Sequence record: NC_048194.1 | Origin: Escherichia phage vB_EcoM_WFH | Strand: one strand, 5' to 3' | Length of the DNA stretch: 64,000 nt | Shown here: positions 1-64,000 of the stretch, piece after piece | Numbering within the stretch: position 1 is the stretch's first letter | Layout: each line of letters starts with the position of its first letter | Notes under the pieces: model-generated | Database searches by the model: none | Seen by the model: only the letters and a program-made list of their open reading frames with translations | Told to the model about the DNA's origin: nothing | Position numbers and translations under genes: made by a program

Positions 1-726
1 CAACCAAGCCTGCGCATTATCCCCTGATCCTGTGCCACCCATGGAAGTGGGAACGATATTTTGATCAGCGACTTGTCCGAATCCAAAAGCAGATTTCATG
101 CCCTGAATGGTAGTCTGGCCTGTACCACCATTTGTGACTGGGATTACATCTTTGTCGGTGTATATTCGCACCCAATTAGACCAAGCCGATGATGCAGCGG
201 TGTATCTTCTTTGGTGCAGCGTGTTATTGGAATAAGTTGTATATCTTTGGATGCAACTTTCTGTGGCAACGCCTGTTTGTAGCACCTCAAGAACTCCCGC
301 TTGTTCCACAGGGTAGTTAAGGGGTGCCGATGCGCCAGCATTTGCTGATTGGTGATATTGACCAAACCATGAACCAGTCAACGCATTAAGGTTGATGCCT
401 GAGGGAATCTCTCCAAAGTTTCGGACAGTACCCGTCAAAGTCGCAGCAGTTGTTCGAATGGAAAGTAAATCACCAGCCGCCCATGCACGCGCTGCAGTAC
501 CTTCCTGTGCACGCTGCACGGTCAGGACGTTTCCAACCACGGCTGTTACTGTGACTATTTCAAATTGTAGGCCTGTTGCAGCGTCGACGATTGTCGCCAC
601 TACACGCTCGTTTGCGCCCAAGGTCGGAAAGTCTGACCCTGAGCGAATTGTGATTGTGGTGTCTGAAGTTGTCGTTGGTTGAGCCAGCGCGACCTCAAAG
701 TTGTTTTTGAATATTAGCCTTGGCAT
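1..726 (-). CDS. tail fibre-like protein, N-terminal portion (partial; 3' end lies beyond window start)
   Basis: Hand translation of minus strand from ATG at 726-724 is open to position 1 (242 codons): MPRLIFKNNFEVALAQPTTT...; contains GGTG motifs (VTNGGTGQTT, SMGGTGSGD) and N-terminal pattern recalled from phage tail fibres. Not in ORF track because it is truncated. Confidence 0.5.
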   Translation of the reverse strand, partial: MPRLIFKNNFEVALAQPTTTSDTTITIRSGSDFPTLGANERVVATIVDAATGLQFEIVTVTAVVGNVLTVQRAQEGTAARAWAAGDLLSIRTTAATLTGTVRNFGEIPSGINLNALTGSWFGQYHQSANAGASAPLNYPVEQAGVLEVLQTGVATESCIQRYTTYSNNTLHQRRYTAASSAWSNWVRIYTDKDVIPVTNGGTGQTTIQGMKSAFGFGQVADQNIVPTSMGGTGSGDNAQAWL

Positions 727-764
727 TTTACGGTCCTCGTTTTGTCGACAACCGTATTATAGCC

Positions 765-1106
765 TTAATTTCTTTTGAGAGGAATATGACGGTTGCTGTC
801 ATTATTTGGTTTAATAATGAGCATAAAAACGATTAGAAAGATGATGGCTGATATACTTAATTCAATCAGCGCGGCCTGAGATATGGATTGATCTTCATGA
901 TACTGCTTTTGCATTTCTGCTTTCTTCTGAGCGCAAACTTCAGGCGATATATAATCACCTTTTGAGTTGCCATAATAAATCTCGCCATTTTCAGAAATAA
1001 GTCTGCCGCAAATATCCGTATCGGCCTTTGCACTCGACATCATAATAACGGTGCCGATGATAGCAGCAATTGTCCAGATTAGCAGTTGTGATAAAGTATT
1101 GTTCAT
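765..1106 (-). CDS. small membrane protein (two predicted TM segments)
   Basis: Internal ATG of track ORF 765..1313; product MNNTLSQLLIWTIAAIIGTVIMM... with hydrophobic N- and C-terminal stretches; upstream part of track ORF reads as non-coding and holds a stem-loop. Confidence 0.35.
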   Translation of the reverse strand: MNNTLSQLLIWTIAAIIGTVIMMSSAKADTDICGRLISENGEIYYGNSKGDYISPEVCAQKKAEMQKQYHEDQSISQAALIELSISAIIFLIVFMLIIKPNNDSNRHIPLKRN

Positions 1107-1123
1107 GATAACCTCTTTAAATT

Positions 1124-1144
1124 CCCTTCCCATATCGGGAAGGG
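1124..1144 (-). terminator. intergenic stem-loop (CCCTTCCC/GGGAAGGG), terminator or attenuator-like
   Basis: Inverted repeat cccttccc-atatcg-ggaaggg between minus-strand genes; A/T-rich flank on minus strand. Confidence 0.3.
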
Positions 1145-1302
1145 CGAATGTTATTTTAAGCGAAAGAATAGGCGAGTGCCACACAGAGAGTCCCAACGGC
1201 CTTCGCCGTCCCATATCGACCCAACACCAGCGGTGATTGGGCCAGCAGAATTGGCGGCATTGGCCCAGGCGAGACGTTTTAATTTCCAACTGCACCAACG
1301 AT

Positions 1303-1554
1303 TCACAGTTCATCTCCAGACTTCAAAATTAATCCCGCATAGATTATTGCCAAAGCTAAAGGCGCACCGCCGCCAGCCTCTCTATTCTCTTTGATTTGAA
1401 GAGTATCTTTTAGGAATTGAAGCTGAACGTTGAATTCATTTTCAATTCCAAGCACTCCAGCTAATTCTTTTACAGAATCTGCATATGCCTTGTCTATCAC
1501 TTCTTTTGGCACCGTTAAGGTTAATTCATTTGCCATTTTCTTTCCACTCCACAA
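1303..1554 (-). CDS. hypothetical protein (83 aa)
   Basis: Track ORF in co-directional minus-strand array; no recognisable motif. Confidence 0.35.
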   Translation of the reverse strand: MWSGKKMANELTLTVPKEVIDKAYADSVKELAGVLGIENEFNVQLQFLKDTLQIKENREAGGGAPLALAIIYAGLILKSGDEL

Positions 1555-1747
1555 ATGTACTGCTACTTGTTTCTCTATTTAGCAGGTATCTGCCGCGCAT
1601 TCCACGAAGGCTGAACTCAACCGTCGATGGATTAGATTTTGAAAGCCACATCACTTGACCGTCGAACGGTCCGCCAACGCATGTGTATTTGGCCTTTGGC
1701 TCACTCCTTTTGGGCCTCTTTGCCCGCTCTTTGATTGATAGTCTCAT
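1526..1747 (-). CDS. hypothetical protein (73 aa, basic)
   Basis: Track ORF, overlaps neighbours by few codons as in phage operons. Confidence 0.3.
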   Translation of the reverse strand: MRLSIKERAKRPKRSEPKAKYTCVGGPFDGQVMWLSKSNPSTVEFSLRGMRGRYLLNRETSSSTFVEWKENGK

Positions 1748-1962
1748 CAGTCTTCACCTTGAGATTCAAGACAAGTAAGAACAAGCCACGTCATCGGAAG
1801 AATCAAAACCAGAGAAATAAGTGACCAAATGGACCAACACAAGATGACAGACTTGAATGTATGAACGTCGCCAAACACAGCAGTGAAACAAAATCCCATC
1901 ACGAAAGCAAGCGCGGTGGAGTGGTTGTCAATGGCTTTGATGGCACGGTCGATGAGTTTCAT
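1747..1962 (-). CDS. small membrane protein (holin-like topology, function unproven)
   Basis: 71 aa, two hydrophobic segments (ALAFVMGFCFTAVFG and ILCWSIWSLISLVLILPMTWLVL), short charged C-terminus. Confidence 0.35.
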   Translation of the reverse strand: MKLIDRAIKAIDNHSTALAFVMGFCFTAVFGDVHTFKSVILCWSIWSLISLVLILPMTWLVLTCLESQGED

Positions 1963-2043
1963 ATTACCTCCGGTTTTGAGTTAATATGATTATAACGCAG
2001 AGTTTCAGAAAGGCAAACTTTTTGTGAATTTAAATTAAAAAAA

Positions 2044-2064
2044 TGGCCAGATTATTTCTGGCCA
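2044..2064. other. stem-loop TGGCCAG-n7-CTGGCCA flanked by A-run, in divergent intergenic region
   Basis: Perfect 7-bp inverted repeat with A7 upstream on plus strand (U-tract on minus-strand reading). Confidence 0.3.
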
Positions 2065-2109
2065 AAAGATCACCCTTTATCCACTACTAAGCTGGAATCA
2101 CAATTTTAC

Positions 2110-2139
2110 TTGATATAGCTGTCGCAAGCAAACTATAAT
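2110..2139 (+). promoter_or_regulatory. sigma70-like promoter (TTGATA-18-TATAAT)
   Basis: Near-consensus -35 and -10 hexamers with 18-bp spacer; the -10 abuts the annotated ATG at 2140, so the true terminase start may be the downstream Met at 2173. Confidence 0.45.
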
Positions 2140-3600
2140 ATGAATAAAATATTAACACATAATTGGAAAGTCATGTACCAGTTGAATCCTGCTTTAAGAG
2201 AAGTCTGGAAGACGAAAGCGCGATACAAAGTCATATACGGCGGTCGTGCATCTTCCAAATCGCACGATGCCGCTGGTTTTGCTATTTATTTGGCGGCAAA
2301 CTTCAAATTAAAATTCCTTTGCGTTCGACAATTCCAGAACAAGATTTCTGAATCAGTATATACGCTATTAAAAGATAAAATAGAGATTTCTGATTTTAAA
2401 GACGAGTTCAACTTATTAAAAAACTCTATTGAACACAAAAGAACAAAATCTGAATTTTTATTTTACGGTATCGCACGCAACGTTGACGAAATCAAATCAA
2501 CAGAAGGTGTTGATGTTCTTTGGCTTGAAGAAGCGCATGCACTGACTGAAGAGCAATGGGACATTATTGAGCCGACAATTCGTAAGGAAGGGTCCGAAAT
2601 ATGGATCATATTTAACCCTGATGAAGAGGCTGATTTCGTCTACCAGAACTTTGTTATGCGACCGCCGAAAAATGCCATCGTTAAGAAGATTAACTGGCAG
2701 GACAATCCATTCTTGTCGCAAACAATGCTGGATGTTATCGCTGGCATGTATGAGCGCGACCCGAAAAAGGCAGAACACGTTTATGGCGGAGTGCCGAAGA
2801 CAGGTGGCGATAAGTCGGTCATCAACCGTGCATTCGTCAAAGCCGCGCTAAACCTCCACAAACACCCTACGCTGGGATGGAGCTTGTCAGGGTCTAACCG
2901 TATAGGCTTCGACGTGGCGGACGACGGCGACGACTTAAACGCCACAGCGTTTGTCACAGGCAACGTATTACGTGGCATCAAGACATGGGAAGGTCTGGAA
3001 GATGAATTGCTTAAGTCCGCAAGCGGAGTCTGGAAAGACGCATTGACATTCGGCGCATCAATCACCTATGACGCCATCGGTGTTGGTGCATTTGCTGGTT
3101 CAAAATTTGATGAGCTTAATGAGTATGCAATCCATGAAAATCCAACATTCCCAAGAATCGAATTTAATGCGTTCAACGCGCAAGGTGCTGTTGATGATCC
3201 TGATGACGTCTTCCTTGAGTTACCACACGTTGAAATACTCAATAAAGACCATTTCGCAAACATAAAAGCGCAAAAATGGACTGAGATTGCCGAACGATTC
3301 AGAAAGACATATGAGTATGCGACAGGGCAAGCCGTATATCCGACCGATGAGTTGATTTCCATCGACACAGACGGCATCCCAGAACTTGGTATTCCCGCTT
3401 GGTCTGCGGAAGAAATTGAGACGTTTCTTTTTGAGATGTCAGCACCGCGCAAAGACACGTCTGTACTTGGCAAGTTCAAAGTTGAATCGAAAAAGGATAT
3501 GGCAAAGCGTGGAGTCAAATCGCCTAACAAAGCGGACGCAGCAATCATGGCATTGATGAAACCAATTGTTGCAGCATCCGGCTTCTTCTCTAACCTTTAA
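2140..3600 (+). CDS. terL: terminase large subunit
   Basis: 486 aa; N-terminal ATPase Walker A-like KVIYGGRASSKSHDAAGF, Walker B-like VDVLWLEEAH, C-terminal nuclease-like region; first large gene of the morphogenesis block. Confidence 0.85.
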   Translation: MNKILTHNWKVMYQLNPALREVWKTKARYKVIYGGRASSKSHDAAGFAIYLAANFKLKFLCVRQFQNKISESVYTLLKDKIEISDFKDEFNLLKNSIEHKRTKSEFLFYGIARNVDEIKSTEGVDVLWLEEAHALTEEQWDIIEPTIRKEGSEIWIIFNPDEEADFVYQNFVMRPPKNAIVKKINWQDNPFLSQTMLDVIAGMYERDPKKAEHVYGGVPKTGGDKSVINRAFVKAALNLHKHPTLGWSLSGSNRIGFDVADDGDDLNATAFVTGNVLRGIKTWEGLEDELLKSASGVWKDALTFGASITYDAIGVGAFAGSKFDELNEYAIHENPTFPRIEFNAFNAQGAVDDPDDVFLELPHVEILNKDHFANIKAQKWTEIAERFRKTYEYATGQAVYPTDELISIDTDGIPELGIPAWSAEEIETFLFEMSAPRKDTSVLGKFKVESKKDMAKRGVKSPNKADAAIMALMKPIVAASGFFSNL

Positions 3601-3603
3601 CAA

Positions 3604-3843
3604 TTAAAGCATTCCGTGCTGAAGGTCGAGCTTTCTTGCGGCAAACGACCTGGCACGGAATCGCTTACCCGCCCTTACTGCCTGTCGAATTTTCTTTTGC
3701 AAACACTTACGGTCAAAATCGTTGCGGTCGACGGCTTCGAGTAAATCGCGACGCAGTGCACCCAGTGTCGACTTTTCGGAGACTTCAACGCCCAGCGCGG
3801 CTGCAACATCTTTCAAAACATCGAGTTCGGTTAAAGTTCTCAT
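3604..3843 (-). CDS. hypothetical protein with Rho-N/SAP-like N-terminal helix motif
   Basis: 79 aa, MRTLTELDVLKDVAAALGVEV... resembles Rho_N-type helix-extended-helix; basic C-terminus; opposite strand to flanking terL/portal. Confidence 0.4.
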   Translation of the reverse strand: MRTLTELDVLKDVAAALGVEVSEKSTLGALRRDLLEAVDRNDFDRKCLQKKIRQAVRAGKRFRARSFAARKLDLQHGML

Positions 3844-4256
3844 TTGATAATCCCCTTGATGTCTGATTCTGCCATAAAGATTGGAGTGCCGCCGCCAGGA
3901 ACAATCGAGCGCGTGACCTTGTCAAACATATCGTTTTCTTCAACTTGAATACGATAAAATTTATTTTTGGATGAAGATGGGCACAATCCCATAAATTTGC
4001 CGATGCCGCGAACGCATTCATCTTCAAAGTATACTGTTTCACCTTGAATGGAGTCGATGTCGTCTACTGGATAGACCTTGCGACCCAATAGCCACTCATC
4101 CAAAGTCGCCTGCAAGACGTTGCGCGCATCTAAAATCCACGGGTCAATAGTAGCACCTTCATATCGCGCAGCAGTGGCCTTTGCCAGTTCTTCATATTCG
4201 CATACGTTAACGACTTCGCCGTTGTGCAAGACGACAAATACAATTGTTGTGCTCAT
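3840..4256 (-). CDS. hypothetical protein (138 aa)
   Basis: Track ORF with ATG start, overlapping stop of downstream gene (operon pair); no recognised motif. Confidence 0.4.
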   Translation of the reverse strand: MSTTIVFVVLHNGEVVNVCEYEELAKATAARYEGATIDPWILDARNVLQATLDEWLLGRKVYPVDDIDSIQGETVYFEDECVRGIGKFMGLCPSSSKNKFYRIQVEENDMFDKVTRSIVPGGGTPIFMAESDIKGIIK

Positions 4257-4418
4257 TTCAATCTCCTTTCGTTTGGTTAACTAAAATATAACTCAAAATG
4301 ATACAAAAGCAAAATATTTTATGAACTATTTATGATCACCATACATATCATTTGCTTACAAACACATGAATATTTATAATATAGATTGATTCCCTTTCAC
4401 TGTCAGGTGGCGTTAACA

Positions 4419-6794
4419 ATGAAAATTCTTGGCATAAAACTCTGGGAGAAGACGCAACCAGAAGCCGAACCAGCGGAGATGCCGCCAGGCGACCCATTGG
4501 CACCGTTTGAACGCCTTGAAAGGCGCGGCAGCGGTCAACGCTGGGAAAAGACTGAAAGCAATCGACCGACCTTTAAAACGGTTGATGACTTCCCTTTATA
4601 TGAGCCTGATATTAATGGCGATGGTGTTGCAATCATAAAAGGTCGTTCAGTCGATTCCGCAACAGTATCCAAAAAGGTTATGGATAATGCCTTAAAGAAC
4701 ATCAGTTCAGAAGGGCAAGTCAACCCATACACAGTACCTATTCAACTTCAAAACTGGTATTTGTCACAGTCATTCATCGGCTATCAAGCTTGTGCCATCA
4801 TCGCACAGCATTGGCTGGTGAACAAGGCATGTTCCATGGTAGGCCGCGATGCGGTCCGTAAAGGTTGGGAAGTCAAATCCAGTTCTGAGTCAGAATTGTC
4901 AGTACAGGCAAGCGAACGCCTAAAGCAAATTGATAAAGAATTTAATATCAAAGAGCACTTAGTTGAAGCCGAACGATTCAAAAATATTTTTGGTATCCGC
5001 GTCATCATATTTGATGTGCGTAGCGATGACCCAGAATATTACAGCAAGCCTTTTAACATTGATGGCGTGACAAAGGGGTCTTATAAGGGAATCATTCAGG
5101 TTGACCCTTATTGGATGATGCCGTTTCTGACGTCTGAAAACACCGCCGACCCTGCATCACAGCACTTCTATGATCCAGAATACTGGGTGATCAGCGGACA
5201 ACGTTATCATCGCAGCCACCTAATCATCTTGCGCAATGATGAGCCAGCTGATATTCTCAAGCCAACTTATATTTACGGCGGCATTCCTCTGACTCAGCAG
5301 ATTTATGAACGCATCTATGCCGCTGAACGTACCGCTAACGAAGCGCCATTGCTGGCAATGTCCAAGCGTACAACCACGCTGCGGACAGACGTTGACAAGG
5401 CGATTGCCAATGAGCGGTCTTTTGCAGAACGTCTGATGATGTGGATCAAGTACCGCGACAACTATGCAGTCAAAGTGCTTGGCCAAAAAGAAGAGATGGA
5501 CCAGTTTGACATTAACTTGTCAGACTTCGACAGCATCATCATGAACCAGTACCAGCTTGTGGCCGCAATCGCAAAAGTTCCGTCGACCAAACTGCTTGGG
5601 ACTTCGCCAAAAGGCTTTAACGCCACTGGTGAATTCGAGATGGTCAGCTATCACGAAGAGTTGGAAACGTGCCAGCAGCATGACCTGACAAAAATTCTCG
5701 ACCGCCATTACAAAATCCTTCTCAAATCAGAAGGGGTGGATGTCGATGTTAAGGTTGCATGGGAACCAGTTGGCTCACTTACTGCTACTCAACTTGCAGA
5801 AATCAATGATAAGCGAGCCAACACTGGCAAAACTCTTATTGATGCTGGCGTCATTTCTCCTGATGAAGAGCGCGACCGCATCAAAGACGACAAAAACAGC
5901 GGCTACAACCGTCTGCCGGAAGACGCAGCAGAAGAAACCCCAGGGATGTCTCCAGAGAATATGGCATTGCTTGGCAAGTCTGCTGGTGAAGTCCTGCAAG
6001 GTAAGGCCGATATTGAACAGGCGAAAGCTGATGTCGTTAAGATGGGCGGCCAGTTCTATAGCGAAACAGGTATTATGCCAGAGGGTGCCGCGCGTGGTGA
6101 GTTGGCGGAAAACCCTGACAAAGCGCCTGTCGAAATCAACATGGACGATACCGATGATGAATCAAGCCATCAGGTTGATGTCCTAACGCAGTTGAAAGAA
6201 GGGCTGGAGGGTATTGCGGATTACTACCTGAAAGAAGGTCAGGATGTGGATTTTGACCCTCAAAAAGATTCACGGTCGGTGCAACCGTCTACCCTTCCAA
6301 GCGTTAAAGGACACGTCGTCAACTTACGCCACAACGTGGGTAAAATGGACGCAGCATCATTACCTAAGATGAAGTTGCACGGAATGATTCTTGGCATTGA
6401 GAATCCGCGAAACAGCATTCGTAGAGGAAACAGCCTTGACGGTGAATGGGCCGTGAAGATGCCGCACCACTACGGATTCATCAAGGGCACCAAGGGCGCA
6501 GACGGTGATGAAGTCGACTGCTTTGTGGGTCCAAATCTGAAGTCGCCGAAAGTCTTTATCGTGAACCAAAACGATAACTACTCTGGCGAGTTTGATGAAC
6601 ACAAGTGTATGCTTGGATTCGATTCAGCAGAAGAAGCGAAAGAAGCTTATCAAGCATCATTTGGTAACGGTTGGAACGGATTCGACTCAATCCACGAATT
6701 AGATGTGAACTCATTCAAGGAGTGGTTGAAGGGTGATTGCTCTCAAGCATACGGAGCACTCAATAATCCTACTAATTCACCGAAGCAAGGTTGA
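4419..6794 (+). CDS. putative portal protein with C-terminal inorganic-pyrophosphatase-like domain
   Basis: ATG at 4419 with RBS aggtgg (track start 4386 is TTG). Position immediately after terL and size suggest portal; C-terminal ~120 aa carry DGDEVDC (PPase signature pattern) and GFDSAEEAKEAYQASF resembling E. coli Ppa C-terminus. Confidence 0.55.
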   Translation: MKILGIKLWEKTQPEAEPAEMPPGDPLAPFERLERRGSGQRWEKTESNRPTFKTVDDFPLYEPDINGDGVAIIKGRSVDSATVSKKVMDNALKNISSEGQVNPYTVPIQLQNWYLSQSFIGYQACAIIAQHWLVNKACSMVGRDAVRKGWEVKSSSESELSVQASERLKQIDKEFNIKEHLVEAERFKNIFGIRVIIFDVRSDDPEYYSKPFNIDGVTKGSYKGIIQVDPYWMMPFLTSENTADPASQHFYDPEYWVISGQRYHRSHLIILRNDEPADILKPTYIYGGIPLTQQIYERIYAAERTANEAPLLAMSKRTTTLRTDVDKAIANERSFAERLMMWIKYRDNYAVKVLGQKEEMDQFDINLSDFDSIIMNQYQLVAAIAKVPSTKLLGTSPKGFNATGEFEMVSYHEELETCQQHDLTKILDRHYKILLKSEGVDVDVKVAWEPVGSLTATQLAEINDKRANTGKTLIDAGVISPDEERDRIKDDKNSGYNRLPEDAAEETPGMSPENMALLGKSAGEVLQGKADIEQAKADVVKMGGQFYSETGIMPEGAARGELAENPDKAPVEINMDDTDDESSHQVDVLTQLKEGLEGIADYYLKEGQDVDFDPQKDSRSVQPSTLPSVKGHVVNLRHNVGKMDAASLPKMKLHGMILGIENPRNSIRRGNSLDGEWAVKMPHHYGFIKGTKGADGDEVDCFVGPNLKSPKVFIVNQNDNYSGEFDEHKCMLGFDSAEEAKEAYQASFGNGWNGFDSIHELDVNSFKEWLKGDCSQAYGALNNPTNSPKQG

Positions 6795-6795
6795 T

Positions 6796-7647
6796 ATGGC
6801 TTTTAAAGCTTCGAAAAAACGTGAACGCCGCTCACCCGATAGAATCGGGCGCGGCAGTCCGATAATCCCATCAAACGCTATTGCGATGGCCTACCGTCGT
6901 GAGATGAAAGGTCTTTGCTATGCGATGATTGATGACTATCAGGCAGGAATTTCAGAGTGGCTTGAAAAGAAGCAGGTGCAGAAGTTCTTTGCGCAAGACT
7001 CTGCTGATTCAACATTCCAAACTCTTATGAAACGTCTGCAGCTGAAATGGGCAAAGGCGTTTGCTCGTGTTGGGTCGAAGATTGCCGCTGATTTTATCAA
7101 GTCGGTTGAAAAGGGTGCTACTTCTGCTACATTCGCCAGCCTTAAGTCCGCAGGCATAGAAGCGCCAAAGGCCACATATAACAAATTCGTTGAGAACACT
7201 CTTAGAACAAGCGAGACGTTTAACACGACTCTAGTGACTAAGGTCGGCGAGGATATTCACAACAGAGTGTACGAAGCAGTCATGCTTTCGCTGACTTCGC
7301 CCGACCCAGCCCAGCAAGGCACGTCAGGCATTCAGGCGGCGCTGCGAAACGTAAAACACTTCTCTGCAAAGAGAGTCGACTTAATCGCTAAAGACCAGAC
7401 AAGCAAATTGTATTGCGTTCTAAGCGATGAAAGGATGCGCCAGAATGGAGTTGAAGAATTTGAATGGGCGCACTCAGGAGCAGGAAAGGAGCCGCGAATC
7501 TCTCATGAACATGTCGACGGAATGAGATTCAAACTTGATGACAAGCGTCTATGGGAAGTGGGCGGAGAGTTGAAGTTCAAAAAGGGTGACATCGGTCCTC
7601 CTGGATGGGCGATACACTGCAAGTGCAGAAAAATACCAATCATTTGA
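6796..7647 (+). CDS. head morphogenesis protein (Mu gpF / SPP1 gp7-like)
   Basis: ATG at 6796 directly after portal stop (track start 6733 is an upstream GTG overlapping portal); C-terminal ...GPPGWAIHCKCRK motif typical of MuF-like family. Confidence 0.6.
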   Translation: MAFKASKKRERRSPDRIGRGSPIIPSNAIAMAYRREMKGLCYAMIDDYQAGISEWLEKKQVQKFFAQDSADSTFQTLMKRLQLKWAKAFARVGSKIAADFIKSVEKGATSATFASLKSAGIEAPKATYNKFVENTLRTSETFNTTLVTKVGEDIHNRVYEAVMLSLTSPDPAQQGTSGIQAALRNVKHFSAKRVDLIAKDQTSKLYCVLSDERMRQNGVEEFEWAHSGAGKEPRISHEHVDGMRFKLDDKRLWEVGGELKFKKGDIGPPGWAIHCKCRKIPII

Positions 7648-7654
7648 GGTCATT

Positions 7655-8575
7655 ATGACGATACCAATCAGCACGTTTCCTCTATCTGGACAAACGCCAG
7701 TATTGCCTGCTGTATATGCTAACGGTTTGGCGATTGTTTCGGAATTCACATCCGATAAAAACCTGATTGTTCCATTGAGTCCGCCATTGGCGTCTGGATA
7801 CAATTCAGTTGGCCAGTTCTTTATGATCGGTAATGATGGCGATTCTACCAGCAAGCCGAATCTGACACTTTCAGTTCCCAAAATGAACATAACAGACGTG
7901 CAGACTGGTTTAACTGCATCTACGATCACCATCGCTTTTGGAGAAGCAGTGATTATAGGCATGGAGTCTGGAGGGTCCAATAATGCTGTCGCCGTTAAGG
8001 TAGTCAAATCCAGCAGCAACCAATACACACTACCAGCGGCAACGGCTTCTATTCTCGGCGGCGTCAAAATAGGAAGTGGCATAAGCGTTGCAGGTGACGG
8101 TACAATTAGTGTGACTCAATACTCATTACCGATTGCATCAGCATCAACCTTGGGTGGCATAAAGGTAGGAACGACACTATCAATTGATGGTTCTGGCGTC
8201 CTTAATGCTGCTGCAAGTACTGTGCAGAACGCAAGCAACAGCGTAAGCAATCCTCCGACAACTCTGGTGAATCTGGCAACCTTAAACCTGCCTGCAGGGA
8301 AATGGCTTGTGACAGCAAGTCAGTTGACTGTCGCGACAGCAGGAGTTCAAGCGAATACCGGAATTACAGTCAAACTGTCAACAAGTAATTCAGATATTAC
8401 GGATGATGCATTTACAATGTCAGCTGGAATTCGGGCTGCAGGTCGTTTCGGCGGCAATATTCCAACAAAGATAATTACCCTTGCCGCGCCTGGCAACGTG
8501 TATCTAAACTATCAATGCACAGACGCATTGACATCTACCGTTTACGGACAGATCACCGCAATTAAGTTGAACTAA
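7655..8575 (+). CDS. virion structural protein with fibre-like internal repeats
   Basis: ATG at 7655 with RBS gagg; repeated ...ASILGGVKIGSGISV.. / ..ASTLGGIKVGTTLSI.. units, Ser/Thr/Gly-rich. Confidence 0.45.
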   Translation: MTIPISTFPLSGQTPVLPAVYANGLAIVSEFTSDKNLIVPLSPPLASGYNSVGQFFMIGNDGDSTSKPNLTLSVPKMNITDVQTGLTASTITIAFGEAVIIGMESGGSNNAVAVKVVKSSSNQYTLPAATASILGGVKIGSGISVAGDGTISVTQYSLPIASASTLGGIKVGTTLSIDGSGVLNAAASTVQNASNSVSNPPTTLVNLATLNLPAGKWLVTASQLTVATAGVQANTGITVKLSTSNSDITDDAFTMSAGIRAAGRFGGNIPTKIITLAAPGNVYLNYQCTDALTSTVYGQITAIKLN

Positions 8576-8585
8576 AGAGGAAGTT

Positions 8586-8723
8586 ATGCAAAAGATTATT
8601 CAGTCACGTTACGTTAAAGTGCGAAATATTAATTGCAACTCTTTGCTTTCTTGGAAATGGGCTGTTTACGACTCGATGCTGATTGGCGTTTTAGTTGCTG
8701 GAGTGCTTTTTAATATTCACTGA
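8586..8723 (+). CDS. small hydrophobic ORF (45 aa)
   Basis: Good RBS aaagaggaa upstream of ATG; product MQKIIQSRYVKVRNINCNSLLSWKWAVYDSMLIGVLVAGVLFNIH; below track size cutoff. Confidence 0.25.
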   Translation: MQKIIQSRYVKVRNINCNSLLSWKWAVYDSMLIGVLVAGVLFNIH

Positions 8724-8756
8724 ATCGCCTGGCAATGGATTGCCGCAGGATTTTAC

Positions 8757-9040
8757 GCGTATAATGACGTATCATCCGTATCAAGTAAGTAGTTGTTTTC
8801 AAAAGAATCTTACGGATGATACGGATGATACGCGTTGCCGCGATACTTTATAGGAATTCAAATAAATTAATTTAAAATTATATATCTAATTTAATTTTAT
8901 TTTTTTATAAACTCTTATATATGAAAAGTATCCGTATCATCCGTATCATCCGTAGCACACCAGTGATAGCGCGGCTTATACACCGATACGGATAAAAATA
9001 CGCCTCATTTTATCCGTATCATCCGTATCACACTAATTAA
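8757..9040. repeat. iteron module copy A: tandem/inverted 9-mers (CCGTATCAT / TTATCCGTA) flanking an AT-rich spacer
   Basis: gcgtataatgacgta..., cttacggatgatacggatgatacgcg, ~90-bp AT-rich tract, then tccgtatcatccgtatcatccgta and ttatccgtatcatccgtatca; 45-bp core nearly identical (2 mismatches) to 60229-60273. Confidence 0.7.
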
Positions 9041-9145
9041 GGCGCGACTATATCGGTTGTTATACATATTCAAACCATAATTATTGTTTGCCTAAGTTTT
9101 TTTCATTAGATATAATACACAATACTTATTTGAGGGTGGATGCGA

Positions 9146-10558
9146 ATGCAAACGGCACGCGAAATTGACAAAAATGGATTCTTGACGATTGTGGGTTGTC
9201 CCATTTCGTCATTTGGCATTTTTGATTATTCTGCAGGTCAGGTTGGACTTGATGGTGATCCGAATCGCATCGTAAAAGTTTATCGCCCAGAGTCAGCGGT
9301 GAAAGACCCCGAAGCGATAGATTCATTCAAAAATATCCCTTTCATCGACAATCACGAAATGCTTTCTGGATTCGAAGGTGATGAGGATAACACAGCACCC
9401 GAAGAGTATGGCGTTGATGGCGTTCTAACTGGCAATGTTTATTATGACAAGCCATGGATGCGCGGCGACCTTAAAGTTTTTAGCCGTCGTCTGAAGAAGG
9501 CCATCGATTCTGGAAAGGTTGACTTGTCTTTGGGCTATGACTGTGAATTCATCATACAGTCTGGAGAGTTTGACGGGCAGCCGTATGAAGTGGTACAGAC
9601 AACTCTTCGCGGCAACCACATTGCTCTCGTGGACGTTGGTCGAGTACCAGGTGCACGGGTGCTGGATGGTCGTTGCTTTGACCATCTTTGTTTGACGACT
9701 GTAACACCATCCAACGAGGATTTAGACATGCCAAAACCGTTAAAAGGTAAAGCGCGTGATAATGCTGTTGAACAGCTGAAATCACTGATCCCTGCGCTCG
9801 AACAATTTCTGAATGAAGAGAGCACCGAAGCTGCTCATCAGGACGAAGTTGAAGTGAAAGCAGAAGAGAAGGATTCAACCGAAGAACGTGAAGAAGTGAT
9901 GGTTGATCCAGAAGTCAAAGCAGAAGCTGAAGAGACTCCAGAAGGTGAAGAGAAGTTTGAAGTTGAAACTGAATCTCACGCTGGCGGCGAGCTTCCGCAA
10001 CTGATCAGCCAAATCGAAGCACTTATTGCAAAACTGAAAGGTGGCGCGGTAGGTGATGAAGAAGAAGTTGAAGCCGAAGTCAAAGACGAAGAAGTTGAAG
10101 TCAAGGCTGAAGATGTATCACCTTGCGACAAAGCTGAAGATGTGGTTAGCGGCCTGCAAAACAGCAACGTAAAGGGGGCTTCGGTCGAAAAAGATGACAA
10201 ACCGACAAAAGCGGCGAAAGCGTCGCCAGGTCCAGCAAAAGGGGAACACTCAATGGCATCTGATTCAGCAGTTGCTGCTTTCTACGCTGATTCTGCTCGT
10301 AAGAATAGCCTCTACCAGCGCCTGTCTAAAGTTGTTGGTGCCTTTGATCATGCAACTATGGACTCCAAGTCCGTAGCGAAATATGGCGCTAAAAAGTTAG
10401 GCTTGAAGTGCGTTGATGGTGCTGAGTTTGACGTGGTGGATAATTATCTGCGCGGCGTTGAACACGGTCAAAAACAGCGTGTAGTCGCAAAACAAAAGGC
10501 CGCTGCGGATTCTGCAGCAACTGACGAAGCATTTGAAGCTTGGTTGAAAGGGGAATAA
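9146..10558 (+). CDS. putative scaffolding protein (possibly protease-scaffold fusion)
   Basis: Position between MuF-like and capsid genes; long highly acidic Glu-rich central region (EEREEVMVDPEVKAEAEETPEGEEKFEVETE...); RBS gagggtgg. Confidence 0.45.
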   Translation: MQTAREIDKNGFLTIVGCPISSFGIFDYSAGQVGLDGDPNRIVKVYRPESAVKDPEAIDSFKNIPFIDNHEMLSGFEGDEDNTAPEEYGVDGVLTGNVYYDKPWMRGDLKVFSRRLKKAIDSGKVDLSLGYDCEFIIQSGEFDGQPYEVVQTTLRGNHIALVDVGRVPGARVLDGRCFDHLCLTTVTPSNEDLDMPKPLKGKARDNAVEQLKSLIPALEQFLNEESTEAAHQDEVEVKAEEKDSTEEREEVMVDPEVKAEAEETPEGEEKFEVETESHAGGELPQLISQIEALIAKLKGGAVGDEEEVEAEVKDEEVEVKAEDVSPCDKAEDVVSGLQNSNVKGASVEKDDKPTKAAKASPGPAKGEHSMASDSAVAAFYADSARKNSLYQRLSKVVGAFDHATMDSKSVAKYGAKKLGLKCVDGAEFDVVDNYLRGVEHGQKQRVVAKQKAAADSAATDEAFEAWLKGE

Positions 10559-10560
10559 AT

Positions 10561-11178
10561 ATGACTTTCCAAACTAGTGTAGGCCGTCAATATACAACTG
10601 GCTTTCCTGGCGACATCGTTCGCGACGGCCCACAGCGTGGGAAGCCAGGCCGAATTGCCAACGCTAACGAAGGCGCAAACGTAAACGCCATCAGCCGTGT
10701 GTTCGGTTTTAAGACTGACGTATCCTTAATGGGTACTGGTCAAACCAAAACTTTGGGCGCGCAGGACTTTGAAGTTGAGCTGGGCGGCACCAACTACTAC
10801 GGCATCCTCGGCAATAGCAAGCGTTACGCGCTGTATGGCAACTCTACTGGTCCTTTGGGTGCCAGCATGGTTCTGCCTCAATATAGCGAAGGCGAGTTCT
10901 ATGATATGTGCACGGGCCTCGTAGTTGAAGTATTCAACCCAAGCACCAGTCCGCAGACGCTTAACTATGGCGACCTGCTTGCTTATGTACCTAAAGGCAT
11001 TTCCAGCGGTAACAACCCGAACAACTTGCCTATTGGTGCAATTATCGCCTATACTGGCTCATTGCCAACTGGCATGGTTGCCATCCCAGGCGGTATTGTG
11101 ATTGACCCGACGACTATTGCCCTTTCCGGCCCAAGCGTCCAGTCTTCCACTTATACCATTGTACAATTGACTCGTTAA
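10561..11178 (+). CDS. head protein (decoration or minor capsid candidate)
   Basis: ATG at 10561 with RBS aaagggga (track start 10540 is TTG); sits between scaffold and major capsid as decoration genes often do; Gly/Asn/Thr-rich. Confidence 0.35.
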   Translation: MTFQTSVGRQYTTGFPGDIVRDGPQRGKPGRIANANEGANVNAISRVFGFKTDVSLMGTGQTKTLGAQDFEVELGGTNYYGILGNSKRYALYGNSTGPLGASMVLPQYSEGEFYDMCTGLVVEVFNPSTSPQTLNYGDLLAYVPKGISSGNNPNNLPIGAIIAYTGSLPTGMVAIPGGIVIDPTTIALSGPSVQSSTYTIVQLTR

Positions 11179-11192
11179 TAGGCAGGTGAATA

Positions 11193-12332
11193 ATGACTCG
11201 CATTAGCCAAACACACTCTCGCCTCCCAGCGAGCAAGGTGCGCCCTTTTGATATGCAATCCGTGACCGACGCGGCTGTTTCCCAGCTTGCGCGTATCGGT
11301 ATTGTGTTTGATTCCGCGATTGTGCGTGATCAGATTGAGCACTTAAACCGTGCAGGTGCTTTCCGCGTAGGTGACGCCGCATTTACTGCGCCGCAAACCA
11401 CGCCATCAATCCCGACCCCGCTGCAGTTCCTGCAACAGTGGCTGCCTGGCTTCGTCAAAATCATGACCGCTGCCCGTAAAATTGACGAGCTGGTTGGTAT
11501 TGACACCGTTGGTCAGTGGGAAGATGCAGAAATCGTTCAGGGCATCGTTGAACCAGCTGGCACCGCAGTTGAATATGGTGATTTCACCTCTATTCCTCTG
11601 GCAAGCTGGAACGTGAACTTTGAACGCCGTTCCATCGTTCGCGGTGAAATGGGCATGGCAGTCGGCATGCTGGAAGAAGGCCGCGCGTCTGCGATGCGTC
11701 TGAACTCTGCAGAGACCAAGCGCCAGCAGGCTGCTGTATCTCTGGAAATCATGCGTAACGCAATCGGCTTCTATGGTTGGTATAACGGGAACAACCGCAC
11801 GTTCGGCTTCCTGAATGATCCAAACCTGCCAGCGGCAATGACTTCAAACACCACTTCCGGCTGGGCTACTGCGACCTTCCAACAGGTGACTGCAGACATC
11901 CGTTTGATGGTTCGTCAAATCCGTGTCAACTCTCAGGACCAGATTGATCCAGAGAAGGTTGATATGACTCTGGCGCTGCCGACCAACTCTATTGATTGGC
12001 TGTCAAACACCACCGACTTCGGTATTTCTGTACGTGACTGGATCACCCAGACTTATCCGAAGATGAAGATCAAATCTGCACCGGAACTCAACGGCGCACT
12101 TGGCAGTGACCCGACTTTCCTGAACGTGGCATATCTGTACGCTGATCACATCGATTCCTCAATTGATGGCTCAAGCGATGATGGTTCCGTATTCAGTCAG
12201 CTGGTCCAGACTAAGTTTATGACTCTGGGCGTTGAGAAACGCGCTAAGAGCTACGTTGAAGACTACGCAAACGCAACAGCAGGCGTTCTGCTCAAGCGTC
12301 CTTTCGCAGTCGTCCGTATGACTGGTATCTAA
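11193..12332 (+). CDS. major capsid protein (putative)
   Basis: 379 aa, RBS aggtga, follows scaffold, followed by strong stem-loop; size and position typical of HK97-fold capsid proteins. Confidence 0.55.
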
Positions 12333-12357
12333 TTGCTGTGATTACACAGTAAAACAC

Positions 12358-12387
12358 ATGGGGCGTGGTCGAAAGGCTTCGCCCCAT
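12358..12387 (+). terminator. stem-loop downstream of capsid gene (ATGGGGCG...CGCCCCAT)
   Basis: 8-bp GC-rich stem, 14-nt loop; lacks a clear U-tract, so may be attenuator or RNA-stabilising hairpin. Confidence 0.4.
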
Positions 12388-12447
12388 ATCAATAGACCTC
12401 AAGGGCTGTAGGGGCTTATCTGAGGCTTATATAAATAGGACTACAAA

Positions 12448-12912
12448 ATGCCAAAATACATCGTTTCAACTATGTCTATGTCAGTCAACTACACTTTCTA
12501 TACGGAAGTGAAAGAAAACCCGAATGCAAAAGCTGGTTCAGGCGCTCTTCCAAATATTCGCAAACAGATTCTGATCAAGGGCGGTGCTGGTCTTACTTCG
12601 GCAACTTCCGGCTTTGGTGAAATGGCAAAAGGCGCTGATGGTGCACCTTTGTGGACTCCTGAAGGAATCGTCACCGTTGTAAGCGATGCTGATTTTGAAC
12701 ATTTAAAAGATCATCACGTATTCAAGCAGCACCTTGAAAAAGGTCTGGTTAAAGTGGTTAACCACGACATCGTTGGCAATCATAAAGCTGTCGCCAAAGA
12801 AGTGCGCGGCATGTCAGATGACCCGTTCGCACCTATGACGCGTGAGACGGCTGACAAGCGCATCAAGGTTAAATTGAGCGGCGAACAAGAAGATGATTTG
12901 TTCCGCGTTTAA
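12448..12912 (+). CDS. hypothetical virion protein (154 aa)
   Basis: Track ORF with ATG in structural block. Confidence 0.4.
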   Translation: MPKYIVSTMSMSVNYTFYTEVKENPNAKAGSGALPNIRKQILIKGGAGLTSATSGFGEMAKGADGAPLWTPEGIVTVVSDADFEHLKDHHVFKQHLEKGLVKVVNHDIVGNHKAVAKEVRGMSDDPFAPMTRETADKRIKVKLSGEQEDDLFRV

Positions 12913-12926
12913 ATAAGGTGAATGCC

Positions 12927-13382
12927 ATGTCATTAGATTACGAAAAGTTCAGAATAAAATTTCCACAGTTTGCTGATCAGGTAAAATTCCCTGACACAAC
13001 GCTTCAAGTATTCTATGACATGGCATGTGAATTTATTGAATCACAAGACAGTCCTTGTCGTGTTTTAAATGGCAGTAAATTGGAGCTGGCATTGGAATAT
13101 ATGACGGCTCATCTTTTATGCATAGCCACAGACCAACAGGTGTCTGTGTCTTCTGGTGACGGAGTTGAACAAGGCGGCTTCGTGACTGGTGCAACAATCG
13201 GTGACATCACCGTGAATAAGGTAGCGCCGCCTGCAAGTGATGGTTGGGAATACTGGCTTTCAAGCACTCCTTATGGCATGGCGCTTTGGGCGCTTCTGCA
13301 AGCACTGGCTGTCGGCGGCTTGTCGTTTGGCGGTCTTCCAGAGCGCGAAGGATTTCGTAAAATTGGTGGGGTATTCTGGTGA
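12927..13382 (+). CDS. head-tail connector/adaptor-like protein
   Basis: ATG at 12927 with RBS aaggtgaa (track start is GTG 12918); MSLDYEKFRIKFPQF... N-terminus recalled from DUF4054-type head-tail joining proteins. Confidence 0.4.
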   Translation: MSLDYEKFRIKFPQFADQVKFPDTTLQVFYDMACEFIESQDSPCRVLNGSKLELALEYMTAHLLCIATDQQVSVSSGDGVEQGGFVTGATIGDITVNKVAPPASDGWEYWLSSTPYGMALWALLQALAVGGLSFGGLPEREGFRKIGGVFW

Positions 13383-13738
13383 GGATTCCTGGCGTAAACT
13401 TATATCGAGTTGCGACAAAGGTCATCGGTCGCCAACCGATTCAATATTACATGTACAAGGGGCGCACTCTTGATAAAATGCGCAACTACGTTACCACTTA
13501 TGAAGAACCAATCACGCTACTTGCTTCGGTGCAGGCTGTTCTTCGAAATCAATACGTCGAGCTTGGATTGGAGCTTCAAAAGAACTATGTCAAAATCTGG
13601 GTAGACAAAGACATTGTTGACCTTGACCGCGACGCTTCCGGCGACTATTTGTGTTTGGTGGGAAAACGTATAAAATGGAAGATGAAACGACATGGTTTGA
13701 CCAAGATGGTTGGACGACTTGCCTTGCCGTGGAAATAA
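13379..13738 (+). CDS. hypothetical head-tail joining protein (119 aa)
   Basis: GTG start overlapping upstream stop; co-directional structural array. Confidence 0.35.
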   Translation: MRIPGVNLYRVATKVIGRQPIQYYMYKGRTLDKMRNYVTTYEEPITLLASVQAVLRNQYVELGLELQKNYVKIWVDKDIVDLDRDASGDYLCLVGKRIKWKMKRHGLTKMVGRLALPWK

Positions 13739-13956
13739 AACAAAGCTTTCCAGTGTCTACTTGAGGTGTATATGACAGATGTCGACCTGATTGAACATGC
13801 TGGCAACGCGAATTGAAGAAGGTCTGGCGGCGTATAGTCGTGCAGACCTTTCTGCTGTTCCGGTCCAGAAAAAGTATCAACCGACTCAACAGGGTATTCC
13901 GACTGGTGACCAAATTTGGTTTAACCTTTTATTCTCAGTTCCGTTTTGGATGGTCC

Positions 13957-14349
13957 ATGAGGAAAAGTGAATTTGTCAATGATGAGTCTCAATTTGTAAA
14001 CGGAAAATTCAGAGATATTGAAGATCAAATATACGCTACACGTTTTCAAATCAGCGGCTTATTTCCAGAAGTTCCTGGCAATCCAGAAAAGCCTACTGCT
14101 AATGACGTATTGACTTATTTGGCAAGATTCATAACTCATAAAGCGAATTTGAGGGATTGGTTCAAAAAGCATCAGGCATCAGTATATCGAATCGACATGA
14201 ATAATAATGAAAAGTTTTATGATGACATGTCGCAATTTGAATCATTCCCTTCTTTTGATTTGGTAATACTTCACAGAAACGCAATTTCAATTGATACTCC
14301 TGCTGTTGCAAGAGCTGTTAATAATGATTTGGGTGATATTCCGGTGTAA
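13957..14349 (+). CDS. hypothetical protein; start uncertain
   Basis: Downstream, natural-looking part of track ORF 13813..14349 from ATG 13957; upstream part of that ORF looks out of frame, and a separate 57-codon ORF (13797-13970) in another frame overlaps. Confidence 0.3.
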   Translation: MRKSEFVNDESQFVNGKFRDIEDQIYATRFQISGLFPEVPGNPEKPTANDVLTYLARFITHKANLRDWFKKHQASVYRIDMNNNEKFYDDMSQFESFPSFDLVILHRNAISIDTPAVARAVNNDLGDIPV

Positions 14350-14350
14350 T

Positions 14351-14500
14351 ATGACAAAATCAAAAATGATAGAAAAACAGATTAAGGCGCTTCAGTCTAT
14401 GAAGGGGCTTACTGTTGAGGCAGGATGGTTTGATTCTACCAGATACCCTTCAGAAACTGGTGGAGAAGGAAATACTGGTGTCAGAAGTCGCGCGGCTTAA
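14351..14500 (+). CDS. small ORF, possibly N-terminal piece of a virion morphogenesis gene
   Basis: ATG at 14351 (track start 14291 upstream); product MTKSKMIEKQIKALQSMKGLTVEAGWFDSTRYPSETGGEGNTGVRSRAA. Confidence 0.3.
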   Translation: MTKSKMIEKQIKALQSMKGLTVEAGWFDSTRYPSETGGEGNTGVRSRAA

Positions 14501-14556
14501 CGAGTTTGGTCACATAGCCGTTTTGAAACTTTGGACAAGGACCAGTCAGGGTAGAA

Positions 14557-14799
14557 GTGCCACCCAGACCATTCATGAGATATGCCTATGAATTATTCGT
14601 TAGTGAGCGCAGTGAAATAGAGAATAAAATTGCTAAAAAGATTTTTTCCGGTAAAATAGACGCTAGACAGGCATTGGGTCAAATTGGGCTTGCGATGGAA
14701 GCAAAGATTGTCGAATCAATTAAAAACGGACCGTGGCAACCAAATGCCAGATATACTGTACGTGTGAAGGGGATTCGACAAGCCTTTGATTCACACTAG
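14557..14799 (+). CDS. virion morphogenesis-like protein (C-terminal part)
   Basis: GTG start; product begins MPPRPFMRYAYELF..., resembling the conserved PaRPF motif recalled from Mu gpG-type virion morphogenesis proteins. Confidence 0.4.
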   Translation: MPPRPFMRYAYELFVSERSEIENKIAKKIFSGKIDARQALGQIGLAMEAKIVESIKNGPWQPNARYTVRVKGIRQAFDSH

Positions 14800-14851
14800 C
14801 CTCATGTGGCAATCTGTCAGCAGCCAAGTCATTAAATAAGAGGACACCGAC

Positions 14852-16390
14852 GTGATCAGTCAATCTCGTTATATTAAAATTGTATCAGGGGTCGGAGCAG
14901 GCGCGGCTGTTGCAGTTCGCAAACTGTCGCTTCGCGTCATGACTTCTAATACAGTTCTGCCGCCGGGCATTGTAGCAGAATTTTCAACGGCTGATGCTGT
15001 TGGATCATATTTCGGTTATTCTTCCGAAGAATATAAGCGCGCAGCATTATATTTTGGATTCATCAGCAAGCAAATTAACTCGCCTGATTCAATCAGCTTC
15101 TCGCGTATTGTTTCAACTGCGATTCCAGCAATGGTCATCGGTGATACTGAGCCTAAAGTGCTTGCTACGTTTCAAGCATTCACTGGCGCTATTTTAAGCA
15201 TCACTTATGATGGCACAGACTACCTGACTGACGCAATTAACCTTTCAGCGGCAACAAGTCTGGCGAATGTGGCTGAACTTCTGGAAACGGCAATCAATAC
15301 TAAATTTGCAGCAGAAGGGGGCACGTCGGTGCCTGCACTTGCTGATGCAGAAGTGTATTGGAACGCTAATACTCAGCAGTTCACGCTGGAAGCAGCGCCG
15401 TCGACCGCTGGCGCAGGCAATCTGTCTATCAACGTCACAGGCCAACCGACCGACCCGTCTCAAGCATTAGGTTGGACCACCACTGGCACCGTAACCGTTG
15501 CAGGCCAGGGCGTTTCAAGTCCGGTAGAAGCCATCGCGGCATCTGTGGAAATCTCCAACAACTTTGGCTCATTCCTTTTTGCTGGGGCTGACCGAACTCT
15601 GGAAGAAATTACCGCTGTGGCAGCGTGGACTCATTCGCAGAATAATATGTACATGTATTTATTCTCGACTTCGTTCGCTAATATCGGGTCATACTACACC
15701 GCTCTGAAAGGGTACTCAGGCGTTGGCATGATGATTCGCGCAACTAACCTTGCAAACGATTACATCGACCAAGCACCTGCTGAAATCCTTGCGGCGACAA
15801 ACTATAATACTGTGAATGCGACTCAAAACTACATGTATTATCAGTTTGATACTCGCAACGTGACTGTTTCAACTGACTCTCGTGCAGACACTGCTGATCA
15901 AAACCGTGCTAACTACATCGGTGCAACTCAGCAGGCCGGACAAACCTTGGCATTCTTCCAGCGCGGCGTATTGATGGGCGGGTCTACCGCAGCAGTTGAC
16001 ATGAATACTTATGCCAACGAGATGTGGCTTAAATCTGCTATCACTTCTCAGCTGTTCAGCATGTTCTTGAATCTTGGTCGCGTGCCTGCAAACGAAGAAG
16101 GTAAAGCGACTGTACAAGCCATGATTCAAGTTGCTGTTGACAATGCGAAGGTTAACGGCACCATCTCTGTTGGTAAGGCGCTGACTGAGATTCAGAAACA
16201 ATACATCACGCAAACTTCCGGTGACAACACTGCTTGGCGGCAGGTTGAAACTATCGGTTACTGGCTGACTGTAGATTTTGATACTGAAACCACTTCAGAT
16301 GGGCGCACCGAATACTATGCAACATACACGCTAATCTACTCTAAAGATGATGCTGTGCGTCGCGTTGAAGGTCGTGACGTCCTTATCTAA
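14852..16390 (+). CDS. tail sheath-like structural protein
   Basis: 512 aa, GTG start with RBS aagagga; large protein immediately upstream of two tube-like paralogues; baseplate J/V-like genes downstream imply contractile tail. Confidence 0.45.
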   Translation: MISQSRYIKIVSGVGAGAAVAVRKLSLRVMTSNTVLPPGIVAEFSTADAVGSYFGYSSEEYKRAALYFGFISKQINSPDSISFSRIVSTAIPAMVIGDTEPKVLATFQAFTGAILSITYDGTDYLTDAINLSAATSLANVAELLETAINTKFAAEGGTSVPALADAEVYWNANTQQFTLEAAPSTAGAGNLSINVTGQPTDPSQALGWTTTGTVTVAGQGVSSPVEAIAASVEISNNFGSFLFAGADRTLEEITAVAAWTHSQNNMYMYLFSTSFANIGSYYTALKGYSGVGMMIRATNLANDYIDQAPAEILAATNYNTVNATQNYMYYQFDTRNVTVSTDSRADTADQNRANYIGATQQAGQTLAFFQRGVLMGGSTAAVDMNTYANEMWLKSAITSQLFSMFLNLGRVPANEEGKATVQAMIQVAVDNAKVNGTISVGKALTEIQKQYITQTSGDNTAWRQVETIGYWLTVDFDTETTSDGRTEYYATYTLIYSKDDAVRRVEGRDVLI

Positions 16391-16396
16391 ATAATT

Positions 16397-16414
16397 GCCG
16401 CCGTAACTGGCGGC
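16397..16414 (+). other. intergenic stem-loop (GCCGCC-GTAACT-GGCGGC) between sheath and tube genes
   Basis: Perfect 6-bp GC stem; no U-tract. Confidence 0.35.
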
Positions 16415-16437
16415 CATCTCTCTGAGAGGAATCTGTA

Positions 16438-16905
16438 ATGATTAACGTTTCCGGTTTTGGCGCTTCGATTCGTTTAGTGGCATCAAACACTTTTCCAAAT
16501 GGTGTAACTCTTTCTGATTTCGCAGATGATGCTGATCCGATTGACGCGCCTGATCTTCAAATCTCTGAAGCGGCAATGGGATTGAACGGTGACTTGGTAG
16601 TCTGGAACCGTGCCAACCCTCTTGAAGTAGGCGTCAACATCATCCCTACTTCTGAAAGCGATGTAAACTTAGATGTTCTGGCAGCGGCTAACCGTGTAGG
16701 CAAGCGCAAGAACTCTGCGAAAGACGTGATCACCCTTATTCTGACCTACCCTTCTGGCATGGTCATCACACTGAACAAGGGAACTTTGACGACTGGTTCA
16801 GTGATTCCTGGCATCCAGTCTCAGGGTCGTGTAAAAACACGTCAATATCGCTTTAAGTTTGAGAACGTAGTCAAAACTGGCGTGAGCAACCAAGAGATTT
16901 TATAA
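16438..16905 (+). CDS. tail tube-like protein (paralogue 1)
   Basis: 155 aa; MINVSGFGASIRLVA... N-terminus shared with 17856..18353 (MVNISGFGTSIRIVA...). Confidence 0.45.
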   Translation: MINVSGFGASIRLVASNTFPNGVTLSDFADDADPIDAPDLQISEAAMGLNGDLVVWNRANPLEVGVNIIPTSESDVNLDVLAAANRVGKRKNSAKDVITLILTYPSGMVITLNKGTLTTGSVIPGIQSQGRVKTRQYRFKFENVVKTGVSNQEIL

Positions 16906-17234
16906 TGTATCAAATACCACTTGACAGCGTACCTAACCAGAATATCAGCTTTAACGTTGACGGTGCTTATTGGCAGCTGCACATATTCGCCGCAATTGAG
17001 CACATGTGCGCAGATGTTTACCGCAATGGCGAATTGTTGATTCAGGGGGTACGTTGTTTTGGTGGTATACCAATGGTGCCTTATAAATATCTCATGATTG
17101 GGTACGGCAACTTTATTTTTGACAGCGTACCAGATTATGAGCATTTTAACTCTGGCGGCTGTAATTTATATTACATGTCAGAATCTGAGTTGGCTGAATT
17201 CCAGAAAACTGCTGAAGCGGAGTTTGCAATTTGA
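16905..17234 (+). CDS. hypothetical tail protein (109 aa)
   Basis: ATG overlapping upstream stop; structural array. Confidence 0.35.
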   Translation: MYQIPLDSVPNQNISFNVDGAYWQLHIFAAIEHMCADVYRNGELLIQGVRCFGGIPMVPYKYLMIGYGNFIFDSVPDYEHFNSGGCNLYYMSESELAEFQKTAEAEFAI

Positions 17235-17587
17235 CAACTCTAACGATTGAAGTTAATGATAACAATGACCTGTTTCTGCCTGATGGAAGAAATTTGAATA
17301 TCCTGTCAGGAGAAAAGGCCATGGTACAAGTTATCAAGGCGGCGCATCAAATGCGACTTGGTGAAGACTTGTACGATGTTGAAAACGGAGTCGATTATTT
17401 AGGCACTGTTTTCAAATCGCCCGTTGATGAAGACGGTGCGAGAAAGTCGATTGCAGATGCTATTCTGAAGAAAGCAGACGTTGCCGGAATCGACTCATTG
17501 ACTGTCACCATCCAAAACGGTATTCTTGGATTCACCGCTGAAGTGGTGACTATTTATGGCGAACGTATAAAGGTGAGTAATCAATAA
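17231..17587 (+). CDS. hypothetical tail protein (118 aa)
   Basis: TTG start overlapping upstream stop; alternative in-frame ATG lies 30 codons in. Confidence 0.3.
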   Translation: MTTLTIEVNDNNDLFLPDGRNLNILSGEKAMVQVIKAAHQMRLGEDLYDVENGVDYLGTVFKSPVDEDGARKSIADAILKKADVAGIDSLTVTIQNGILGFTAEVVTIYGERIKVSNQ

Positions 17588-17853
17588 TGGCACAAGTAAT
17601 TCATTTTGCTAATGGCGTCATGAAATTTGGCGAAAAATTTGAAGACGCATCGGAATTATTCAAAAAGACTTCAAACCCTGTTGCGGAGAAGAAAGAACAG
17701 GTTGAAGAGAAGGCAGTAGAATCGAAAGTTGATTTCGATTCAATGAGCGTCTCTGAATTGAAGGCTTATGCAAAGGAACATGAGATTGACATTAAAGGTC
17801 TTTCTTATAAGGATGAAATTCTTGCAGCAGTTAAATCTGCATCTGCGGAGTAA
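17587..17853 (+). CDS. hypothetical protein with C-terminal SAP/HeH-like motif
   Basis: 88 aa; ...SVSELKAYAKEHEIDIKGLSYKDEILAAV resembles helix-extended-helix DNA-binding motifs. Confidence 0.35.
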   Translation: MAQVIHFANGVMKFGEKFEDASELFKKTSNPVAEKKEQVEEKAVESKVDFDSMSVSELKAYAKEHEIDIKGLSYKDEILAAVKSASAE

Positions 17854-17855
17854 AC

Positions 17856-18353
17856 ATGGTCAATATTAGTGGATTTGGCACAAGCATTAGAATTGTCGCT
17901 CTCCAATCTTTTCCTGTTGGGCTGAATATCAGTTCTTTGTCTGATGACCAGGATTCGCTAATTATTGAGGAAGTTGAATCAGTAGGCTATCAACTTACTT
18001 ATGACGGCGGCATTTGTATTTATGACAAGGCCGCCGTCGTTCGCGTATCCATTGCAGTGATCCCAAACACTGAAGACGACATAAACCTAAAGCTTTTGCT
18101 TTCCGCTCGTAAAGGCGGATTCAAGTGGCTTCCTATACAGGATGTCACATCAATGCTTATTACATATCCTGATGGCGGCAGAGTAGCATTTTCGAACGGG
18201 ACCATCATCAGCGGTCCGCTTGGCGACTCCATTGAGCAATCAGGTCGTCGCAAGACAAACAGATACACATTCGTGTTTGCCAGCTACGGCGGCGCACAGA
18301 GTACATCGCAAATTGCAAAAGGCGTGGTGCAGAGCATATTGGGGTCAATTTAA
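17856..18353 (+). CDS. tail tube-like protein (paralogue 2)
   Basis: 165 aa, paralogous to 16438..16905 over N-terminus and overall length. Confidence 0.45.
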   Translation: MVNISGFGTSIRIVALQSFPVGLNISSLSDDQDSLIIEEVESVGYQLTYDGGICIYDKAAVVRVSIAVIPNTEDDINLKLLLSARKGGFKWLPIQDVTSMLITYPDGGRVAFSNGTIISGPLGDSIEQSGRRKTNRYTFVFASYGGAQSTSQIAKGVVQSILGSI

Positions 18354-18886
18354 TGGCTATCGATTTATTGTCATATAGTCTTTCAAACAGAAGCTTCAAA
18401 ATAAGAAGCTTCAACCTTGGGGAAGTGTCAACGCTTGGTTGGGCTATTGTTAACGTAAAAATAAGACTCCAAGCAAAGATATTCAAAAACCAAAGGGAAG
18501 ACGGAAGCTATATCGTCGATGGCAGAGTCAAAATGCCTAGAATATTGACTGTGACTGTAATAGCACAGACAAAAAGCGCGTCCGACGCAATCACAAAGAT
18601 GTTGCAGAACAGGTCCACGATATACACAATAAATTCTCGTGGGCTAATCTTTGAACGTATGGTGCTGCAAAATAACAATTTCAGCCAAGATGCTGACAAT
18701 ATAACCTCACAACCCATACAACTGGTCTTCCATGAGATATTAACACAGCAGGATGTGTCTATTCAAACAGCGCAAGCAGCCGACTCCACTGTCATTGAGC
18801 GCGGCATCGCTTATATAAAAGAGACTACTGCCAGCGTCACTGGCGTTGCAACAAAGGTGATGAATGGCATCAAGGGGATGTTCTGA
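18353..18886 (+). CDS. hypothetical tail protein (177 aa)
   Basis: ATG overlapping upstream stop. Confidence 0.35.
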   Translation: MAIDLLSYSLSNRSFKIRSFNLGEVSTLGWAIVNVKIRLQAKIFKNQREDGSYIVDGRVKMPRILTVTVIAQTKSASDAITKMLQNRSTIYTINSRGLIFERMVLQNNNFSQDADNITSQPIQLVFHEILTQQDVSIQTAQAADSTVIERGIAYIKETTASVTGVATKVMNGIKGMF

Positions 18887-19446
18887 TGGACTTTGTTTCG
18901 ATTCTGCTCTCTGGTCAATCTCTGACCATAACGAATGAGTCAACAGGGATTCCTGTATGGGCAAAGCTTTCTCCAGTGTCTGCAGAAATAACATCACCAG
19001 CAGAAACTACTCAATTTCCACTTGCTGGAACGGCGATGCAGGTTGTGGAAGTATCAAGCACATCCTCAGTAAGCAATTTACAGGCGGCAAAAGTAATAAT
19101 GCCAGCGCACATGGCGCTAAACGTAATTTGCAATGACCAATCGACTATTGAAAACATAATTAATACATTCGACAATGATGAAGTTACATTTTCAATAACT
19201 TCTCGAAGCATAATTGCAAGCAAAATGTCGATGTCTGATGTCGAAATAACTCAGTCAGAAGAAAACCTGAATGGAGTCTCAATTGTAATAACATTTGAAC
19301 AGACGTCATTTAGTATTCAGGGAAGCTTTGACCCTAAACAGTCCGCAGATGAATCGTCAAATGGCGTGGCTATTAAAGAGCCAGTCAGTTTGACTACAAC
19401 TGTGAGTTCGTTATATAATAAAATAAAATCAACAGTAGGAATATAA
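18886..19446 (+). CDS. hypothetical tail protein (186 aa)
   Basis: ATG overlapping upstream stop; Ser/Thr-rich. Confidence 0.35.
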   Translation: MDFVSILLSGQSLTITNESTGIPVWAKLSPVSAEITSPAETTQFPLAGTAMQVVEVSSTSSVSNLQAAKVIMPAHMALNVICNDQSTIENIINTFDNDEVTFSITSRSIIASKMSMSDVEITQSEENLNGVSIVITFEQTSFSIQGSFDPKQSADESSNGVAIKEPVSLTTTVSSLYNKIKSTVGI

Positions 19447-19447
19447 A

Positions 19448-19864
19448 ATGAAGATCACCAATAAACAAACTGGTCGCAAAGTAGAAATTAAAATCAGCAA
19501 AATGACTGCGATGGAAGGTTGGAACATACAGCGCCGATTCATCGAATTTGCAATGTCAAAAGACCCTGCATTTCGTTCAGAATATACAATGGAAGTATTA
19601 AGCTTTGCAAAGGTTGAACTTGATGTAGGGCAAGAAATTCCTCTGAGCACTGGCGCACTTATTGACAACCATCTTGGCGACTGGGAAAACTTGAAATTGG
19701 TTTTCGAAGCGGTGTTGATGGAAAACGGAATAAACCCAGAGACTCACGCTGAACGTGAAGGATACTGGGAACAGGCTGGCGGCGAAATGGCTGCAGCATT
19801 TATTGGCGAATCGATGCGATTAATCGCGCCATTCCTCAGCGGCGAGACTCCAAACAAGGGGTAA
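19448..19864 (+). CDS. putative tail assembly chaperone
   Basis: 138 aa acidic protein immediately upstream of tape measure gene; assignment by position only. Confidence 0.3.
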   Translation: MKITNKQTGRKVEIKISKMTAMEGWNIQRRFIEFAMSKDPAFRSEYTMEVLSFAKVELDVGQEIPLSTGALIDNHLGDWENLKLVFEAVLMENGINPETHAEREGYWEQAGGEMAAAFIGESMRLIAPFLSGETPNKG

Positions 19865-19867
19865 ACT

Positions 19868-22048
19868 GTGTCTGACTCATTAGAAAAATTTGTTCTTCAA
19901 TATACGGTGGACTTGAAAGAGTCCATCAATCGTCTTGAGCAATTGCAAGATAAGGTTGATCAGACAAACAAAAAGGCAAAGTCAGCTGGCAAAGACTTCA
20001 CTGGAGCATTCAAGGATGTGTTTGGGGAGTTGAAGCCTCTCACAGCTGAACTGGGGTCTATTGACGGAATCCTTGCGCGGCTTACTTATCGCTTTGCCGC
20101 GCTCGTCCCTGTTGTCGCAGGATTGGCTGTCGTAGTCAAATCTATCGTTGATGTTCGAAAAGAATACGAAGCGCAAAGGAAGCTTGGATTTGAAGCAGGT
20201 CTTTCACCAATTGGCGTAGAGCAATTACAGCGACAATTGAATGAAAGTTCAGGCGGAGTTCTTGGTGCGCAAGGGTCAAGGGATTTAATCAGCAAGGCTT
20301 CTAATCTCGCATTCAACGCATACACCAACCCCGATGTGATGAACAAGGATAACTTGCTGCTGAACAAGATGGGGACCAGTCCTTTCAACAGTAACGGCGG
20401 CATCAAAGACACAAACCAGCTGCTTGATGAAATTGGCACAAAGCTGAGAAGTGTGAATGAGCAAACCGCTCGTGCTATTGGTGCTCTGGCAGGTTTTACC
20501 GCCGATGAAGTCCGTGCGCTTCGTGAGCGAAATCAATCAGTCAAAGAAAGCACCCGTATAAGCGACGAAGAAACGGCGAAGCTGCAAAGACAGCAGGCTG
20601 CGCTTGAAACGATACGAAACAGCATGGGCCAAATTCAAGAAGACTGGCGACGCATTGAACTGGTAATCGGTGAGAACGTGATGCCTGCATTCTCGACGCT
20701 TGTCAGCAAGACTGCCGATACAGTCGAAGGATTCCAGATGATGTTCCAAAGGATGTCTGATGGATGGTCTGAATTTGTCGACAATTTCATCGCTGATTTG
20801 AAACACCCGTTCGATAAACAGGCAGCTGTTAACGAGCGTCACGAGCGTGCCGTTGATAGATGGATCACTCAGATGGCTGACGGCGATGTGAAACGCCAGA
20901 GGAACCAGGAGCAAAACGCGGCTGAGCAACGTTCTGCTCAAGCACTTTTCACTCGCGATATAAACCTGTTTTCAAGCGCCGTTTCAACCTTTGCTGGTGT
21001 TATTGATGAGCGACAAGCGTGGGCTGCATGGGCTGGTGAGATAGGACGAAGCGCAGGCCAATCCGCAATGCCTGGCACGCCAGCACTAAGCACTGGCGCG
21101 ACCGTAGGCAACAACTTGGGGTCAGGAAATCCGACTGCATATGACTCAATCTATGAGGAAGCCTCCAAGCGTTATGGAATCCCTGTTGCGATGATGAAGG
21201 CCGTCACAGAAGTCGAATCTGGATTCAACCCTAATGCCGTAAGCGGAGCAGGCGCGACCGGATTGATGCAAATAATGCCTTCCAACTTCAAGGGACTTGG
21301 CATCACAGACGGTAACGACCCAAGACAAAACATTATGGGCGGCGCTCAACTTCTCAAGGAATATTTAACTGCTGCCAATGGCGATTGGAATCTTGCGCTG
21401 ACTATGTATCACGGCGGATATGACCGCAGCGGATGGGGAAAGAACACCCGCGCATACCCTGGCAAGGTGATGGCCGCTCTCGAACGACAGGCGAATGGAG
21501 AATACGCCACGGGAGCGCCGCAAGGTGCACCAGTTACTCCAGTGCTTAGCGGTAGCGGAGCAGAAGCGCCGAAAGGAAGCTATGCACCAGTACAAGGCCA
21601 ATCCCGCCAAACGGTGCAATACAGACAGTTGCAAGAAGCCATTGCAGGATACCTAAACGTGCCAGTTGAGCAGCTGATGCAAGGGCAAGTTAACAAAGGT
21701 GATATTGACTTTGCTCAAACTTACCTTAAACTTGGAACGCAAAGGGATTATATTAAAAACATGCAGCTGGCTTCAACTCCAGGCGTAAGACCGAACATTC
21801 AGGCCGAAGCGATGAAGAATGCTCGTCTTGCGGCATTCCAGCTTGAGGCGTTCCAGAAATACGGCGGCGACCTCTCCGCGAATAGTCGACCTGGTGGGCG
21901 TGATATTACTGTGGGTCAGAAAAACGTTGTCATCAACGTCAACGGCGCTCAAGACCCACGAAGCACGGCTATTGAGACTAAGCGCGTGCTTGAACAAGAT
22001 GATATCAACGACATAAACAACCTTACTGCTACACCTTTGAAGTGGTGA
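19868..22048 (+). CDS. tape measure protein with lytic transglycosylase (SLT) domain
   Basis: 726 aa, coiled-coil-rich N-half; C-half contains AMMKAVTEVESGFNPNAVSGAGATGLMQIMPSNF, the classic SLT catalytic-region motif (E-S ... GLMQ). Confidence 0.6.
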   Translation: MSDSLEKFVLQYTVDLKESINRLEQLQDKVDQTNKKAKSAGKDFTGAFKDVFGELKPLTAELGSIDGILARLTYRFAALVPVVAGLAVVVKSIVDVRKEYEAQRKLGFEAGLSPIGVEQLQRQLNESSGGVLGAQGSRDLISKASNLAFNAYTNPDVMNKDNLLLNKMGTSPFNSNGGIKDTNQLLDEIGTKLRSVNEQTARAIGALAGFTADEVRALRERNQSVKESTRISDEETAKLQRQQAALETIRNSMGQIQEDWRRIELVIGENVMPAFSTLVSKTADTVEGFQMMFQRMSDGWSEFVDNFIADLKHPFDKQAAVNERHERAVDRWITQMADGDVKRQRNQEQNAAEQRSAQALFTRDINLFSSAVSTFAGVIDERQAWAAWAGEIGRSAGQSAMPGTPALSTGATVGNNLGSGNPTAYDSIYEEASKRYGIPVAMMKAVTEVESGFNPNAVSGAGATGLMQIMPSNFKGLGITDGNDPRQNIMGGAQLLKEYLTAANGDWNLALTMYHGGYDRSGWGKNTRAYPGKVMAALERQANGEYATGAPQGAPVTPVLSGSGAEAPKGSYAPVQGQSRQTVQYRQLQEAIAGYLNVPVEQLMQGQVNKGDIDFAQTYLKLGTQRDYIKNMQLASTPGVRPNIQAEAMKNARLAAFQLEAFQKYGGDLSANSRPGGRDITVGQKNVVINVNGAQDPRSTAIETKRVLEQDDINDINNLTATPLKW

Positions 22049-22052
22049 TCAT

Positions 22053-22925
22053 TTGAAAAAGAGAATCCTTAAAGTCACCTTATCCATGCCGGATGGCACA
22101 AGCCAAGTGCTTGACGAAGGATTGATGCTTAGATGCCGAATCAAAAAGGCAGCACTTTCCGTTCAGAATAAGGCCACGATTGAAGTCGCAGGATTAACAG
22201 GGTACTTGAGAGAGTACCTGCTTTCCAACTTCACGGCATTCAACAAACGTCTGCGTGATCAAGGCCAGCTGGCGGCGAACTACGTCAACGTGACTATTGA
22301 AGCTGGATACAGAGAAGGGAATGTAATCAGCAGCAACTTGGTATACAAGGGACAGGTGACGACAGTTGAGATAACAGCGCCGCCGCCGAATATTGTCATC
22401 AGAATCACTTGCTACACCAACCAAATAAACAGAACTAAGTTCATCACTCAAGCTGCGCCATCCAACCCGACTTTCAAAGAGTTTGTGGAATGGTCTGCAA
22501 AACAAATGGACATCGATACTGTTATTTGTGATACGTCGATTAACAATCAGCGACTTGTGAATCCAGGAAGGACGACATATGTTGCTGCTGCGCTGCTGCT
22601 TGAGATCCAGAACTATCAACGCAACTCCATCGCGGCATACATTGATGACGATACGTTAATTGTCAAGGATAAAGACAAAATTCTAAATCCAGACCAGATT
22701 ACGGTCATTGAGGAATTTGTCGGAATACCGATGTGGAATGAGTGGGGTGCAGACTTCACTTGTATGTATAACGCAGATTTGAAGCTTGCACAAGGTGTTA
22801 AATTCAAATCAGTCTTAAACCCAAGCTTGAACGACACTACATTTGTCATCATGCAACTTGAATATGATTTAGCAAGTCGTGATGATATATTTACGGTGAC
22901 GGGCGGCGTTGCACCATCGGCATAA
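22053..22925 (+). CDS. hypothetical tail/baseplate protein (290 aa)
   Basis: TTG start (first in-frame ATG at codon 12); follows tape measure. Confidence 0.35.
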   Translation: MKKRILKVTLSMPDGTSQVLDEGLMLRCRIKKAALSVQNKATIEVAGLTGYLREYLLSNFTAFNKRLRDQGQLAANYVNVTIEAGYREGNVISSNLVYKGQVTTVEITAPPPNIVIRITCYTNQINRTKFITQAAPSNPTFKEFVEWSAKQMDIDTVICDTSINNQRLVNPGRTTYVAAALLLEIQNYQRNSIAAYIDDDTLIVKDKDKILNPDQITVIEEFVGIPMWNEWGADFTCMYNADLKLAQGVKFKSVLNPSLNDTTFVIMQLEYDLASRDDIFTVTGGVAPSA

Positions 22926-22927
22926 AT

Positions 22928-23449
22928 ATGAGAAAGAATAAAGTAATTGACTTGTTTGGCGTTACTTATGAAATTCATCAATTCAGCGCAATAGATGCAT
23001 TCGAAATGGTGGACGACATAAGCATATTAACTCCACTTGAATTATTGAGTGAATGTTATGTCATCAAATATGACGGGTCCAAAGTAAGGCTTAATTCTGA
23101 AAAAGTAATTAGTGAGGAAGTGAAAAGCATACCTAATCACTTGCCGCCTAATCTTGTGTTGAAAGTATTAATGGAAGCCGTTAAAAAGCACAACTTTGGA
23201 TTCCTTAGCGATTGGAAAGGCACCAAGATTCCAAATAGATTCTTGGCGGATGCACCGACAGTAGAGCCTAATTATCTTGAGCCAATGGTTGCAAGTCTAA
23301 TAAATAACGGCCTTGCCTCTTTAAAGGAGTTGGAAGAATACTATTCATTGCGTGATGCATTTGCCATGTTTGATGGTTTAATAGCAAAATCACTTAATGA
23401 AGCCTACTCAAACGAAGCTGCCATTAAAGAATCAAAGTCAAATCGCTAA
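22928..23449 (+). CDS. hypothetical tail/baseplate protein (173 aa)
   Basis: ATG start; structural array. Confidence 0.35.
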   Translation: MRKNKVIDLFGVTYEIHQFSAIDAFEMVDDISILTPLELLSECYVIKYDGSKVRLNSEKVISEEVKSIPNHLPPNLVLKVLMEAVKKHNFGFLSDWKGTKIPNRFLADAPTVEPNYLEPMVASLINNGLASLKELEEYYSLRDAFAMFDGLIAKSLNEAYSNEAAIKESKSNR

Positions 23450-23459
23450 AATATTGCTT

Positions 23460-23508
23460 ATAGACTCCTTATAGATTATAATTTGTTGATCAGATATAAG
23501 GAGTCTAT
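23460..23508 (+). promoter_or_regulatory. perfect 14-bp inverted repeat enclosing the RBS and start of the next gene
   Basis: ATAGACTCCTTATA (23460-23473) and TATAAGGAGTCTAT (23495-23508), loop contains TATAAT; 3' arm contains AGGAG and first bases of ATG 23507. Confidence 0.5.
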
Positions 23509-24235
23509 GATGGCAGAAAAGTTAACCCAACTTACAAGCCCCAACCAAACTGACAAATCAAGTATGTTTGCCGCGCTTCAGGGAATGCTGGACCGTGGCA
23601 AGTATACCACTGATGGCATGATTCCTGCGCAAGTAATATCTTATGACCGCAAGAAAAATTTAGCAGTCATAAAACCTGTTATTCATTTCGTAAGTCTTGA
23701 TGATAAGCCAGTGGAGCGTCAACCTTTGGTGTCAATTCCGGTACTGGCAATCGGCGGCGGCGGATTCGTGATCAACTTCCCTTTGAAGGAAGGCGACTTG
23801 GGCTGGATATTCGCTGGCGACCGCGAGTTGTCGACATTCCTTGAAGAATTGAAGCCGACCGCGCCTACCAATGGCCGTGTAAAAACTTTCGCTGATGGAC
23901 TGTTCATACCGGATGTATTCCGAAAATACACCATAAGCGGAGAGGATGCAGGGTCAATGGTAATTCAATCCCTCAGCGGCGCTGTGAGAATTGCACTAAG
24001 CGATGACTCAATAAACATAACTGCGTCTGCTGGAGTAAACGTCAAGACCCCGATAACCACTATCGATCAACAATTGATAGTAAATGGAAAGGCAACATTC
24101 AATGGTGGGATAGAAGGCAAAGAAGGAACGACGGCAACGCTTCCGACTGGCACAACGGTCGGCGGCATTGATGTATCCACTCACGGGCATATCGGTAACG
24201 GGCCTGGAAACAGAACTGGGAATATGATAGAATGA
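23507..24235 (+). CDS. baseplate spike / gpV-like protein (putative)
   Basis: ATG at 23507 after RBS aggag (track start 23483 is TTG); OB-fold-like N-region pattern and Gly-rich C-terminus recalled from baseplate assembly protein V family. Confidence 0.4.
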   Translation: MMAEKLTQLTSPNQTDKSSMFAALQGMLDRGKYTTDGMIPAQVISYDRKKNLAVIKPVIHFVSLDDKPVERQPLVSIPVLAIGGGGFVINFPLKEGDLGWIFAGDRELSTFLEELKPTAPTNGRVKTFADGLFIPDVFRKYTISGEDAGSMVIQSLSGAVRIALSDDSINITASAGVNVKTPITTIDQQLIVNGKATFNGGIEGKEGTTATLPTGTTVGGIDVSTHGHIGNGPGNRTGNMIE

Positions 24236-25503
24236 GTGCACAATATTCTTACATAGTAAGCACTGGTGTGATCACCATTGACACGGCAGATTTATTGGCT
24301 GATGTTCAAGATGAATGGATTGAGTCTTTAGGGGTCGGGCTTGATGTTGATGCTTCGACGCCGCAAGGCACGCTAATCGCAACAGAAACGTTGGCAAGAA
24401 CTTCAGTGATGAAGAACAATGCCGAATTGGGAAGTCTCATCAACCCTAACTACTCATATGGAGTATATCTTGATGCAATCGCGGCGCTTCTTGGTATCGA
24501 GCGCACAAAGAACGTAAGCACGATGTTGAAAGGTGTGACTGCAGAGGGAGTGCCGCTGCTGGAAATTCCTGCTGGAAGTCTTCTTACTGATTCAAATGGT
24601 ACATACTGGTATGTTCTGGAAGACGTTCAAATCACTTCGACTGGCAAGACAAGCAATATGACTCTTGCGTCAAAAGATTATGGATCATTCACTGTTGCGC
24701 CTGATGAAGAGTTTACAGTGGTGCAAGGTTATGATGTCATCGGATGGTCAAGAACTTATTCAACGTCGGCAACAACGACCGTGCCAGGAACACAATACAT
24801 GAGCGACGGAGCATTAAAGGCCGCTCGTGTTAAGCGTCTTTACCAGCAGGGCATTGCATCGCTTGGTGCCATTCGCGCTCGCGCCATGTCGGTCGACGGT
24901 GTAGAATCTGTGATGGTCGTTGAGAACGACACAGGAGCGCCTGGAACGGTGCGCGGCATCACCTTCTCAACGCCTAACGGTGTTTGGGTGTGCGCAAGCG
25001 GAACATTTGACAAGCAAGTGTTTGCGGAGACGATATTCAAGGCGAAGATGGGCGGTCAACCTTGGGACTTTGGCGCTGCTAATCAAGGTGATCCGGTAAA
25101 CTCGCCTGATGGAATCGAAGTGGTCGATGCAGAATCACAACTGTCTTATTTCGTCAAATTCAACACTGCAGTGATATATGATTTGTATGTTGATATAACC
25201 GTTTCAAGAGGAACGGCTACCGCTGATGCTGAGTCTATTATTGCCGCTGTACTGAATTACGGCAATGGCAATTTTAACGGTGAGCAGGGGTATACAGTAG
25301 GGCAATCTCAATCTTCTTTTGAAATTGCTTCAGCAGTATCCTGCGAATATCCAGGACTTTACATCAAAGATTGCAAAATTGCAGCAGTCAAAAGCGGACA
25401 GGCAGCGCCAACTTATCCTTCCGATTATGGCAGCGAGTGGATTGCCAATCCATGGGATAAGGCCAATACCATGCGCGGCTTCATCAACGTTAAATTTGTG
25501 TGA
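24232..25503 (+). CDS. baseplate J-like protein
   Basis: 423 aa, ATG overlapping upstream stop; N-terminal pattern recalled from baseplate_J family; position after V-like gene. Confidence 0.45.
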   Translation: MSAQYSYIVSTGVITIDTADLLADVQDEWIESLGVGLDVDASTPQGTLIATETLARTSVMKNNAELGSLINPNYSYGVYLDAIAALLGIERTKNVSTMLKGVTAEGVPLLEIPAGSLLTDSNGTYWYVLEDVQITSTGKTSNMTLASKDYGSFTVAPDEEFTVVQGYDVIGWSRTYSTSATTTVPGTQYMSDGALKAARVKRLYQQGIASLGAIRARAMSVDGVESVMVVENDTGAPGTVRGITFSTPNGVWVCASGTFDKQVFAETIFKAKMGGQPWDFGAANQGDPVNSPDGIEVVDAESQLSYFVKFNTAVIYDLYVDITVSRGTATADAESIIAAVLNYGNGNFNGEQGYTVGQSQSSFEIASAVSCEYPGLYIKDCKIAAVKSGQAAPTYPSDYGSEWIANPWDKANTMRGFINVKFV

Positions 25504-25509
25504 GGAACT

Positions 25510-28248
25510 ATGCAAAAGTTTGACACAAACCTGTTGCAAAACCTTAAGTGGATGCAGAACAACGCGCCAAACATCACATCTTTGGTTCAGAAGAAGAGCG
25601 ACTGGTATGAGCGATATCAAGATCAGTTTTGGATTGACTGGTACAAGAACATATTCAACATTGATACTTGTGATGCAATGGGCATCTATATTTGGTGTGA
25701 CATCCTATGCATACCAAGGGATTTTGTTGACTTAAGCAACTATGAGCACAACTGGGCGTTTGGACCCACACGCGACAACTTCGAAGGGCCGGACAATATC
25801 GGCGGCAACTTCTTTGGTGCTGGCGGAAAGGTTGTGAAAAACATCGAAGAAGCCCGCATCCTTCTGAAGCTTCGTTATCTGACGCTTACAAGTGATGGCC
25901 GCATAGAAAGCATCAACCGTATGCTTAAGTGGATTTTCAACCGTGGAGAAGATTGGGATTACTCTTCATCGCGCTACGCATATGTGACAGATAATACTCA
26001 AGGCGCGGTGTCTTCTTCTGAAGCCACAAACGGCTCATTCCTTCTGTACGACTGGCAGGGGTCAACTGAGATTCAGCACGATTATAAACAAGTTCTTTTG
26101 AGCCACGGCAACAACGCAGGACTTACCATAAGTGGGGTGGCAGGGACCGTTTCGCGAATGGCACACCCAGACTGGTATTCATGGGGCAATGGTTCCGGCG
26201 CTGGTATTGTCGGCGGCGATACACGACAATATGGCGGCCCTGACTATTACGGCCAACTGTGCGGTGACTACCCAGGAGAGGCCATAGAGAATTTCGCCAA
26301 CGCAGTACGGGTCATCAAGACCGCTTCCAGCGGCGAGCCTGTGTATTCTTTGGCCAATAATCCAAGCGCCCAATCTATTGCGCTTCCTTCTCAGGCTGGT
26401 GTCAACGTTTGCTATAGCTTCTACATAAAAGTGCTTTCTGAAAACGTGGCTTCTGTTTCCGTAACAGAGAACAGTGATGCATCGAGTAATGGAAAACTTT
26501 TCGACCCAGTGACTGGGCAGTTCAATCTTGACTCTTCTTTGAGTTATTTCATCACAGGCAAGTTCGACGGTGTGAGAAGGGAATCAAACCGTGGTGGCAT
26601 CAAGGCAATCGGCGGCGATTGGTACAGAATCTGGATTGTAGAGCAAACTGCAAACGCGACGGCTGGGGTGAAAACAAGCTTTTCAATTGAGTTGAAAGCA
26701 ACTGCCGCTGGATCAACCCAGACTCGCGAATTGCCTGAAGGGTCTGATGCGCTTCTTTTTGGATACTCCATTTGTGTTTGCGACCCTGTTCAAAATCCTA
26801 ATGGGCCTGAGCCTTATTTCTATGGGACTCAAAATCCTCCTGCAGATGGAACGGCAATCCTGTCTGTTACGGCAGGAACGCTCAACAACATATCTTGCGC
26901 AAACGGTCCGTTGACCACAAGGGATGGCGTGGTAGGTGAATCATTCATGCAGCCTGGTTCATCGCTTGCATACTCTGGTTCAATCGGCGGCTACCCGTAC
27001 CCAGGAAACGCAACATTGATTGCAGAGACAGATGGAATCAGACGCTCATGGAACGTTAGCCGACTGGACGGCGTACCGCCGCCGCCGACCGCTGACTATT
27101 ACATGGAATATGTCATCGGGCCTTATTTCGCCAACAACTTATCCGACAACTTTAAGACGCTAGTTGGCGACAGGAATGAAGGATTCTTGCCAGCAAATGC
27201 CGGAATACGTTGGCAGCTTTACCAAGAAGTCGCAGACTTATCTGATATTGATTTGACCGTCAGCAACATAACAGACACGCGAGTAGGATTCGAAACGGAA
27301 GGTGTCGCATGGATTAACACTGACGGCATCATCAGAGTTGGCGGCATAAACGAGTGGCCGTTAAACAACTTCAAAGGTGTTATACGACAGCTTGAATCTT
27401 TGAAAGGTGTGAACCAAGTTATCGACGGCGCACTTGTCAACGACTATTCAATCTCAAAAGCATCAAGAGATGACTTTGGTCGTGAAATCCCACGTGCTGC
27501 GATCACAAACTACTGGCGATACACACAGCCCAATGACGGCACATCTTTTGGAAATATCGTCAAGGACGGAGATAACACGGTAACGGCGACGCCAATCAGC
27601 GGTGTGCCCAACCAGTTCCCATCATTCAAGCTTTCCGCTACAATAGGGACTGTGCCAGCGTCCGGCTATGCACGTGCTGTACTTGCTACTAAATACACTG
27701 GCAACCTGACTGGTCCTTTGTCATTTATCGCAATAGTTAAAAACAACACGGTAAACGGTCAAAAACTTTTCGTAACCGTACCGGATGGTATGGGCGGCTA
27801 TATCCCTAAATTCTACAGCATAGGCGCAGGTGATTTGCAACGCATCGAAATTGACCTTGCCGCTGAGATTGTTGCAGGAACGACTTGGGATGGTTCGACA
27901 GGTGGAATCAGCATTGGTTTGATATCAGGGAAAGACTTGCCGACCGAAGTCGGTACGACTCTTGAACTTGATATTTTAAGCTTGATGCTTGTTTCTGGTA
28001 ATACGATGAATGCGCTTGCGATTTCAACAAGCGAAGACTTTGCAAAGAAAACTGCAACTTCTATATACATCAAAAACCCAGGGTCACTGGCGACTGGAGT
28101 TCAATTGATAGCTTCGAATGGGGATGTTGTAGCGACAGTAAACTTTCCAAGAAGTGCTGCTGGCGGTTATGTCTCAAGCATGAATATAACTGACTTAACT
28201 GGTGATTGGGCATCAACCCTTTTATCAAAAATTAAATACATCGTGTAG
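25510..28248 (+). CDS. large tail fibre / baseplate wedge protein
   Basis: 912 aa, Gly/Ser/Thr/Asn-rich with repetitive beta-rich character; located between baseplate J-like and distal fibre genes. Confidence 0.45.
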   Translation: MQKFDTNLLQNLKWMQNNAPNITSLVQKKSDWYERYQDQFWIDWYKNIFNIDTCDAMGIYIWCDILCIPRDFVDLSNYEHNWAFGPTRDNFEGPDNIGGNFFGAGGKVVKNIEEARILLKLRYLTLTSDGRIESINRMLKWIFNRGEDWDYSSSRYAYVTDNTQGAVSSSEATNGSFLLYDWQGSTEIQHDYKQVLLSHGNNAGLTISGVAGTVSRMAHPDWYSWGNGSGAGIVGGDTRQYGGPDYYGQLCGDYPGEAIENFANAVRVIKTASSGEPVYSLANNPSAQSIALPSQAGVNVCYSFYIKVLSENVASVSVTENSDASSNGKLFDPVTGQFNLDSSLSYFITGKFDGVRRESNRGGIKAIGGDWYRIWIVEQTANATAGVKTSFSIELKATAAGSTQTRELPEGSDALLFGYSICVCDPVQNPNGPEPYFYGTQNPPADGTAILSVTAGTLNNISCANGPLTTRDGVVGESFMQPGSSLAYSGSIGGYPYPGNATLIAETDGIRRSWNVSRLDGVPPPPTADYYMEYVIGPYFANNLSDNFKTLVGDRNEGFLPANAGIRWQLYQEVADLSDIDLTVSNITDTRVGFETEGVAWINTDGIIRVGGINEWPLNNFKGVIRQLESLKGVNQVIDGALVNDYSISKASRDDFGREIPRAAITNYWRYTQPNDGTSFGNIVKDGDNTVTATPISGVPNQFPSFKLSATIGTVPASGYARAVLATKYTGNLTGPLSFIAIVKNNTVNGQKLFVTVPDGMGGYIPKFYSIGAGDLQRIEIDLAAEIVAGTTWDGSTGGISIGLISGKDLPTEVGTTLELDILSLMLVSGNTMNALAISTSEDFAKKTATSIYIKNPGSLATGVQLIASNGDVVATVNFPRSAAGGYVSSMNITDLTGDWASTLLSKIKYIV

Positions 28249-28258
28249 AGGAACGGCA

Positions 28259-30043
28259 ATGCCAACACTTATTAACAGACCTTTCGCGCAAAGCGGTGAT
28301 GTATCCGTGGTGCCGGATGCAAGCCCAAGCGGTTATGTGAACTTCCAGCGCGGCTACACACCTGACTATGCGCTTGCCCTGGAGGCTGGAAACGTCGCCG
28401 CGAAAGCTGTTGAGCGCGAATCCATGAACTGGTTGCTGAATTTGATTACAGACAACCTTATGTTTATTCAAGATCATGGCGCTCAACAATATTTCTCTTC
28501 TGACTTGAAGCCGGATGGATACCCGAAAAACGCCATCGTAGTAAGCAACTCTGGAACGCCTTCAGCGCCTGAGTGGCGCATCTTTCAAAGCGTGGTCGAC
28601 GGCAACACAAGCGCCGTACCAGCCAACGGAGAAACGGAATCTTGGCAGGAATTAACGCTGCCCAGCGAAGCGCGAAAATACATTCCGATGCCTGCTGGCG
28701 GCGATGCGCAAAACCCGTACTTTGTTCGTGGATTGATTTCAAGTTTTGTGGACTTCGATAATATCACGACTTCCACAACTATCGTGATTCAATCCGATTC
28801 CGTCGCCGCTCTGTGCTCTAACATCCCGAATGCGGTTGGCGCAACGAAGGTTGCAGGTCGGCTGCAGGTCTGCGCTTGGCAGGTCGATGCGCAGACCTTT
28901 GCCTTGCAGCAATATACATCAATGAATGGCTATTTGTTTACTCGCTCTTATGCTTCTGGTGCTTGGAGTGCTTGGATTCAAAATGCCACTGTTCAAGACG
29001 TGCAAATTGGAACGCCGAATCTTGCATCAGGTAAAGGAGCGCAAGACATAATCCTTACCGTCCCAGCAGGTTATTCATGGCCTCCGTCAGCAGGTAGTCG
29101 CCTGACAATCGTCAATGATGTAACGACTACCGGACCTGTCACAGTGACCATTGGTGTAAACAAAGTTGCCGTTCTTGGATTCGACGGCAGCGAGTTGCCA
29201 GCTGGCGCTATCGTAGGCCTGTTGCCATTCACCATCATCTATGACGGCACTGTTTGGCGTCTTCTTCAGGCATTCGGCGCGGCGCAAATCGGCGTTGATG
29301 CTACGGAGCCGCAGCAGTTTGTTACCAAAAGGCAACTTGACGCGCTTGCCGCGAAGTTGATTACCATGGGCGACGTATTCGAAGTTGGTGAGACTCGATT
29401 CCTTACCAACGGTACTAACCCAAACACTAAACTGGGCGCTTACGGTCAGGTATGGACAAGGTTGCCTGATAACATGGTGATTCGCACGTCTGGCACGGCG
29501 CGAAACGGTCTTGATACAGGCGGTGCAGACTCTGTTACTCTTACCGCTGCAATGCTTCCACTCCACAATCACAGTGTGAACATTACCACGCGACAAAGTG
29601 GTCCATGGTCAAATACCACTGGAGACGCAGGCAACCATAACCATATAGGTGATACAAGCCAAAACGGTGCTCACTCTCACGGTATGGATGCGGCTGGCAA
29701 CCACCATCACGACAGTGGATGGGGCGAGGCGTTTGCCGACCAAGCTCGATACGGAGTTTATGATGGAACAAACAACAACATTGGAAGCAGAAAGACGGAT
29801 TATGATAACTACAAGTTCAACACTTCAACTAACGGCAACCATGTCCACAATATTCAATCTTCTGGTTCACACACCCATGGCTTGAATATTCAATTTTCCG
29901 GCAATCACAGCCACAGCTATACACTTCCCGCTCACACTCACGATGTGGTCGGTAACACTGGCGATGCAGGACAGTCCGTGCCGACGGCTGTTGCTACTTT
30001 GCCGCGATACGTTGTTTTGAATGGCTGGTACAGAAGCGCATAA
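28259..30043 (+). CDS. tail fibre protein with His-rich HxH repeat tip
   Basis: ATG at 28259 with RBS gaggaa; N-terminus MPTLINRPFAQSGD..VPD typical of fibre proteins; C-terminal region has repeated HNH/HSH/HTH/HVH triplets as in T4 gp12/gp37 metal-binding tips. Confidence 0.6.
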   Translation: MPTLINRPFAQSGDVSVVPDASPSGYVNFQRGYTPDYALALEAGNVAAKAVERESMNWLLNLITDNLMFIQDHGAQQYFSSDLKPDGYPKNAIVVSNSGTPSAPEWRIFQSVVDGNTSAVPANGETESWQELTLPSEARKYIPMPAGGDAQNPYFVRGLISSFVDFDNITTSTTIVIQSDSVAALCSNIPNAVGATKVAGRLQVCAWQVDAQTFALQQYTSMNGYLFTRSYASGAWSAWIQNATVQDVQIGTPNLASGKGAQDIILTVPAGYSWPPSAGSRLTIVNDVTTTGPVTVTIGVNKVAVLGFDGSELPAGAIVGLLPFTIIYDGTVWRLLQAFGAAQIGVDATEPQQFVTKRQLDALAAKLITMGDVFEVGETRFLTNGTNPNTKLGAYGQVWTRLPDNMVIRTSGTARNGLDTGGADSVTLTAAMLPLHNHSVNITTRQSGPWSNTTGDAGNHNHIGDTSQNGAHSHGMDAAGNHHHDSGWGEAFADQARYGVYDGTNNNIGSRKTDYDNYKFNTSTNGNHVHNIQSSGSHTHGLNIQFSGNHSHSYTLPAHTHDVVGNTGDAGQSVPTAVATLPRYVVLNGWYRSA

Positions 30044-30051
30044 GGTGATTT

Positions 30052-30696
30052 ATGATTAATGCAAACGTAATATCTAAAGGGACCGGATGCAGCATGGATG
30101 TTGCAGAGAAATGGGTGGACCATTTCAAGCAGGCTTGTGAGCACTACGGAATCAAAAGCAAGAATGCCATCGCGGCATTCCTTGCAAACGTAGGAGTAGA
30201 GACGGGCAGCTTGAAGACCTTTGTGGAAAATCTCAACTACTCTGCTCAAGGTCTTGCCAATACATGGCCTAGTCGTTACAGCGTCAACGGTCGCTCTGGA
30301 AGTGCCCCGAACTCATTGGCCCTGTCGATTGCCCGTAAACATGTGGAAATCGCCAATAATACATATGCAAACCGCATGGGCAACGGTTCAGTAGCATCTG
30401 GCGACGGTTGGAAGTACCGTGGCCGTGGTGCCATTCAGCTGACTGGAAAGGCCAACTATGCGGAATATACGCGTCAATCAGGCTATGATGCATTGAACAA
30501 TCCTGATATTCTGACTGAACCAAAATACATTGCTGACAGCGCGGCATGGTTCTTTAAGAATAGCGGCTGTATTCCTCTTGCGGATGCAGGAAATTTTGAT
30601 TCAACCGTTAAGCGGATTAACGGGGCCGCGCCGAACGCAGCAAACCACGGCGAGTTGCGAAGAAAGCGTTACAAGGATGCATTAGCAGTTATGTAA
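30052..30696 (+). CDS. endolysin, glycoside hydrolase family 19 (chitinase class I-like)
   Basis: 214 aa; motifs ...FLANVGVETG..., ...YRGRGAIQLTGKANY... match GH19 signature regions; no signal peptide. Confidence 0.8.
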   Translation: MINANVISKGTGCSMDVAEKWVDHFKQACEHYGIKSKNAIAAFLANVGVETGSLKTFVENLNYSAQGLANTWPSRYSVNGRSGSAPNSLALSIARKHVEIANNTYANRMGNGSVASGDGWKYRGRGAIQLTGKANYAEYTRQSGYDALNNPDILTEPKYIADSAAWFFKNSGCIPLADAGNFDSTVKRINGAAPNAANHGELRRKRYKDALAVM

Positions 30697-30699
30697 GAA

Positions 30700-30719
30700 A
30701 AAGGCCCATATGGGCCTTT
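30700..30719. terminator. bidirectional intrinsic terminator (perfect 20-bp palindrome AAAGGCCCATATGGGCCTTT)
   Basis: GC-rich stem flanked by A-run upstream and T-run downstream; sits where plus-strand late block and minus-strand block converge. Confidence 0.7.
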
Positions 30720-30721
30720 GT

Positions 30722-30934
30722 TTATTTTACGGCTTCAACTTGGACGGGCGGAGCGGAACTTGTATCAATGTCTGGCAAGTCGAAGTAATACCCCGCCATA
30801 CCAATTGCACCCACAATCGCGGCCCGTGCCACCTTGTTGCTAATTGACTCCCCAATAAGCTTTACCAACAGGGATAAGATTTGAGACGTCAAAGCCTTTT
30901 TCAGCCTTTTGTTTTCTTCCAAATCTTTCTGCAT
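30722..30934 (-). CDS. small single-TM protein (70 aa)
   Basis: ATG at codon 7 of track ORF with RBS gggtgg; hydrophobic segment AAIVGAIGMAGYYF. Confidence 0.3.
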   Translation of the reverse strand: MQKDLEENKRLKKALTSQILSLLVKLIGESISNKVARAAIVGAIGMAGYYFDLPDIDTSSAPPVQVEAVK

Positions 30935-30948
30935 AACTACCACCCATG

Positions 30949-31491
30949 TCAACGCACTTCCTGTGTCTTAACATTACCTGAAGCATCTCTCAAGGGCAGT
31001 GGATAGTAGGCCATTTGGTAGTCTGATACGCCTTCAATGTGATAAAACACGATTACGTCTTTGCTGTTGATGAGCATGTTAACGACATCTGATTTATCTT
31101 CTGGAGTGAGTATTAGTGCGCCGCCTGTCCTGCTGTCTACTGCAACAGGGTATGTCTTGTCGACAAGGCCGCTGTCCAATGTATTATACCTGACAACGAT
31201 TTCAGGGGCATCAACTTTTGCCATTGACATTCCGAACACAAACGACACGACCTGCCGACCGCGATCATTCATTACGCACATCTTTTCTTTGTCAAATCTT
31301 TCTTTTATTACGTCGTATTTATTCCAGCAAAACTCAAATGACTGCCCATTGTTAAAATATCTTGTCAAAACTTTTGCACTTCCATTCGGCGGCGTAAACA
31401 TATTTTCAGCCGATGCAGTCTTGGTGAAGAATATAACTGTCAGCATAGCCATGATGATGATCAAAACAATCTTTAATTTGTTCGCTTTCAT
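30949..31491 (-). CDS. secreted/periplasmic protein with N-terminal signal peptide
   Basis: 180 aa; MKANKLKIVLIIIMAMLTVIFFTKTASA-EN signal-peptide-like N-terminus. Confidence 0.45.
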   Translation of the reverse strand: MKANKLKIVLIIIMAMLTVIFFTKTASAENMFTPPNGSAKVLTRYFNNGQSFEFCWNKYDVIKERFDKEKMCVMNDRGRQVVSFVFGMSMAKVDAPEIVVRYNTLDSGLVDKTYPVAVDSRTGGALILTPEDKSDVVNMLINSKDVIVFYHIEGVSDYQMAYYPLPLRDASGNVKTQEVR

Positions 31492-31573
31492 TATAATTCA
31501 CCTTTTGATTATGAATATTAATAGTATAGGCTTAAGGTTTTGAAAGTAAATACGCCGAAAGTAAATAAAAGAA

Positions 31574-31593
31574 AAGCCGGAAATTTCCGGCTT
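31574..31593 (-). terminator. intrinsic terminator (perfect 20-bp palindrome AAGCCGGAAATTTCCGGCTT)
   Basis: On minus strand the stem is followed by TTTTCTTTTATTT; located just downstream of the ligase gene. Confidence 0.65.
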
Positions 31594-31666
31594 TATGTAT
31601 ACACTGTATATTAAATTCTAGAAAACGGCGCGATAGATTATACGCAACAATTATTTATCCAGTGTG

Positions 31667-32641
31667 TTAAAAATACTCCATATCGGTAATATCACGGAAG
31701 CACTTATACAAGGCAGAGCGCGGCACGTCAACTATGCCAAAGTTAAAGAATTTATATGTCAAATACTTGTTTCGATAATTCTCGCGATTCTCCCAAAGCA
31801 TTTTTCTCTCTGCCATAGGCATTGAACCAGCGGAGACGCGGAAGGGAATCATTTCACCTTTCTCATCAACATATTTTGGATTGACAACCACAAATGATCC
31901 AAGGTATCCTTTTGCAACTAAGCCTTCAGCCTCTTTCGAACGCTTAGTGCGACCCAACTCATCAATGAATGCTTCGTTGTTATTCTCCATCATCTCAACG
32001 AAGTCTATGATCAGTCCTTCTTCATCGGTCCACGGCTTGTCCTTCCACACATCACGTGACTTTGGCGTCGCGCGGCCATGCTTGTATTTGCCCGTCCAAG
32101 ACTTGCCATACAAGCCTTCATAGCCAAGCTGGTCTGCTTCGATTTGCATCGCCGCGTACTGTTCCATATTTTCGATGTTTCGATATTCGAGAGCGCGAAG
32201 GAATGGGCGTCGACCATGGTTGATGAGGTGCTGATTGACTTCAGCAACTCTAGCGCGATAGTTTGCATAACGCTTTTCAAAAGGCAAATCAGGGTCGCTG
32301 AAGTCATCAAACACCCACCATGTAAAGTTAGTGATTGCATCAGTGTTCATGCATGCAGTATAGGCCTGTTGCATGACGTTCTTGTCATTCGGATTACCGT
32401 CAATTAGCTCTCCATCAAGTCCGTGAATCAATTCACCCAAGAATAGGAACTCTTTTTTGATTTGAATGTTGCGCAGTGCCATGCCGGATGTGCCCATTGG
32501 CAAGTTGTCATACGCCATCGCGCGTATTCCATCGACCTTGAAGGATAATCCGCAAGGCAGCGGCACATCTTCGCCGCGCTCGATGATTTGTTTACGCTGG
32601 CAACCTTTCATTGGTTTTAATGCTTTGATTTCTCCTGCCAT
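31667..32641 (-). CDS. ATP-dependent DNA ligase
   Basis: ATG at 32641 overlapping upstream stop (track start is GTG one codon earlier); nucleotidyltransferase motif I KVDGIR near N-terminus, further DG/ELDGE-type motifs; size as T7-type ligases. Confidence 0.6.
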   Translation of the reverse strand: MAGEIKALKPMKGCQRKQIIERGEDVPLPCGLSFKVDGIRAMAYDNLPMGTSGMALRNIQIKKEFLFLGELIHGLDGELIDGNPNDKNVMQQAYTACMNTDAITNFTWWVFDDFSDPDLPFEKRYANYRARVAEVNQHLINHGRRPFLRALEYRNIENMEQYAAMQIEADQLGYEGLYGKSWTGKYKHGRATPKSRDVWKDKPWTDEEGLIIDFVEMMENNNEAFIDELGRTKRSKEAEGLVAKGYLGSFVVVNPKYVDEKGEMIPFRVSAGSMPMAERKMLWENRENYRNKYLTYKFFNFGIVDVPRSALYKCFRDITDMEYF

Positions 32642-33234
32642 CACTCAAACTCCTTATTCATCACTTGTTCCAGCGCATAGGCATAAGCCTGATCAGTCGA
32701 TTTAATAAACGTTCCGTTGTACATCACACCTTTACGGTCCTTGATGTCTTCATAGGCGGCTTGAGCGCAATCAGACAGTCGAAGTCCATAATCATGCGCT
32801 ACGCCGGAAAGATAATCGACTGCGGCCATGATAGTGACATCAATATCCATGCTTTGATTTTTAGCAATGGCGTCACCAAGCCGTCCGAGAGTCTTCGCCA
32901 AGCGAAGGATAAAGGAATGAGGGTGAGCGCCTTTGTCAGCGCAACCGCCTCCGTTGATGTCTTCGATTTTTGCACCATTTTGCGCGGCAAGAATAGTTAA
33001 CACAACAAGGCAATCACCGATGTCGTCCTTGATTGCGGCTTGCAAATCACAAATGGCCTGCTCTGTATATCCGATTTCAGGGTCAAAGAACACAAGGTCA
33101 TGGAGTTGATCCACGTGGTCGGTCAACTCCCCAAACTCGCTAATAAGCTTCGGGTATTGGTCTTTAAGGCCGCAACCTTTGATGATGTTACGGTCAGAAG
33201 CCCATTGGCGAATGTTTGCATAAATCTGGTTCAT
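32641..33234 (-). CDS. MazG-like nucleoside triphosphate pyrophosphohydrolase
   Basis: 197 aa; EFGELTDH ... DDIGDCLVVLTILAAQNGAKIED pattern matches MazG/HisE-type EExxE...D motifs. Confidence 0.5.
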   Translation of the reverse strand: MNQIYANIRQWASDRNIIKGCGLKDQYPKLISEFGELTDHVDQLHDLVFFDPEIGYTEQAICDLQAAIKDDIGDCLVVLTILAAQNGAKIEDINGGGCADKGAHPHSFILRLAKTLGRLGDAIAKNQSMDIDVTIMAAVDYLSGVAHDYGLRLSDCAQAAYEDIKDRKGVMYNGTFIKSTDQAYAYALEQVMNKEFE

Positions 33235-33749
33235 TTATTTTCCTTTGATGCGTTGAATTGGTCGATTTTAATTTTAGCCTGATTATAAGTATCAATCAAG
33301 CTATTAACTTTCTCTTTTAATCGGTTCGTTTCTGCGGCGAACTGAACAAGAAATCGGACATCCTCTTCTGATAGTCCACAGTTTCCTTCTGGGATAGAGA
33401 GGCGTCCAGTGGTCGCAGAGTAGGGCACACTCCTGAGTAATTCACGGGAACAGCTGAGTTGCTCGCGCAGCTTGATATTCCCAGACTTGTAACGAGCAAT
33501 AGTGTCATCAGCAACCAGTTGCGCTTCCTGGCGACCCTTCTCATATGCCGATGCCGATTCAACCTGTAAAGATGCAATTTGCTCTTCGAGTGCATTTATC
33601 TTGTCCTTACGCTCATTAAGCGATGTCAGATATTGATTGTCCTTGGCCAGTGATGCGTTGGTTTGCTGAAGGTCTTCAACGTATGATCCAGCGGCGAACG
33701 CGCCAACAAGGGCCAGAATCTTCAGTAGCGGTACAATTCTTTCTATCAT
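33231..33749 (-). CDS. i-spanin (Rz-like): N-terminal TM anchor plus coiled coil
   Basis: 172 aa; IVPLLKILALVGAFAAGSYV TM segment then heptad-rich region; contains an embedded out-of-frame lipoprotein ORF. Confidence 0.55.
   Translation of the reverse strand: MIERIVPLLKILALVGAFAAGSYVEDLQQTNASLAKDNQYLTSLNERKDKINALEEQIASLQVESASAYEKGRQEAQLVADDTIARYKSGNIKLREQLSCSRELLRSVPYSATTGRLSIPEGNCGLSEEDVRFLVQFAAETNRLKEKVNSLIDTYNQAKIKIDQFNASKENK
33317..33544 (-). CDS. o-spanin (Rz1-like) lipoprotein embedded in the Rz-like gene in another frame
   Basis: From internal ATG: MRRVARKRNWLLMTLLLVTSLGISSC-ASNSAVPVNYSGVCPTLRPLD...; positive n-region, hydrophobic core, lipobox ISSC, Pro-rich mature part. Confidence 0.5.
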   Translation of the reverse strand: MRRVARKRNWLLMTLLLVTSLGISSCASNSAVPVNYSGVCPTLRPLDASLSQKETVDYQKRMSDFLFSSPQKRTD

Positions 33750-33806
33750 GATGCACCAGATAAATAAAAGGCCGCCAATCGGCAGCCTTGTTGATTTGAT
33801 TGTCGA

Positions 33807-34667
33807 TTAAAACTCTTCTGCGTCGGTCGGAGTTTCATTGACAGGACCAGCGGCACCACTTGCTTCTTCCTGCTTGCTGCGGTCAATGTTAACGTTGCCG
33901 CCAACCACGTCGTTGTGGAATGCTTTGGCGACTTCGTACAGGCCTTTGTCCTGCACCAGACCTTCCAGCTCAAACTTCAGGACGGACCAGGTGTTGCCGT
34001 CTTTGGACTGAGACGCAGTACCCATGCGAACGATGTTCATGAAGGTCGGCGGCGTTTTCAGGCCCTGCGGAGTCTGAACTTTCTTCTGCTGCAGAGCGGT
34101 CATCAGCATGCGAGACGGCTTGATCATGGAAGAAGTCAGAGACAGCATTGCACTACCAAATTCACCAGTTTCTTCGTTCAACAGAATCACGAAGTGGTTA
34201 CGTGTATCTGCGTAGTAAGGTGATTTCTTCTCGTGCACCTTGCCGTTTTCGTCTGGCACAAACACCTTACCGTTGATCTCAACAGCGCGGCCTGCCGCGA
34301 CTTCTGCATCAACGTGCTCTTTGGTGAATTCACCTTTAAAGCCTTTATCGTCGGACTCGCGACCGCCCCAAAGGATGAAGGTGCGTTTGAATGCGCAAGG
34401 GATGATCTGCACGCCCTTCTTGCCGTCATACAATTCACCAGTAACGGTGTTGTACAGCATACCAGCTTTTGCGCCAGGAACGTGTTTTGGATCATCTTCG
34501 TCGACCATCGGAGACATCTTTTGCAGTACGACGATAAAAGGAATGGCATAAGCGTCGGCATCGGCACCTTCAAAACCAGCGCCAAAATCGGTCATATCGA
34601 CAAAATCAGCCATAGCGGACATCTGGGTGTTTTTTGCTGCAACTTCGGTAGTTTCTTTCTTAGACAT
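33807..34667 (-). CDS. single-stranded DNA-binding protein (T7 gp2.5-like)
   Basis: 286 aa; acidic C-terminal tail ending ...ETPTDAEEF (acidic tail with terminal Phe as in gp2.5-type SSBs); position in replication block. Confidence 0.45.
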   Translation of the reverse strand: MSKKETTEVAAKNTQMSAMADFVDMTDFGAGFEGADADAYAIPFIVVLQKMSPMVDEDDPKHVPGAKAGMLYNTVTGELYDGKKGVQIIPCAFKRTFILWGGRESDDKGFKGEFTKEHVDAEVAAGRAVEINGKVFVPDENGKVHEKKSPYYADTRNHFVILLNEETGEFGSAMLSLTSSMIKPSRMLMTALQQKKVQTPQGLKTPPTFMNIVRMGTASQSKDGNTWSVLKFELEGLVQDKGLYEVAKAFHNDVVGGNVNIDRSKQEEASGAAGPVNETPTDAEEF

Positions 34668-34726
34668 TTGGTGTTTTCCTATAGTATCAAGTTTCGTGGC
34701 AACCTGATTTCAAGATAAAGGTTAAA

Positions 34727-35284
34727 TTACTTTTTGCTTTTAGGCAAGGTTATTTTAGCTTCTTTATACTCAAAAACGCTAATATCTTCACTAACTGGAT
34801 TACCCGCTTCCAGCTGTTCTTTAACAAATGACTTCAGTGTAGCAGAATGAACGCCTTGTTTCAACGTGGCTTCAACACCGTCTTCACGCAGCGCGGCAAC
34901 AATCTCTTGCGCTTGCTCGATTTCTTCGCGACCGAACTCAGCCGTGACGCTGGACTTGATCAAGCCGCCGTAACCGTTGTTGACGAGCCAATCGAATACC
35001 TTCAATTCATTTTCTTTCTTGATTGAAGCATTTACTTTTGACTCGACCTTGATTTTGGTCTTGTCTTCAAGCTTGATTTCGGACACGCCAAGCTCATCCA
35101 TGACGCCAGGAAGCAGAACAGTTTTGATTTCACTGATGCGCTGCTTTTGCATATCAGCTTCATCTTCAAGCTCTGTCAAAGCTTCTTGGCGTTCTGCCAA
35201 TTCCGATACTAAGCGCGCAAGGCGCTCTTGAATGCTCTCAGGAGCGACCTGCGGCAAATCATCTTCCCAATTAATATTGCTCAT
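34727..35284 (-). CDS. hypothetical protein (185 aa, acidic, coiled-coil N-region)
   Basis: ATG overlapping upstream stop; no recognised motif. Confidence 0.4.
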   Translation of the reverse strand: MSNINWEDDLPQVAPESIQERLARLVSELAERQEALTELEDEADMQKQRISEIKTVLLPGVMDELGVSEIKLEDKTKIKVESKVNASIKKENELKVFDWLVNNGYGGLIKSSVTAEFGREEIEQAQEIVAALREDGVEATLKQGVHSATLKSFVKEQLEAGNPVSEDISVFEYKEAKITLPKSKK

Positions 35285-35544
35285 ATTTTACCTTCTTGCA
35301 TTAGCCCTTCAACACGGGTCATTTGATAACGTTCAGGTTTCCAAGCCGCCAAAGCCTTCTCAGCGCCTTTTAAAGTCTTATATGCCTTGATGCCAGGCAT
35401 AATTACGGTATTCACCCCAGCACCGTTGCCATAATCAAACTCTTTTACAACGCGGAACATGCCGTCAATTTCTTTGACCAAAAGACGTTTGAACGCGATT
35501 GCGCCAGTAGCTTCATTTTTGTAACGTTCAAGGATGCGTACCAT
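35281..35544 (-). CDS. hypothetical protein (87 aa)
   Basis: ATG start, operon context. Confidence 0.35.
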   Translation of the reverse strand: MVRILERYKNEATGAIAFKRLLVKEIDGMFRVVKEFDYGNGAGVNTVIMPGIKAYKTLKGAEKALAAWKPERYQMTRVEGLMQEGKI

Positions 35545-35618
35545 TTTGTATTCCTCTATTTCGTTTCGATGAAGTAATTATGACTCATCTTCCGTGACAA
35601 GTCAAATTATTTTTGATA

Positions 35619-37142
35619 TTAATTCATCTTTTTGCCGTCGAGGATGTGATCAGCAAGCATTGACTTCATACTGAGTGAACGCTGAATTTCTTCGTCGATG
35701 GTATCAACACCAATAAAATCAACATACAACACGCTTGATTTGGTGCCGATGCGGTGATTTCGGTCTTCGGATTGTTTGCGCAGCTCGTTGTCGTAGTTGC
35801 AAGAATAATAAATTGCCAAGTCAGCGGCGGTAAGCGTGATGCCGATGCCTGCCGCTGCAGCGTGGCAAACCAATACCTGTGTTCCACCATTCGCGACTGT
35901 GTTCTTCTGGAAGTCATCAATTAAGAACTCGCGCTGCTCTTTGGACGTTTCACCGTTGTATACACCAGTGACCACGCCTTCAGACTCAAGCCAGTCCTTA
36001 ATCTGGTTCATCTCTTCCTTAAAGATGGCCCAAACGATGAATTTGCGCTCTGGGTCGTCTTCCAGCACCCCTTCCACATAATCCTTAAAGGCCGTGAATC
36101 GTGGGTTGTCTTCCATGTAGACCATCTCATCATACACCTTAACAAAACCGGATGTCACCTGCTTCATCTTAGTGCGCGACGCGATCATCTCAAACTTGAC
36201 GTTTTCTTCTTCGCCCTTGTATTCCATCAAATAGTTGTACTCATTCTTGAGTTCATCGTAAACATCGCGTTGTTTAGGCGACAACTCGAAGTCAATAAAC
36301 TTGTACACCTTCTCTGGAAGGTCAGGCAAGTATTCTGCTTTTGTTGCACGAAAATAGTGCGGTTCCATCAGCCGGATAAGCTTGTCAAGGTTCTTGTACA
36401 TCGGTCGGCCAAACTGGTCTTTGCGCGGCACTTGCGGAATCCCATAGCCATTGCCGCCGATTTTCTTGAGGATGGCTTGCATCTCTGGGTCGTGCGCTTC
36501 AAGCAGCACAGTGAATTCAGAGTTAAAGGCACGGAATGATTTGGTGCCGAGCAATCCTGCTTCAAGGAAGTGGTATTGCATGTAAATATCCGCAGGCGAG
36601 CGCGGCAACGGCGTGCCAGAAAGGATTCGACGGGCCTTTGCCAGCCGTCCCAATTCCACAACCTTGATGGAGCGTTTGGCTGTGTTATTCTTGATGCGCG
36701 TTGATTCGTCGATGATCATCAGGCAGCGGTACTTCTTCAAGACCGACTCGATGTGTTGATAACCGACTGGTGTGTTGACAGTATCGATGTTGAATGAGAA
36801 GATGCGCGCAGGCACTTCGCCTTCGGGGTAGTGATCAGCAAACATCTTCTCCCAAAGCGCCTTGCCCTTTTTAGTTTTCATCTTGTCGTTGCCGCGCCAG
36901 TAGTGCCCAATCCACTTGATGGAAAGGTGCTCTGGCGCTTCACGACGAATCCAGTTTGAGTGGACACCGTTTGGAGCGATGACTACCATGGCATCGAACG
37001 CGCCAGCGTTGAAGTGCTTTTCAAACTCTGCCAAAGCGGTCCAAGTTTTACCAAGACCCTGTTCCATGAAATAGGCAAAGTATTTTCTGCGGCCTGCTTT
37101 ATCAAGCGCCAGAAGCTGGTGGCGCATCCCTTGTGTTTTCAT
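35619..37142 (-). CDS. SNF2-family (SF2) DNA helicase
   Basis: 507 aa; N-terminal ATPase region with GLGKT-type P-loop context (FMEQGLGKTWTAL), DEAH-like box (IIDESTRIKN), SNF2 motif ILSGTPL, C-terminal helicase domain. Confidence 0.75.
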   Translation of the reverse strand: MKTQGMRHQLLALDKAGRRKYFAYFMEQGLGKTWTALAEFEKHFNAGAFDAMVVIAPNGVHSNWIRREAPEHLSIKWIGHYWRGNDKMKTKKGKALWEKMFADHYPEGEVPARIFSFNIDTVNTPVGYQHIESVLKKYRCLMIIDESTRIKNNTAKRSIKVVELGRLAKARRILSGTPLPRSPADIYMQYHFLEAGLLGTKSFRAFNSEFTVLLEAHDPEMQAILKKIGGNGYGIPQVPRKDQFGRPMYKNLDKLIRLMEPHYFRATKAEYLPDLPEKVYKFIDFELSPKQRDVYDELKNEYNYLMEYKGEEENVKFEMIASRTKMKQVTSGFVKVYDEMVYMEDNPRFTAFKDYVEGVLEDDPERKFIVWAIFKEEMNQIKDWLESEGVVTGVYNGETSKEQREFLIDDFQKNTVANGGTQVLVCHAAAAGIGITLTAADLAIYYSCNYDNELRKQSEDRNHRIGTKSSVLYVDFIGVDTIDEEIQRSLSMKSMLADHILDGKKMN

Positions 37143-37561
37143 GACAATTCCTCTAAATACTTGATGATGTGATGAATAGTGCCCTTCACGATTATCTCAC
37201 GTTGAACGTCTGCAATATTATAACGCTTTAATTCAATCGAAGGGTGGACTAAATAAAACATCTTCTCAGAATCGACTTTAAGCAAAACAAATGATGGGTA
37301 TTTCCAATCATTCCACGAAGAAAGAAAGCTGCACTGACCTTTCTCAAATGCATTTCTGAAAGGTGCAGTGGTGGCCCTTGCAGGCCACGATTCAAAGAAC
37401 TTCATTTCAAGCCAAAAGCCGCGCCCTTTCCGGTTGGTGCCGATTACGTCCGGCACACCATCACCCGTCATTGATTCGATTCTTTGAAGCTTCAAGATTG
37501 ATTCTGAATGCTTCTTCAAAGGCACGAATATGTATTTCTGTTCACGGTTATTTGTTGCCAT
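37139..37561 (-). CDS. VRR-NUC domain nuclease
   Basis: 140 aa; GVPDVIG...GRGFWLEMK core resembles the VRR-NUC PD-(D/E)xK pattern; gene immediately precedes and overlaps the SNF2 helicase gene, a common pairing. Confidence 0.5.
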   Translation of the reverse strand: MATNNREQKYIFVPLKKHSESILKLQRIESMTGDGVPDVIGTNRKGRGFWLEMKFFESWPARATTAPFRNAFEKGQCSFLSSWNDWKYPSFVLLKVDSEKMFYLVHPSIELKRYNIADVQREIIVKGTIHHIIKYLEELS

Positions 37562-40445
37562 CTGGATACACCTGTTTGATCACGTCGACGATAAACATGT
37601 CAATACCTTCAAGCTTGCGGCCTTTCATCAGAAAGAATGCGCCGTTCCCGACGTTCTCTGCAATGTACTTACCGTATTTCTGGAACTTCTCTGGGCGAAT
37701 CCTGAAGCGCATTGGCGAGTCGGTCGAATCGTCCTTGCACATAAGGTCAATGAACTGAGTCTCAAGCTTGTTTCCATACTGGTCAAACTCTGCGTAGCGG
37801 CCATCAGCTTGAAGACCCTTTTTAAGTTTGCCGTGCTTTGTATAAATGCCGCGCTCAAGACGTTTACGGATGCGTGTCGCTTCGTTCTCGTCAGCCAGCA
37901 CTTTCTTGGTCAACTTGCCGATTACTATTGCACGCTCGTCATCGCCGACTTCCTTCATCTGGCGTATTGAAGCACCGGAAGTAACGCCAATCAGATAGGG
38001 GTCATTATACGCCCAGCCAAACTTGGTGTGCATCTCTGTAAGGTCGCCGTATTTGACTTCAGCATTGGCCAATGCATCCTTTTGTTTTTGCGTTAAGGTT
38101 CCGGCTTCACGCGCTTCGATGTACTTCATCGCCTTCACCATTCCGTACCCTTTGGCGTTCATTATGCCGCCGATTAGCTTTCCGTTAGCGATGGTCCAGT
38201 TCATTGAAGAGTGATCAGGGTCGATTGGCACATAATCCACGCCTTCCTTTGCAAGTTCACGTAATATCGCAATCGTCTGGTCTTCGTCCTTAGCAGCGCG
38301 TAAGCAAGCAGCGGCAAATTCCAACGGGTAGTGTCGTTTAAGCCACAAGGTCCAGTAAGTCACGACCGCGTATGACACGGAGTGTGACTTGTTAAAGCCC
38401 CATGACCCGAACGTCGCCATCGCCTGCCAAAGCTTTCTTGCATCCGCTTCCGGTACGCCGTTATTTATTGCGCCTGCAACGAAGTCTTCGCCAAGCTTGT
38501 TAAAGTATTCCTCACCCTTACGACCTGACATCGCCTTACGCACAGCTGACGTTTTCGCCCAGTCGAATGAACCAATCTCTTTAACCACGGCCATGATTTG
38601 CTCTTGGTAAAGAAACACGCCATAAGTCTCTTTTAAGTACGGCTCAAGCTGCGGCACGTCGTACTCAATCGGCGCACGTCCTGCCGCGCGTTCAATGTAT
38701 TTCTGGGCCATACCGGACGACAACGGGCCAGGTCGGCCAAGTGCTGTCAGGTTATCGATTTTGTTAAAGTTATCAACGTGCACAAAGTTGGTCACTGAGC
38801 GTACAGCGTCGCCTTCAAACTGGAAGATGCCTGACATCTTGTTTTCGTTAAGGATGTCAAGGACGCTTTGGTCATCAAGCTTGATTCCGTACAGCGTTTC
38901 AGCATCTATCACGCCAGTATCAGAAATGATTCCGAGGGTGCGAAGACCCAATGCATCAAGCTTCAAAAGGTTAAGGTATTCGCTGTCAGGCTTATCAATT
39001 TGTGCAATCCCTTCCGCCGTTACCGTACAGTAATCAGAGATTGGGTCATTACAAACGATGATTCCCGCTGCGTGAACGCCAGTGTGGGAAGGGTGAATCT
39101 CAAGGTCACCCATGCATCGCGCGGCATCGGGATATTTAGCCACAAACTCTTGGCCCGTGGTCGTTGTTGCAAAGGTGTCCTCCAGGCCGTGGCCATAACG
39201 GGCGTCACCGGATGAGTATTCAAGCAATGCGTTTTTAATGTTGGCCGTTTCGTGATATCCAATGTTGAATTTCTTACCAACCTGAGCCATTACTGAGTTG
39301 GCCTTAAGCGTGTTGATGTTGCCAAGTTTTGCAACGTTCATTTCGCCGTATTTTTCTTTAAGGTAATCAAAAACCATATAGCGTTTGGTATCCTCAAAGT
39401 CAATATCAATATCAGGAAGGTCTGCGCGGCTTACGTCAATGAATCGGGCAAACAGTAGCTTATACGGGATTGGGTCAACCTCCGTGATGCCGAGGCAATA
39501 ACAAACCAGTGAACCAGCCGATGAGCCGCGAGCGGGTCCGACGAGCATTTTTGTTTTTGCGAATCGTACAAGGTCCGCTACCACCAGAAAGTATGAGTCG
39601 AAATCTTTCAGCTGAATCTGGTGAATCTCTTCGTTGAATCGGTCCTCATATTCCTGAGTCCATTCTTTGATGTGACCTGCCTTAAGGCGGTACTCCATCC
39701 CCTCACGAGCAAGCTTTACCATGTCACCAGCAAGGTGGATAATCGGTGCCTTGCGCAGCTTCAGGTCAAGCCCAACGATTCCATTTGCAATATCAACCGC
39801 ATTGGCCGTTGCTTGATTCAACTCGTCTTCGGTCAGGATTCCTTTAAGCTGTTTGCGCAAGTCTTCCGCGTCAACGATGCAGTGCGGCTTAACCGTGTCT
39901 CGAACTTCCCATGCATAAGCAAAGTCAACGTGCTCAGGTGAAGGCATGTGGTTGTATCCGGTTAAAACCAGCGGCCTTCCGTTGCTGCGGTGAGCCAATA
40001 CCTGGCGCTTGGCCAAAAGGAACGATGATGGGTTGACGTCTATATAATCATAGTCCTCTGGCCGCAGCAGCTCCACGGCCCCGCCACAGAATTTAACGAC
40101 GCCATCGAGCGCCCCGAACTCTGCACGGGTCAGTCCGCCGCGCTGTGTTGCAAGCGTGGTCGCGTTGTAAAAGGATTTCAGGTCAAGCGCCAATATCCAA
40201 GCCTTCGGTTTGAATCCCTTTTTCGGGTCCGCATCAGGGTCAATGATTGGAATCTCCATACCGAACATAGGCTTGATATCATTCTTCTGACATTCCTTTT
40301 CCCATCGAACGTGACCCCATGTATTGTTATCAACTAATGCCGCGACTTCGCAGCCCAACTCTTTGAGCCGTGCTATAATTTCAGGATGCCGTCCATATAC
40401 TTCTTTGAACGTGTAACCGCTGCGAACTCTCAATTGTGGAAACAT
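37548..40445 (-). CDS. dnaE: DNA polymerase III alpha subunit (DnaE-type replicative polymerase)
   Basis: 965 aa; N-terminal PHP-domain pattern; hallmark motif GFNKSHSVSYAVVTYWTLWLKRHYPLEFAAACL matching DnaE palm region. Confidence 0.9.
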   Translation of the reverse strand: MFPQLRVRSGYTFKEVYGRHPEIIARLKELGCEVAALVDNNTWGHVRWEKECQKNDIKPMFGMEIPIIDPDADPKKGFKPKAWILALDLKSFYNATTLATQRGGLTRAEFGALDGVVKFCGGAVELLRPEDYDYIDVNPSSFLLAKRQVLAHRSNGRPLVLTGYNHMPSPEHVDFAYAWEVRDTVKPHCIVDAEDLRKQLKGILTEDELNQATANAVDIANGIVGLDLKLRKAPIIHLAGDMVKLAREGMEYRLKAGHIKEWTQEYEDRFNEEIHQIQLKDFDSYFLVVADLVRFAKTKMLVGPARGSSAGSLVCYCLGITEVDPIPYKLLFARFIDVSRADLPDIDIDFEDTKRYMVFDYLKEKYGEMNVAKLGNINTLKANSVMAQVGKKFNIGYHETANIKNALLEYSSGDARYGHGLEDTFATTTTGQEFVAKYPDAARCMGDLEIHPSHTGVHAAGIIVCNDPISDYCTVTAEGIAQIDKPDSEYLNLLKLDALGLRTLGIISDTGVIDAETLYGIKLDDQSVLDILNENKMSGIFQFEGDAVRSVTNFVHVDNFNKIDNLTALGRPGPLSSGMAQKYIERAAGRAPIEYDVPQLEPYLKETYGVFLYQEQIMAVVKEIGSFDWAKTSAVRKAMSGRKGEEYFNKLGEDFVAGAINNGVPEADARKLWQAMATFGSWGFNKSHSVSYAVVTYWTLWLKRHYPLEFAAACLRAAKDEDQTIAILRELAKEGVDYVPIDPDHSSMNWTIANGKLIGGIMNAKGYGMVKAMKYIEAREAGTLTQKQKDALANAEVKYGDLTEMHTKFGWAYNDPYLIGVTSGASIRQMKEVGDDERAIVIGKLTKKVLADENEATRIRKRLERGIYTKHGKLKKGLQADGRYAEFDQYGNKLETQFIDLMCKDDSTDSPMRFRIRPEKFQKYGKYIAENVGNGAFFLMKGRKLEGIDMFIVDVIKQVYPDGNK

Positions 40446-40987
40446 TATTTACTCCAGATGTCATATACGCCAATTTGTTGGCAGACTTTGTGCAGTAATA
40501 TTACGTCGTCTAATGCACGGTGTTTCTGTTCATATTTTCCGAAATATAATTCATACAGCTCTTGAAGCTTAACTCTTCGGCCAAAAATAGGCAAGGTTTG
40601 CTCGACTGTACAAATGTTTATTTCTGGAAAATTAACATCACCAAGTGTAAGACCTTCGCGCTGTAGTGCATAATCAAGAATGTTCTTATCGAACGCATGG
40701 TTGTGCGCGATAGTTGCATCAGTCTTCTTGAAGATTTCTTTTAGCTGCGGAACGAAATTGATGAATGGTGGATTGCACTCAAGGTCTTCATTTGTTAATC
40801 CGGTAATCTTTGTGATGATTTCTTCAATCACAATTTCAGGATTAATTATGAACTCGAAAGTTTCAAGAATCTCTTTTCCATCCGTCAACAGGCCTGCAAA
40901 TTCAATAGGGCGCGGCTGCATCCCAAGCGGCGCTTTCGGGTGCACGGTTAATCCGGTTGTTTCGAAGTCATAAGGGAGAAATAACAC
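40445..40987 (-). CDS. DnaQ-like 3'-5' exonuclease (DEDD family)
   Basis: 180 aa, GTG start with RBS aggagg; Exo I motif YDFETTGL; gene directly upstream of dnaE. Confidence 0.75.
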   Translation of the reverse strand: MLFLPYDFETTGLTVHPKAPLGMQPRPIEFAGLLTDGKEILETFEFIINPEIVIEEIITKITGLTNEDLECNPPFINFVPQLKEIFKKTDATIAHNHAFDKNILDYALQREGLTLGDVNFPEINICTVEQTLPIFGRRVKLQELYELYFGKYEQKHRALDDVILLHKVCQQIGVYDIWSK

Positions 40988-40998
40988 ATTAGCCTCCT

Positions 40999-41025
40999 AC
41001 AAAAAGGCCGCCCATTAGGACGGCC
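40999..41025 (-). terminator. intrinsic terminator downstream of the enzyme cassette
   Basis: GGCCG..CGGCC stem; on minus strand followed by TTTTTGT. Confidence 0.45.
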
Positions 41026-41041
41026 ACAGATTCACGATTCG

Positions 41042-41593
41042 TTATACAGTGTACGGAGTACCGTCTTGATTCAACCGCACGATGAACTTAAGGTCGACAC
41101 CAATGATTTCACGCGTATCAAAGATCACATAGTTGTAACGACGCTGACCAGCAATGTTTGGGTTGGTGTGAGAGTCGGTCACAACTTCCTGCGCAACCTG
41201 AATGCCTTCTTCTTTAAAGAACTTGCGCCATTCAGCAAGTTCAGCGGCAGTCACGTGCATACCAAGATGGCTAACCTGATTGTCGTGCGCATCGATGTAT
41301 TCGATGTTTTCGTGAATCCAGTTGCAACCTTTTGTATAGTCAAGAATTTCAAGCTCAAGAGGCTTACCAGCTCCGCCATCGGTGCCGTTGCCAGCCTGAT
41401 AGTTGAAGCGCAAGTCAGCTTCGTTGGTGCAATCGCCGCGCTGACCCTTAAAGACATCAGCTTCAAATACGCGACCAGTAGCAACAACGTGATCATGGAA
41501 CCATTCTGTCAGGCCGATTTTAGCCAGGAAATTCTGTGCGCGCTGAGCACCTGGAATTGACAGGGCGATTTGTTCAATTTTAAAATGTGGCAT
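41042..41593 (-). CDS. VOC (glyoxalase/bleomycin-resistance-like) family protein, putative
   Basis: 183 aa; two-module hydrophobic beta-alpha-beta pattern (KIEQIALSIP...FLAKIGL and VSHLGMHVT...EEGIQV) suggestive of VOC fold; weak. Confidence 0.3.
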   Translation of the reverse strand: MPHFKIEQIALSIPGAQRAQNFLAKIGLTEWFHDHVVATGRVFEADVFKGQRGDCTNEADLRFNYQAGNGTDGGAGKPLELEILDYTKGCNWIHENIEYIDAHDNQVSHLGMHVTAAELAEWRKFFKEEGIQVAQEVVTDSHTNPNIAGQRRYNYVIFDTREIIGVDLKFIVRLNQDGTPYTV

Positions 41594-41683
41594 TTTGTTT
41601 CCTTAATTAAATATTATTGATTAATTACTGTGTTGTCTTCGTCCTGTTTTTCAGGAGCAGCGACAACTTCAAATGTTCTTGAT

Positions 41684-42367
41684 TTATTTACCAAATGGAA
41701 TATCAGTACCAGACATAAAGCGCCATGCGCCCGTAATTAAGATATGGCGAATGAAGTCAGCAATTACTTGCGGCTCAGTCTCCAATCCATTCATCAGCGC
41801 CTTTTTCTGGTATTCAGCAGCATACTCAGGAGTCCAGCCGCGAGTCGCGCAAACAGCATCTTCAATCTGTTTGGACATGCCAGTACCACGTAGCTTGTTA
41901 GGACTAATAGAGAATACCGTGATCCCGTATTTAGGCGTAAGCTCGTGAGCCATCTGCTTGCTAATCATGAGCGCAGCAGCCTTGGAAGCATTATAACACA
42001 AGCTGGACGTCATAGGAATATGCGCAGCGTTGGAAACGATGTTGATCACAAAACCTTTGTTGTCAATAAGACTTTTCAGCGCGGCCTGAGTCGTGTTGAC
42101 GAAAGAGAAGGCGTTGGTGTGCATAACGCGATTGAACTCTTCGTAGTTAACATCTTCGAACCAGTTGTTGGAGTTGACGCCAGCGCAGTTGATCAAGCCT
42201 TCTACGTCGTATTGAGAGAGAAGCTCTTTCATCTGTTTCGCGTTACGGATGTCATAGCCGTTCTCCAAATCAATACCGACAACTTCATGACCGTAAGCGC
42301 CAAGGGTGTCAAAAATGGATTTACCAAGACCGGAATTGCAGCCAGTTACAACAATTACTTTTTTCAT
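41684..42367 (-). CDS. short-chain dehydrogenase/reductase (classical SDR)
   Basis: 227 aa; Rossmann motif VTGCNSGLG, NCAG, catalytic Y-x3-K (YNASKAA). Confidence 0.85.
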   Translation of the reverse strand: MKKVIVVTGCNSGLGKSIFDTLGAYGHEVVGIDLENGYDIRNAKQMKELLSQYDVEGLINCAGVNSNNWFEDVNYEEFNRVMHTNAFSFVNTTQAALKSLIDNKGFVINIVSNAAHIPMTSSLCYNASKAAALMISKQMAHELTPKYGITVFSISPNKLRGTGMSKQIEDAVCATRGWTPEYAAEYQKKALMNGLETEPQVIADFIRHILITGAWRFMSGTDIPFGK

Positions 42368-42432
42368 TTATTTATCCTTTTTGGACTTCGTTTCGATGAG
42401 ATAAATATAACTCATCGAAACGCACAAGTAAA

Positions 42433-43305
42433 CTATTTATTGAAATTAATATTATGGGTGTTGACAAGACGTTCACACATGGCGCTGTAAACACCATCAT
42501 CGTGTATTGAGTCTTCGTGCTTCAGGCCGCTGATTGCGAAGCGTGTAAGCTTGACAATCTTAAGCTCGAACAGATGCCACATGTGGTAGTCTTCCGGCGT
42601 TTTCAACGTCACGCCATTAGGGAAAAGCACCTGCATAACCTGACCTACCATCACAGCGTTATCGCCATAGACAGCGTTGCGCTCACGGAAGGTTGCTGCC
42701 ATCGCATCAAGAATATCGGCGGCAGTTGCCGGAGATTGTTCAACTTCCACAGCCTTAGTCTCTTCTTGCCCTGTTGCACTTGGATCAATTGCTAATTGTT
42801 GCACCACTTCACCTGCCTTGCAAAGATTAAATGTAAAAGCGATTTTATTTTGAGCAACGGAATTATAATACAATGCTTCATCTTGCATCCGCGCGAGTAC
42901 GTCTTGTCGGTCGTCGAATACATTGATGATTCGATAATCGCCGTGCCGCAATGCGTGCGACAGCCATGCAGATTTCATAATAGTTGATGGACGTTTGTCG
43001 CCATAGTCTCTCATCTTGATTGTAAATTCATCAAAAGGGAAAACATTGTCCAGACGTTCAAAAGTCACTTGTCTGTATTTTTCTGGCCTTGCAGTCCAAT
43101 ATTCAACCGCCTCACCGCGAAGAGATGCCGACTCTACTGCTGATGCAATGTGAGGATAGAACTGATCATAACCAATACCGCTGTGATAATCATCATAGTC
43201 TGACAACGGACCTGCCACCTTGATGCGGTCTAAGCGCCAACGGTCATCAAACAGCGTTCCGTCAAGGTCGAATACGTTTAAGATTTCGCTGTTTTTAATG
43301 CTCAT
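42433..43305 (-). CDS. HAD-superfamily phosphatase fused to a C-terminal domain of unknown function
   Basis: 290 aa; HAD motif I FDLDGTLFDD at N-terminus; C-terminal ~120 aa unrelated. Confidence 0.55.
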   Translation of the reverse strand: MSIKNSEILNVFDLDGTLFDDRWRLDRIKVAGPLSDYDDYHSGIGYDQFYPHIASAVESASLRGEAVEYWTARPEKYRQVTFERLDNVFPFDEFTIKMRDYGDKRPSTIMKSAWLSHALRHGDYRIINVFDDRQDVLARMQDEALYYNSVAQNKIAFTFNLCKAGEVVQQLAIDPSATGQEETKAVEVEQSPATAADILDAMAATFRERNAVYGDNAVMVGQVMQVLFPNGVTLKTPEDYHMWHLFELKIVKLTRFAISGLKHEDSIHDDGVYSAMCERLVNTHNINFNK

Positions 43306-44105
43306 CCTTTTGATACTCCATCTTTAGCAACTGGATTGTTGGTGATTGGCATCGCACTCCAAAACTGGATGCGCAACTCTTCTTGCTGTGCCGTGGTATC
43401 CATCCAATCACGATACCAAGGGCAATGGGCTTTACCGTGACGAGGAAATGCGCACTTACCCATACCAATGCATTGCGGCTGCAGTAATGGATTCGCCCAA
43501 GGGTGCACCTTGAGGACTTCCGCAACCATTGCGCGGAATACTTCTTGATACTCTCCTTGCGTGCGCGTGCACAAGCGGTTTGACGCCATCTGCTGCAGCG
43601 TGCGCAAGTTGAACTTTGCCATGATATGCGTTTGCATATTAGAAGGCAACACGGCACGTGCATCTTGAATCTCTGCGCCAGCCGCGCGAAGCTCTTGATA
43701 CAAAGCGTCGATAGTCGCCATCGCATCATCCCACTTCTCTGCCAGTTCAGCTGCCTTCTCGTCATGGCGAGTCCATCCCTTTGGATCATCCTCTGGGTAA
43801 GTGAATTTAGCAGGACGAATCGCATCAAATGCAGACGACTCCTGAGCGCGGCTGGTGCGTTCTTGATATGCGCCTGTGCGTGTGCGTACCATCTGATGGG
43901 TCATGTTCTTTGATACAGCTGTGATATCAAAGATATAGTCCACAAAGTCAAAAGGCGACTTGATTGTATCAAGCATGTAGCGCCAATGCTCTTGCTTCTC
44001 TGATTCCGTCATCTCAGAGACAGGCTTACCAGTCATGCGCGTGTTCTTTGTTTCCAGCAAAAGGTCAAGTGCATCTTGGGTGTATCGAATTAATTCAACT
44101 TTCAT
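43302..44105 (-). CDS. ThyX-like (flavin-dependent thymidylate synthase family) protein with non-canonical motif
   Basis: 267 aa; segment QMVRTRTGAYQERTSR aligns to ThyX RHR-x7-S signature but with Thr in place of His; Cys/His cluster near C-terminus (CIGMGKCAFPRHGKAHCPWY). Confidence 0.5.
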   Translation of the reverse strand: MKVELIRYTQDALDLLLETKNTRMTGKPVSEMTESEKQEHWRYMLDTIKSPFDFVDYIFDITAVSKNMTHQMVRTRTGAYQERTSRAQESSAFDAIRPAKFTYPEDDPKGWTRHDEKAAELAEKWDDAMATIDALYQELRAAGAEIQDARAVLPSNMQTHIMAKFNLRTLQQMASNRLCTRTQGEYQEVFRAMVAEVLKVHPWANPLLQPQCIGMGKCAFPRHGKAHCPWYRDWMDTTAQQEELRIQFWSAMPITNNPVAKDGVSKG

Positions 44106-44118
44106 TTTAATTGTCCTA

Positions 44119-44565
44119 TTAACGGTAATTCACTAGTTGCTGATCACCAGAGAAGGTGCAATGATAAACGAATTGTGCGTTATAAAGCAACTGAAAACTT
44201 TTCTTTGGTTCATTATTAGAACTCATTGATGTAAAGATTTCTGCACCAGAACGGTTTTCACCAATCAGATTGATAAAGCCGCCAGTTGAACGAGGTTGAA
44301 CGAAAGTGAAACGTTGCATCCACGGAGTCCGGTTGACACCTTTTCCGGTGAATCCTTGAATCTGAATATTCAGACCTTCTTGCTCATTCACACCGATGTA
44401 AGTGGTAATCTTCGCACCAGTCGTTGCTGCGGTCTTACCGTCCATCGCTTCGCAATCGTAAACAGCGATTGAATCGGAAGTACGGATGGCGGCTTCAGTC
44501 GCTTCCATATACATGGTGCCGAGAATAGCAGTTGCGGCAAGCGCGATTCCAGTGATTCGTTTCAT
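44119..44565 (-). CDS. secreted protein with signal peptide (148 aa)
   Basis: MKRITGIALAATAILGTMYMEA... N-terminal signal-peptide-like sequence. Confidence 0.45.
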   Translation of the reverse strand: MKRITGIALAATAILGTMYMEATEAAIRTSDSIAVYDCEAMDGKTAATTGAKITTYIGVNEQEGLNIQIQGFTGKGVNRTPWMQRFTFVQPRSTGGFINLIGENRSGAEIFTSMSSNNEPKKSFQLLYNAQFVYHCTFSGDQQLVNYR

Positions 44566-44585
44566 TTTCGTTTCCTCTATGAGTT

Positions 44586-44622
44586 CTGCTTCAATGATTA
44601 AAGTATACGCCCATTGAAGCAG
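44586..44622 (-). other. intergenic stem-loop (11-bp inverted repeat CTGCTTCAATG / CATTGAAGCAG)
   Basis: Between FAD-oxidoreductase stop and next gene's RBS; possible processing or regulatory hairpin. Confidence 0.35.
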
Positions 44623-44630
44623 AAAGCAAA

Positions 44631-45626
44631 TTATTTATTAGCAATATAAGCAAATTTTTGATAGTTATTTGCTTTGATGAGTTTTTCGACTTCAACAAGG
44701 TCATGAGCGACGTCATCAAGCAAGATATTGCGCCAGGTCGCGAATCGACCGACACTAAACACGTTTAAATCCATAGTCAGCTGCAGGAGTAGGGCGTGTC
44801 GCAAGTCTTTCGGAATGTCGACAATCTTGCCATATTTCTGGTCGACCTTTTCAACTTCTTCAAGAGCAATGTCACTCCATGAAAGGCCAAAGGCCGTCAA
44901 CACTTCGTCGACTTCTGCGCGCAGCTTCATGTCACGGTAACGAGTGATGCCGCCTGCGGCTTCAACTGCAGCTTCACTCACGCTGACCAAAGGAATTGTT
45001 TCAATGATAAGCGTGTCACCAGTAATTGATGCGCGGTAAGTTCTGACGGAGTAGTCAGGGAAGTAAATTGTCTGATACAAATCACACTTACGTTTAATCT
45101 TAAAGCGGTAAACGCGAATGTTTGCTTTATCAAATGAGAAATCAAGCTTTTGATCAATTCCAGCAAGCTTCATCATGACTGGCAGCGGCGACGTGTTGAT
45201 GATTGGCGTCTCGCTATAGCCGCAAAGAGTATCAACCGGAGTATTAAAGAATATGCGGTCACCCAGTTTGTCGACAAGCTGATCATAAAAGTCATCAGGC
45301 GCAATATAACGCGTTGCAGTCTTAAGCTTCATGATTGAACGGCTGCCAAATTGATTGGTGACCTTCATGGAATACATATTGGCAAGGTTGATTGGGCAAT
45401 GGTCGTGATAGTAGTTGCCGCGAAAATACACAGCCTTGTCAACTGTCACGGCCTTAAAAGGGATTCCGGTAATACGGCTTACTTCTTCGCCGCGAAAGCG
45501 TAGCAGCGCCTTGTGCTGTTGCGCTCGTTCCCCTGCTTCGTACACAATAGAGTTCGGGAAGTGACACGCGGTGATAAGTCCTGCCAATCCGCCGCCGATA
45601 ATCATTACAGGTTGTTTCATGTTCAT
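44631..45626 (-). CDS. FAD/NAD(P)-binding oxidoreductase
   Basis: 331 aa; N-terminal dinucleotide-binding fold MIIGGGLAGLITA; C-terminal GRFATWRN...DD reminiscent of flavoenzymes such as UDP-galactopyranose mutase or amine oxidases. Confidence 0.55.
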   Translation of the reverse strand: MNMKQPVMIIGGGLAGLITACHFPNSIVYEAGERAQQHKALLRFRGEEVSRITGIPFKAVTVDKAVYFRGNYYHDHCPINLANMYSMKVTNQFGSRSIMKLKTATRYIAPDDFYDQLVDKLGDRIFFNTPVDTLCGYSETPIINTSPLPVMMKLAGIDQKLDFSFDKANIRVYRFKIKRKCDLYQTIYFPDYSVRTYRASITGDTLIIETIPLVSVSEAAVEAAGGITRYRDMKLRAEVDEVLTAFGLSWSDIALEEVEKVDQKYGKIVDIPKDLRHALLLQLTMDLNVFSVGRFATWRNILLDDVAHDLVEVEKLIKANNYQKFAYIANK

Positions 45627-45711
45627 TTGTCCTTTGTGGGTGATATGAGAAGTATAATAGCTAAATTATTTTACAGCAACAAGTCATTTTATTTAGTACA
45701 GATGAAAAAAA

Positions 45712-45732
45712 GACCCACAACAAGTGTGGGTC
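45712..45732 (-). terminator. intrinsic terminator (GACCCACA-n5-TGTGGGTC)
   Basis: On minus strand the 8-bp stem is followed by TTTTTTTCATC; directly downstream of the K/A/E-rich gene. Confidence 0.65.
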
Positions 45733-45759
45733 AATTACCGCTGCATAACCGTCCTAAGG

Positions 45760-46599
45760 TTATTCCGCTTGATCACCGTCTTCGGCATCTTCGTTGGGTT
45801 CAACATCGACAAACTCGATGTGGCCCATCTCTTCCAGCTTGCTCAGGTAGGAGCGAACGGAAGCGCCAAACAGTTGATCTTTAACTTTTTCGCCCAGCTC
45901 ATCGATAGACTGCGCCACGCCAACTTCGCCTTCTTTGATCGCCGCCAGAACGCGTCCACGGGTGGAATGCTCTTGCGGCTGGCTCAGGCCATTGCCAGTG
46001 TAGATGAAGTGAGTAGCTTTTGCACGACGTTGACCGTTTGCCTTTTTAGCGGCCTTACGTTCTGCGATGGCTTTGCGACGTTCTTCAGCTTCTTTCTTAC
46101 GCTGTTCTTTCTGTTGTTCTGCAGCTTCTTTCGCCGCAATCTTAGCAGCTTCACGCTCTGCCTTGCGTTTCGCTTTAGCTTCTTCTTTGGCCTTCTCTTT
46201 TTCGGCCTTCGCTGCAGCACGGGCTTGATCACGCTCTGCTTTCTTAGCAGCAGCTTGTTCAGCTTTCAGGCGCTTGGCTTCTTCTTTAGCCTTTGCCTTT
46301 TCGATTTCTTTTGCTGCTTTAGCGGCTTCACGCTCTGCTTTCTTAGCAGCAGCCTTTTCTGCACGCTCTTTAGCTTTCTTAGCTGCTTCTTCAGCACGCT
46401 TCTGAGCCTTCTCATCAGCAGCCTGCTTGCGTTTCAGGGCAGCTTCTTCACGCTTGGCTTGTTTTTCCTGCTCACGCTTCTGGCGTTTTTCTTCGGCTTC
46501 TTTCTTTTTAGCCAGACGTTTTTCTTCAGCCACGCGACGGCGTTCTGCTGCAGCTGCTTGCTTTTCTTCTTTAGATAATACTTTGATTGCTTCGGCCAT
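45760..46599 (-). CDS. K/A/E/R-rich coiled-coil protein with C-terminal globular domain
   Basis: ATG at 46599 (track start is GTG two codons earlier); ~200 aa of low-complexity charged helix (AEEKRQKREQEKQAKREEAALKRK...), then ~80-aa domain (..GRVLAAIKEGEVGVAQSIDELGEKVKDQLFGASVRSYLSKLEEMGHIEF..). Confidence 0.6.
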   Translation of the reverse strand: MAEAIKVLSKEEKQAAAAERRRVAEEKRLAKKKEAEEKRQKREQEKQAKREEAALKRKQAADEKAQKRAEEAAKKAKERAEKAAAKKAEREAAKAAKEIEKAKAKEEAKRLKAEQAAAKKAERDQARAAAKAEKEKAKEEAKAKRKAEREAAKIAAKEAAEQQKEQRKKEAEERRKAIAERKAAKKANGQRRAKATHFIYTGNGLSQPQEHSTRGRVLAAIKEGEVGVAQSIDELGEKVKDQLFGASVRSYLSKLEEMGHIEFVDVEPNEDAEDGDQAE

Positions 46600-46758
46600 A
46601 TTCACAGTCCTTAAATAAATTAGTTTATTTTATATTCCCCTTTTGGGATAACTTAATTATGCCTTCAGTCGCCGCCAGTAGCAACTAAAAACTCTGGCGG
46701 CAATGCCACTTTAATTAAACTGATTTTCAGTTTTATTTTTCGTAAATTTACGTCAACA

Positions 46759-47943
46759 TTAACGCGCTTTCAAATCACGGTACACGGTCAGATTCTTCTT
46801 AGCGCGGGTGATGGCTGTGTACATCATCTTGGCATACGGAACGCCGCGCAAGATTTCTTCTAGCACGCACACATTGTCCCACTCGCTGCCTTGCGATTTG
46901 TGCACCGTTATGACATAGCCATAGTCCATGCCTCCAACAGCGCGTTGAGCCTCTTTGCGCACTTCCTGATCAGTAGAGAAGGAAAGAGGATTTATCTTCA
47001 CCTTTATATCTTTGCCATCGGTAAGCGAGCGCAAATTGACATACATGATTTCATTAGACTCGTCTTCATCCCTTTCAAAGTCCGGTACTGGCTCATAACT
47101 AATAACAATCCCTTGCTCGCCATTACAGAATCCTGGACCGTGTTGATTGAATGTGCAAATAACTTTCTCGCCGATTCCTGGCATTGGCGTTATACGTCCG
47201 CTCACTTGGCGCAATAATGAATTCCATTTATCTTTGGTGCTATTATAAGAGCAAATAATTTGATCATCTTCGCCCATGAATTTCTTCAGTGCGGTAACGC
47301 GCGGCGATTCAGCCAACACCTTTACGTCATCGTATTCACGCGGAGGAAGTCGGTTGCCCTGTCGCACGAAGAAGGAAGCGCGGATTATGTTTGACTCTTT
47401 CCCCTGCCGCATGATTTCGGTTAACAGTACGTCAACGGCATCTTCAGTGAAGTAGGCGGCGGCTTTTACCGGAGGGACTTGTCCAATGTCGCCTAATGCC
47501 AGGACAGGGATGCGGTGATCAAGAAGGCGCTCTGTGTCCCACTCACCGACCATTGAAGCTTCATCAAGGACGACAAGGTGCGGCCTTTCATCAAGCGTTG
47601 ACTTTCTTGCGAAGATTGGTTCATTGTCATCGTTAACGCCGCGCACGTTATAGATGAACTGGTGAAGGGTCTTAGCGCCACGACAACCTTTTTGCTTTAA
47701 TCGGCTGGCGGCCTTTCCGGTCGGCGCAATATAAATGGCACCGTACTCACCGACACAACGGCGCACAATCTCACGCGCAATAGAGGTTTTACCTGTTCCT
47801 GCATAGCCAGCGATGAAAAACACGCGCTTCGTCGTTTTACCGTCCTGCAATCGCTTGTACCATGCAACGGCCTTTTCGATGGCATCAATCTGTTGCGCGT
47901 TGAACTGAATCACTGGCTCATTATTAAATTCTGGAATGTTCAT
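46759..47943 (-). CDS. Dda/RecD-like SF1 DNA helicase
   Basis: 394 aa; Walker A GYAGTGKTS, Walker B VVLDEASMV, C-terminal TVHKSQGSEWDNV motif. Confidence 0.75.
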   Translation of the reverse strand: MNIPEFNNEPVIQFNAQQIDAIEKAVAWYKRLQDGKTTKRVFFIAGYAGTGKTSIAREIVRRCVGEYGAIYIAPTGKAASRLKQKGCRGAKTLHQFIYNVRGVNDDNEPIFARKSTLDERPHLVVLDEASMVGEWDTERLLDHRIPVLALGDIGQVPPVKAAAYFTEDAVDVLLTEIMRQGKESNIIRASFFVRQGNRLPPREYDDVKVLAESPRVTALKKFMGEDDQIICSYNSTKDKWNSLLRQVSGRITPMPGIGEKVICTFNQHGPGFCNGEQGIVISYEPVPDFERDEDESNEIMYVNLRSLTDGKDIKVKINPLSFSTDQEVRKEAQRAVGGMDYGYVITVHKSQGSEWDNVCVLEEILRGVPYAKMMYTAITRAKKNLTVYRDLKAR

Positions 47944-48269
47944 TATAACTCCACTACGCTTTCAAGGTCCAGATATACTGGAATAAAATGGCAATCTTCT
48001 TTTCGTTCAAACATCTCACCGTCAACGTGACTGAAGAAAACAGTCGTGTTTGGTATCTTCCACCCTTTCTCGTCGCGCACCAGGTACGCCATGGATTCAA
48101 CAGGGATGTAAAGCGATACCGGATTTGCGGCAAAGATGAATTTGATTCTGTCTGGTTGACCCAGGAATCGCATAATTGTAAGACTTGAATTCAGTCTTGT
48201 ATTAAGAAAGGACTCAACGATTCCGACGTGTGTCGCACGTTCGCGTTGCTTCGTATCTTTTTCGTTCAT
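47943..48269 (-). CDS. hypothetical protein (108 aa)
   Basis: ATG start; first gene of the minus-strand block next to divergent promoter region. Confidence 0.4.
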   Translation of the reverse strand: MNEKDTKQRERATHVGIVESFLNTRLNSSLTIMRFLGQPDRIKFIFAANPVSLYIPVESMAYLVRDEKGWKIPNTTVFFSHVDGEMFERKEDCHFIPVYLDLESVVEL

Positions 48270-48372
48270 TTCAGGCGACCTTTGTTAGTGCGGAAATATT
48301 TTCTGATAGTATAATTGCAGATATAGTATAAAGCAAAGTAAATCGAAATTGTGAACTAAATGGTAAATATTG

Positions 48373-48400
48373 TTGACTTTGTATCACTCAATATTATACT
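48373..48400 (+). promoter_or_regulatory. sigma70-like promoter (TTGACT-16-TATACT)
   Basis: In AT-rich divergent intergenic region about 30 bp upstream of primase-polymerase ATG. Confidence 0.45.
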
Positions 48401-48429
48401 GCAGGTATTGATCACCGAAGGAAAGAAAG

Positions 48430-49512
48430 ATGGCTAGTTTAAGAGAAGAAGCAAAAATAATCGAAGAGTTTTTGACGGAACTCCAAAGAGGCATTCCAGA
48501 AGATGAACGCGTCATGACCGTGTTTGCTCCTGAAGCAACAGTGCAGACTGACGAGCGCGGCAAAAAGATTAACAGCAGCTTCTGGCCTAAGCCTTGGAAG
48601 CTTGGCAAGCCGCTGATGCAACATCAGAACGGTTACGCCTGCATAAGTTCAATGCGTAAGTCTCCCAACCCAAAGACAGGCGAGATGCGATACTGGCGCA
48701 CGGAATCGGCTTTCGGTCATGGCATGGCGATGATGGTCGACGACATCGGACACGGTAAAGGGTCCAAAGGCGATTTGGATTTGGAGTTCTTTTTCGAGCG
48801 CCTAAAACCAACCGTCATTGTCGAGACTTCGCCGAACAACCACCAGCTGTGGTACTTCTTTAAAGACCCGATTGACCATCTTATCCAGTTCAAGGCATTT
48901 CTTGGGTCTTTCGTAAACATGGTACTCAAGAAGGGCGGCGACAACACGATTAAAGATGTGACGCGCGTTGGCCGTGTTCCTGGGTGTATCAACAACAAAC
49001 GTGTGACTCACGACGGACCTTACAAATATGTCGATGAGAACGGCGACCCGTTCCGCTGCCGACTTGTTCATGCAGACTACTCTTTGCGCTACACAATCGA
49101 AGAGATTTGCCAAGCCTTCGGTTTCCACGTCGTTATGCCGCAAAAGCGTGAAATTCAAATCGACGTTGACGAATACAAATATGACGCTGTTTGGTATAAG
49201 ATAGCCCAGCAAATCCTTGCGCGCAATAAGATGGGCGAAGGGTCCGATGGCGATGTGGTTGAAAACATGTCAGGTAAATGCCGCATCATCTGTCCTTGGG
49301 GTGAAGAGCACACCAACGGCGACCCATACGGCGCTTATTTTCGCGGCCCAATCCCTGGCGCTGAACATGAATTCGTTTTCGGTTGCGCTCACGACTGCCA
49401 CCGGAAAGGGGAAGGCAAGAAAGGATGGACCGCTTTTGTTGAAGCAGTAGTTATGCCTTATATTGAGAATCAACTTGATATGATAAATCGTCGCGCAGGT
49501 GGCATAAAATAG
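48430..49512 (+). CDS. primase-polymerase (archaeo-eukaryotic primase superfamily) with C-terminal zinc-binding region
   Basis: 360 aa; AEP-like motifs MVDDIGHG (DxD), ETSPNNHQLWYFF (His motif), TRVGRVPGCINNKR (motif III-like); C-terminal CRIICPWGEEH...FGCAHDCH cysteine/histidine cluster. Confidence 0.55.
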   Translation: MASLREEAKIIEEFLTELQRGIPEDERVMTVFAPEATVQTDERGKKINSSFWPKPWKLGKPLMQHQNGYACISSMRKSPNPKTGEMRYWRTESAFGHGMAMMVDDIGHGKGSKGDLDLEFFFERLKPTVIVETSPNNHQLWYFFKDPIDHLIQFKAFLGSFVNMVLKKGGDNTIKDVTRVGRVPGCINNKRVTHDGPYKYVDENGDPFRCRLVHADYSLRYTIEEICQAFGFHVVMPQKREIQIDVDEYKYDAVWYKIAQQILARNKMGEGSDGDVVENMSGKCRIICPWGEEHTNGDPYGAYFRGPIPGAEHEFVFGCAHDCHRKGEGKKGWTAFVEAVVMPYIENQLDMINRRAGGIK

Positions 49513-49570
49513 TTTGCTTTTATTTTTCTAGCAACTATAATCATTTTATGAACTGAAGCAGAGGTGATTT

Positions 49571-49716
49571 ATGCAAAGCGAAGAATTGAACATCGAGCTT
49601 GAAGGTCTGTTAAATTCGTTAGAACCTAAGCACGTAGAGCTTCCCACCCTTGAAGGTGTCATGGCTCACCACCAATCGGCTGCGGCCAAACACTACTCTG
49701 AATTTGTTAAGGAATA
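49571..49716 (+). CDS. small ORF (48 aa)
   Basis: ATG with RBS gaggtga; below track cutoff. Confidence 0.3.
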
Positions 49717-49718
49717 AA

Positions 49719-50009
49719 ATGAACGAACCAAAAATGATGACCACTGAAGAAGCACAAAAACTTCGCGTGGAGAACGAGCTGAAGCTTGTCAATGAAATTC
49801 TTCCTCTGTTTAAAGGCTATGCGGTTGAAGAAGTCGTTGGCGCAATCCTTAATGTGTCGACTCACGTGGCGATGAATCTGAATGCAGAGCGTTTCAATAC
49901 TTTGCTGACGATCAACAACTTTACTGTCAGTGCGACATTTACCGTTGAGCCAGTCAATTTTGAAGAGGCTGCAGCCGCGATTCAACAACAGAGAAATCAA
50001 GAGGTGTAG
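49719..50009 (+). CDS. hypothetical protein (96 aa)
   Basis: ATG at 49719 with RBS aaggaa (track start 49650 upstream in frame). Confidence 0.4.
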   Translation: MNEPKMMTTEEAQKLRVENELKLVNEILPLFKGYAVEEVVGAILNVSTHVAMNLNAERFNTLLTINNFTVSATFTVEPVNFEEAAAAIQQQRNQEV

Positions 50010-50274
50010 CATTGGCGCTTTCCGCAACGAGTTCATTTGGAACGTTACAAGCAGTCTTTCGACTTGTCCTAACTGTACGAGCGATGTTATCAAGGTGCGG
50101 CAGCATCGCAATGCAGAGGAAGGTGCCTGGGAGGACGGCGACCTTGTAGAGTGCCAGTGCTGCTCTCACGAAGGCGTGGTGGAGCTTTACGCCGGAGAAG
50201 GTTGCCCACCAGCAGACCGTTCAGCACGCGTTGAATGGGATGCGACAGACTCCATCGGTGATACTCAACAGTAA
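49930..50274 (+). CDS. cysteine-rich (zinc-ribbon-like) protein; start uncertain
   Basis: C-terminal part CPNC...CQCCSHEG suggests a Zn ribbon; annotated start overlaps the preceding gene by about 80 nt. Confidence 0.3.
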   Translation: MRHLPLSQSILKRLQPRFNNREIKRCSIGAFRNEFIWNVTSSLSTCPNCTSDVIKVRQHRNAEEGAWEDGDLVECQCCSHEGVVELYAGEGCPPADRSARVEWDATDSIGDTQQ

Positions 50275-50292
50275 ATTTAGGTATAGATACAT

Positions 50293-50397
50293 ATGAAAGC
50301 CGTAAAGAAATACACATTAATCATTTCCCTTGTAATCATCCTGGGGCTATTATATGTATTGGATATGGCATATTATTTGGCAGGGGTGAGTAAATGA
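50293..50397 (+). CDS. small hydrophobic peptide ORF (34 aa)
   Basis: MKAVKKYTLIISLVIILGLLYVLDMAYYLAGVSK; stop overlaps next ATG (ATGA). Confidence 0.25.
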   Translation: MKAVKKYTLIISLVIILGLLYVLDMAYYLAGVSK

Positions 50398-50684
50398 ATA
50401 TTGTAATTCTTTATGGTGAGAATATCAGCGATGACGACATCGAAGTTGCCGTTGATGTTTACGGTATCGATGAGGTGAAACGTGTTGAAGAAATTAATGG
50501 CTCAAATCTTAATGAGATTGCCAAAGAAGCTGGTTGCCCTTCTGAAGAGATTCTGGTGGTTACTAACGATGACCTGTCTTCTATGGATTGTTTGCGCCGC
50601 ATCTTCACCGATTGCCAATACCTTCATTCTGTTCAGTCAGTAAACAAATTGAGAAAGGCATACGCTGACCAATTTCCTTGCTGA
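50394..50684 (+). CDS. hypothetical protein (96 aa, acidic)
   Basis: ATG with RBS gggtgag. Confidence 0.4.
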   Translation: MNIVILYGENISDDDIEVAVDVYGIDEVKRVEEINGSNLNEIAKEAGCPSEEILVVTNDDLSSMDCLRRIFTDCQYLHSVQSVNKLRKAYADQFPC

Positions 50685-50820
50685 TAGTTCACCAGTTATA
50701 TTGCTTTAAACTGAGTTTTACTATATTAATATACAACGCCAGATTTCTGGCGTTTATTTACCGCACCCTGAAAGGATATATCCATGCAACAATATAACAA
50801 AGCCGTATCAGGAGGATTAA

Positions 50821-52491
50821 ATGTCAATTGAACATGACAATCTTCCAGAGGATACAGGTGATGAATTTGGTGCAATCTTTGACGAAATTCAAGACGCTGG
50901 TGTTTCAGAAGAAATGCAAGCGGCAGAGCAGCAAGGCACCAGAGCTAAAATCAGCCTACAGCACAAGGCTGTTGAGAAAGATGCAGAGCGCATGGAATGC
51001 TACGGTGAAGAAGACTTGGTTGAAAGAGCACGTTTGCTCGCCTCACTTCAGGTAATCAAGTTCCCTCATTATAAACCGACGAAAGATGATTTTGTTCTTC
51101 AGGCGGACCGGACGAGTGACATGAACCGTTATGCGGTTTTCGACGCGTTGTTTGATAAGGGAAGCGGCATCGTCCCATTCCCTCACAAAGATACTTTTCG
51201 TGGACGCTTAGTCGACCATCGCGGCGAAACATTCACCGACCGGACGTTGGAAGTCACAGAGATAGTTGCCGCTGTCGATGCAGCAGGCCTGTCCAACCCA
51301 AACTCACGTCAGGTCGCTCAATCCTATAAGGAATGGGCCATGCGTTATCAGCGCGACGACCTGATGGACTTCTTCTACAAGAAGCTTCCTGAATGGGACG
51401 GTACTGCGCGCATTGAGAAATACCTTATCGAGCTATTCCGACCGTTCGATACAGAGTTAAACCGACAAATCGGTGTGTATTTTTGGCTATCGCTCTATAA
51501 CCGCCTGACCAACCCTGGCTGTCAAGCGCCAATCTCCATCGCGCTCATCGGCGGCCAGAACGCAGGGAAGAGTTATTTTAGTAAGCTGCTTTGCGAAGCT
51601 ATTATGAACGACCGCCACGCAACACCGATTCCGTTGAACTTGGCCGCGCAGAACTTCAACCCGTTCTTGCGAGCTATTACGGGTCGCTCAATTATCGCGA
51701 ACGTTGGCGAGATGACGGGCTTTAAAAAGGCCGACATCGAAAACATGAAGGCATTCCTGACTAAGACGGAAGATGACCTGGACTTCAAATTTGAAGACAC
51801 GCAGGTCAAACCACGCCAGTGGATTGCTATCATGGACGGCAACGAATACGCAGGCATGCAGCGTGACGATACGGGCAACCGTCGTGTGTATCCTATCTTT
51901 GTTGGCCAACTCGCCGACAAGGACGGGCAACCGAACTGGTCAAAAGACTTCCAAGCTGACCTTTCCACTTTGAAAGAAGACGTTTGGCAACTGATGGCTG
52001 AGTGTGCTGCGTGGATGGAGAAGCACGGCGAAGCAGGTTACAACGCGTTTGTCGGTGAAACGTCTCGCATGCTTACTGAGTTCAGTAAGAACGAAATGGA
52101 ACGCGCTCGCGGCGTTATCCGTGATGAGATGGTCGACAACGACCTTGTTGAAGTCGTCATTACCGCGCCTTATGACCGACATCACAGCGGACGCTGGCAC
52201 ATCACCAGTGGTGCAATCGCTATGGGATTCAGAGCTAAGTGCGGCAAGTCGCCTTTCTCACGTACCCTTGCGCCGCACATGTCGAAGCTTGGATTTGAGC
52301 CTGCAACCTATCGCAACCAGCGCGGCTACTTTACGCCGCTGATTAAGAATGAAGCAGGGGAATACATTTCTGACTTGATGACTATCTTAGCGTATCTTAT
52401 TCGCGACGAGTCTGACCCTGAAGATATTGAATTCTTGAAGAAGGTTATTGAACGCAAACGTTCTTTAGGAAGAGATAAGGATGAATTCTGA
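50821..52491 (+). CDS. P-loop NTPase, primase-associated helicase-like (D5/VirE-type)
   Basis: 556 aa; Walker A IALIGGQNAGKSYFSKLL in central region with upstream primase-C-terminal-like segment; RBS ggagga. Confidence 0.45.
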   Translation: MSIEHDNLPEDTGDEFGAIFDEIQDAGVSEEMQAAEQQGTRAKISLQHKAVEKDAERMECYGEEDLVERARLLASLQVIKFPHYKPTKDDFVLQADRTSDMNRYAVFDALFDKGSGIVPFPHKDTFRGRLVDHRGETFTDRTLEVTEIVAAVDAAGLSNPNSRQVAQSYKEWAMRYQRDDLMDFFYKKLPEWDGTARIEKYLIELFRPFDTELNRQIGVYFWLSLYNRLTNPGCQAPISIALIGGQNAGKSYFSKLLCEAIMNDRHATPIPLNLAAQNFNPFLRAITGRSIIANVGEMTGFKKADIENMKAFLTKTEDDLDFKFEDTQVKPRQWIAIMDGNEYAGMQRDDTGNRRVYPIFVGQLADKDGQPNWSKDFQADLSTLKEDVWQLMAECAAWMEKHGEAGYNAFVGETSRMLTEFSKNEMERARGVIRDEMVDNDLVEVVITAPYDRHHSGRWHITSGAIAMGFRAKCGKSPFSRTLAPHMSKLGFEPATYRNQRGYFTPLIKNEAGEYISDLMTILAYLIRDESDPEDIEFLKKVIERKRSLGRDKDEF

Positions 52492-53138
52492 TGAATAAAG
52501 CAATCAACATCGCTAAATTCTTTCAACATCTCGGTGAACTGAACAAAGAGAGTGACGTTCACGGAGAAGAAATGAACCGGATGATTTCAACCGTGTTGCG
52601 TGGTTTTGGTTACGATAAGGACTCAATCACCTGTAAGCGCACGAAGCTTGTCGATGAGACATACCTTTACTACGTTGAATTGCGCGTAGGCAAAGATTTG
52701 ATGATCATCGACCCTAAATTGGAAGGGGCGCACTGTTTTGGCGCTCACCCTCGTGCGAGTGAATTCAAGGGTCGCGGTCGCAACCGACTCCAGAAGCTTG
52801 ATGATGCAGGCGACCTGAACATCTCGATGTTCCTCAAAGAGTTCCTTGCTCTGCCGAAGGTTGCATCTTCAACGGGCCGTGATGACCTGTGCAAGATTGG
52901 ATTCAGAACTAAAGATTTGCGCAATGCGCTACGCAAGAAGGGATTTGTGCCTTCTTATGATAACGTCGCCGCGCTGATGGCTTCCATGGAGGAAGCTGAA
53001 GCAATGGACAAGGTGCGCGGCTATTTCCTGAATACAGGCTACACAATGTATGAGTGGCACACCAAAGGATTGACGGTCGCCGACTTCATCTATTCATTAG
53101 AGCAGAAGTATGTACGCAATATGCAGGCCACAGGATAA
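52491..53138 (+). CDS. hypothetical protein (215 aa)
   Basis: ATG overlapping upstream stop. Confidence 0.4.
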   Translation: MNKAINIAKFFQHLGELNKESDVHGEEMNRMISTVLRGFGYDKDSITCKRTKLVDETYLYYVELRVGKDLMIIDPKLEGAHCFGAHPRASEFKGRGRNRLQKLDDAGDLNISMFLKEFLALPKVASSTGRDDLCKIGFRTKDLRNALRKKGFVPSYDNVAALMASMEEAEAMDKVRGYFLNTGYTMYEWHTKGLTVADFIYSLEQKYVRNMQATG

Positions 53139-53177
53139 TTATCATCAAAATATTTGCTTTTCTGACGAGGTGATATT

Positions 53178-53402
53178 ATGATTAATTTAGACAGGATTGA
53201 GTTAGCACTTAGTACCTTAATCAAATATTACCAGTTTGCTTTTAAGGCTAGTTTATTTGGCTTGTTCAATCCTCATCAAGCAGCAAAGGCGCGAAGCAAT
53301 GCCAACCGCCTGCGCTGCACTGGTATAGTCATCCACGACCGGATATTGACAGAGGGTAGATTCAGCCATGAATACACAAGGGAGAATAACAAAGCAACGT
53401 AG
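53178..53402 (+). CDS. hypothetical protein (74 aa)
   Basis: ATG with RBS gaggtga. Confidence 0.35.
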   Translation: MINLDRIELALSTLIKYYQFAFKASLFGLFNPHQAAKARSNANRLRCTGIVIHDRILTEGRFSHEYTRENNKAT

Positions 53403-53577
53403 GGCTTTACAAGTCCTCACCCACTACCTGACACGCCTTTATCCTACGGCGCACGAGCAGAATCCATCAACTGGTCACCTGTTTAAGCGCCGTAACCTTT
53501 CGTTGAAAACATTCGCTTTAATCCAATACGACCGATACCTGGACGGGCGCTACTGCGGCCCGAAGGACTCACTATGA
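53368..53577 (+). CDS. hypothetical protein (69 aa)
   Basis: Track ORF overlapping neighbours; basic. Confidence 0.3.
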   Translation: MNTQGRITKQRRALQVLTHYLTRLYPTAHEQNPSTGHLFKRRNLSLKTFALIQYDRYLDGRYCGPKDSL

Positions 53578-53852
53578 TTTCTACATACAAAGTGTTCTTT
53601 GTCAAGTGCACGTCATCGATTGATGACCAGTTTACTGCTGGAAAGAATTATCCCGTGATTTCTGAGTCAAGACTAGATATAATCTTGAACGATCATGAAA
53701 TCTATGAGCCGATGCCGGCAACTGCGTTTGATGTTATCGGTCACGTTCGGATTAAGACGAATGTTGGAACGATGCATGACCCGTTGTTCAAGAAGCAAAT
53801 TAAGAATGCCATGCAAGACTTTTGCTCGGCTATGTTTAAATACTATAAGTGA
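53574..53852 (+). CDS. hypothetical protein (92 aa)
   Basis: ATGA overlap with upstream gene. Confidence 0.4.
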   Translation: MISTYKVFFVKCTSSIDDQFTAGKNYPVISESRLDIILNDHEIYEPMPATAFDVIGHVRIKTNVGTMHDPLFKKQIKNAMQDFCSAMFKYYK

Positions 53853-53859
53853 GTTGAAG

Positions 53860-54081
53860 ATGAGAAAGAAAACTCTTAAGGCTGGGGACCGCATCCGTTG
53901 GATGTCAGGACAGAATATGCGAGCAGGCACCATCCTTGAGCTGGATCAATACCTTACTGATTCGCGTGGTCGCAATCACTATCGCGTTCGAATCGATACG
54001 GTAAAAGAAGATGACAAGTCACTGGTTGGTGAAGTGGTCATCGTTACTCCACGTCAAATTAAGGCGGCTTGTGAAGCATGA
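53860..54081 (+). CDS. hypothetical protein (73 aa)
   Basis: ATG at 53860 (track ORF 53695 starts upstream in frame). Confidence 0.4.
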   Translation: MRKKTLKAGDRIRWMSGQNMRAGTILELDQYLTDSRGRNHYRVRIDTVKEDDKSLVGEVVIVTPRQIKAACEA

Positions 54082-54233
54082 ATAAATTTCAGTTTAACGA
54101 TAACAAAATCAATAAGGCAGATGCAATCAAGCAGCTTCGGCGCGTACTTGAAGCCAGCGGCCACACGAAAGAGCGTGCACGCGTCTTAGCCAAAGAACAT
54201 TATAAACGTTTTGTGTCACAAATCAGAGGTTGA
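54078..54233 (+). CDS. small ORF (51 aa)
   Basis: ATGA overlap with upstream gene; MNKFQFNDNKINKADAIKQLRRVLEASGHTKERARVLAKEHYKRFVSQIRG. Confidence 0.3.
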   Translation: MNKFQFNDNKINKADAIKQLRRVLEASGHTKERARVLAKEHYKRFVSQIRG

Positions 54234-54235
54234 CC

Positions 54236-54583
54236 ATGGCTCATGTTAAAGACGAAGTGTTGTTTGGCGCAGAGATTAAGAAGCGTGTCAGAGAAATGGC
54301 AGGAGAAGAAAGAATGAAACCGCTGCGAAAAGGTTTTGATCACATCAATGGCGTATCCGGCACGAAGGAGATGGGCGTGTTGGTAAAAGACATTCGCATT
54401 GGGGATGTCATGGTCATCGACCGACAAGCGCGAGTTGTTATCCAGGTGCAACCGAACGATGATGAAGGATGTGTCCTATTGAAGCTGAAGAAGCTTTCAT
54501 CCAGCCCAGCAAAGGCCGTCATTAAGAAGGTCTGGCCCGAAGGATTACGCAAACTCATTCGTCGACCCGTGGAGAATGTATGA
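54236..54583 (+). CDS. hypothetical protein (115 aa)
   Basis: ATG at 54236 (track start 54230 is TTG). Confidence 0.4.
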   Translation: MAHVKDEVLFGAEIKKRVREMAGEERMKPLRKGFDHINGVSGTKEMGVLVKDIRIGDVMVIDRQARVVIQVQPNDDEGCVLLKLKKLSSSPAKAVIKKVWPEGLRKLIRRPVENV

Positions 54584-54819
54584 TGGAAGATTATATCAAC
54601 GCAATGTACATGGCATTCTATGTCGTACAACTTCCCAATGGCGCGGTATTTTATGGCGAGTATACCTTTGACGTTCAATATGACGTCTCAGAGCGTACAG
54701 TGTTAACAAGGGAGTTGATTGCGGACCTTAAGGACGACATCAAGCGCGTCGCGCGGCAGCAGTTCAATTTGGATGACACCGTCATCGTTCGAATTACCGG
54801 AATAACAGAGGTGCAGTGA
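54580..54819 (+). CDS. hypothetical protein (79 aa)
   Basis: ATGA overlap. Confidence 0.4.
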   Translation: MMEDYINAMYMAFYVVQLPNGAVFYGEYTFDVQYDVSERTVLTRELIADLKDDIKRVARQQFNLDDTVIVRITGITEVQ

Positions 54820-55148
54820 TGACCCGTGATCAGATACTCGCCGCGCATGAGCGTGGGTTGATAAAGGAAGTGTGGAAGAAGGCCAATGCCTTTGCTGATT
54901 CTTATTACTTCTTAAAGAAGTGCATCAAGCAAAACGCAAAGATGGATAACACTGTATTGACATTCAACCTTTTGTCTAACGGAGCGAAGCTTGATGCAAT
55001 ATGCGGTTGCAGAATTGCCAGTGTGATGTTTGAACGAGGTGCTCACAAAGACTCTTTCTTCTATCAATTCTCTCACCGGACGGGTGATACAAAGATAACA
55101 AGGACGCGTGAAGAGCTGGAGATTGACCTACTCCACTATGTAAAATGA
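54816..55148 (+). CDS. hypothetical protein (110 aa)
   Basis: GTG/ATG start overlapping upstream stop. Confidence 0.4.
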   Translation: MMTRDQILAAHERGLIKEVWKKANAFADSYYFLKKCIKQNAKMDNTVLTFNLLSNGAKLDAICGCRIASVMFERGAHKDSFFYQFSHRTGDTKITRTREELEIDLLHYVK

Positions 55149-55153
55149 ATATC

Positions 55154-55185
55154 AAAAAGGTGAGCTAAATGCTTGCCTTTTCTTT
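55154..55185 (+). terminator. intrinsic terminator, copy 1 of a duplicated element (AAAAAGGTGAGC-TAAAT-GCTTGCCTTTT)
   Basis: Hairpin with G:U-tolerant stem followed by TTTTCTTTT; near-identical copy at 56692-56725. Confidence 0.55.
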
Positions 55186-55233
55186 TATCAATACTTATAC
55201 TCTTTTCATCAAGACTAACAAGTGAGGTGAATT

Positions 55234-55551
55234 ATGATTTACTTAGGCATCGACAAGGAACAAGACGAGCGGTTAGGAAGCGTGTTAAACGTAGACTTGA
55301 ACACAGCTGTACATATCAAGCCTTGGCCAGATGGCCACCCCGACGTAGTTGTACCCGTTGCACCTTGGACGCGTTACGTGGCCATTGACGATGATGGCCT
55401 TGTCCATTGTTATTCAGAAAGGCCAACGTATTTCGAGCTTCACCGCGAATGGCTGATGACTGGATGGGCAAAGGTGCGCTGTTGCGGCGAAGTCGGTCTG
55501 GAATGCTGGGGATTCAAGGCTAGTGAATCGTGTGTCGAGGTGCAATTATGA
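55234..55551 (+). CDS. hypothetical protein (105 aa)
   Basis: ATG with RBS gaggtga after terminator-promoter spacer. Confidence 0.4.
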   Translation: MIYLGIDKEQDERLGSVLNVDLNTAVHIKPWPDGHPDVVVPVAPWTRYVAIDDDGLVHCYSERPTYFELHREWLMTGWAKVRCCGEVGLECWGFKASESCVEVQL

Positions 55552-55766
55552 ATGCCGCGCTGGGTAAGCTGTCTTTCAACAAGCGCAATGAGCTGCGCAT
55601 GGTGTCGCGCTTTCAACAAACGTATTCATCACTAATAAAGATTGCAAATAAGGCCGACTCTAGAGCTTGCCATAAAGAAGAATGGGAAGCATTGAACGAG
55701 CGTCGTAAACAATTACAACATGCTGCATTCAAGCTGCAGCAATATGCTATGGAGTATGCAAAATGA
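55548..55766 (+). CDS. hypothetical protein (72 aa)
   Basis: ATGA overlap (track start 55530 upstream). Confidence 0.35.
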   Translation: MNAALGKLSFNKRNELRMVSRFQQTYSSLIKIANKADSRACHKEEWEALNERRKQLQHAAFKLQQYAMEYAK

Positions 55767-56047
55767 AGGTGCAACGCTGCCCACATTGCTTGTCAACTAT
55801 GCGACTTCCTGTTGAAGAATATTTACATCACGTTAACGTTTGTGAAGCTAATCCTGAAAATTCGACGCGTTACTATTATCACTATCACGCAGAAGCGGAA
55901 GATGGATCAGGCGCAACAGGAATCGTTACCACGAAAGAAATGGTGATCACCAAAAAGGCGTATGAAAGCCTGCTGGATACAATAAAGGAAGTATCTGGAA
56001 AAGAAATAATCTGCATTAAATCTTTGTCTTTCTTACACGAGGTGTAA
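55763..56047 (+). CDS. zinc-finger-like small protein (paralogue 1)
   Basis: MKVQRCPHCLSTMRLPVEEYLHHVNVCEANPEN; C-x2-C...H-x3-C pattern; paralogous to next gene. Confidence 0.45.
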   Translation: MKVQRCPHCLSTMRLPVEEYLHHVNVCEANPENSTRYYYHYHAEAEDGSGATGIVTTKEMVITKKAYESLLDTIKEVSGKEIICIKSLSFLHEV

Positions 56048-56048
56048 A

Positions 56049-56432
56049 ATGAGAATGAAACGTTGTCCGTATTGCCACGATGTGATGCATCTTCCACATG
56101 AAGAGTTTGTGCAGCACATGACTAACTGTGATAAGAATCCTAATAGCGAAAGCCAACTTGAAGAAAGAATGTTCTTGGTGTCATTCAAAGCTTCTGCTTA
56201 TGAAGTGCAACGTTCTTACGGCGCACCAAGTACGATTTACTGTCCAACGACATTGAGAAGCGACATCGACTCAATTCAGCTTGCGGCCTGGATTAACGTT
56301 AAGGAAGGAATCACGCCGCACTTTATCGCGCGCATCCAATCCCAGATTCTACAAATCAAGCGCGAATACAACCGTGACATCACTGAAGTGAAGGTGTTGT
56401 CTATCACACCGATGAATAAGGAGTTGCCGTGA
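56049..56432 (+). CDS. zinc-finger-like small protein (paralogue 2)
   Basis: MRMKRCPYCHDVMHLPHEEFVQHMTNCDKNPNS; same motif as 55763..56047, with extra C-terminal region. Confidence 0.45.
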   Translation: MRMKRCPYCHDVMHLPHEEFVQHMTNCDKNPNSESQLEERMFLVSFKASAYEVQRSYGAPSTIYCPTTLRSDIDSIQLAAWINVKEGITPHFIARIQSQILQIKREYNRDITEVKVLSITPMNKELP

Positions 56433-56689
56433 ACAAGGGTCCGATGACTAAGTTAGCCGTTGCCGCGCGGAAGCTTCGACAAGCCGTTAATGGGTCGCGG
56501 CCCGTGGTGTTAACACTCGACGATGCAAAGGCACTGGTAGAGCTACTCGACGAGCACAACCGACGCAAGAATCTGGAGAACACATTACGCTGGCGCGTTA
56601 CTCCGAAAGGGCGGGAGAGCGAGAAGAAAGCTTACTTGCGACGCAAACTAAGGTCAGTCGGCCTCCACGAAGAGGCGAAGAATATTTAA
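56429..56689 (+). CDS. hypothetical protein (86 aa, basic)
   Basis: GTG start overlapping upstream stop. Confidence 0.35.
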   Translation: MNKGPMTKLAVAARKLRQAVNGSRPVVLTLDDAKALVELLDEHNRRKNLENTLRWRVTPKGRESEKKAYLRRKLRSVGLHEEAKNI

Positions 56690-56691
56690 TT

Positions 56692-56725
56692 CAAAAAGGT
56701 GAGCTAAATGCTTGCCTTTTTATTT
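56692..56725 (+). terminator. intrinsic terminator, copy 2 of duplicated element
   Basis: caaaaaggtgagctaaatgcttgccttttt followed by T-rich tract; near-identical to 55154-55185. Confidence 0.55.
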
Positions 56726-56766
56726 GCCTGTATTATACTTAGTTCATCAAGCAAAGGAGAATGATT

Positions 56767-57069
56767 ATGAGTTACGACGAAAGGTTTGGCAGAAGCGGAT
56801 TATTTCATGACGCTGTACACAAAGACAGCAAAGATGTTGTCTGCGCATTCAAGGTTGATTCTTACGGTACACTGAAACCTTTTAAGGTCGGCGAAACATA
56901 CAAGCTGTTTCACGGCTGGTTGACGCGTCGCAACAACTTGCCTGACATGGAAGTCTGGTGGATAGAATACAAGGGTCAGGCTCATCGTTGCAAGGTTGTA
57001 GAGGTGCGCGGCGTGGAATACTATCAATCTGTTATCAGCGGCTTTGTTTTTAAAGAGGGTGAGCTATGA
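56767..57069 (+). CDS. hypothetical protein (100 aa)
   Basis: Second ATG chosen for RBS spacing (aaaggaga); track start 56761. Confidence 0.4.
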   Translation: MSYDERFGRSGLFHDAVHKDSKDVVCAFKVDSYGTLKPFKVGETYKLFHGWLTRRNNLPDMEVWWIEYKGQAHRCKVVEVRGVEYYQSVISGFVFKEGEL

Positions 57070-57371
57070 GTACAGAAGCGATGAAGAAAAAGATTTTGAA
57101 CGCTTTGCAAGAAGCCGTGAACTGTGGTGCAATTAAAACCTTTACTGAAAGGCAAGTCGGTGAGGTGACGGTGCACGGATTCAATAATAACAAAAACGGA
57201 ATTGCTGCCATAATGCTGTTGAAGAACAGCGATGACACATTCATCCTTTACGTCGGCGGATATGAGCTTATCGTTGATGATTTGTTCATCACTTGCGCTG
57301 ACGGCCTTAACCCAATGTTAACGTTCGAGCGGCGCGGCATCCGTGTTGCAACGTTTGGAGGGAAGTTATGA
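57066..57371 (+). CDS. hypothetical protein (101 aa)
   Basis: ATGA overlap. Confidence 0.4.
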   Translation: MSTEAMKKKILNALQEAVNCGAIKTFTERQVGEVTVHGFNNNKNGIAAIMLLKNSDDTFILYVGGYELIVDDLFITCADGLNPMLTFERRGIRVATFGGKL

Positions 57372-57532
57372 CATCAAATCTTAAAGCCCGTTTATTATTC
57401 ATCAAGCCGCATGTGCCGTATAAGATTAGTAAGCGCACCTGGCTTAACATTTACAACCGCAGCGGCGACCGTTGCTTGTACAAGGCAAAGCGACGAAAGA
57501 AGGTTTATTCTTACACGGCATCCATCAAATAA
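57368..57532 (+). CDS. small basic ORF (54 aa)
   Basis: ATGA overlap; MTSNLKARLLFIKPHVPYKISKRTWLNIYNRSGDRCLYKAKRRKKVYSYTASIK. Confidence 0.3.
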   Translation: MTSNLKARLLFIKPHVPYKISKRTWLNIYNRSGDRCLYKAKRRKKVYSYTASIK

Positions 57533-57550
57533 GATTAGGAGAAGACTAAA

Positions 57551-58054
57551 ATGAAAATTGAACAACTCGAAGCAGTATTGGAAATGGCCGTAAAGGCAGG
57601 CGCAATCAAAAGCTATCGTCGCGAGAAGTCAGACGATGATGCGAACTTTTGCCGCAACTTCTATATCGTCGGCAACCTTAACGACCACTACACCATCGAG
57701 TGGTATATCAATATCATGACACTTAAGTCGCGCACAATGGAGCTTTGGTGCGATGACATCTGCTTATCTAACACCCATCCATCCTACGACGTTGCGTTGG
57801 CATTCTATTACGGAAGCCGTCAACCTGTCGCCCACATCGGAGAGAAGCATGAGCACCTTAAGGCACGACCAGAGGAATCAATGGAAGGCTGGATTGAATG
57901 GGCTGGAGGAAAGAATCCGGTGCCTGGTAAGAAGGTCATGTTGATGTGGAGGAATGAAGAAAAGTCGTCGTATTCGTCCAATTCGGAGGGATGGCTATGG
58001 CACCACAACGGAAGCGTTTATGACATCATCGCTTATCGCGTCGTGGAGGAATAA
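57551..58054 (+). CDS. hypothetical protein with C-terminal GGxNPVPGK module (paralogue 1)
   Basis: 167 aa; C-terminal WIEWAGGKNPVPGKKVMLMWRNEEKSSYSSNSEGWLWHHNGSVYDIIAYRVVEE shared with 58938..59369. Confidence 0.45.
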   Translation: MKIEQLEAVLEMAVKAGAIKSYRREKSDDDANFCRNFYIVGNLNDHYTIEWYINIMTLKSRTMELWCDDICLSNTHPSYDVALAFYYGSRQPVAHIGEKHEHLKARPEESMEGWIEWAGGKNPVPGKKVMLMWRNEEKSSYSSNSEGWLWHHNGSVYDIIAYRVVEE

Positions 58055-58395
58055 TGGAAGAGCAAGAAGGCCGTGAGCTAAAGTTCGACGAGCAAATGAA
58101 AGAGCTTCAGCGCACATCGCCGCTGCGCGGTAAGGTTGTTGACATCGAGGCGAGCGATTCCAATCTCACCCAGTGGCGGCTCAAGTGCACCAGCACAAGC
58201 AAGGACATGTTAAGCTTCAAAGTCGGTCAGACTTATTTGCTTTATGAGGCAAAAGGACTTATTATTGATGGAAGGCAAATTGTCTTCACCGTCGTCAACG
58301 GCATGCGTTGGTTTGTGAAGCGTGATGTCGAGGGTCGTGACATGTTTGTCGCAGGCTTTCCAGAAACAAGATTCGAATTGGAGAAGGTTAAATGA
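58054..58395 (+). CDS. hypothetical protein (113 aa)
   Basis: ATG overlapping upstream stop. Confidence 0.4.
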   Translation: MEEQEGRELKFDEQMKELQRTSPLRGKVVDIEASDSNLTQWRLKCTSTSKDMLSFKVGQTYLLYEAKGLIIDGRQIVFTVVNGMRWFVKRDVEGRDMFVAGFPETRFELEKVK

Positions 58396-58724
58396 AATTG
58401 AAATGGTACGTGGACCCTGAGCCAACAGGCCAATACAGGTCATTCCAACGTCGCGGCTGGCCGACTTGTTACAGCGGCAATCCCGATAAAGAAGATTGCG
58501 AGCTGCTTGCCGCTATCGTAAGCCTCGACCATCACGGCTATGAAGGCCACTACGCGAGAGCGACCAACCTTCGGCTCAAGGTGCGCATCCATTTCAAGGT
58601 CGCAGGCGAGGACCGCACCGGACTCTCCAAGGAAGAGTTCAGCAGCATTGCCGACGCAAAGGCATGGCTCAAGGCATTCTATAAGAACAACCCTAAATTC
58701 TATCCAACTAAGGATGCATCATGA
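58392..58724 (+). CDS. hypothetical protein (110 aa)
   Basis: ATGA overlap. Confidence 0.4.
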   Translation: MKLKWYVDPEPTGQYRSFQRRGWPTCYSGNPDKEDCELLAAIVSLDHHGYEGHYARATNLRLKVRIHFKVAGEDRTGLSKEEFSSIADAKAWLKAFYKNNPKFYPTKDAS

Positions 58725-58954
58725 CTGATAAACAATACGCAGTCGGACAACGTGACATCGAGCAACTCGACGAAGGCGGCTATTATACGCGCCACATCCA
58801 TGCCATGACGCATGAAGGACTTTACAGCAAGTCAGACATCGCCGCTGAACTGGCCCACCGTGACTTGCAAATTGACATGTTGCATCTTGCTCTTGAGAAG
58901 CAAACGCAAATCGCTATTGAAATTTTGGAGAAGTTAAATGATACAACGTTATGA
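58721..58954 (+). CDS. hypothetical protein (77 aa)
   Basis: ATGA overlap. Confidence 0.4.
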   Translation: MTDKQYAVGQRDIEQLDEGGYYTRHIHAMTHEGLYSKSDIAAELAHRDLQIDMLHLALEKQTQIAIEILEKLNDTTL

Positions 58955-59369
58955 TTTGACATACGATGTGGCGACAGAAGATTTCGACATCACTCCTGTT
59001 CCAGAAAGTCACGAAGGACGTTTTGTTGCATATGAGGACTACGCCGCGCTGGAAGCGAAATATAGTGAAGCGCAACGCGAGTTGGTTGCATTACGCTCAC
59101 AGGTCCGTGATGCGTCTGCGCTCGTTAAGCAGTTGCATGACGTCGTTGCTACTATAGGCGTGGATGCTGATGCGCCGAAGGAGGAAGCGTGGACCGTGTG
59201 GCATGGTGGAGAGAATCCGGTGCCTGGTAAGATGGTGGTGTTTGAATTGCGTTTCGGATATAAATCTAAATCGCCTGCTCTTTCAGATGATTTGAGATGG
59301 AAACGTAAGATGATTGATTGCCCTTCTGCATCAGACATCATAAAGTATCGCGTTGTTAAGGAGGGGTGA
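58938..59369 (+). CDS. hypothetical protein with C-terminal GGxNPVPGK module (paralogue 2)
   Basis: 143 aa; C-terminal WTVWHGGENPVPGKMVVFELRFGYKSKSPALSDDLRWKRKMIDCPSASDIIKYRVVKEG. Confidence 0.45.
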   Translation: MIQRYDLTYDVATEDFDITPVPESHEGRFVAYEDYAALEAKYSEAQRELVALRSQVRDASALVKQLHDVVATIGVDADAPKEEAWTVWHGGENPVPGKMVVFELRFGYKSKSPALSDDLRWKRKMIDCPSASDIIKYRVVKEG

Positions 59370-59818
59370 TGGGTAAACGCCTTATCGCCGCTGGTTGGGC
59401 CATACCGAAGTGGGGTCATCGTGCGCATTACTTTGACGAAGGAGAAGTGCAAAGCCTTTGTGGTCGCGCAACGTATTTCGGTGATGAGCGCGTCAGCGGT
59501 GATTATATCGACTCGCTTTTAGGTAAAGGTGATTGCAAGAAGTGTCAGAATATATTAAGAGATATTCTTACGCAAAAAGGATTGCTTGAGCTTGATGAAT
59601 CGGAAGAAGTAATTGAACTTAAGCTGGAAGCAAATTACCTTATTTATACGTTCAAGAACTATTACGCAACTAATATGCGCTCAAAAATGAGCGAGGAAGT
59701 AATAGAAAATGTGTTCACCTACAATCCGCTAAGGATGAATAAAACCAAATTGAAGAAGTTTAATATAATGTTAAGGAAAGAATTTAAAAGGCTAGGAGTG
59801 AAGAATTTTATATTTTAA
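59369..59818 (+). CDS. hypothetical protein with CxxC...CxxC pairs and Lys-rich C-terminus
   Basis: ATG at 59369 with RBS aggaggggtg (track GTG 59366); ...SLCGRATYF...GDCKKCQNIL...; last gene before strong terminator. Confidence 0.4.
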   Translation: MGKRLIAAGWAIPKWGHRAHYFDEGEVQSLCGRATYFGDERVSGDYIDSLLGKGDCKKCQNILRDILTQKGLLELDESEEVIELKLEANYLIYTFKNYYATNMRSKMSEEVIENVFTYNPLRMNKTKLKKFNIMLRKEFKRLGVKNFIF

Positions 59819-59834
59819 TAGTGATTAATGTTAA

Positions 59835-59859
59835 GAGGGCCGATTGGCCCTTTTTGTTT
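59835..59859 (+). terminator. intrinsic terminator (AGGGCC-GATT-GGCCCT + TTTTTGTTTG)
   Basis: GC-rich hairpin followed by U-tract, ends the long plus-strand small-gene array. Confidence 0.7.
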
Positions 59860-60115
59860 GTCCATGTGGTGTGAGTCTTTATTATCGGATAAAGCGATTG
59901 ATTTGTGTAAATCTATTAGAGGATTGTGGGAAGTGAGTATTGTGACGTGAATTTTGTGCCTTGGATATGTGTGCGAATTTGGAAGAATATTGTACTGTGG
60001 TGTTGTGGGATTGGAGAGGGAATCACTAGGTTTTGGGGCGTGTACCGTGGTGTGTGGGCCTGTAGGCTGCGCCGTCTCTGGGATTGCCGCTTGAAATTAA
60101 AAAGGAGATATAGTT
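59860..60115 (+). other. strand-asymmetric G+T-rich non-coding tract
   Basis: About 250 bp dominated by GTG/TGG/GGG runs on plus strand (C-rich, G-poor on minus strand); the only ORF is a Cys/Trp-rich artefact. Confidence 0.5.
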
Positions 60116-60143
60116 AGCTGGCTAACCTTACGCATAGAATTTA

Positions 60144-60440
60144 AGCGTATAATGACGTAAGATTTGGACCTATCCGTAGTTCACTCCACACACTTCTATG
60201 GTGCGCCGCGACTGGGTTCAGTGGTACATCTTACGGATGATACGGATGATACGCGTCGCCGCTATACTTTATACAACTTTGAAAAAAACAATTAACTCCA
60301 TTTTGAATTAATTTAAATTAATTTTTTTCTACATCCTCATACTTATACTAAACTTATATTTATACGTATTATCCGTAAGATATAAGTAAAAACAAAGACT
60401 TGCGGCAATACGGATGATACGTCATGATACGCTTCAACCA
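60144..60440. repeat. iteron module copy B (homologous to 8757-9040)
   Basis: gcgtataatgacgta...; tcttacggatgatacggatgatacgcgtcgccgctatactttata (45-bp core, 2 mismatches vs copy A); AT-rich spacer; ttatccgtaag and caatacggatgatacgtcatgatacgc. Confidence 0.7.
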
Positions 60441-60578
60441 GCCAGCAGCGGCTAAGTCATTGATTTGCATAACAAGCGGCGAAAGGGATGGATTTCTTTT
60501 ATGCGTATCAAACAGTACACCACGCACCACGGTCCGATATTCATTCAGCACTATGATTTATGTACTTTTACAGCCAAT

Positions 60579-60605
60579 TTGAACATCAATCTGCACTTGA
60601 ATATA
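60579..60605 (+). promoter_or_regulatory. promoter-like element (TTGAAC ... TGnAATAAT) upstream of TerS-like gene
   Basis: -35-like TTGAAC and extended -10-like TGAATAAT about 50 bp upstream of ATG 60658, followed by two tandem ATTTGCACTATG repeats. Confidence 0.35.
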
Positions 60606-60657
60606 ATGTTCAATCATTGTATAATTCACACTATTAATTTGCACTATGGGATTTGCA

Positions 60658-61133
60658 CTATGAGTCAAGATTATGTAGCAATGCCTGAAGACTTTGAAGA
60701 CCCGCGATTTGCAGAGCATAATCAGGCATTATTCGATGAGTTCATTGACCTTGTTATTCAGGGCCATGACATGCGCGCAGCTTTTGCACTAGTATTTGGC
60801 ATGGAGGTTGCGACCGATAACTACACTGGCCAGCGAATCCTGTGCACTCAGCGCAACCCGTACTACAAGATGCGCTACAAAAAGCGCATGGAAGAAATGC
60901 CATTGAAGGAATTGTGGAGCGTAAAAAGTTCCATCCACAATTTAGTGAAGCTTGTGCGTGATCCAGAAGTCGCGGCGTCAGCCAAGCTTAATGCCATTCG
61001 TGAACTGAATATCATCTACGGCATCACGATGATTGATGAAAATGGCAATAGTAAAATGGGCCGTTCCATGGACGATTTCTACAAGGATTTTGGAGAGGCA
61101 GCCAAAGAGGGTGAGCAATTCTCCCGCCACTAG
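60658..61133 (+). CDS. terminase small subunit-like DNA-binding protein (tentative)
   Basis: ATG at 60658 (track ORF 60465 starts upstream in AT-rich non-coding DNA); 158 aa; ...NQALFDEFIDLVIQGHDMRAAFALVFG...RILCTQRNPYYKMRYKK... resembles TerS N-terminal HTH pattern; start codon overlaps a repeat copy. Confidence 0.3.
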
Positions 61134-61150
61134 CCAATTTGCACTATAAA

Positions 61151-61188
61151 ACGGCCCTAGAACACATTTTCTCCACTTCTAGGGCCGT
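61151..61188 (+). terminator. stem-loop (ACGGCCCTAGAA-n14-TTCTAGGGCCGT) downstream of TerS-like gene
   Basis: 12-bp stem; no strong U-tract. Confidence 0.45.
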
Positions 61189-61561
61189 TGGTAATACGAC
61201 GGGGAAGGCTGCAACCATGAACGCGTTAGAAAGTGTATTATTATAAGTCATCTTTTAGTCACTTTACGTAACAATTTACGACCTTCCGCCGTCCAGTCGA
61301 ACGACTCCACCAGCAGATTTGCACTATAACCTAAGACGATGCGCCCCTTCTCGTTATCGACCCGCCAACAAGTCTCGAATAGCATTCGATTTGCACTATT
61401 AACTATCGCCGCAACGCGCGTTGGGTAAGCGCAATTTGCACTATGGTCGTAAAGGGATAAGGTGCGACCACTGCCGATGGACAACGTAGCGATGAGAATA
61501 AGCGTATTCATAAGCCACCAATTTGCACTATGAAAAGCGACCCCGAAGGGCCGCCATTCGA

Positions 61562-62188
61562 TTAGATAATCTGGAAGGTGTAGGACTTGTTGCCGAACTC
61601 GAAGTTCAAGCGCCCAGCTTCCTTAAGCTTCATGCGGAAGCGAATATGTTTGCTATCCGGTAAGCCCAGCGCGGCGAACGCTACGCGGACCGATTTGAAC
61701 TCGCCTACACCCTCGACCATAACGGCGTTACGGGTGAGACGCTTTTGCGCCACTTCCTTGTTATCCCAACTTTTTGCAATACCTTCGCTATTAGAACGGC
61801 GATGGGAAGGAGTTCCATTTTGCACTACGCAATTTGCACTATCGTTTAGGCCGCTCTTAACGAAGGCTTCATACTCTTCGTCGGTCATCGCGTCGAGTTC
61901 TTCCTGAGTCGGCTCGGCCTTTTTAACGACCGCACGCGCCTTATGCGTTTTTACATCGCTGGACACTTCCTCGCGCGGCTTCGCGTCGGGGATGGGCAAT
62001 TCGTTGGACGGCTCATCGAGCGCGTTTAAGGACTCGATTAACGCGATGACGCGAGTCTCAGCGGTGCGACGGTCCACAAACTTCTTAATCGGTTTTGAGC
62101 CGGAGTTGGCATTATAGAATGCAACGAGGTCGGCGGTCTTAGTTGCGATAACGTCGCCGCTAGTAGAAAAGCGATTTAAGCTAACCAT
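61562..62188 (-). CDS. hypothetical protein (208 aa)
   Basis: Track ORF in CpG-rich block; contains two ATTTGCACTAT-type motifs within its coding sequence (61817-61842); no recognised domain. Confidence 0.4.
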   Translation of the reverse strand: MVSLNRFSTSGDVIATKTADLVAFYNANSGSKPIKKFVDRRTAETRVIALIESLNALDEPSNELPIPDAKPREEVSSDVKTHKARAVVKKAEPTQEELDAMTDEEYEAFVKSGLNDSANCVVQNGTPSHRRSNSEGIAKSWDNKEVAQKRLTRNAVMVEGVGEFKSVRVAFAALGLPDSKHIRFRMKLKEAGRLNFEFGNKSYTFQII

Positions 62189-62268
62189 AATAAACTCCTA
62201 TTTGTTAGGGCGCTAGGCGCGAAAGAATTTTATTAAAGCGCCGCGCACGACGCTCTAAAAATCCTCTC

Positions 62269-62583
62269 TTACTCTTCGTCGTCTTCGATTAATTCGAAGG
62301 CGAAGGCATAAGCTTTGCTATCGTAATTAACTAAAACGGCGAGTTCGAACTCGTTAATAAACGCCGTTTTACCGCATAAATTTAATTCCGCATCGACTTC
62401 GAAGAATCCGTTTTCGTCGCGCTCTAAGCGAGAAGCAGCGAGTTGCTCGATTACCGTCGCGTCGTTAATTTCTTCGCCTAAGCGAACGCCGGAGAATTTC
62501 GCGAGAATTTCGCCGTAAGTAAGCGTAACACCCTGGACTTCGGCGGTTGCGTTTTCGAGGGTGAAGCGGGTAACGATAGCCAT
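62269..62583 (-). CDS. small acidic protein, paralogue C (104 aa)
   Basis: RBS aggag; very acidic (ends ...FELIEDDEE); similar size and charge to 62808..63110 and 63217..63507; driven by minus-strand copy of shared promoter module. Confidence 0.45.
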   Translation of the reverse strand: MAIVTRFTLENATAEVQGVTLTYGEILAKFSGVRLGEEINDATVIEQLAASRLERDENGFFEVDAELNLCGKTAFINEFELAVLVNYDSKAYAFAFELIEDDEE

Positions 62584-62651
62584 TTTAAACTCCTAGTTGG
62601 GAGAGGCGTTAACGACCTATTCGTTAACTCATCCCGTCCCGATATGAGTAC

Positions 62652-62679
62652 ATTATAATATAGTGTAGAAAAAAGTAAA
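62652..62679 (-). promoter_or_regulatory. sigma70-like promoter, minus-strand copy of shared module (TTTACT-16-TATAAT)
   Basis: Reverse complement of 62634-62686 reads AAAGTGCTTTACT...TTATAAT...ATATCGGGACGGG, matching the two plus-strand copies. Confidence 0.45.
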
Positions 62680-62723
62680 GCACTTTTTCGATAAAAATGC
62701 GATAAATTATTTTATCTTTTTTC

Positions 62724-62751
62724 TTTACTTCTTCGTACACTCGCGTATACT
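62724..62751 (+). promoter_or_regulatory. sigma70-like promoter, plus-strand copy 1 (TTTACT-16-TATACT)
   Basis: CTTTACTTCTTCGTACACT core shared with 63121-63149; followed by ATATCGAGACGGG. Confidence 0.45.
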
Positions 62752-62807
62752 TGTTTATATCGAGACGGGCGATGGCCCTTTCTTCTACTAGCATCGGGAG
62801 CTTTATT

Positions 62808-63110
62808 ATGACTACTTTAATCTCTTCCATCCTTACTTACGACGAAGACCGCTTAACCGTTCGCTCTCTTATCGCCGCCGTTAACGCGGAACTAGAATCT
62901 AGCGCCATCAAGGTCCGTGCCGTTGCCTTCGTCGGCCTTTCCTTCGACGATATTAAGTATGCAGAGTATAGCGCCATTCGCGTTGTTACTACCGACGATA
63001 ACGCCGTTACCCTTATCGAGACGGTTACGCCGCGCGGCGAAGCGTTAATTATCGTCGAGTATATCGACGTAGAAGGCGATAAAGCTTATAAATATTTTAT
63101 CGCAGAATAA
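62808..63110 (+). CDS. small acidic protein, paralogue A (100 aa)
   Basis: ATG at 62808 with RBS gggag (track start 62751 upstream); MTTLISSILTYDEDRLTVRSL... Confidence 0.45.
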   Translation: MTTLISSILTYDEDRLTVRSLIAAVNAELESSAIKVRAVAFVGLSFDDIKYAEYSAIRVVTTDDNAVTLIETVTPRGEALIIVEYIDVEGDKAYKYFIAE

Positions 63111-63120
63111 CGAAAAGTGC

Positions 63121-63149
63121 TTTACTTCTTCGTACACTAAGACTATAAT
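63121..63149 (+). promoter_or_regulatory. sigma70-like promoter, plus-strand copy 2 (TTTACT-17-TATAAT)
   Basis: AAAGTGCTTTACTTCTTCGTACACT...TATAAT...ATATCGAGAGGGG. Confidence 0.5.
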
Positions 63150-63216
63150 GTTTTATATCGAGAGGGGATGAGGTAGCGAATAGGTCGCTACCCTCCCGAC
63201 TAACTAGGAGAATATT

Positions 63217-63507
63217 ATGATTACTTTAGCCGCTATCCGTTCCGCTCGCGTCGAAACTTCCGAAAACTCTAACGTATTTGGCGAAAAACTTAAAAACGTT
63301 TATCTCTTTAACGTAGATGCGACTATCGAAGAGCTTCATAGTCCTATCGATTTTAGCGAATTTACGGAACTCGAAGAGGAAGATATTACTACCTTCCGCG
63401 TTACTATCGAAGGTAAGGTTTATTTTGCTACGGAGTTCGGCGGCGAATATCTCGCGGTATCCGAAGGCGAAGGCCGTTACTCTTTCTTTAAAATCGTCTC
63501 CTTATAA
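63217..63507 (+). CDS. small acidic protein, paralogue B (96 aa)
   Basis: ATG with RBS aggag; MITLAAIRSARVETSENSNVFGEKLKNVYLFNVDATIEELHSPIDFSEFTELEEEDITTF... Confidence 0.45.
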   Translation: MITLAAIRSARVETSENSNVFGEKLKNVYLFNVDATIEELHSPIDFSEFTELEEEDITTFRVTIEGKVYFATEFGGEYLAVSEGEGRYSFFKIVSL

Positions 63508-63527
63508 TACCCTTCCGTTACTAATAG

Positions 63528-63553
63528 GCCGCGCTTAGTCGCGGCTTTTCTTC
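63528..63553 (+). terminator. intrinsic terminator (GCCGCG-CTTAGT-CGCGGC + TTTTCTTCG)
   Basis: GC stem plus U-tract directly after paralogue B. Confidence 0.6.
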
Positions 63554-63960
63554 GTCCCTATCTCGATGCGCTTCTCCGCGAAAACTCCTTTATCCTTCCC
63601 TTCGTCGTCGCATAATCTTCGTCGAGATGCGCCTTAGTTCGCATAACAGGTATTACGTTAAATGGAGAACATCGCGTAAGTCCTTGTTTTATATAGACAC
63701 CTATATCGGACCGTTAGGGAGGGTCGCGCAAGTCGTTGTTTTATAAAGGCGCAAAACTTTCCCTTCGTTCCGAACTAAAACGAGAAATATGCCGACCCTT
63801 CGCCCGAAAATAGTACGCATGCGAAATTACATGTATCTAGAATAATCCCCACCGATATTATCCTACACGCAATCATTAGCTTTCGAATCATTATGCTTCA
63901 TACTATTATGCGTCGAATCATTCGCTTTCTAATTGTAACGCTGGAAACTGTAACGGCGAT
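63554..63960. repeat. ORF-free tract rich in short direct repeats at window end
   Basis: No ORF of 60 aa or more; recurring short motifs (AATCATT x3, TTCGAATCATT x2, TTGTTTTATA x2, GATGCGC x2, CGCATAA x2, TGTAACG x2); window ends inside it. Confidence 0.4.
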
Positions 63961-64000
63961 TGATTATTGCGTTCGTGTGGTTTTTAGGGCATGGGTCTTT

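What the first reader, a model, noticed from the sequence alone, without database searches (positions are those of the whole stretch)
41042..45626. Terminator-bounded enzyme cassette inside the replication block: possible nucleotide or DNA modification pathway
Six co-directional minus-strand genes are bounded by an intrinsic terminator at about 41.0 kb and a promoter-like region plus the terminator of the next unit at about 45.65-45.73 kb. They encode a VOC-like protein, a classical SDR (TGxxxGxG, NCAG, YxxxK), a HAD phosphatase fused to an extra C-terminal domain, a ThyX-like protein with a variant signature, a secreted protein with a signal peptide, and an FAD-binding oxidoreductase with a C-terminal GRFATWR motif. 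None is needed for replication itself, yet the cassette sits between the DnaQ/DnaE genes and the helicase genes. Oxidoreductases, a phosphatase and a thymidylate-synthase homologue together are what one would expect for a base or sugar modification route (many phage DNA hypermodification systems are built on thymidylate-synthase homologues plus tailoring enzymes), but this particular combination is not one I can assign to a described pathway.
Basis: inference. Interest (0 to 1): 0.7.

Follow-up and report, generated by a model that had tools for sequence, protein, structure and literature searches.

The report
Candidate thymidine-hypermodification genes in Wifcevirus
This block of phage enzyme genes is the E. 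coli-phage version of a widely conserved module (an unusual ThyX-like enzyme, a new flavoprotein, a phosphatase and two tailoring enzymes, always next to the phage DNA polymerase). It is the best available candidate for making the sugar-decorated thymine recently found in related Pseudomonas phages, and for the unexplained restriction resistance of these coliphages.

Summary
The window is a Wifcevirus myophage (99.9% to Shigella phage CWP003/WFH).

The six genes are not one evolutionary unit:
- **Core:** a UGM/PPO-fold flavoprotein (no Pfam family), a divergent ThyX-like protein, and a HAD phosphatase with DUF6378. In 44/44 metagenomic phage loci with enough flank, these lie collinear and upstream of DnaQ-DnaE. 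Pbunavirus, a Cronobacter podophage and Rhizobium jumbo phages carry them too.
- **Accessory pair:** SDR+VOC, in about 70% of loci but not in Pbunavirus.
- **Insertion:** the secreted protein, found only in Wifcevirus.

The linked ThyX-likes keep every dUMP-binding Arg/Gln but have replaced His53, His59, His79, Tyr91 and His178.

Two papers supply context. Pbunavirus DNA carries sugar-like thymidine adducts (362/390 Da) with no genes assigned. Wifcevirus phages plate normally on EcoRI/EcoRV hosts despite 38 and 8 sites, "without any known protection mechanism". No other enzyme-like candidate gene is annotated in the genome.

I conclude, with moderate confidence, that this is a thymidine-hypermodification module. 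The chemistry is unproven. The main rival is ordinary dTMP supply and nucleotide-pool housekeeping.

The parts
41006..41025 (-). Intrinsic-terminator-like hairpin (8 bp, 7 G-C) + UUUUU, 3' of the block, 18 nt before the DnaQ GTG start
   Evidence: -17.4 kcal/mol, z -3.3; annotated as a terminator in phage Mansfield
41042..41593 (-). VOC (glyoxalase/dioxygenase)-superfamily-like protein, 183 aa; accessory gene paired with the SDR
   Evidence: Glyoxalase_4 E=0.09 here; 11/15 family members hit it (best 2.2e-5). Invariant Q8, E80, E82, H109, H113, H142. Present in Serratia, Xanthomonas, Pantoea, Aeromonas and Microbacterium phages, absent from Pbunavirus
41684..42367 (-). Classical short-chain dehydrogenase/reductase, 227 aa (TGCNSGLG, NCAG, YNASK); no specific subfamily
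   Evidence: adh_short 1e-31; below every NCBIfam cutoff; motifs; co-distributed with the VOC gene
42781..43305 (-). HAD phosphatase domain (residues 1-175) of the 290-aa fusion protein; DLDGT nucleophile motif and invariant D13, D15, T71, K111, D131, D132
   Evidence: HAD_PNKP 33.5 bits > 27.6 cutoff. AF2 pLDDT 90. Closest solved folds are class B acid phosphatase AphA/VSP and the T4 Pnkp/Pnkp1 3'-phosphatases. Invariants
42451..42732 (-). DUF6378 domain (residues ~192-285) of the same protein; predicted four-helix bundle; a separate ~95-aa ORF in about 20 related loci
   Evidence: PF19905 in 15/17 members; stand-alone ORFs; helices 195-213, 216-227, 237-258, 264-280; a MazG-like gene takes the place of DUF6378 in the DnaE-proximal cassette of Microbacterium phage DannyDe
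43302..44105 (-). Divergent ThyX-like flavoenzyme, 267 aa (RTR instead of RHR; C-terminal 4-Cys extension)
   Evidence: Thy1 105.9 bits; TIGR02170 81.8 < 87.9 cutoff; residue table; Cys pattern
44119..44565 (-). 148-aa protein with an N-terminal signal-peptide-like segment; Wifcevirus-specific insertion, not part of the conserved module
   Evidence: homologues in only 27 Wifcevirus records; 3/44 loci; no Pfam, PHROG or NCBIfam hit
44631..45626 (-). 331-aa FAD-type Rossmann flavoprotein of UGM/protoporphyrinogen-oxidase fold (PHROG 4828, no Pfam); obligate neighbour of the ThyX-like gene
45654..45682 (-). Weak sigma-70-like promoter candidate TTGTTG-17-TATTAT upstream of the flavoprotein gene
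   Evidence: read from the sequence; 8/12 consensus matches, below the scan threshold
45712..45732 (-). Intrinsic-terminator-like hairpin + U7 ending the upstream TolA-like gene unit
   Evidence: -13.3 kcal/mol, z -3.45; annotated in Mansfield
37548..40987 (-). DnaQ-like exonuclease (40445-40987) and DnaE-type polymerase (37548-40445): invariant downstream syntenic partners of the module
   Evidence: 43/44 loci

Best explanation
The block is the Wifcevirus version of a conserved, DnaE-polymerase-linked nucleotide-modification module. It most likely produces a C5-substituted, sugar- or polyol-bearing deoxyuridine that partly replaces thymidine in virion DNA and protects it from restriction.

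Shown:
- Module architecture and conservation.
- Fold and family of each protein.
- The altered active site of the ThyX-like enzyme.
- Strict pairing of the ThyX-like enzyme with the flavoprotein.

From the literature:
- Pbunavirus, which shares only the core genes, has thymidine adducts of 362 and 390 Da at TG.
- Wifcevirus is resistant to restriction-modification (RM) systems without a known mechanism.

Inferred mechanism:
1. The ThyX-like enzyme still binds dUMP, because Q75, R78, R80, R90, R147 and R174 are all kept. It uses reduced-flavin N5-iminium chemistry to place a carbon substituent on C5.
2. Because His53, His59, His79, His178 and Tyr91 are replaced, it does not finish as ordinary dTMP synthesis. 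Either it releases a 5-hydroxymethyl or trapped exocyclic-methylene product, or it accepts a different carbon donor.
3. The UGM-fold flavoprotein is its obligate partner. It either supplies or redox-processes the sugar/polyol moiety (UGM itself forms flavin-N5-sugar adducts) or carries out the oxidative coupling.
4. The HAD phosphatase removes a phosphate from the sugar-phosphate side chain or from a competing dNMP. DUF6378, a four-helix bundle found where a relative has MazG, acts on (d)NTPs.
5. SDR and VOC tailor the side chain in the lineages that carry them, so Wifcevirus should carry a different final adduct from Pbunavirus.
6. The co-inherited DnaE/DnaQ polymerase tolerates the modified nucleotide.
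For: 1. Synteny. Flavoprotein, then ThyX-like, HAD, DUF6378, optionally SDR and VOC, then DnaQ and DnaE, all on one strand, in 44/44 IMG/VR loci with at least 7 kb of flank. Counts: ThyX 44, DUF6378 43, HAD 42, SDR 31, VOC 32.
2. The same core occurs in unrelated phages. In Cronobacter podophage Ss1 the flavoprotein gene overlaps the ThyX gene. Rhizobium jumbo phage TM2_3B has it too.
3. Actinophages with DnaE carry analogous sets of oxidoreductase, NT5C-type HAD, SDR, VOC, DUF6378 or MazG, and ThyX-like.
4. In 72 distinct linked ThyX-likes: H53->I 72/72, H59->F 72/72, H79->T/S/N 71/72, Y91->A/V 70/72, H178->R 72/72. All six dUMP-contact residues are kept 72/72. The protein scores below the NCBIfam thyX equivalog cutoff.
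5. Pbunavirus F8 and 14-1 DNA contains thymidine derivatives of 362 and 390 Da replacing about a quarter of T at TG, and that paper never mentions thymidylate synthase or ThyX.
6. Bas99 has 38 EcoRI, 8 EcoRV and 92 EcoCFT_II sites yet an efficiency of plating (EOP) of about 1. The authors state that no known protection mechanism exists.
7. The full ManiWeber annotation shows no methyltransferase, glycosyltransferase or kinase. The only other enzyme-like non-replication gene is a MazG-like protein.
8. Between F8 and 14-1, which carry different adducts, the HAD-DUF6378 protein (80% identity), the neighbouring small ORFs (78-82%) and ThyX (94%) are more diverged than the flanking genes (97-100%).
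9. Mass arithmetic (my own): dT + tetritol - 2H = dU + 1-deoxypentitol-1-yl = 362.3, and dT + pentose - 2H = 390.3. The adducts therefore equal one oxidative or reductive coupling of a C4/C5 sugar unit to the C5 carbon. This fits flavin chemistry without a kinase or transferase.
Against: - No nucleoside analysis exists for any Wifcevirus.
- TG-context, 25% substitution in Pbunavirus implies a DNA-level, sequence-selective step. None of these proteins has a recognisable DNA-binding or base-flipping domain, and the ThyX-like keeps a mononucleotide site.
- F8 DNA is cut by EcoRI while Wifcevirus resists it, so the two modifications (if both exist) differ in sequence context.
- The ThyX-like could still be a working thymidylate synthase. 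It passes the Pfam cutoff and misses the NCBIfam cutoff by only 6 bits.
- The UGM similarity is at fold level only. hhalign against E. coli Glf finds just the GxGxxG region, and protoporphyrinogen and amine oxidases score nearly as high.
- A nucleotidase-like role for DUF6378 rests on gene position and helix count, not homology.
- The module is found in many phages for which no modification is known.
Confidence: 0.5

Rival explanations
1. Ordinary nucleotide supply and pool housekeeping. The ThyX-like protein is a bona fide, merely divergent, flavin-dependent thymidylate synthase that boosts dTMP for very fast replication. HAD-DUF6378 is a nucleotide-pool sanitiser or polynucleotide 3'-phosphatase. 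The flavoprotein is an accessory reductase or folate/flavin-recycling partner. SDR and VOC are auxiliary metabolic genes. Restriction resistance and the Pbunavirus adducts arise from other, still unrecognised genes.
For: - Full-length Thy1 match of 105.9 bits, with all dUMP-binding arginines kept.
- Location among replication genes, next to the polymerase.
- The HAD domain resembles nucleotidases and Pnkp phosphatases, and the actinophage counterpart passes the NT5C cutoff.
- Wifcevirus phages are reported to replicate extremely fast.
- Many phages encode ThyX purely for dTMP supply (established knowledge).
Against: - Canonical ThyX needs no partner protein, yet this subfamily is linked to the flavoprotein in 44/44 loci.
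- Five conserved flavin/folate-site residues are replaced in essentially all members.
- The protein falls below the thyX equivalog cutoff.
- This reading leaves the SDR+VOC pair, the Pbunavirus adducts and EcoRI/EcoRV resistance without any candidate genes.
Confidence: 0.3
2. DNA-level oxidative route. The UGM/PPO-fold flavoprotein acts on polymerised DNA. It abstracts hydride from the thymine methyl group in a specific sequence context, the reverse of the last ThyX step. This gives an exocyclic methylene that is trapped by a sugar or polyol hydroxyl. The ThyX-like and HAD-DUF6378 proteins only manage the dTMP/dUMP pools.
For: - It explains context-specific, partial replacement of T and the absence of hydroxymethylase, kinase and transferase genes.
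- The adduct masses equal T + polyol/sugar - 2H (my arithmetic).
- A flavoprotein acting on modified bases within DNA has precedent in PaMx11 gp47.
- The flavoprotein is mildly basic, pI 8.5, with many invariant Arg/Lys.
Against: - No flavoenzyme is known to oxidise the thymine methyl group.
- No DNA-binding domain is detected.
- It does not explain why the flavoprotein is tied to an altered ThyX rather than to any ThyX.
- The fold evidence does not discriminate between substrates.
Confidence: 0.12
3. Cell-envelope or sugar-nucleotide remodelling. A UGM-like mutase, an SDR, a phosphatase and a secreted protein alter host O-antigen/LPS sugars (for example galactofuranose in O16) for superinfection exclusion or receptor masking.
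For: - Phage Mansfield annotates the flavoprotein as UDP-galactopyranose mutase, from HHpred against 1I8T.
- Wifcevirus Bas98-101 use O16 O-antigen, whose K-12 gene cluster encodes the mutase Glf and the galactofuranosyltransferase WbbI.
- A signal-peptide protein lies in the block.
Against: - The module is conserved in phages of Pseudomonas, Xanthomonas, Rhizobium, Cronobacter and Actinobacteria, which have unrelated envelopes, and it always sits next to DnaQ/DnaE and a ThyX-like gene.
- The secreted protein is absent outside Wifcevirus.
- There is no glycosyltransferase or nucleotidyltransferase.
- There is no sequence-level match to Glf beyond GxGxxG.
- These are virulent phages.
Confidence: 0.05

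Closest known systems
Thymidine hypermodification pathways of phages M6, ViI, PaMx11, phiW-14 and SP10 (Lee et al. 2018/2021; PMC8989533)
   Same: A thymidylate-synthase homologue is the entry point. Tailoring oxidoreductases are clustered with replication genes. The outcome in relatives is a bulky group on the thymine C5-methyl carbon, with partial, context-dependent replacement of T. A flavoprotein is among the tailoring enzymes (PaMx11 gp47).
   Different: Those systems use a ThyA-family dUMP hydroxymethylase, a P-loop 5-hmdU DNA kinase and an aGPT-Pplase amino-acid:DNA transferase. None of these is annotated or detected here. Here the TS homologue is ThyX-family, the flavoprotein has a UGM/PPO fold rather than an MnmC-like one, and the appended group in relatives is a sugar or polyol, not an amino acid.
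Canonical flavin-dependent thymidylate synthase ThyX (T. maritima TM0449; PDB 1O26 family)
   Same: Thy1 domain over its full length. Q75, R78, R80, E86, R90, R147 and R174 equivalents are present in this protein.
   Different: RHR becomes RTR. H53->I, H59->F, S88->T, Y91->A and H178->R. The protein scores below the TIGR02170 cutoff. It has a C-terminal 4-Cys extension and is obligately linked to a second flavoprotein.
UDP-galactopyranose mutase (Glf/UGM)
Canonical-nucleotide exclusion enzymes of modified-DNA phages (SPO1/PBS2 dTTPase and dTMPase, T4 dCTPase, S-2L DatZ/MazZ)
   Same: A phosphatase of nucleotidase type plus a small all-helical domain sit beside a TS homologue and the phage polymerase. 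A MazG-like gene takes the place of DUF6378 in the cassette of one relative.
   Different: No catalytic activity or homology of DUF6378 to MazG could be shown. In Pbunavirus only about a quarter of T is replaced, so full exclusion of dTTP is not expected.
Pbunavirus thymidine adducts (F8 362 Da, 14-1 390 Da; bioRxiv 10.1101/2025.03.31.646159)
   Same: Distantly related phages share the flavoprotein (39% identity), the ThyX-like (about 49%) and HAD-DUF6378 in the same order next to DnaQ/DnaE.
   Different: Pbunavirus lacks SDR, VOC and the secreted protein. F8 DNA is EcoRI-sensitive, whereas Wifcevirus is EcoRI-resistant in vivo. The biosynthetic genes are unassigned in that study.

Membership tests
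ThyX (flavin-dependent thymidylate synthase) | Pfam Thy1 (PF02511) domain above the gathering score | tested here: met
   105.9 bits vs 24.8, profile positions 2-191 of 191
ThyX (flavin-dependent thymidylate synthase) | NCBIfam equivalog TIGR02170 at or above its curated cutoff | tested here: not met
   81.8 bits < 87.9
ThyX (flavin-dependent thymidylate synthase) | ThyX signature RHRx7S (established knowledge: Myllykallio et al. 2002) | tested here: not met
   The sequence reads RTRTGAYQERT. The middle His is T/S/N in 71/72 linked homologues, and the Ser position is T in 54/72
ThyX (flavin-dependent thymidylate synthase) | dUMP-contact residues (Tm Q75, R78, R80, R90, R147, R174) | tested here: met
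   All conserved 72/72
ThyX (flavin-dependent thymidylate synthase) | Converts dUMP + CH2-THF + NADPH to dTMP | not testable with these tools
   Needs an enzyme assay or thyA complementation
UDP-galactopyranose mutase | Sequence membership (Pfam GLF, or a profile match to Glf) | tested here: not met
   No Pfam family at E<=0.1. hhalign of the 60-sequence profile against E. coli Glf aligns only residues 4-23, probability 4%
UDP-galactopyranose mutase | UGM fold as the closest structural neighbour | tested here: met
UDP-galactopyranose mutase | Genomic association with galactofuranosyl- or other glycosyltransferases | tested here: not met
   No glycosyltransferase in the annotated Wifcevirus genome. 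The neighbours are ThyX-like and DnaE
Classical SDR | TGxxxGxG cofactor motif, NNAG-type motif, catalytic YxxxK | tested here: met
   TGCNSGLG (8), NCAG (60), YNASK (125); adh_short 110 bits
HAD phosphatase | DxDx(T/V) nucleophile motif, motif II T/S, motif III K, motif IV DD | tested here: met
   DLDGT at 13. Invariant T71, K111, D131 and D132 across 56 homologues. HAD_PNKP 33.5 > 27.6
VOC (glyoxalase/bleomycin-resistance/dioxygenase) superfamily | Pfam Glyoxalase-type domain above cutoff | tested here: inconclusive
   13.5 bits < 27 for this protein. 11/15 relatives hit Glyoxalase_4 (best 2.2e-5). The profile finds no solved relative
5-hmdU-based thymidine hypermodification system (Lee et al.) | ThyA-type dUMP hydroxymethylase, 5-hmdU DNA kinase and aGPT-Pplase transferase | tested here: not met
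   None is annotated in Mansfield or ManiWeber, and none was found among the ten larger unassigned ORFs scanned against Pfam and PHROGs
MazG-like all-alpha NTP pyrophosphatase (for DUF6378) | Detectable homology to MazG/PRA-PH families | tested here: inconclusive
   The only family hit is PF19905 DUF6378. hhalign against the phage's own MazG-like protein is negative. The four-helix bundle prediction and the replacement of DUF6378 by a MazG-like gene in the DannyDe cassette are only suggestive

The most novel reading that the evidence does not exclude
A ThyX-family enzyme with a rebuilt flavin/folate pocket, working with a previously undescribed UGM-fold flavoprotein family (more than 1,100 clusters at 50% identity, no Pfam entry), forms a new flavin-dependent route that attaches a sugar or polyol carbon chain to C5 of deoxyuridine. 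These would be the missing biosynthetic genes for the Pbunavirus thymidine adducts. They would also be the cause of Wifcevirus restriction resistance, and the module would mark hidden DNA hypermodification across DnaE-encoding phages of Proteobacteria and Actinobacteria, including widely used therapeutic phages.
Probability: 0.35. Interest if true: 0.9.

Novelty: new variant of a known kind. Interest (0 to 1): 0.75.

Why it matters
Two recent papers each leave an explicit gap. Pbunavirus therapeutic phages carry a sugar-like thymidine hypermodification whose genes are unknown. Wifcevirus coliphages resist restriction "without any known genome protection mechanism". This analysis links both gaps to one conserved gene set, which can be tested by knock-out, LC-MS and enzyme assays.

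If the link is confirmed, several things follow:
- It would be the first DNA-hypermodification pathway built on a ThyX (rather than ThyA) homologue.
- A large orphan flavoprotein family and DUF6378 would gain a function.
- It would give a genomic marker for predicting hypermodified DNA in hundreds of phage genomes. That bears on sequencing artefacts, on sensitivity to END-type nucleases and on phage-therapy host range.

If it is refuted, the module is still an unusually tightly conserved nucleotide-metabolism partner of phage DnaE polymerases, and that would need its own explanation.

Tried and rejected
- **Flavoprotein against PDB by sequence or profile:** only the GxGxxG region matches weakly. 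Structure prediction was needed.
- **hhalign of the flavoprotein profile against E. coli Glf:** N-terminus only, so I do not file it as a UGM.
- **DUF6378 profile:** no hit against PDB, the phage's own MazG-like protein, or the DUF3310 protein of Cronobacter phage Ss1. The MazG-like reading stays an inference.
- **VOC profile against PDB:** nothing.
- **Foldseek of the whole HAD-DUF6378 model:** returned only HAD-domain matches, so the fold of the C-terminal domain was not placed.
- **Homologue of the Pbunavirus anti-END1 (14-1 gp88) in the window,** as indirect evidence of hypermodified DNA: none.
- **Published restriction digests or nucleoside data for Wifcevirus** (WFC/WFH, vB_Eco4M-7, ECML-117, FEC19): none found.
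- **F8 vs 14-1 comparison to pin the sugar-determining gene:** divergence is concentrated in ORF057-061 and ORF070, but it is spread evenly along HAD-DUF6378, and ORF070 has no recognisable family. Suggestive, not decisive.
- **HMM search linking the actinophage 'oxidoreductases' to this flavoprotein family:** only weak matches (13 bits) in collinear motifs. I treat the homology as probable, not shown.
- **Promoter/terminator scan:** no enrichment over shuffles.
- **O-antigen remodelling reading (Galf in O16):** considered and rejected because of the host range of the module and the lack of transferases.

Full report
**Identity of the window.** The 41.0-45.8 kb stretch is 99.9% identical to Shigella phage CWP003 and Wifcevirus WFH. 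It is 93-98% identical to 25 other Wifcevirus myophages of E. coli/Shigella. Public annotations of the six genes range from 'hypothetical' to 'glyoxylase family', 'FabG-like reductase', 'polynucleotide kinase/phosphorylase', 'thymidylate synthase' and 'UDP-galactopyranose mutase'.

**Check of the observation.** The six minus-strand ORFs are at the stated coordinates, and the quoted motifs are present.
- Pfam supports the SDR (adh_short 1e-31), the HAD phosphatase (HAD_PNKP, above cutoff) and ThyX (Thy1 3e-30).
- The VOC call is weak for this protein but recurs in its family.
- The secreted protein and the FAD protein have no Pfam or NCBIfam family.
- Both flanking hairpins are stable and followed by U-runs: -17.4 and -13.3 kcal/mol, z about -3.4, with no shuffle out of 200 as good. 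Both are annotated as terminators in phage Mansfield.
- The candidate promoter (TTGTTG-17-TATTAT, 45682-45654) is weak.

**The block is layered, not a unit.** tblastn against 50,697 phage genomes gives very different distributions for the six proteins.
- The flavoprotein occurs in 360 records. These include all Pbunavirus (about 39% identity), Serratia, Xanthomonas and Pantoea phages, the unrelated Cronobacter podophage Ss1 and Rhizobium jumbo phages.
- The ThyX-like protein follows the same set and extends to actinophages.
- VOC and SDR occur together in Wifcevirus and in Serratia, Xanthomonas, Pantoea, Aeromonas and Microbacterium phages, but not in Pbunavirus.
- The secreted protein occurs only in the 27 Wifcevirus records.

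A profile scan of IMG/VR returned 80 loci. In the 44 with at least 7 kb downstream of the flavoprotein gene, the counts were ThyX-like 44, DUF6378 43, HAD 42, DnaQ 43, DnaE 43, SDR 31, VOC 32 and secreted protein 3. All 44 are collinear on one strand. Two architectures dominate: all five enzymes (31 loci) and core only (11 loci).

The 'extra C-terminal domain' of the HAD protein is DUF6378 (PF19905, 15/17 members). It is a free-standing protein of about 95 aa in roughly 20 loci.

**The individual proteins.**

*ThyX-like.* I aligned 72 distinct flavoprotein-linked sequences to T. maritima ThyX. All keep Q75, R78, R80, R90, R147 and R174. They replace H53 (I, 72/72), H59 (F, 72/72), H79 (T/S/N, 71/72), Y91 (A/V, 70/72) and H178 (R, 72/72). 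S88 is T in 54. The protein is just under the NCBIfam thyX equivalog cutoff (81.8 vs 87.9). From my recollection of the T. maritima literature, not tested here, H53 stacks on the folate pterin, and H79 and H178 contact FAD. Half of the subfamily, including this protein, has a co-varying 4-Cys set.

*HAD-DUF6378.* The model is confident (pLDDT 90.2), and the C-terminal domain is a four-helix bundle. The HAD domain is closest to class B acid phosphatase/nucleotidase AphA and to the T4 Pnkp/Pnkp1 3'-phosphatases.

*SDR.* A generic classical SDR.

**Analogous sets in actinophages.**
- Microbacterium phage Sparcetus has oxidoreductase, HAD, SDR, VOC and DUF6378 directly before DnaE.
- Its congener DannyDe has oxidoreductase, a 439-aa ThyX-like protein and MazG at the same place.
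- Mycobacterium phage Helpful has oxidoreductase, NT5C-type HAD (above the Pfam cutoff), methyltransferase, SDR, DnaE and ThyX-like.

Their ThyX-likes also lack the RHR histidine and Tyr91. Their oxidoreductases share the N-terminal, middle and C-terminal motifs with the flavoprotein. The HMM support is weak, though (13 bits).

**Literature context.**
- Its tables give 38 EcoRI, 8 EcoRV, 92 EcoCFT_II and 89 EcoP1 sites for Bas99. Plaque counts are unchanged on EcoRI, EcoRV and EcoCFT_II hosts and abolished on EcoP1. This window has 15, 6 and 72 EcoRI, EcoRV and AGACC sites.
- The END-nuclease preprint shows that Pbunavirus F8 and 14-1 DNA resists enzymes with TG in their sites. It contains novel thymidine-derived nucleosides of 362 and 390 Da replacing about a quarter of T. 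These are interpreted as a tetrose sugar-alcohol derivative and a cyclised aldopentose derivative. The authors stress that such phages lack recognisable modification genes. The text never mentions thymidylate synthase or ThyX.
- No later paper in the library assigns the genes.

**Argument.** Resistance to type II enzymes at dozens of sites is most simply explained by DNA modification (established knowledge). The complete ManiWeber annotation and my scans show no methyltransferase, glycosyltransferase or kinase. The only enzyme-like non-replication genes are this block and a MazG-like protein.

The part of the block shared with Pbunavirus is exactly the flavoprotein/ThyX-like/HAD-DUF6378 core. 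Between F8 and 14-1, which differ in adduct, this neighbourhood is more diverged than its flanks: HAD-DUF6378 80%, adjacent small ORFs 78-82% and ThyX 94%, against 97-100%.

The adduct masses equal thymidine plus a C4 polyol or C5 sugar minus two hydrogens. Equivalently, they equal dU plus a 1-deoxypentitol-1-yl chain. That is one redox coupling at the C5 carbon, which is the chemistry flavin-dependent uracil alkylases perform (my arithmetic; mechanism background).

I therefore rank a thymidine-hypermodification module first (about 0.5). In this model the ThyX-like enzyme installs or activates the C5 carbon and the flavoprotein is its sugar/redox partner. HAD-DUF6378 handles phosphates, and SDR+VOC act as lineage-specific tailoring.

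**Weak points.**
- There are no chemical data for Wifcevirus.
- The TG-specific, partial substitution in Pbunavirus calls for a DNA-level, sequence-selective step that none of these proteins obviously provides.
- EcoRI cuts F8 DNA but does not restrict Wifcevirus, so the sequence contexts differ.
- The ThyX-like could still make dTMP.
- Fold similarity does not fix the flavoprotein's substrate.

The main rival (about 0.3) is plain dTMP supply with pool housekeeping. A DNA-level flavoprotein oxidation (about 0.12) and envelope-sugar remodelling (about 0.05) are less likely, for the reasons given under each rival.

**Verdict.** The composition needs correcting: core, accessory pair and genus-specific insertion. 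The reading 'insertion into the replication block' is wrong, because the module is an ancient partner of DnaQ/DnaE. If the model holds, this is a new variant of phage thymidine hypermodification, built on ThyX and a new flavoprotein family. It makes two explicitly open questions directly testable.

Noticed in passing
window 43302-44105 (ThyX-like residues C179, C212, C218, C228): Four cysteines co-vary perfectly. All four are present in 38 of 72 flavoprotein-linked ThyX-likes and all four are absent in the other 34. This suggests a clade-specific Zn or Fe-S site in the C-terminal extension.
   Followed up: partly
L002 2031-3227 (F8 ORF070) vs L088 13997-15301 (14-1 ORF70): These two Pbunavirus phages carry different thymidine adducts. 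This roughly 400-aa protein is only 56% identical between them, while neighbouring genes are 97-100% identical. It has no Pfam family (PHROG 5310, unknown function). It may determine the adduct or be an anti-defence gene.
   Followed up: partly
L005 3234-7094 (Sparcetus) vs L090 5521-9338 (DannyDe): Two Microbacterium phages of one genus carry alternative enzyme cassettes at the same DnaE-proximal locus: oxidoreductase+HAD+SDR+VOC+DUF6378 versus oxidoreductase+ThyX-like+MazG. In both, the cassette is preceded by a 181-aa protein with a weak T4-endoV-like 'Pyr_excise' DNA-glycosylase hit (E 0.0016 and 0.015).
   Followed up: partly
window 44119-44565: A 148-aa protein with a signal-peptide-like N-terminus is inserted between the flavoprotein and ThyX-like genes. 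It is found only in Wifcevirus and has no detectable family. It looks like a moron, perhaps acting in the periplasm or in exclusion.
   Followed up: partly
window 45760-46605: The upstream 'TolA-like' gene encodes a 281-aa Lys/Glu/Ala-rich protein (pI 9.6) and causes a strong local AT-skew (-0.375 at 46-47 kb). Only its C-terminal roughly 160 aa are conserved with Pbunavirus ORF066. It is syntenic with the module only in PB1-like phages.
   Followed up: no
window 41006-41025 and 40987: The strong terminator at the 3' end of the block lies only 18 nt upstream of the DnaQ GTG start and its GGAGG RBS. DnaQ/DnaE expression must therefore depend on read-through or on an unrecognised promoter.
   Followed up: no
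window 41594-41683: Mansfield and ManiWeber carry a small extra ORF (72 and 56 aa) between the VOC and SDR genes. Here the gap is only 90 nt and holds no ORF.
   Followed up: no
window 32641-33234: A separate MazG-like pyrophosphatase (PHROG 1992, 5e-63) lies 8 kb away in the same replication block, next to the DNA ligase. It is a possible further nucleotide-pool component of the same pathway.
   Followed up: no
window 33807-35284: Two conserved proteins of unknown function (Pam3 gp34-like PF23977, 4e-86; DUF7307/Pam3 gp33-like, 2.6e-37) sit between the helicase and the lysis genes. They are the largest unassigned conserved proteins left in the replication block.
   Followed up: no

What the first reader, a model, noticed from the sequence alone, without database searches (positions are those of the whole stretch)
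43302..44105. ThyX homologue with RTR in place of the RHR signature and an added Cys/His cluster
The segment ...THQMVRTRTGAYQERTSR... aligns with the ThyX signature RHR-x7-S (dUMP phosphate-binding loop) but has Thr instead of His at the central position and Ala where a Ser is usual a few residues on. The C-terminus carries CIGMGKCAFPRHGKAHCPWY, which is not a feature of ThyX as I recall it. A ThyX-fold enzyme with altered active-site residues could act on a different pyrimidine substrate or transfer a different one-carbon or larger group, as happens with ThyA-derived dCMP/dUMP hydroxymethylases. My recall of the exact signature spacing is imperfect.
Basis: partly seen in the sequence, partly recalled or inferred. 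Interest (0 to 1): 0.5.

Follow-up and report, generated by a model that had tools for sequence, protein, structure and literature searches.

The report
Atypical phage ThyX in conserved operon
This phage gene encodes a thymidylate-synthase-like flavoenzyme that lacks two catalytic residues of normal ThyX and is almost always encoded beside the same partner genes, which makes it a leading candidate for the still-unknown pathway behind the sugar-decorated thymines recently found in DNA of related phages.

Summary
ORF 43302-44105 (-) is a ThyX-fold protein with RTR aligned exactly on T. maritima R78-H79-R80, and it has a C-terminal Cys-rich extension. But RTR and the "Cys/His cluster" are not the informative features. 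RTR is the commonest motif in a large, essentially virus-only clade. The two His are variable, while four Cys (C179, C212, C218, C228) are invariant and also occur in canonical ThyX. What defines the clade is the joint loss of His53 and Tyr91 (here I48 and A87) and a remodelled folate-side pocket, with the dUMP/FAD-binding arginines kept. Across 269 distinct viral ThyX genes this "I-type" state is linked to a UGM-like flavoprotein (160/164 loci) and a HAD phosphatase/DUF6378 gene (147/164). Canonical ThyX genes show neither (0/66). The window is a Wifcevirus, a genus reported resistant to nearly all tested restriction systems with no known protection. Its sister genus Pbunavirus, which has the same module, was shown in 2025 to carry hypermodified thymidine at TG sites with no assigned biosynthetic genes. 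I infer that this protein installs the C5 carbon for that modification, most likely as a flavin-dependent dUMP hydroxymethylase. An ordinary thymidylate synthase that depends on a partner protein remains a serious rival.

The parts
43302..44105 (-). ThyX-like ('I-type') flavoprotein gene, 267 aa
   Evidence: ORF. Pfam Thy1 E 2.9e-30. AF2 model pLDDT 85.1. Foldseek top hit is T. maritima ThyX 1o27, E 2e-10, TM(target) 0.74. TIGR02170 thyX equivalog scores 81.8 bits, below the 87.9 cut-off.
43878..43886 (-). Codons for R74-T75-R76, which replace the RHR of the ThyX motif
   Evidence: Alignment to Tm R78-H79-R80. Invariant in 120 close homologues.
43962..43964 (-). Codon for I48, at the position of Tm His53 (stacks on the folate pterin and the reduced flavin)
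   Evidence: The role of His53 is taken from PMC11940539.
43845..43847 (-). Codon for A87, at the position of Tm Tyr91 (proposed general acid; H-bonds His53)
   Evidence: The role of Tyr91 is taken from PMC11940539.
43569..43571 (-). Codon for C179, first ligand of the invariant Cys4 site, two residues after R177 (=Tm R174)
43422..43472 (-). C212-x5-C218-x9-C228, the rest of the Cys4 site in a C-terminal extension absent from solved ThyX structures
   Evidence: Invariant columns in alignments A2 and A3. This stretch of the model has pLDDT 91-93.
44631..45626 (-). 'R330': 331-aa FAD-type Rossmann protein (GxGxxG), UGM/protoporphyrinogen-oxidase-like; constant upstream partner of I-type ThyX
42433..43305 (-). 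HAD (PNKP-type) phosphatase domain (about 42880-43275) fused to a DUF6378 domain (about 42436-42723). Its ATG overlaps the ThyX-like stop codon (ATGA).
   Evidence: Pfam HAD_PNKP E 5.4e-8. DUF6378 matched by 17/22 family members, best E 5.5e-6. Junction sequence. Linked in 147/164 I-type loci and 0/66 H-type loci.
41684..42367 (-). Short-chain dehydrogenase/reductase (FabG-like), an accessory member of the module
   Evidence: Pfam adh_short E 1e-31. Present next to the module in 38/80 close loci. Its protein cluster occurs in 50 I-type loci and 0 H-type loci. Not found next to the module in Pbunavirus 14-1/F8.
44119..44565 (-). 148-aa protein with an N-terminal signal-peptide-like segment, inserted between R330 and the ThyX-like gene in Wifcevirus
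   Evidence: ORF. No Pfam or PHROG match. Membership of the module is doubtful.
32641..33234 (-). MazG-like nucleotide pyrophosphatase in the same replication module; candidate dNTP-pool editor
   Evidence: phrog_1992 E 5e-63. Conserved in Pbunavirus. A MazG-like gene also sits on the metagenomic contig L012.
33807..35284 (-). Pam3_Gp34-like (33807-34667) and DUF7307 (34727-35284) genes of unknown function that often accompany the module
   Evidence: Pfam PF23977 E 4e-86 and PF23984 E 2.6e-37. Co-occurrence on L012, L325 and many other loci.

Best explanation
The gene encodes a virus-specific subtype of the ThyX fold, which I call I-type. It still binds FAD and dUMP, but it is not a stand-alone reductive thymidylate synthase. 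It works inside a conserved, co-transcribed module: a UGM-like flavoprotein (R330), the I-type ThyX, a HAD phosphatase with DUF6378, sometimes an SDR, and a MazG-like pyrophosphatase nearby. I propose that it installs the C5 carbon on dUMP for the thymidine hypermodification now known in Pbunavirus DNA. The most likely form is a flavin-dependent dUMP hydroxymethylase. Reduced flavin N5 would carry a methylene to C5 of dUMP as in ThyX, but the exocyclic-methylene intermediate would be captured by water, or handed on, rather than reduced to methyl. The HAD and MazG-like enzymes would then play the dTMPase and dTTPase pool-editing roles known from classical hydroxymethyl-uracil phages. DNA-level enzymes would convert 5-hmdU to sugar-bearing bases at TG sites and to T elsewhere. 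The Cys4 site is most likely a structural metal site (Zn or Fe-S) that ties the C-terminal extension to the active-site helix. Shown here: fold, residue pattern, gene linkage, viral restriction. Taken from the literature: Pbunavirus modification, Wifcevirus resistance to restriction-modification (RM) systems. Inferred: the product, the roles of the partner genes, and that Wifcevirus DNA is modified at all.
For: (1) The dUMP/FAD ligands are retained in both types: Q71, R74, R76, R86, R150, R168, R177 (= Tm Q75, R78, R80, R90, R147, R165, R174). (2) The folate-side residues are all replaced together: H53 to I, H59 to F, Y91 to A/V/T, W181 to G, and the folate-loop position to R23. Among 269 unique sequences there are no mixed H53/Y91 states. 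Tyr91 is reported as strictly conserved and critical, and the H53-Y91 pair controls the folate site (PMC11940539). (3) Linkage: R330 lies within 4 kb in 160/164 I-type loci against 0/66 H-type loci (Fisher p 2e-53), always on the same strand (191/191), with a median gap of 57 nt. HAD/DUF6378 is linked in 147/164 against 0/66. The ThyX stop and HAD start overlap as ATGA. (4) The linkage recurs outside the PB1-like lineage: Rhizobium jumbo phage RHph_TM30, Cronobacter podovirus Ss1 and the metagenomic contigs L012 and L325. (5) Among cultured phages R330 has the same taxon distribution as I-type ThyX and was not listed for the Gordonia, Mycobacterium, Clostridium or Bacillus phages whose ThyX hits were only 22-30% identical to the query. 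(6) Only 5 loci were found among 185,579 species genomes, all on short or MAG contigs. (7) Pbunavirus F8 and 14-1 DNA has about a quarter of T replaced at TG by nucleosides of 362 and 390 u, and no biosynthetic genes are named (PMC12191111). By my arithmetic both masses equal 5-hmdU plus a tetritol or a pentose minus water. (8) Known T-hypermodifying phages start from 5-hmdUMP made by a thymidylate-synthase homologue and use dTTPase and dTMPase (PMC8989533). This phage has no ThyA, and I found no TET/JBP, 5-HMUDK or aGPT-Pplase. [quoted passage not shown] (10) TG-containing palindromes escape the palindrome avoidance seen in the window and in I-type loci.
Against: No enzymatic, genetic or analytical data exist for this protein or for Wifcevirus DNA. 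The module contains no dNMP kinase and no dCMP deaminase, which classical hydroxymethyl-uracil phages have. Three quarters of T in Pbunavirus DNA is ordinary T, so a plain dTMP supply would also be useful. The phosphatase could equally act on sugar phosphates or on DNA. The I-type/module association is partly phylogenetic, because most loci share a PolIII-alpha-like replication module. The palindrome signal is not specific: the CC/GG and GA/TC classes also differ between the I-type and H-type sets. Several I-type proteins pass the TIGR02170 thyX cut-off. The sequence specificity for TG needs a DNA-level enzyme that I have not identified.
Confidence: 0.45

Rival explanations
1. It is a genuine dTMP-forming flavin-dependent thymidylate synthase. 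Its divergent folate/NADPH-side pocket is compensated by a dedicated partner: R330 would act as the flavin reductase or docking partner. The module then simply boosts dTMP supply for a very fast-replicating phage, and the hypermodification genes lie elsewhere.
For: All dUMP- and FAD-binding arginines are retained. It is the only thymidylate-synthase-like gene in the genome. It sits in the replication module next to the polymerase, helicases and ligase. It scores above the Pfam threshold, and some I-type relatives pass TIGR02170. Most T in Pbunavirus DNA is unmodified. Eukaryotic UGMs, the best structural matches of R330, can bind NAD(P)H (PDB 5vwt and 5vwu). His53 belongs to the shared NADPH/folate site, so its loss could create the need for an external reductant.
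Against: Tyr91, which is absent here, is reported critical for the methylation half-reaction itself and not only for reduction. No cellular lineage appears to use this subtype as its thymidylate synthase. A phosphatase translationally coupled to a dTMP synthase is hard to rationalise. The host already has ThyA. The constant DUF6378 and frequent SDR partners have no role in dTMP synthesis.
Confidence: 0.35
2. The I-type ThyX and the UGM-like R330 together attach a sugar-derived carbon chain directly to C5 of dUMP. A reduced-flavin N5 iminium adduct of an aldose or aldose phosphate (UGM-type chemistry) would take the place of the flavin-methylene of ThyX. That would give C-C-linked polyhydroxyalkyl-dUMP, and the HAD enzyme would remove the sugar phosphate.
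For: Both parent enzyme families use flavin N5 covalent catalysis (ThyX mechanism summarised; a covalent FAD-galactopyranose UGM structure, 5hhf, is listed). The folate pocket of I-type ThyX is remodelled. By my arithmetic the reported masses also fit dU plus pentose minus water plus 2H (362) and dU plus hexose minus water (390), which are isomers of the O-linked readings. A phosphatase and an SDR fit sugar-phosphate chemistry and the 'sugar alcohol' description.
Against: This is purely an inference by analogy. It does not explain the TG specificity, which implies modification at the DNA level. No precedent exists. R330 lacks a Pfam GLF match. F8 and 14-1 have 94-97% identical ThyX and R330 yet carry different adducts.
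Confidence: 0.08
3. It is a catalytically dead or repurposed ThyX-fold protein, for example a dUMP or flavin binder that acts as a regulator, a pool sensor or an anti-defence factor.
For: Two catalytic residues are lost, and the protein scores below the TIGR02170 cut-off.
Against: The substrate- and cofactor-binding residues are invariant across sequences down to about 26% identity, and many further positions are strongly conserved. That pattern is typical of an active enzyme. The operon partners are enzymes.
Confidence: 0.05

Closest known systems
Flavin-dependent thymidylate synthase ThyX (EC 2.1.1.148; Pfam PF02511; T. maritima TM0449, PDB 1O26)
   Same: Same fold (Foldseek E 2e-10). Same domain family. 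Same spacing of the RxR-x7-[ST]-x-R motif. Same dUMP/FAD-binding Arg/Gln set.
   Different: His53, His59, His79, Tyr91 and Trp181 are replaced, and the folate loop is altered. It has a C-terminal Cys4 extension. It is about 20% identical to every solved ThyX. It scores below the TIGR02170 cut-off. It is encoded with obligate partner genes and is essentially confined to viruses.
ThyA-family dUMP/dCMP hydroxymethylases of phages (SPO1, PhiW-14, ViI, M6, T4 gp42) and their pre-replicative pathway
   Same: Proposed role: a thymidylate-synthase paralogue diverted to make the 5-hydroxymethyl pyrimidine nucleotide that seeds DNA hypermodification, accompanied by nucleotide pyrophosphatase and phosphatase genes (PMC8989533).
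   Different: The fold and cofactor are unrelated (ThyX/FAD rather than ThyA). No ThyA-like ORF is present. No dNMP kinase, dCMP deaminase, 5-HMUDK or aGPT-Pplase was found. The activity is untested.
Pbunavirus thymidine hypermodification (phages F8 and 14-1; Yee et al. 2025 preprint, PMC12191111)
   Same: Pbunavirus is the sister genus of the window's phage and has a syntenic R330, ThyX-like and HAD/DUF6378 module (49%, 41% and 27% identity). Its DNA is modified on T at TG sites, with no known modification genes.
   Different: Modification has not been examined in Wifcevirus. Wifcevirus adds an SDR and lacks Pbunavirus gp70-72. The paper assigns no genes, so the link to this module is my inference.
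UDP-galactopyranose mutase / protoporphyrinogen-oxidase class flavoproteins (for the partner R330)
   Different: It is much smaller (331 against 365-510 aa). It has no Pfam GLF or amine-oxidase match. It is 10-17% identical, and its substrate is unknown.
PolB, the ThyX homologue acting as a UMP/dUMP C5-methylase in polyoxin biosynthesis (recalled from memory, not tested here)
   Same: It is a precedent that the ThyX fold has been recruited for a non-housekeeping pyrimidine C5 modification.
   Different: As I recall, PolB keeps the canonical catalytic residues and still methylates. I did not compare it with this protein.

Membership tests
ThyX / Thy1 (Pfam PF02511) | Domain match above the Pfam gathering score | tested here: met
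   105.9 bits against 24.8, E 2.9e-30, full-length profile coverage.
ThyX / Thy1 | ThyX three-dimensional fold | tested here: met
   AF2 model pLDDT 85.1. The top 50 Foldseek PDB hits are all ThyX, best 1o27 with E 2e-10 and TM(target) 0.74.
FAD-dependent thymidylate synthase, NCBIfam equivalog TIGR02170 | Score at or above the curated equivalog cut-off (87.9 bits) | tested here: not met
   81.8 bits. The canonical controls L5 gp48 and P0248 score 175 and 183 bits. Other I-type proteins score 90-98 bits.
FAD-dependent thymidylate synthase | ThyX signature RHR-x7-S | tested here: not met
   The motif is RTR-x7-T with identical spacing. The central residue in I-type genes is T 150, H 32, S 12, N 2.
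FAD-dependent thymidylate synthase | dUMP/FAD-binding residues (Tm Q75, R78, R80, R90, R147, R165, R174) | tested here: met
   Q71, R74, R76, R86, R150, R168 and R177 are conserved in both I-type and H-type genes.
FAD-dependent thymidylate synthase | Strictly conserved Tyr91 and the folate-stacking His53 | tested here: not met
   A87 and I48 occupy these positions. The I-type set has V/T/A/I at position 87 and I/L/V at position 48, while H-type genes have Y and H in 73/73. The roles come from PMC11940539.
FAD-dependent thymidylate synthase | Catalyses dUMP to dTMP / complements thyA | not testable with these tools
   Needs an enzyme assay or a complementation experiment.
Phage dUMP hydroxymethylase pathway (ThyA family) | Homology to ThyA | tested here: not met
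   phmmer with E. coli ThyA finds no ORF in the window at E<=1. If the function is shared, it is analogous and not homologous.
Phage dUMP hydroxymethylase pathway | Accompanying dTTP/dTMP-depleting enzymes | tested here: inconclusive
   A MazG-like pyrophosphatase and a HAD phosphatase are present and linked, but their substrates are unknown.
Known thymidine hypermodification systems (5-HMUDK + aGPT-Pplase, or TET/JBP) | Presence of 5-HMUDK, aGPT-Pplase or TET/JBP genes | tested here: not met
   None appear in the curated Bas99 annotation or in Pfam/PHROG scans of the 15 larger ORFs I tested, most of them unannotated. Small ORFs were not scanned.
Known thymidine hypermodification systems | Non-canonical thymidine in virion DNA | not testable with these tools
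   Shown for Pbunavirus F8 and 14-1 by LC-MS (PMC12191111). No data exist for Wifcevirus. Indirect hints are its RM resistance and the TG-palindrome signature.
UDP-galactopyranose mutase (for partner R330) | UGM fold and Pfam GLF domain | tested here: inconclusive

The most novel reading that the evidence does not exclude
The I-type ThyX and the UGM-like flavoprotein form a new two-flavoenzyme system that attaches a sugar-derived carbon chain directly to C5 of dUMP through a flavin-N5 iminium adduct. This would be C-C bond formation: a 'C-glycosylating thymidylate synthase'. It would give the 362 and 390 u nucleosides of Pbunavirus as C-linked polyol or cyclic-sugar thymidine analogues. A less extreme version, which I rate at about 0.4, is that this is the first flavin-dependent (ThyX-fold) dUMP hydroxymethylase.
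Probability: 0.08. Interest if true: 0.95.

Novelty: new variant of a known kind. Interest (0 to 1): 0.72.

Why it matters
PB1-like phages (Pbunavirus) are among the phages most used in Pseudomonas therapy. In 2025 their DNA was found to carry a previously unseen thymidine hypermodification for which no genes are known. Their E. coli relatives, Wifcevirus, resist nearly all tested restriction systems, also unexplained. This analysis gives a concrete and testable gene set: a UGM-like flavoprotein, an I-type ThyX and a HAD/DUF6378 protein, with or without an SDR. The set is shared by both genera and by hundreds of uncultured phages. If the ThyX-like enzyme makes 5-hydroxymethyl-dUMP or a larger adduct, it would be the first change of reaction outcome within the flavin-dependent thymidylate synthase fold, parallel to what happened in the ThyA family. 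It would also define a new entry route into DNA hypermodification. In practical terms, hundreds of 'thymidylate synthase' annotations in phage genomes would need revision. The I48/A87 (His53/Tyr91) state together with the R330 neighbour would become a simple genomic marker for predicting modified phage DNA, which affects sequencing, cloning, restriction sensitivity and targeting by modification-dependent defence nucleases.

Tried and rejected
(1) I looked for an experimentally studied phage ThyX that lacks the RHR motif. As I recall, mycobacteriophage L5 gp48 was reported to be active, but it has canonical RHR, H53 and Y91, so it says nothing about RTR.
(2) Domain fusions of long homologues proved to be inteins or homing-endonuclease inserts, or N-terminal domains with no Pfam match.
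(3) A broad alignment (A3) could not seed the genome scan. The narrower one (A4) did, but it probes only query-like I-type sequences. The claim of absence from cells is therefore untested for the Cys-less I-type branch.
(4) PDB sequence searches for R330 and the HAD protein found nothing. The DUF6378 profile's weak hits to POU domains (E about 1e-3) look like helical-composition noise and I disregard them.
(5) Cluster look-ups gave no taxonomy, only metagenomes.
(6) Model coordinates are not exposed, so I could not measure Cys-Cys distances. The metal-site claim rests on conservation only.
(7) The afdb50 fold library was unavailable.
(8) The two Wifcevirus papers I searched for restriction or digest data (Korf 2019; Necel 2020) contain no restriction-digest or nucleoside data for these phages, and the Mansfield announcement says nothing on these genes.
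(9) The palindrome test is at first sight striking: TG/CA palindromes are not avoided while the others are (window p 7e-4). After a control over all dinucleotide classes it is only suggestive.
(10) I considered RTR or Cys4 as the functional discriminator and rejected both, because neither tracks the gene partners.
(11) One contig (L044) carries an I-type gene plus a second, degenerate H-like ThyX paralogue. This is a single case and too weak to use.
Full report
WHAT IS THERE. The ORF at 43302-44105 on the minus strand is real: 267 aa with an ATG start. It matches Pfam Thy1 (PF02511) over the whole profile with E 2.9e-30, and it matches PHROG 85 'thymidylate synthase'. The window is a Wifcevirus, an E. 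coli/Shigella myovirus of about 68 kb. It is 99.9% identical over the 6-kb stretch I compared (41000-47000) to Shigella phage CWP003, and 94-98% to FEC19, ECML-117, WFC and the BASEL phages Bas98-101. The gene lies in the leftward replication module. The order is ligase, MazG-like pyrophosphatase, spanins, Pam3_Gp34-like, DUF7307, helicases, polymerase, exonuclease, SDR, HAD protein, ThyX-like, a 148-aa ORF, a 331-aa ORF, a TolA-like protein and a Dda helicase.

CHECK OF THE OBSERVATION. phmmer against PDB aligns 'QMVRTRTGAYQERTSRA' to T. maritima ThyX 'QWFRHRIASYNELSGRY'. RTR therefore sits exactly on R78-H79-R80. T84 corresponds to S88 and R86 to R90, with canonical spacing. The C-terminal string is present at residues 212-231. 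Two corrections are needed. First, the two histidines are variable (H/W/Y and H/Q/N), while four cysteines (C179, C212, C218, C228) are invariant in 120 close homologues. They stay invariant in 43 sequences down to 26% identity. C179 lies two residues after R177, the counterpart of the uracil-binding R174. An AlphaFold2 model (pLDDT 85.1) matches only ThyX structures, best 1o27 with E 2e-10. All solved ThyX proteins are about 20% identical and none has the C-terminal extension.

HOW UNUSUAL ARE RTR AND THE CYS CLUSTER? An exhaustive search of 1.84 billion cluster representatives gave 1591 relatives at E<=1e-3. In the best 150, RTR is the commonest form of the motif. The Cys4 pattern appears with RTR, RHR and RQR motifs, and also in proteins that otherwise have a fully canonical residue set. 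One such canonical Cys4 protein scores 183 bits on the NCBIfam thyX equivalog. The query scores 81.8 bits, just under the 87.9 cut-off. In 269 distinct viral ThyX genes gathered with four scans of IMG/VR, Cys4 occurs in 96/196 genes of the query's type and in 41/73 canonical genes. Neither RTR nor Cys4 therefore marks a functional boundary. Because Cys4 is dispensable in half of each type, I read it as a structural metal site. I could not measure its geometry because model coordinates are not exposed.

THE REAL BOUNDARY. Profile alignment of those 269 sequences shows only two states and no intermediates. 'H-type' genes have His at query position 48 and Tyr at 87, as in Tm H53 and Y91. 'I-type' genes have I/L/V at 48 and V/T/A/I at 87. 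Further discriminating columns are F for Tm H59, G for W181, Y for I183, TN for the NA consensus of H-type genes at Tm L152-N153, and R23/L24 in what corresponds to the folate loop. Both types keep Q71, R74, R76, R86, R150, R168, R177, Q183 and E185, which are the dUMP and FAD-phosphate ligands Q75, R78, R80, R90, R147, R165, R174, Q180 and E182. The recent ThyX literature calls Tyr91 and Ser88 'strictly conserved' and critical. It reports a roughly 1000-fold slower flavin oxidation in Y91 mutants. It describes His53 stacking on the folate pterin and on reduced flavin, and describes the His53-Tyr91 hydrogen bond as the latch of the folate site (PMC11940539). The I-type enzymes have thus kept the nucleotide and flavin sites and rebuilt the carbon-donor side.

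GENE LINKAGE. In Wifcevirus, Pbunavirus 14-1 and F8, and an unrelated metagenomic phage contig, the ThyX-like gene is flanked by the same two genes. Upstream is a roughly 330-aa protein, which I call R330 (window 44631-45626). It is 41% identical to 14-1 gp66 and 32% to the metagenomic copy. Downstream is a PNKP-type HAD phosphatase followed by, or fused to, a roughly 100-aa domain that I identified as Pfam DUF6378 (17 of 22 members match). I then quantified this on loci with at least 1.5 kb of flank on both sides. R330 lies within 4 kb of 160/164 I-type genes and 0/66 H-type genes (Fisher p 2e-53). HAD/DUF6378 lies near 147/164 I-type genes and 0/66 H-type genes. R330 is always on the same strand (191/191), is usually immediately upstream (163/191), and has a median gap of 57 nt. 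In the window the ThyX stop and the HAD start overlap as ATGA. An SDR like the one at 41684-42367 follows in about a quarter to a half of I-type loci and never in H-type loci.

Most I-type loci share a PolIII-alpha-like replication module, so the counts are not phylogenetically independent. However, the trio recurs in the T4-like Rhizobium jumbo phage RHph_TM30. There the R330 homologue is annotated 'polysaccharide deacetylase' and the HAD-DUF6378 protein 'phosphoheptose isomerase'. It also recurs in the 42-kb Cronobacter podovirus Ss1. Among cultured phages R330 occurs in 360 records with the same taxon profile as I-type ThyX: Pseudomonas 292, Escherichia 25, Serratia 9, Rhizobium 8 and so on. 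Gordonia, Mycobacterium, Clostridium and Bacillus phages are not among the taxa listed for R330; their ThyX hits were only 22-30% identical to the query, and I did not type them. A scan of one genome from each of 185,579 prokaryotic species found only five loci, all on short or MAG contigs. Query-like I-type ThyX is therefore essentially viral.

BIOLOGICAL CONTEXT FROM THE LITERATURE. [quoted passage not shown] Yee et al. (2025 preprint, PMC12191111) show that Pbunavirus DNA was long thought unmodified. They find it resists enzymes whose sites contain TG. It contains novel nucleosides of 362 u in F8 ('erythrose/threose sugar alcohol derivative') and 390 u in 14-1 ('circularized aldopentose derivative'). 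These replace about a quarter of thymidines. The authors stress that homology searches for known modification genes would have missed this family. By my arithmetic both masses equal 5-hmdU (258) plus a tetritol (122) or a pentose (150) minus water. They also equal the isomeric C-linked products dU plus pentose minus water plus 2H, and dU plus hexose minus water.

Lee et al. (PMC8989533) summarise the established route to hypermodified thymidine. A thymidylate-synthase homologue makes 5-hmdUMP. A dTTPase and a dTMPase deplete the thymidine nucleotides. [quoted passage not shown] The Wifcevirus genome has no ThyA. I found no TET/JBP, 5-HMUDK or aGPT-Pplase in it. My full-text search for ThyX together with hydroxymethylase and phage found no paper describing a ThyX-type hydroxymethylase.

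SYNTHESIS. The only thymidylate-synthase-like gene in these phages belongs to a ThyX subtype with three properties. It retains dUMP and FAD binding. It has lost the residues that run the canonical carbon-transfer and folate side. It is inseparable from a second flavoprotein and a phosphatase. One genus with this module demonstrably hypermodifies thymidine with 5-hydroxymethyl-type adducts and lacks every known enzyme for doing so. The most economical reading is that the I-type ThyX supplies the C5-functionalised dUMP, most simply 5-hmdUMP. That species is chemically close to the ThyX exocyclic-methylene intermediate described in PMC8989533. The HAD and MazG-like enzymes would then correspond to the classical dTMPase and dTTPase. 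I put this at 0.45. The main rival, at 0.35, is a true dTMP synthase that needs R330 as its reductant. The retained ligands, the replication-module setting and the predominance of ordinary T in Pbunavirus DNA all favour that rival. A bolder possibility, at 0.08, is direct transfer of a sugar carbon through a flavin-N5 iminium. That would combine UGM-type and ThyX-type chemistry and would fit the masses equally well.

Between F8 and 14-1, which carry different adducts, ThyX and R330 are 94% and 97% identical. The HAD/DUF6378 protein is 81% identical and gp71/gp070 only 57%. This suggests a shared core step with variable tailoring enzymes.

AN INDIRECT SEQUENCE SIGNAL. In the window, 6-bp palindromes that lack TG/CA are strongly avoided: the median log2 observed/expected is -0.55, and 13 such sites are absent altogether (for example AGCGCT, 0 found against 25.7 expected). 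Palindromes that contain TG/CA are not avoided (-0.06; Mann-Whitney p 7e-4). T followed by G makes up 26.5% of all T. Across 112 I-type loci the same asymmetry holds (difference +0.29, positive in 88% of loci). It is smaller in 59 H-type loci (+0.12; I against H p 0.001) and in T7 (+0.05). This is what a protective TG-context modification would produce. However, a control over all dinucleotide classes shows that the CC/GG and GA/TC classes also differ between the two sets. I count it only as weak corroboration.

VERDICT. It is a previously undescribed variant of the ThyX family embedded in a conserved module. That module gives directly testable candidate genes for a very recent open question. 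Every functional assignment here is an inference. The decisive experiments are nucleoside LC-MS of Wifcevirus DNA, knockouts in F8, 14-1 or Bas99, and product analysis of the purified enzyme with and without R330.

Noticed in passing
whole window (1-64000): There is strong avoidance of GATC (97 found against about 279 expected), CCGG (76 against 145) and CTAG. Thirteen 6-bp palindromes are completely absent (AGCGCT, TCCGGA, GGCGCC, CCGCGG, CGGCCG, GGTACC, ACCGGT, CGTACG, CTCGAG, GAGCTC, GGGCCC, GGATCC, GCTAGC). This points to heavy restriction-site counter-selection alongside any DNA modification.
   Followed up: partly
window 44119-44565 (-): A 148-aa ORF with a signal-peptide-like N-terminus (MKRITGIALAATAILGT...) sits between R330 and the ThyX-like gene. 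It has no Pfam or PHROG match. In Pbunavirus the same gap holds five small unrelated ORFs, so this slot appears to be a variable insertion point within the module.
   Followed up: partly
window 45760-46605 (-) and 45724-46578 (+): A Lys/Ala/Glu-rich low-complexity protein is annotated 'TolA protein' in relatives. Its repetitive codons also create a long spurious mirror ORF on the opposite strand.
   Followed up: no
L009 17997-19301 (14-1 gp71) and L010 17894-19090 (F8 gp070): These two orthologues are only 57% identical, while the neighbouring genes are 91-100% identical, in two phages reported to carry different thymidine adducts. They have no credible Pfam match and there is no counterpart in Wifcevirus. 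The protein is a candidate determinant of sugar identity.
   Followed up: partly
L011 (Rhizobium phage RHph_TM30) 5611-6570 and 11751-12473: The GenBank products 'polysaccharide deacetylase' (gp190) and 'phosphoheptose isomerase' (gp205) appear to be misannotations. gp190 is an R330 homologue (E 2.5e-74), and gp205 is a weak HAD-like domain followed by DUF6378.
   Followed up: yes
L044 / L211 (IMGVR_UViG_3300027985_000864) 4474-5088 and 9974-10756: One viral contig carries both an I-type ThyX within the module and a second, divergent H-like ThyX paralogue (H48/Y87, but RIA in place of RHR) directly after R330. This may reflect a division of labour between two ThyX paralogues.
   Followed up: partly
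proteins P0212, P0223, P0234, P0242, P0247, P0252, P0257 (metagenomic): This is a further ThyX-like class with L48/F54/RQR/F87/Q181 plus Cys4, fused to 150-280-aa N-terminal regions without any Pfam match. I did not sample it in the locus analysis, and its context is unknown.
   Followed up: no
proteins P0157, P0166, P0263, P0159: Some ThyX-family homologues are interrupted by inteins (Intein_splicing/Hint), inserted about 100-160 residues into the protein. Another is fused to a GIY-YIG homing-endonuclease-like domain.
   Followed up: no
window about 28000-30000 and about 47000-48500: The signs of GC skew and AT skew flip where transcription switches from the rightward structural module to the leftward replication module and back to the rightward early genes. 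This matches the gene-strand layout.
   Followed up: no
L003 and L007 (Xanthomonas pisi DSM 18956 contigs of 567 and 595 bp): Fragments 95-99% identical to the Wifcevirus ThyX-like gene occur as tiny contigs in a Xanthomonas genome assembly. This is most likely phage or laboratory contamination of the assembly and not a cellular gene.
   Followed up: no
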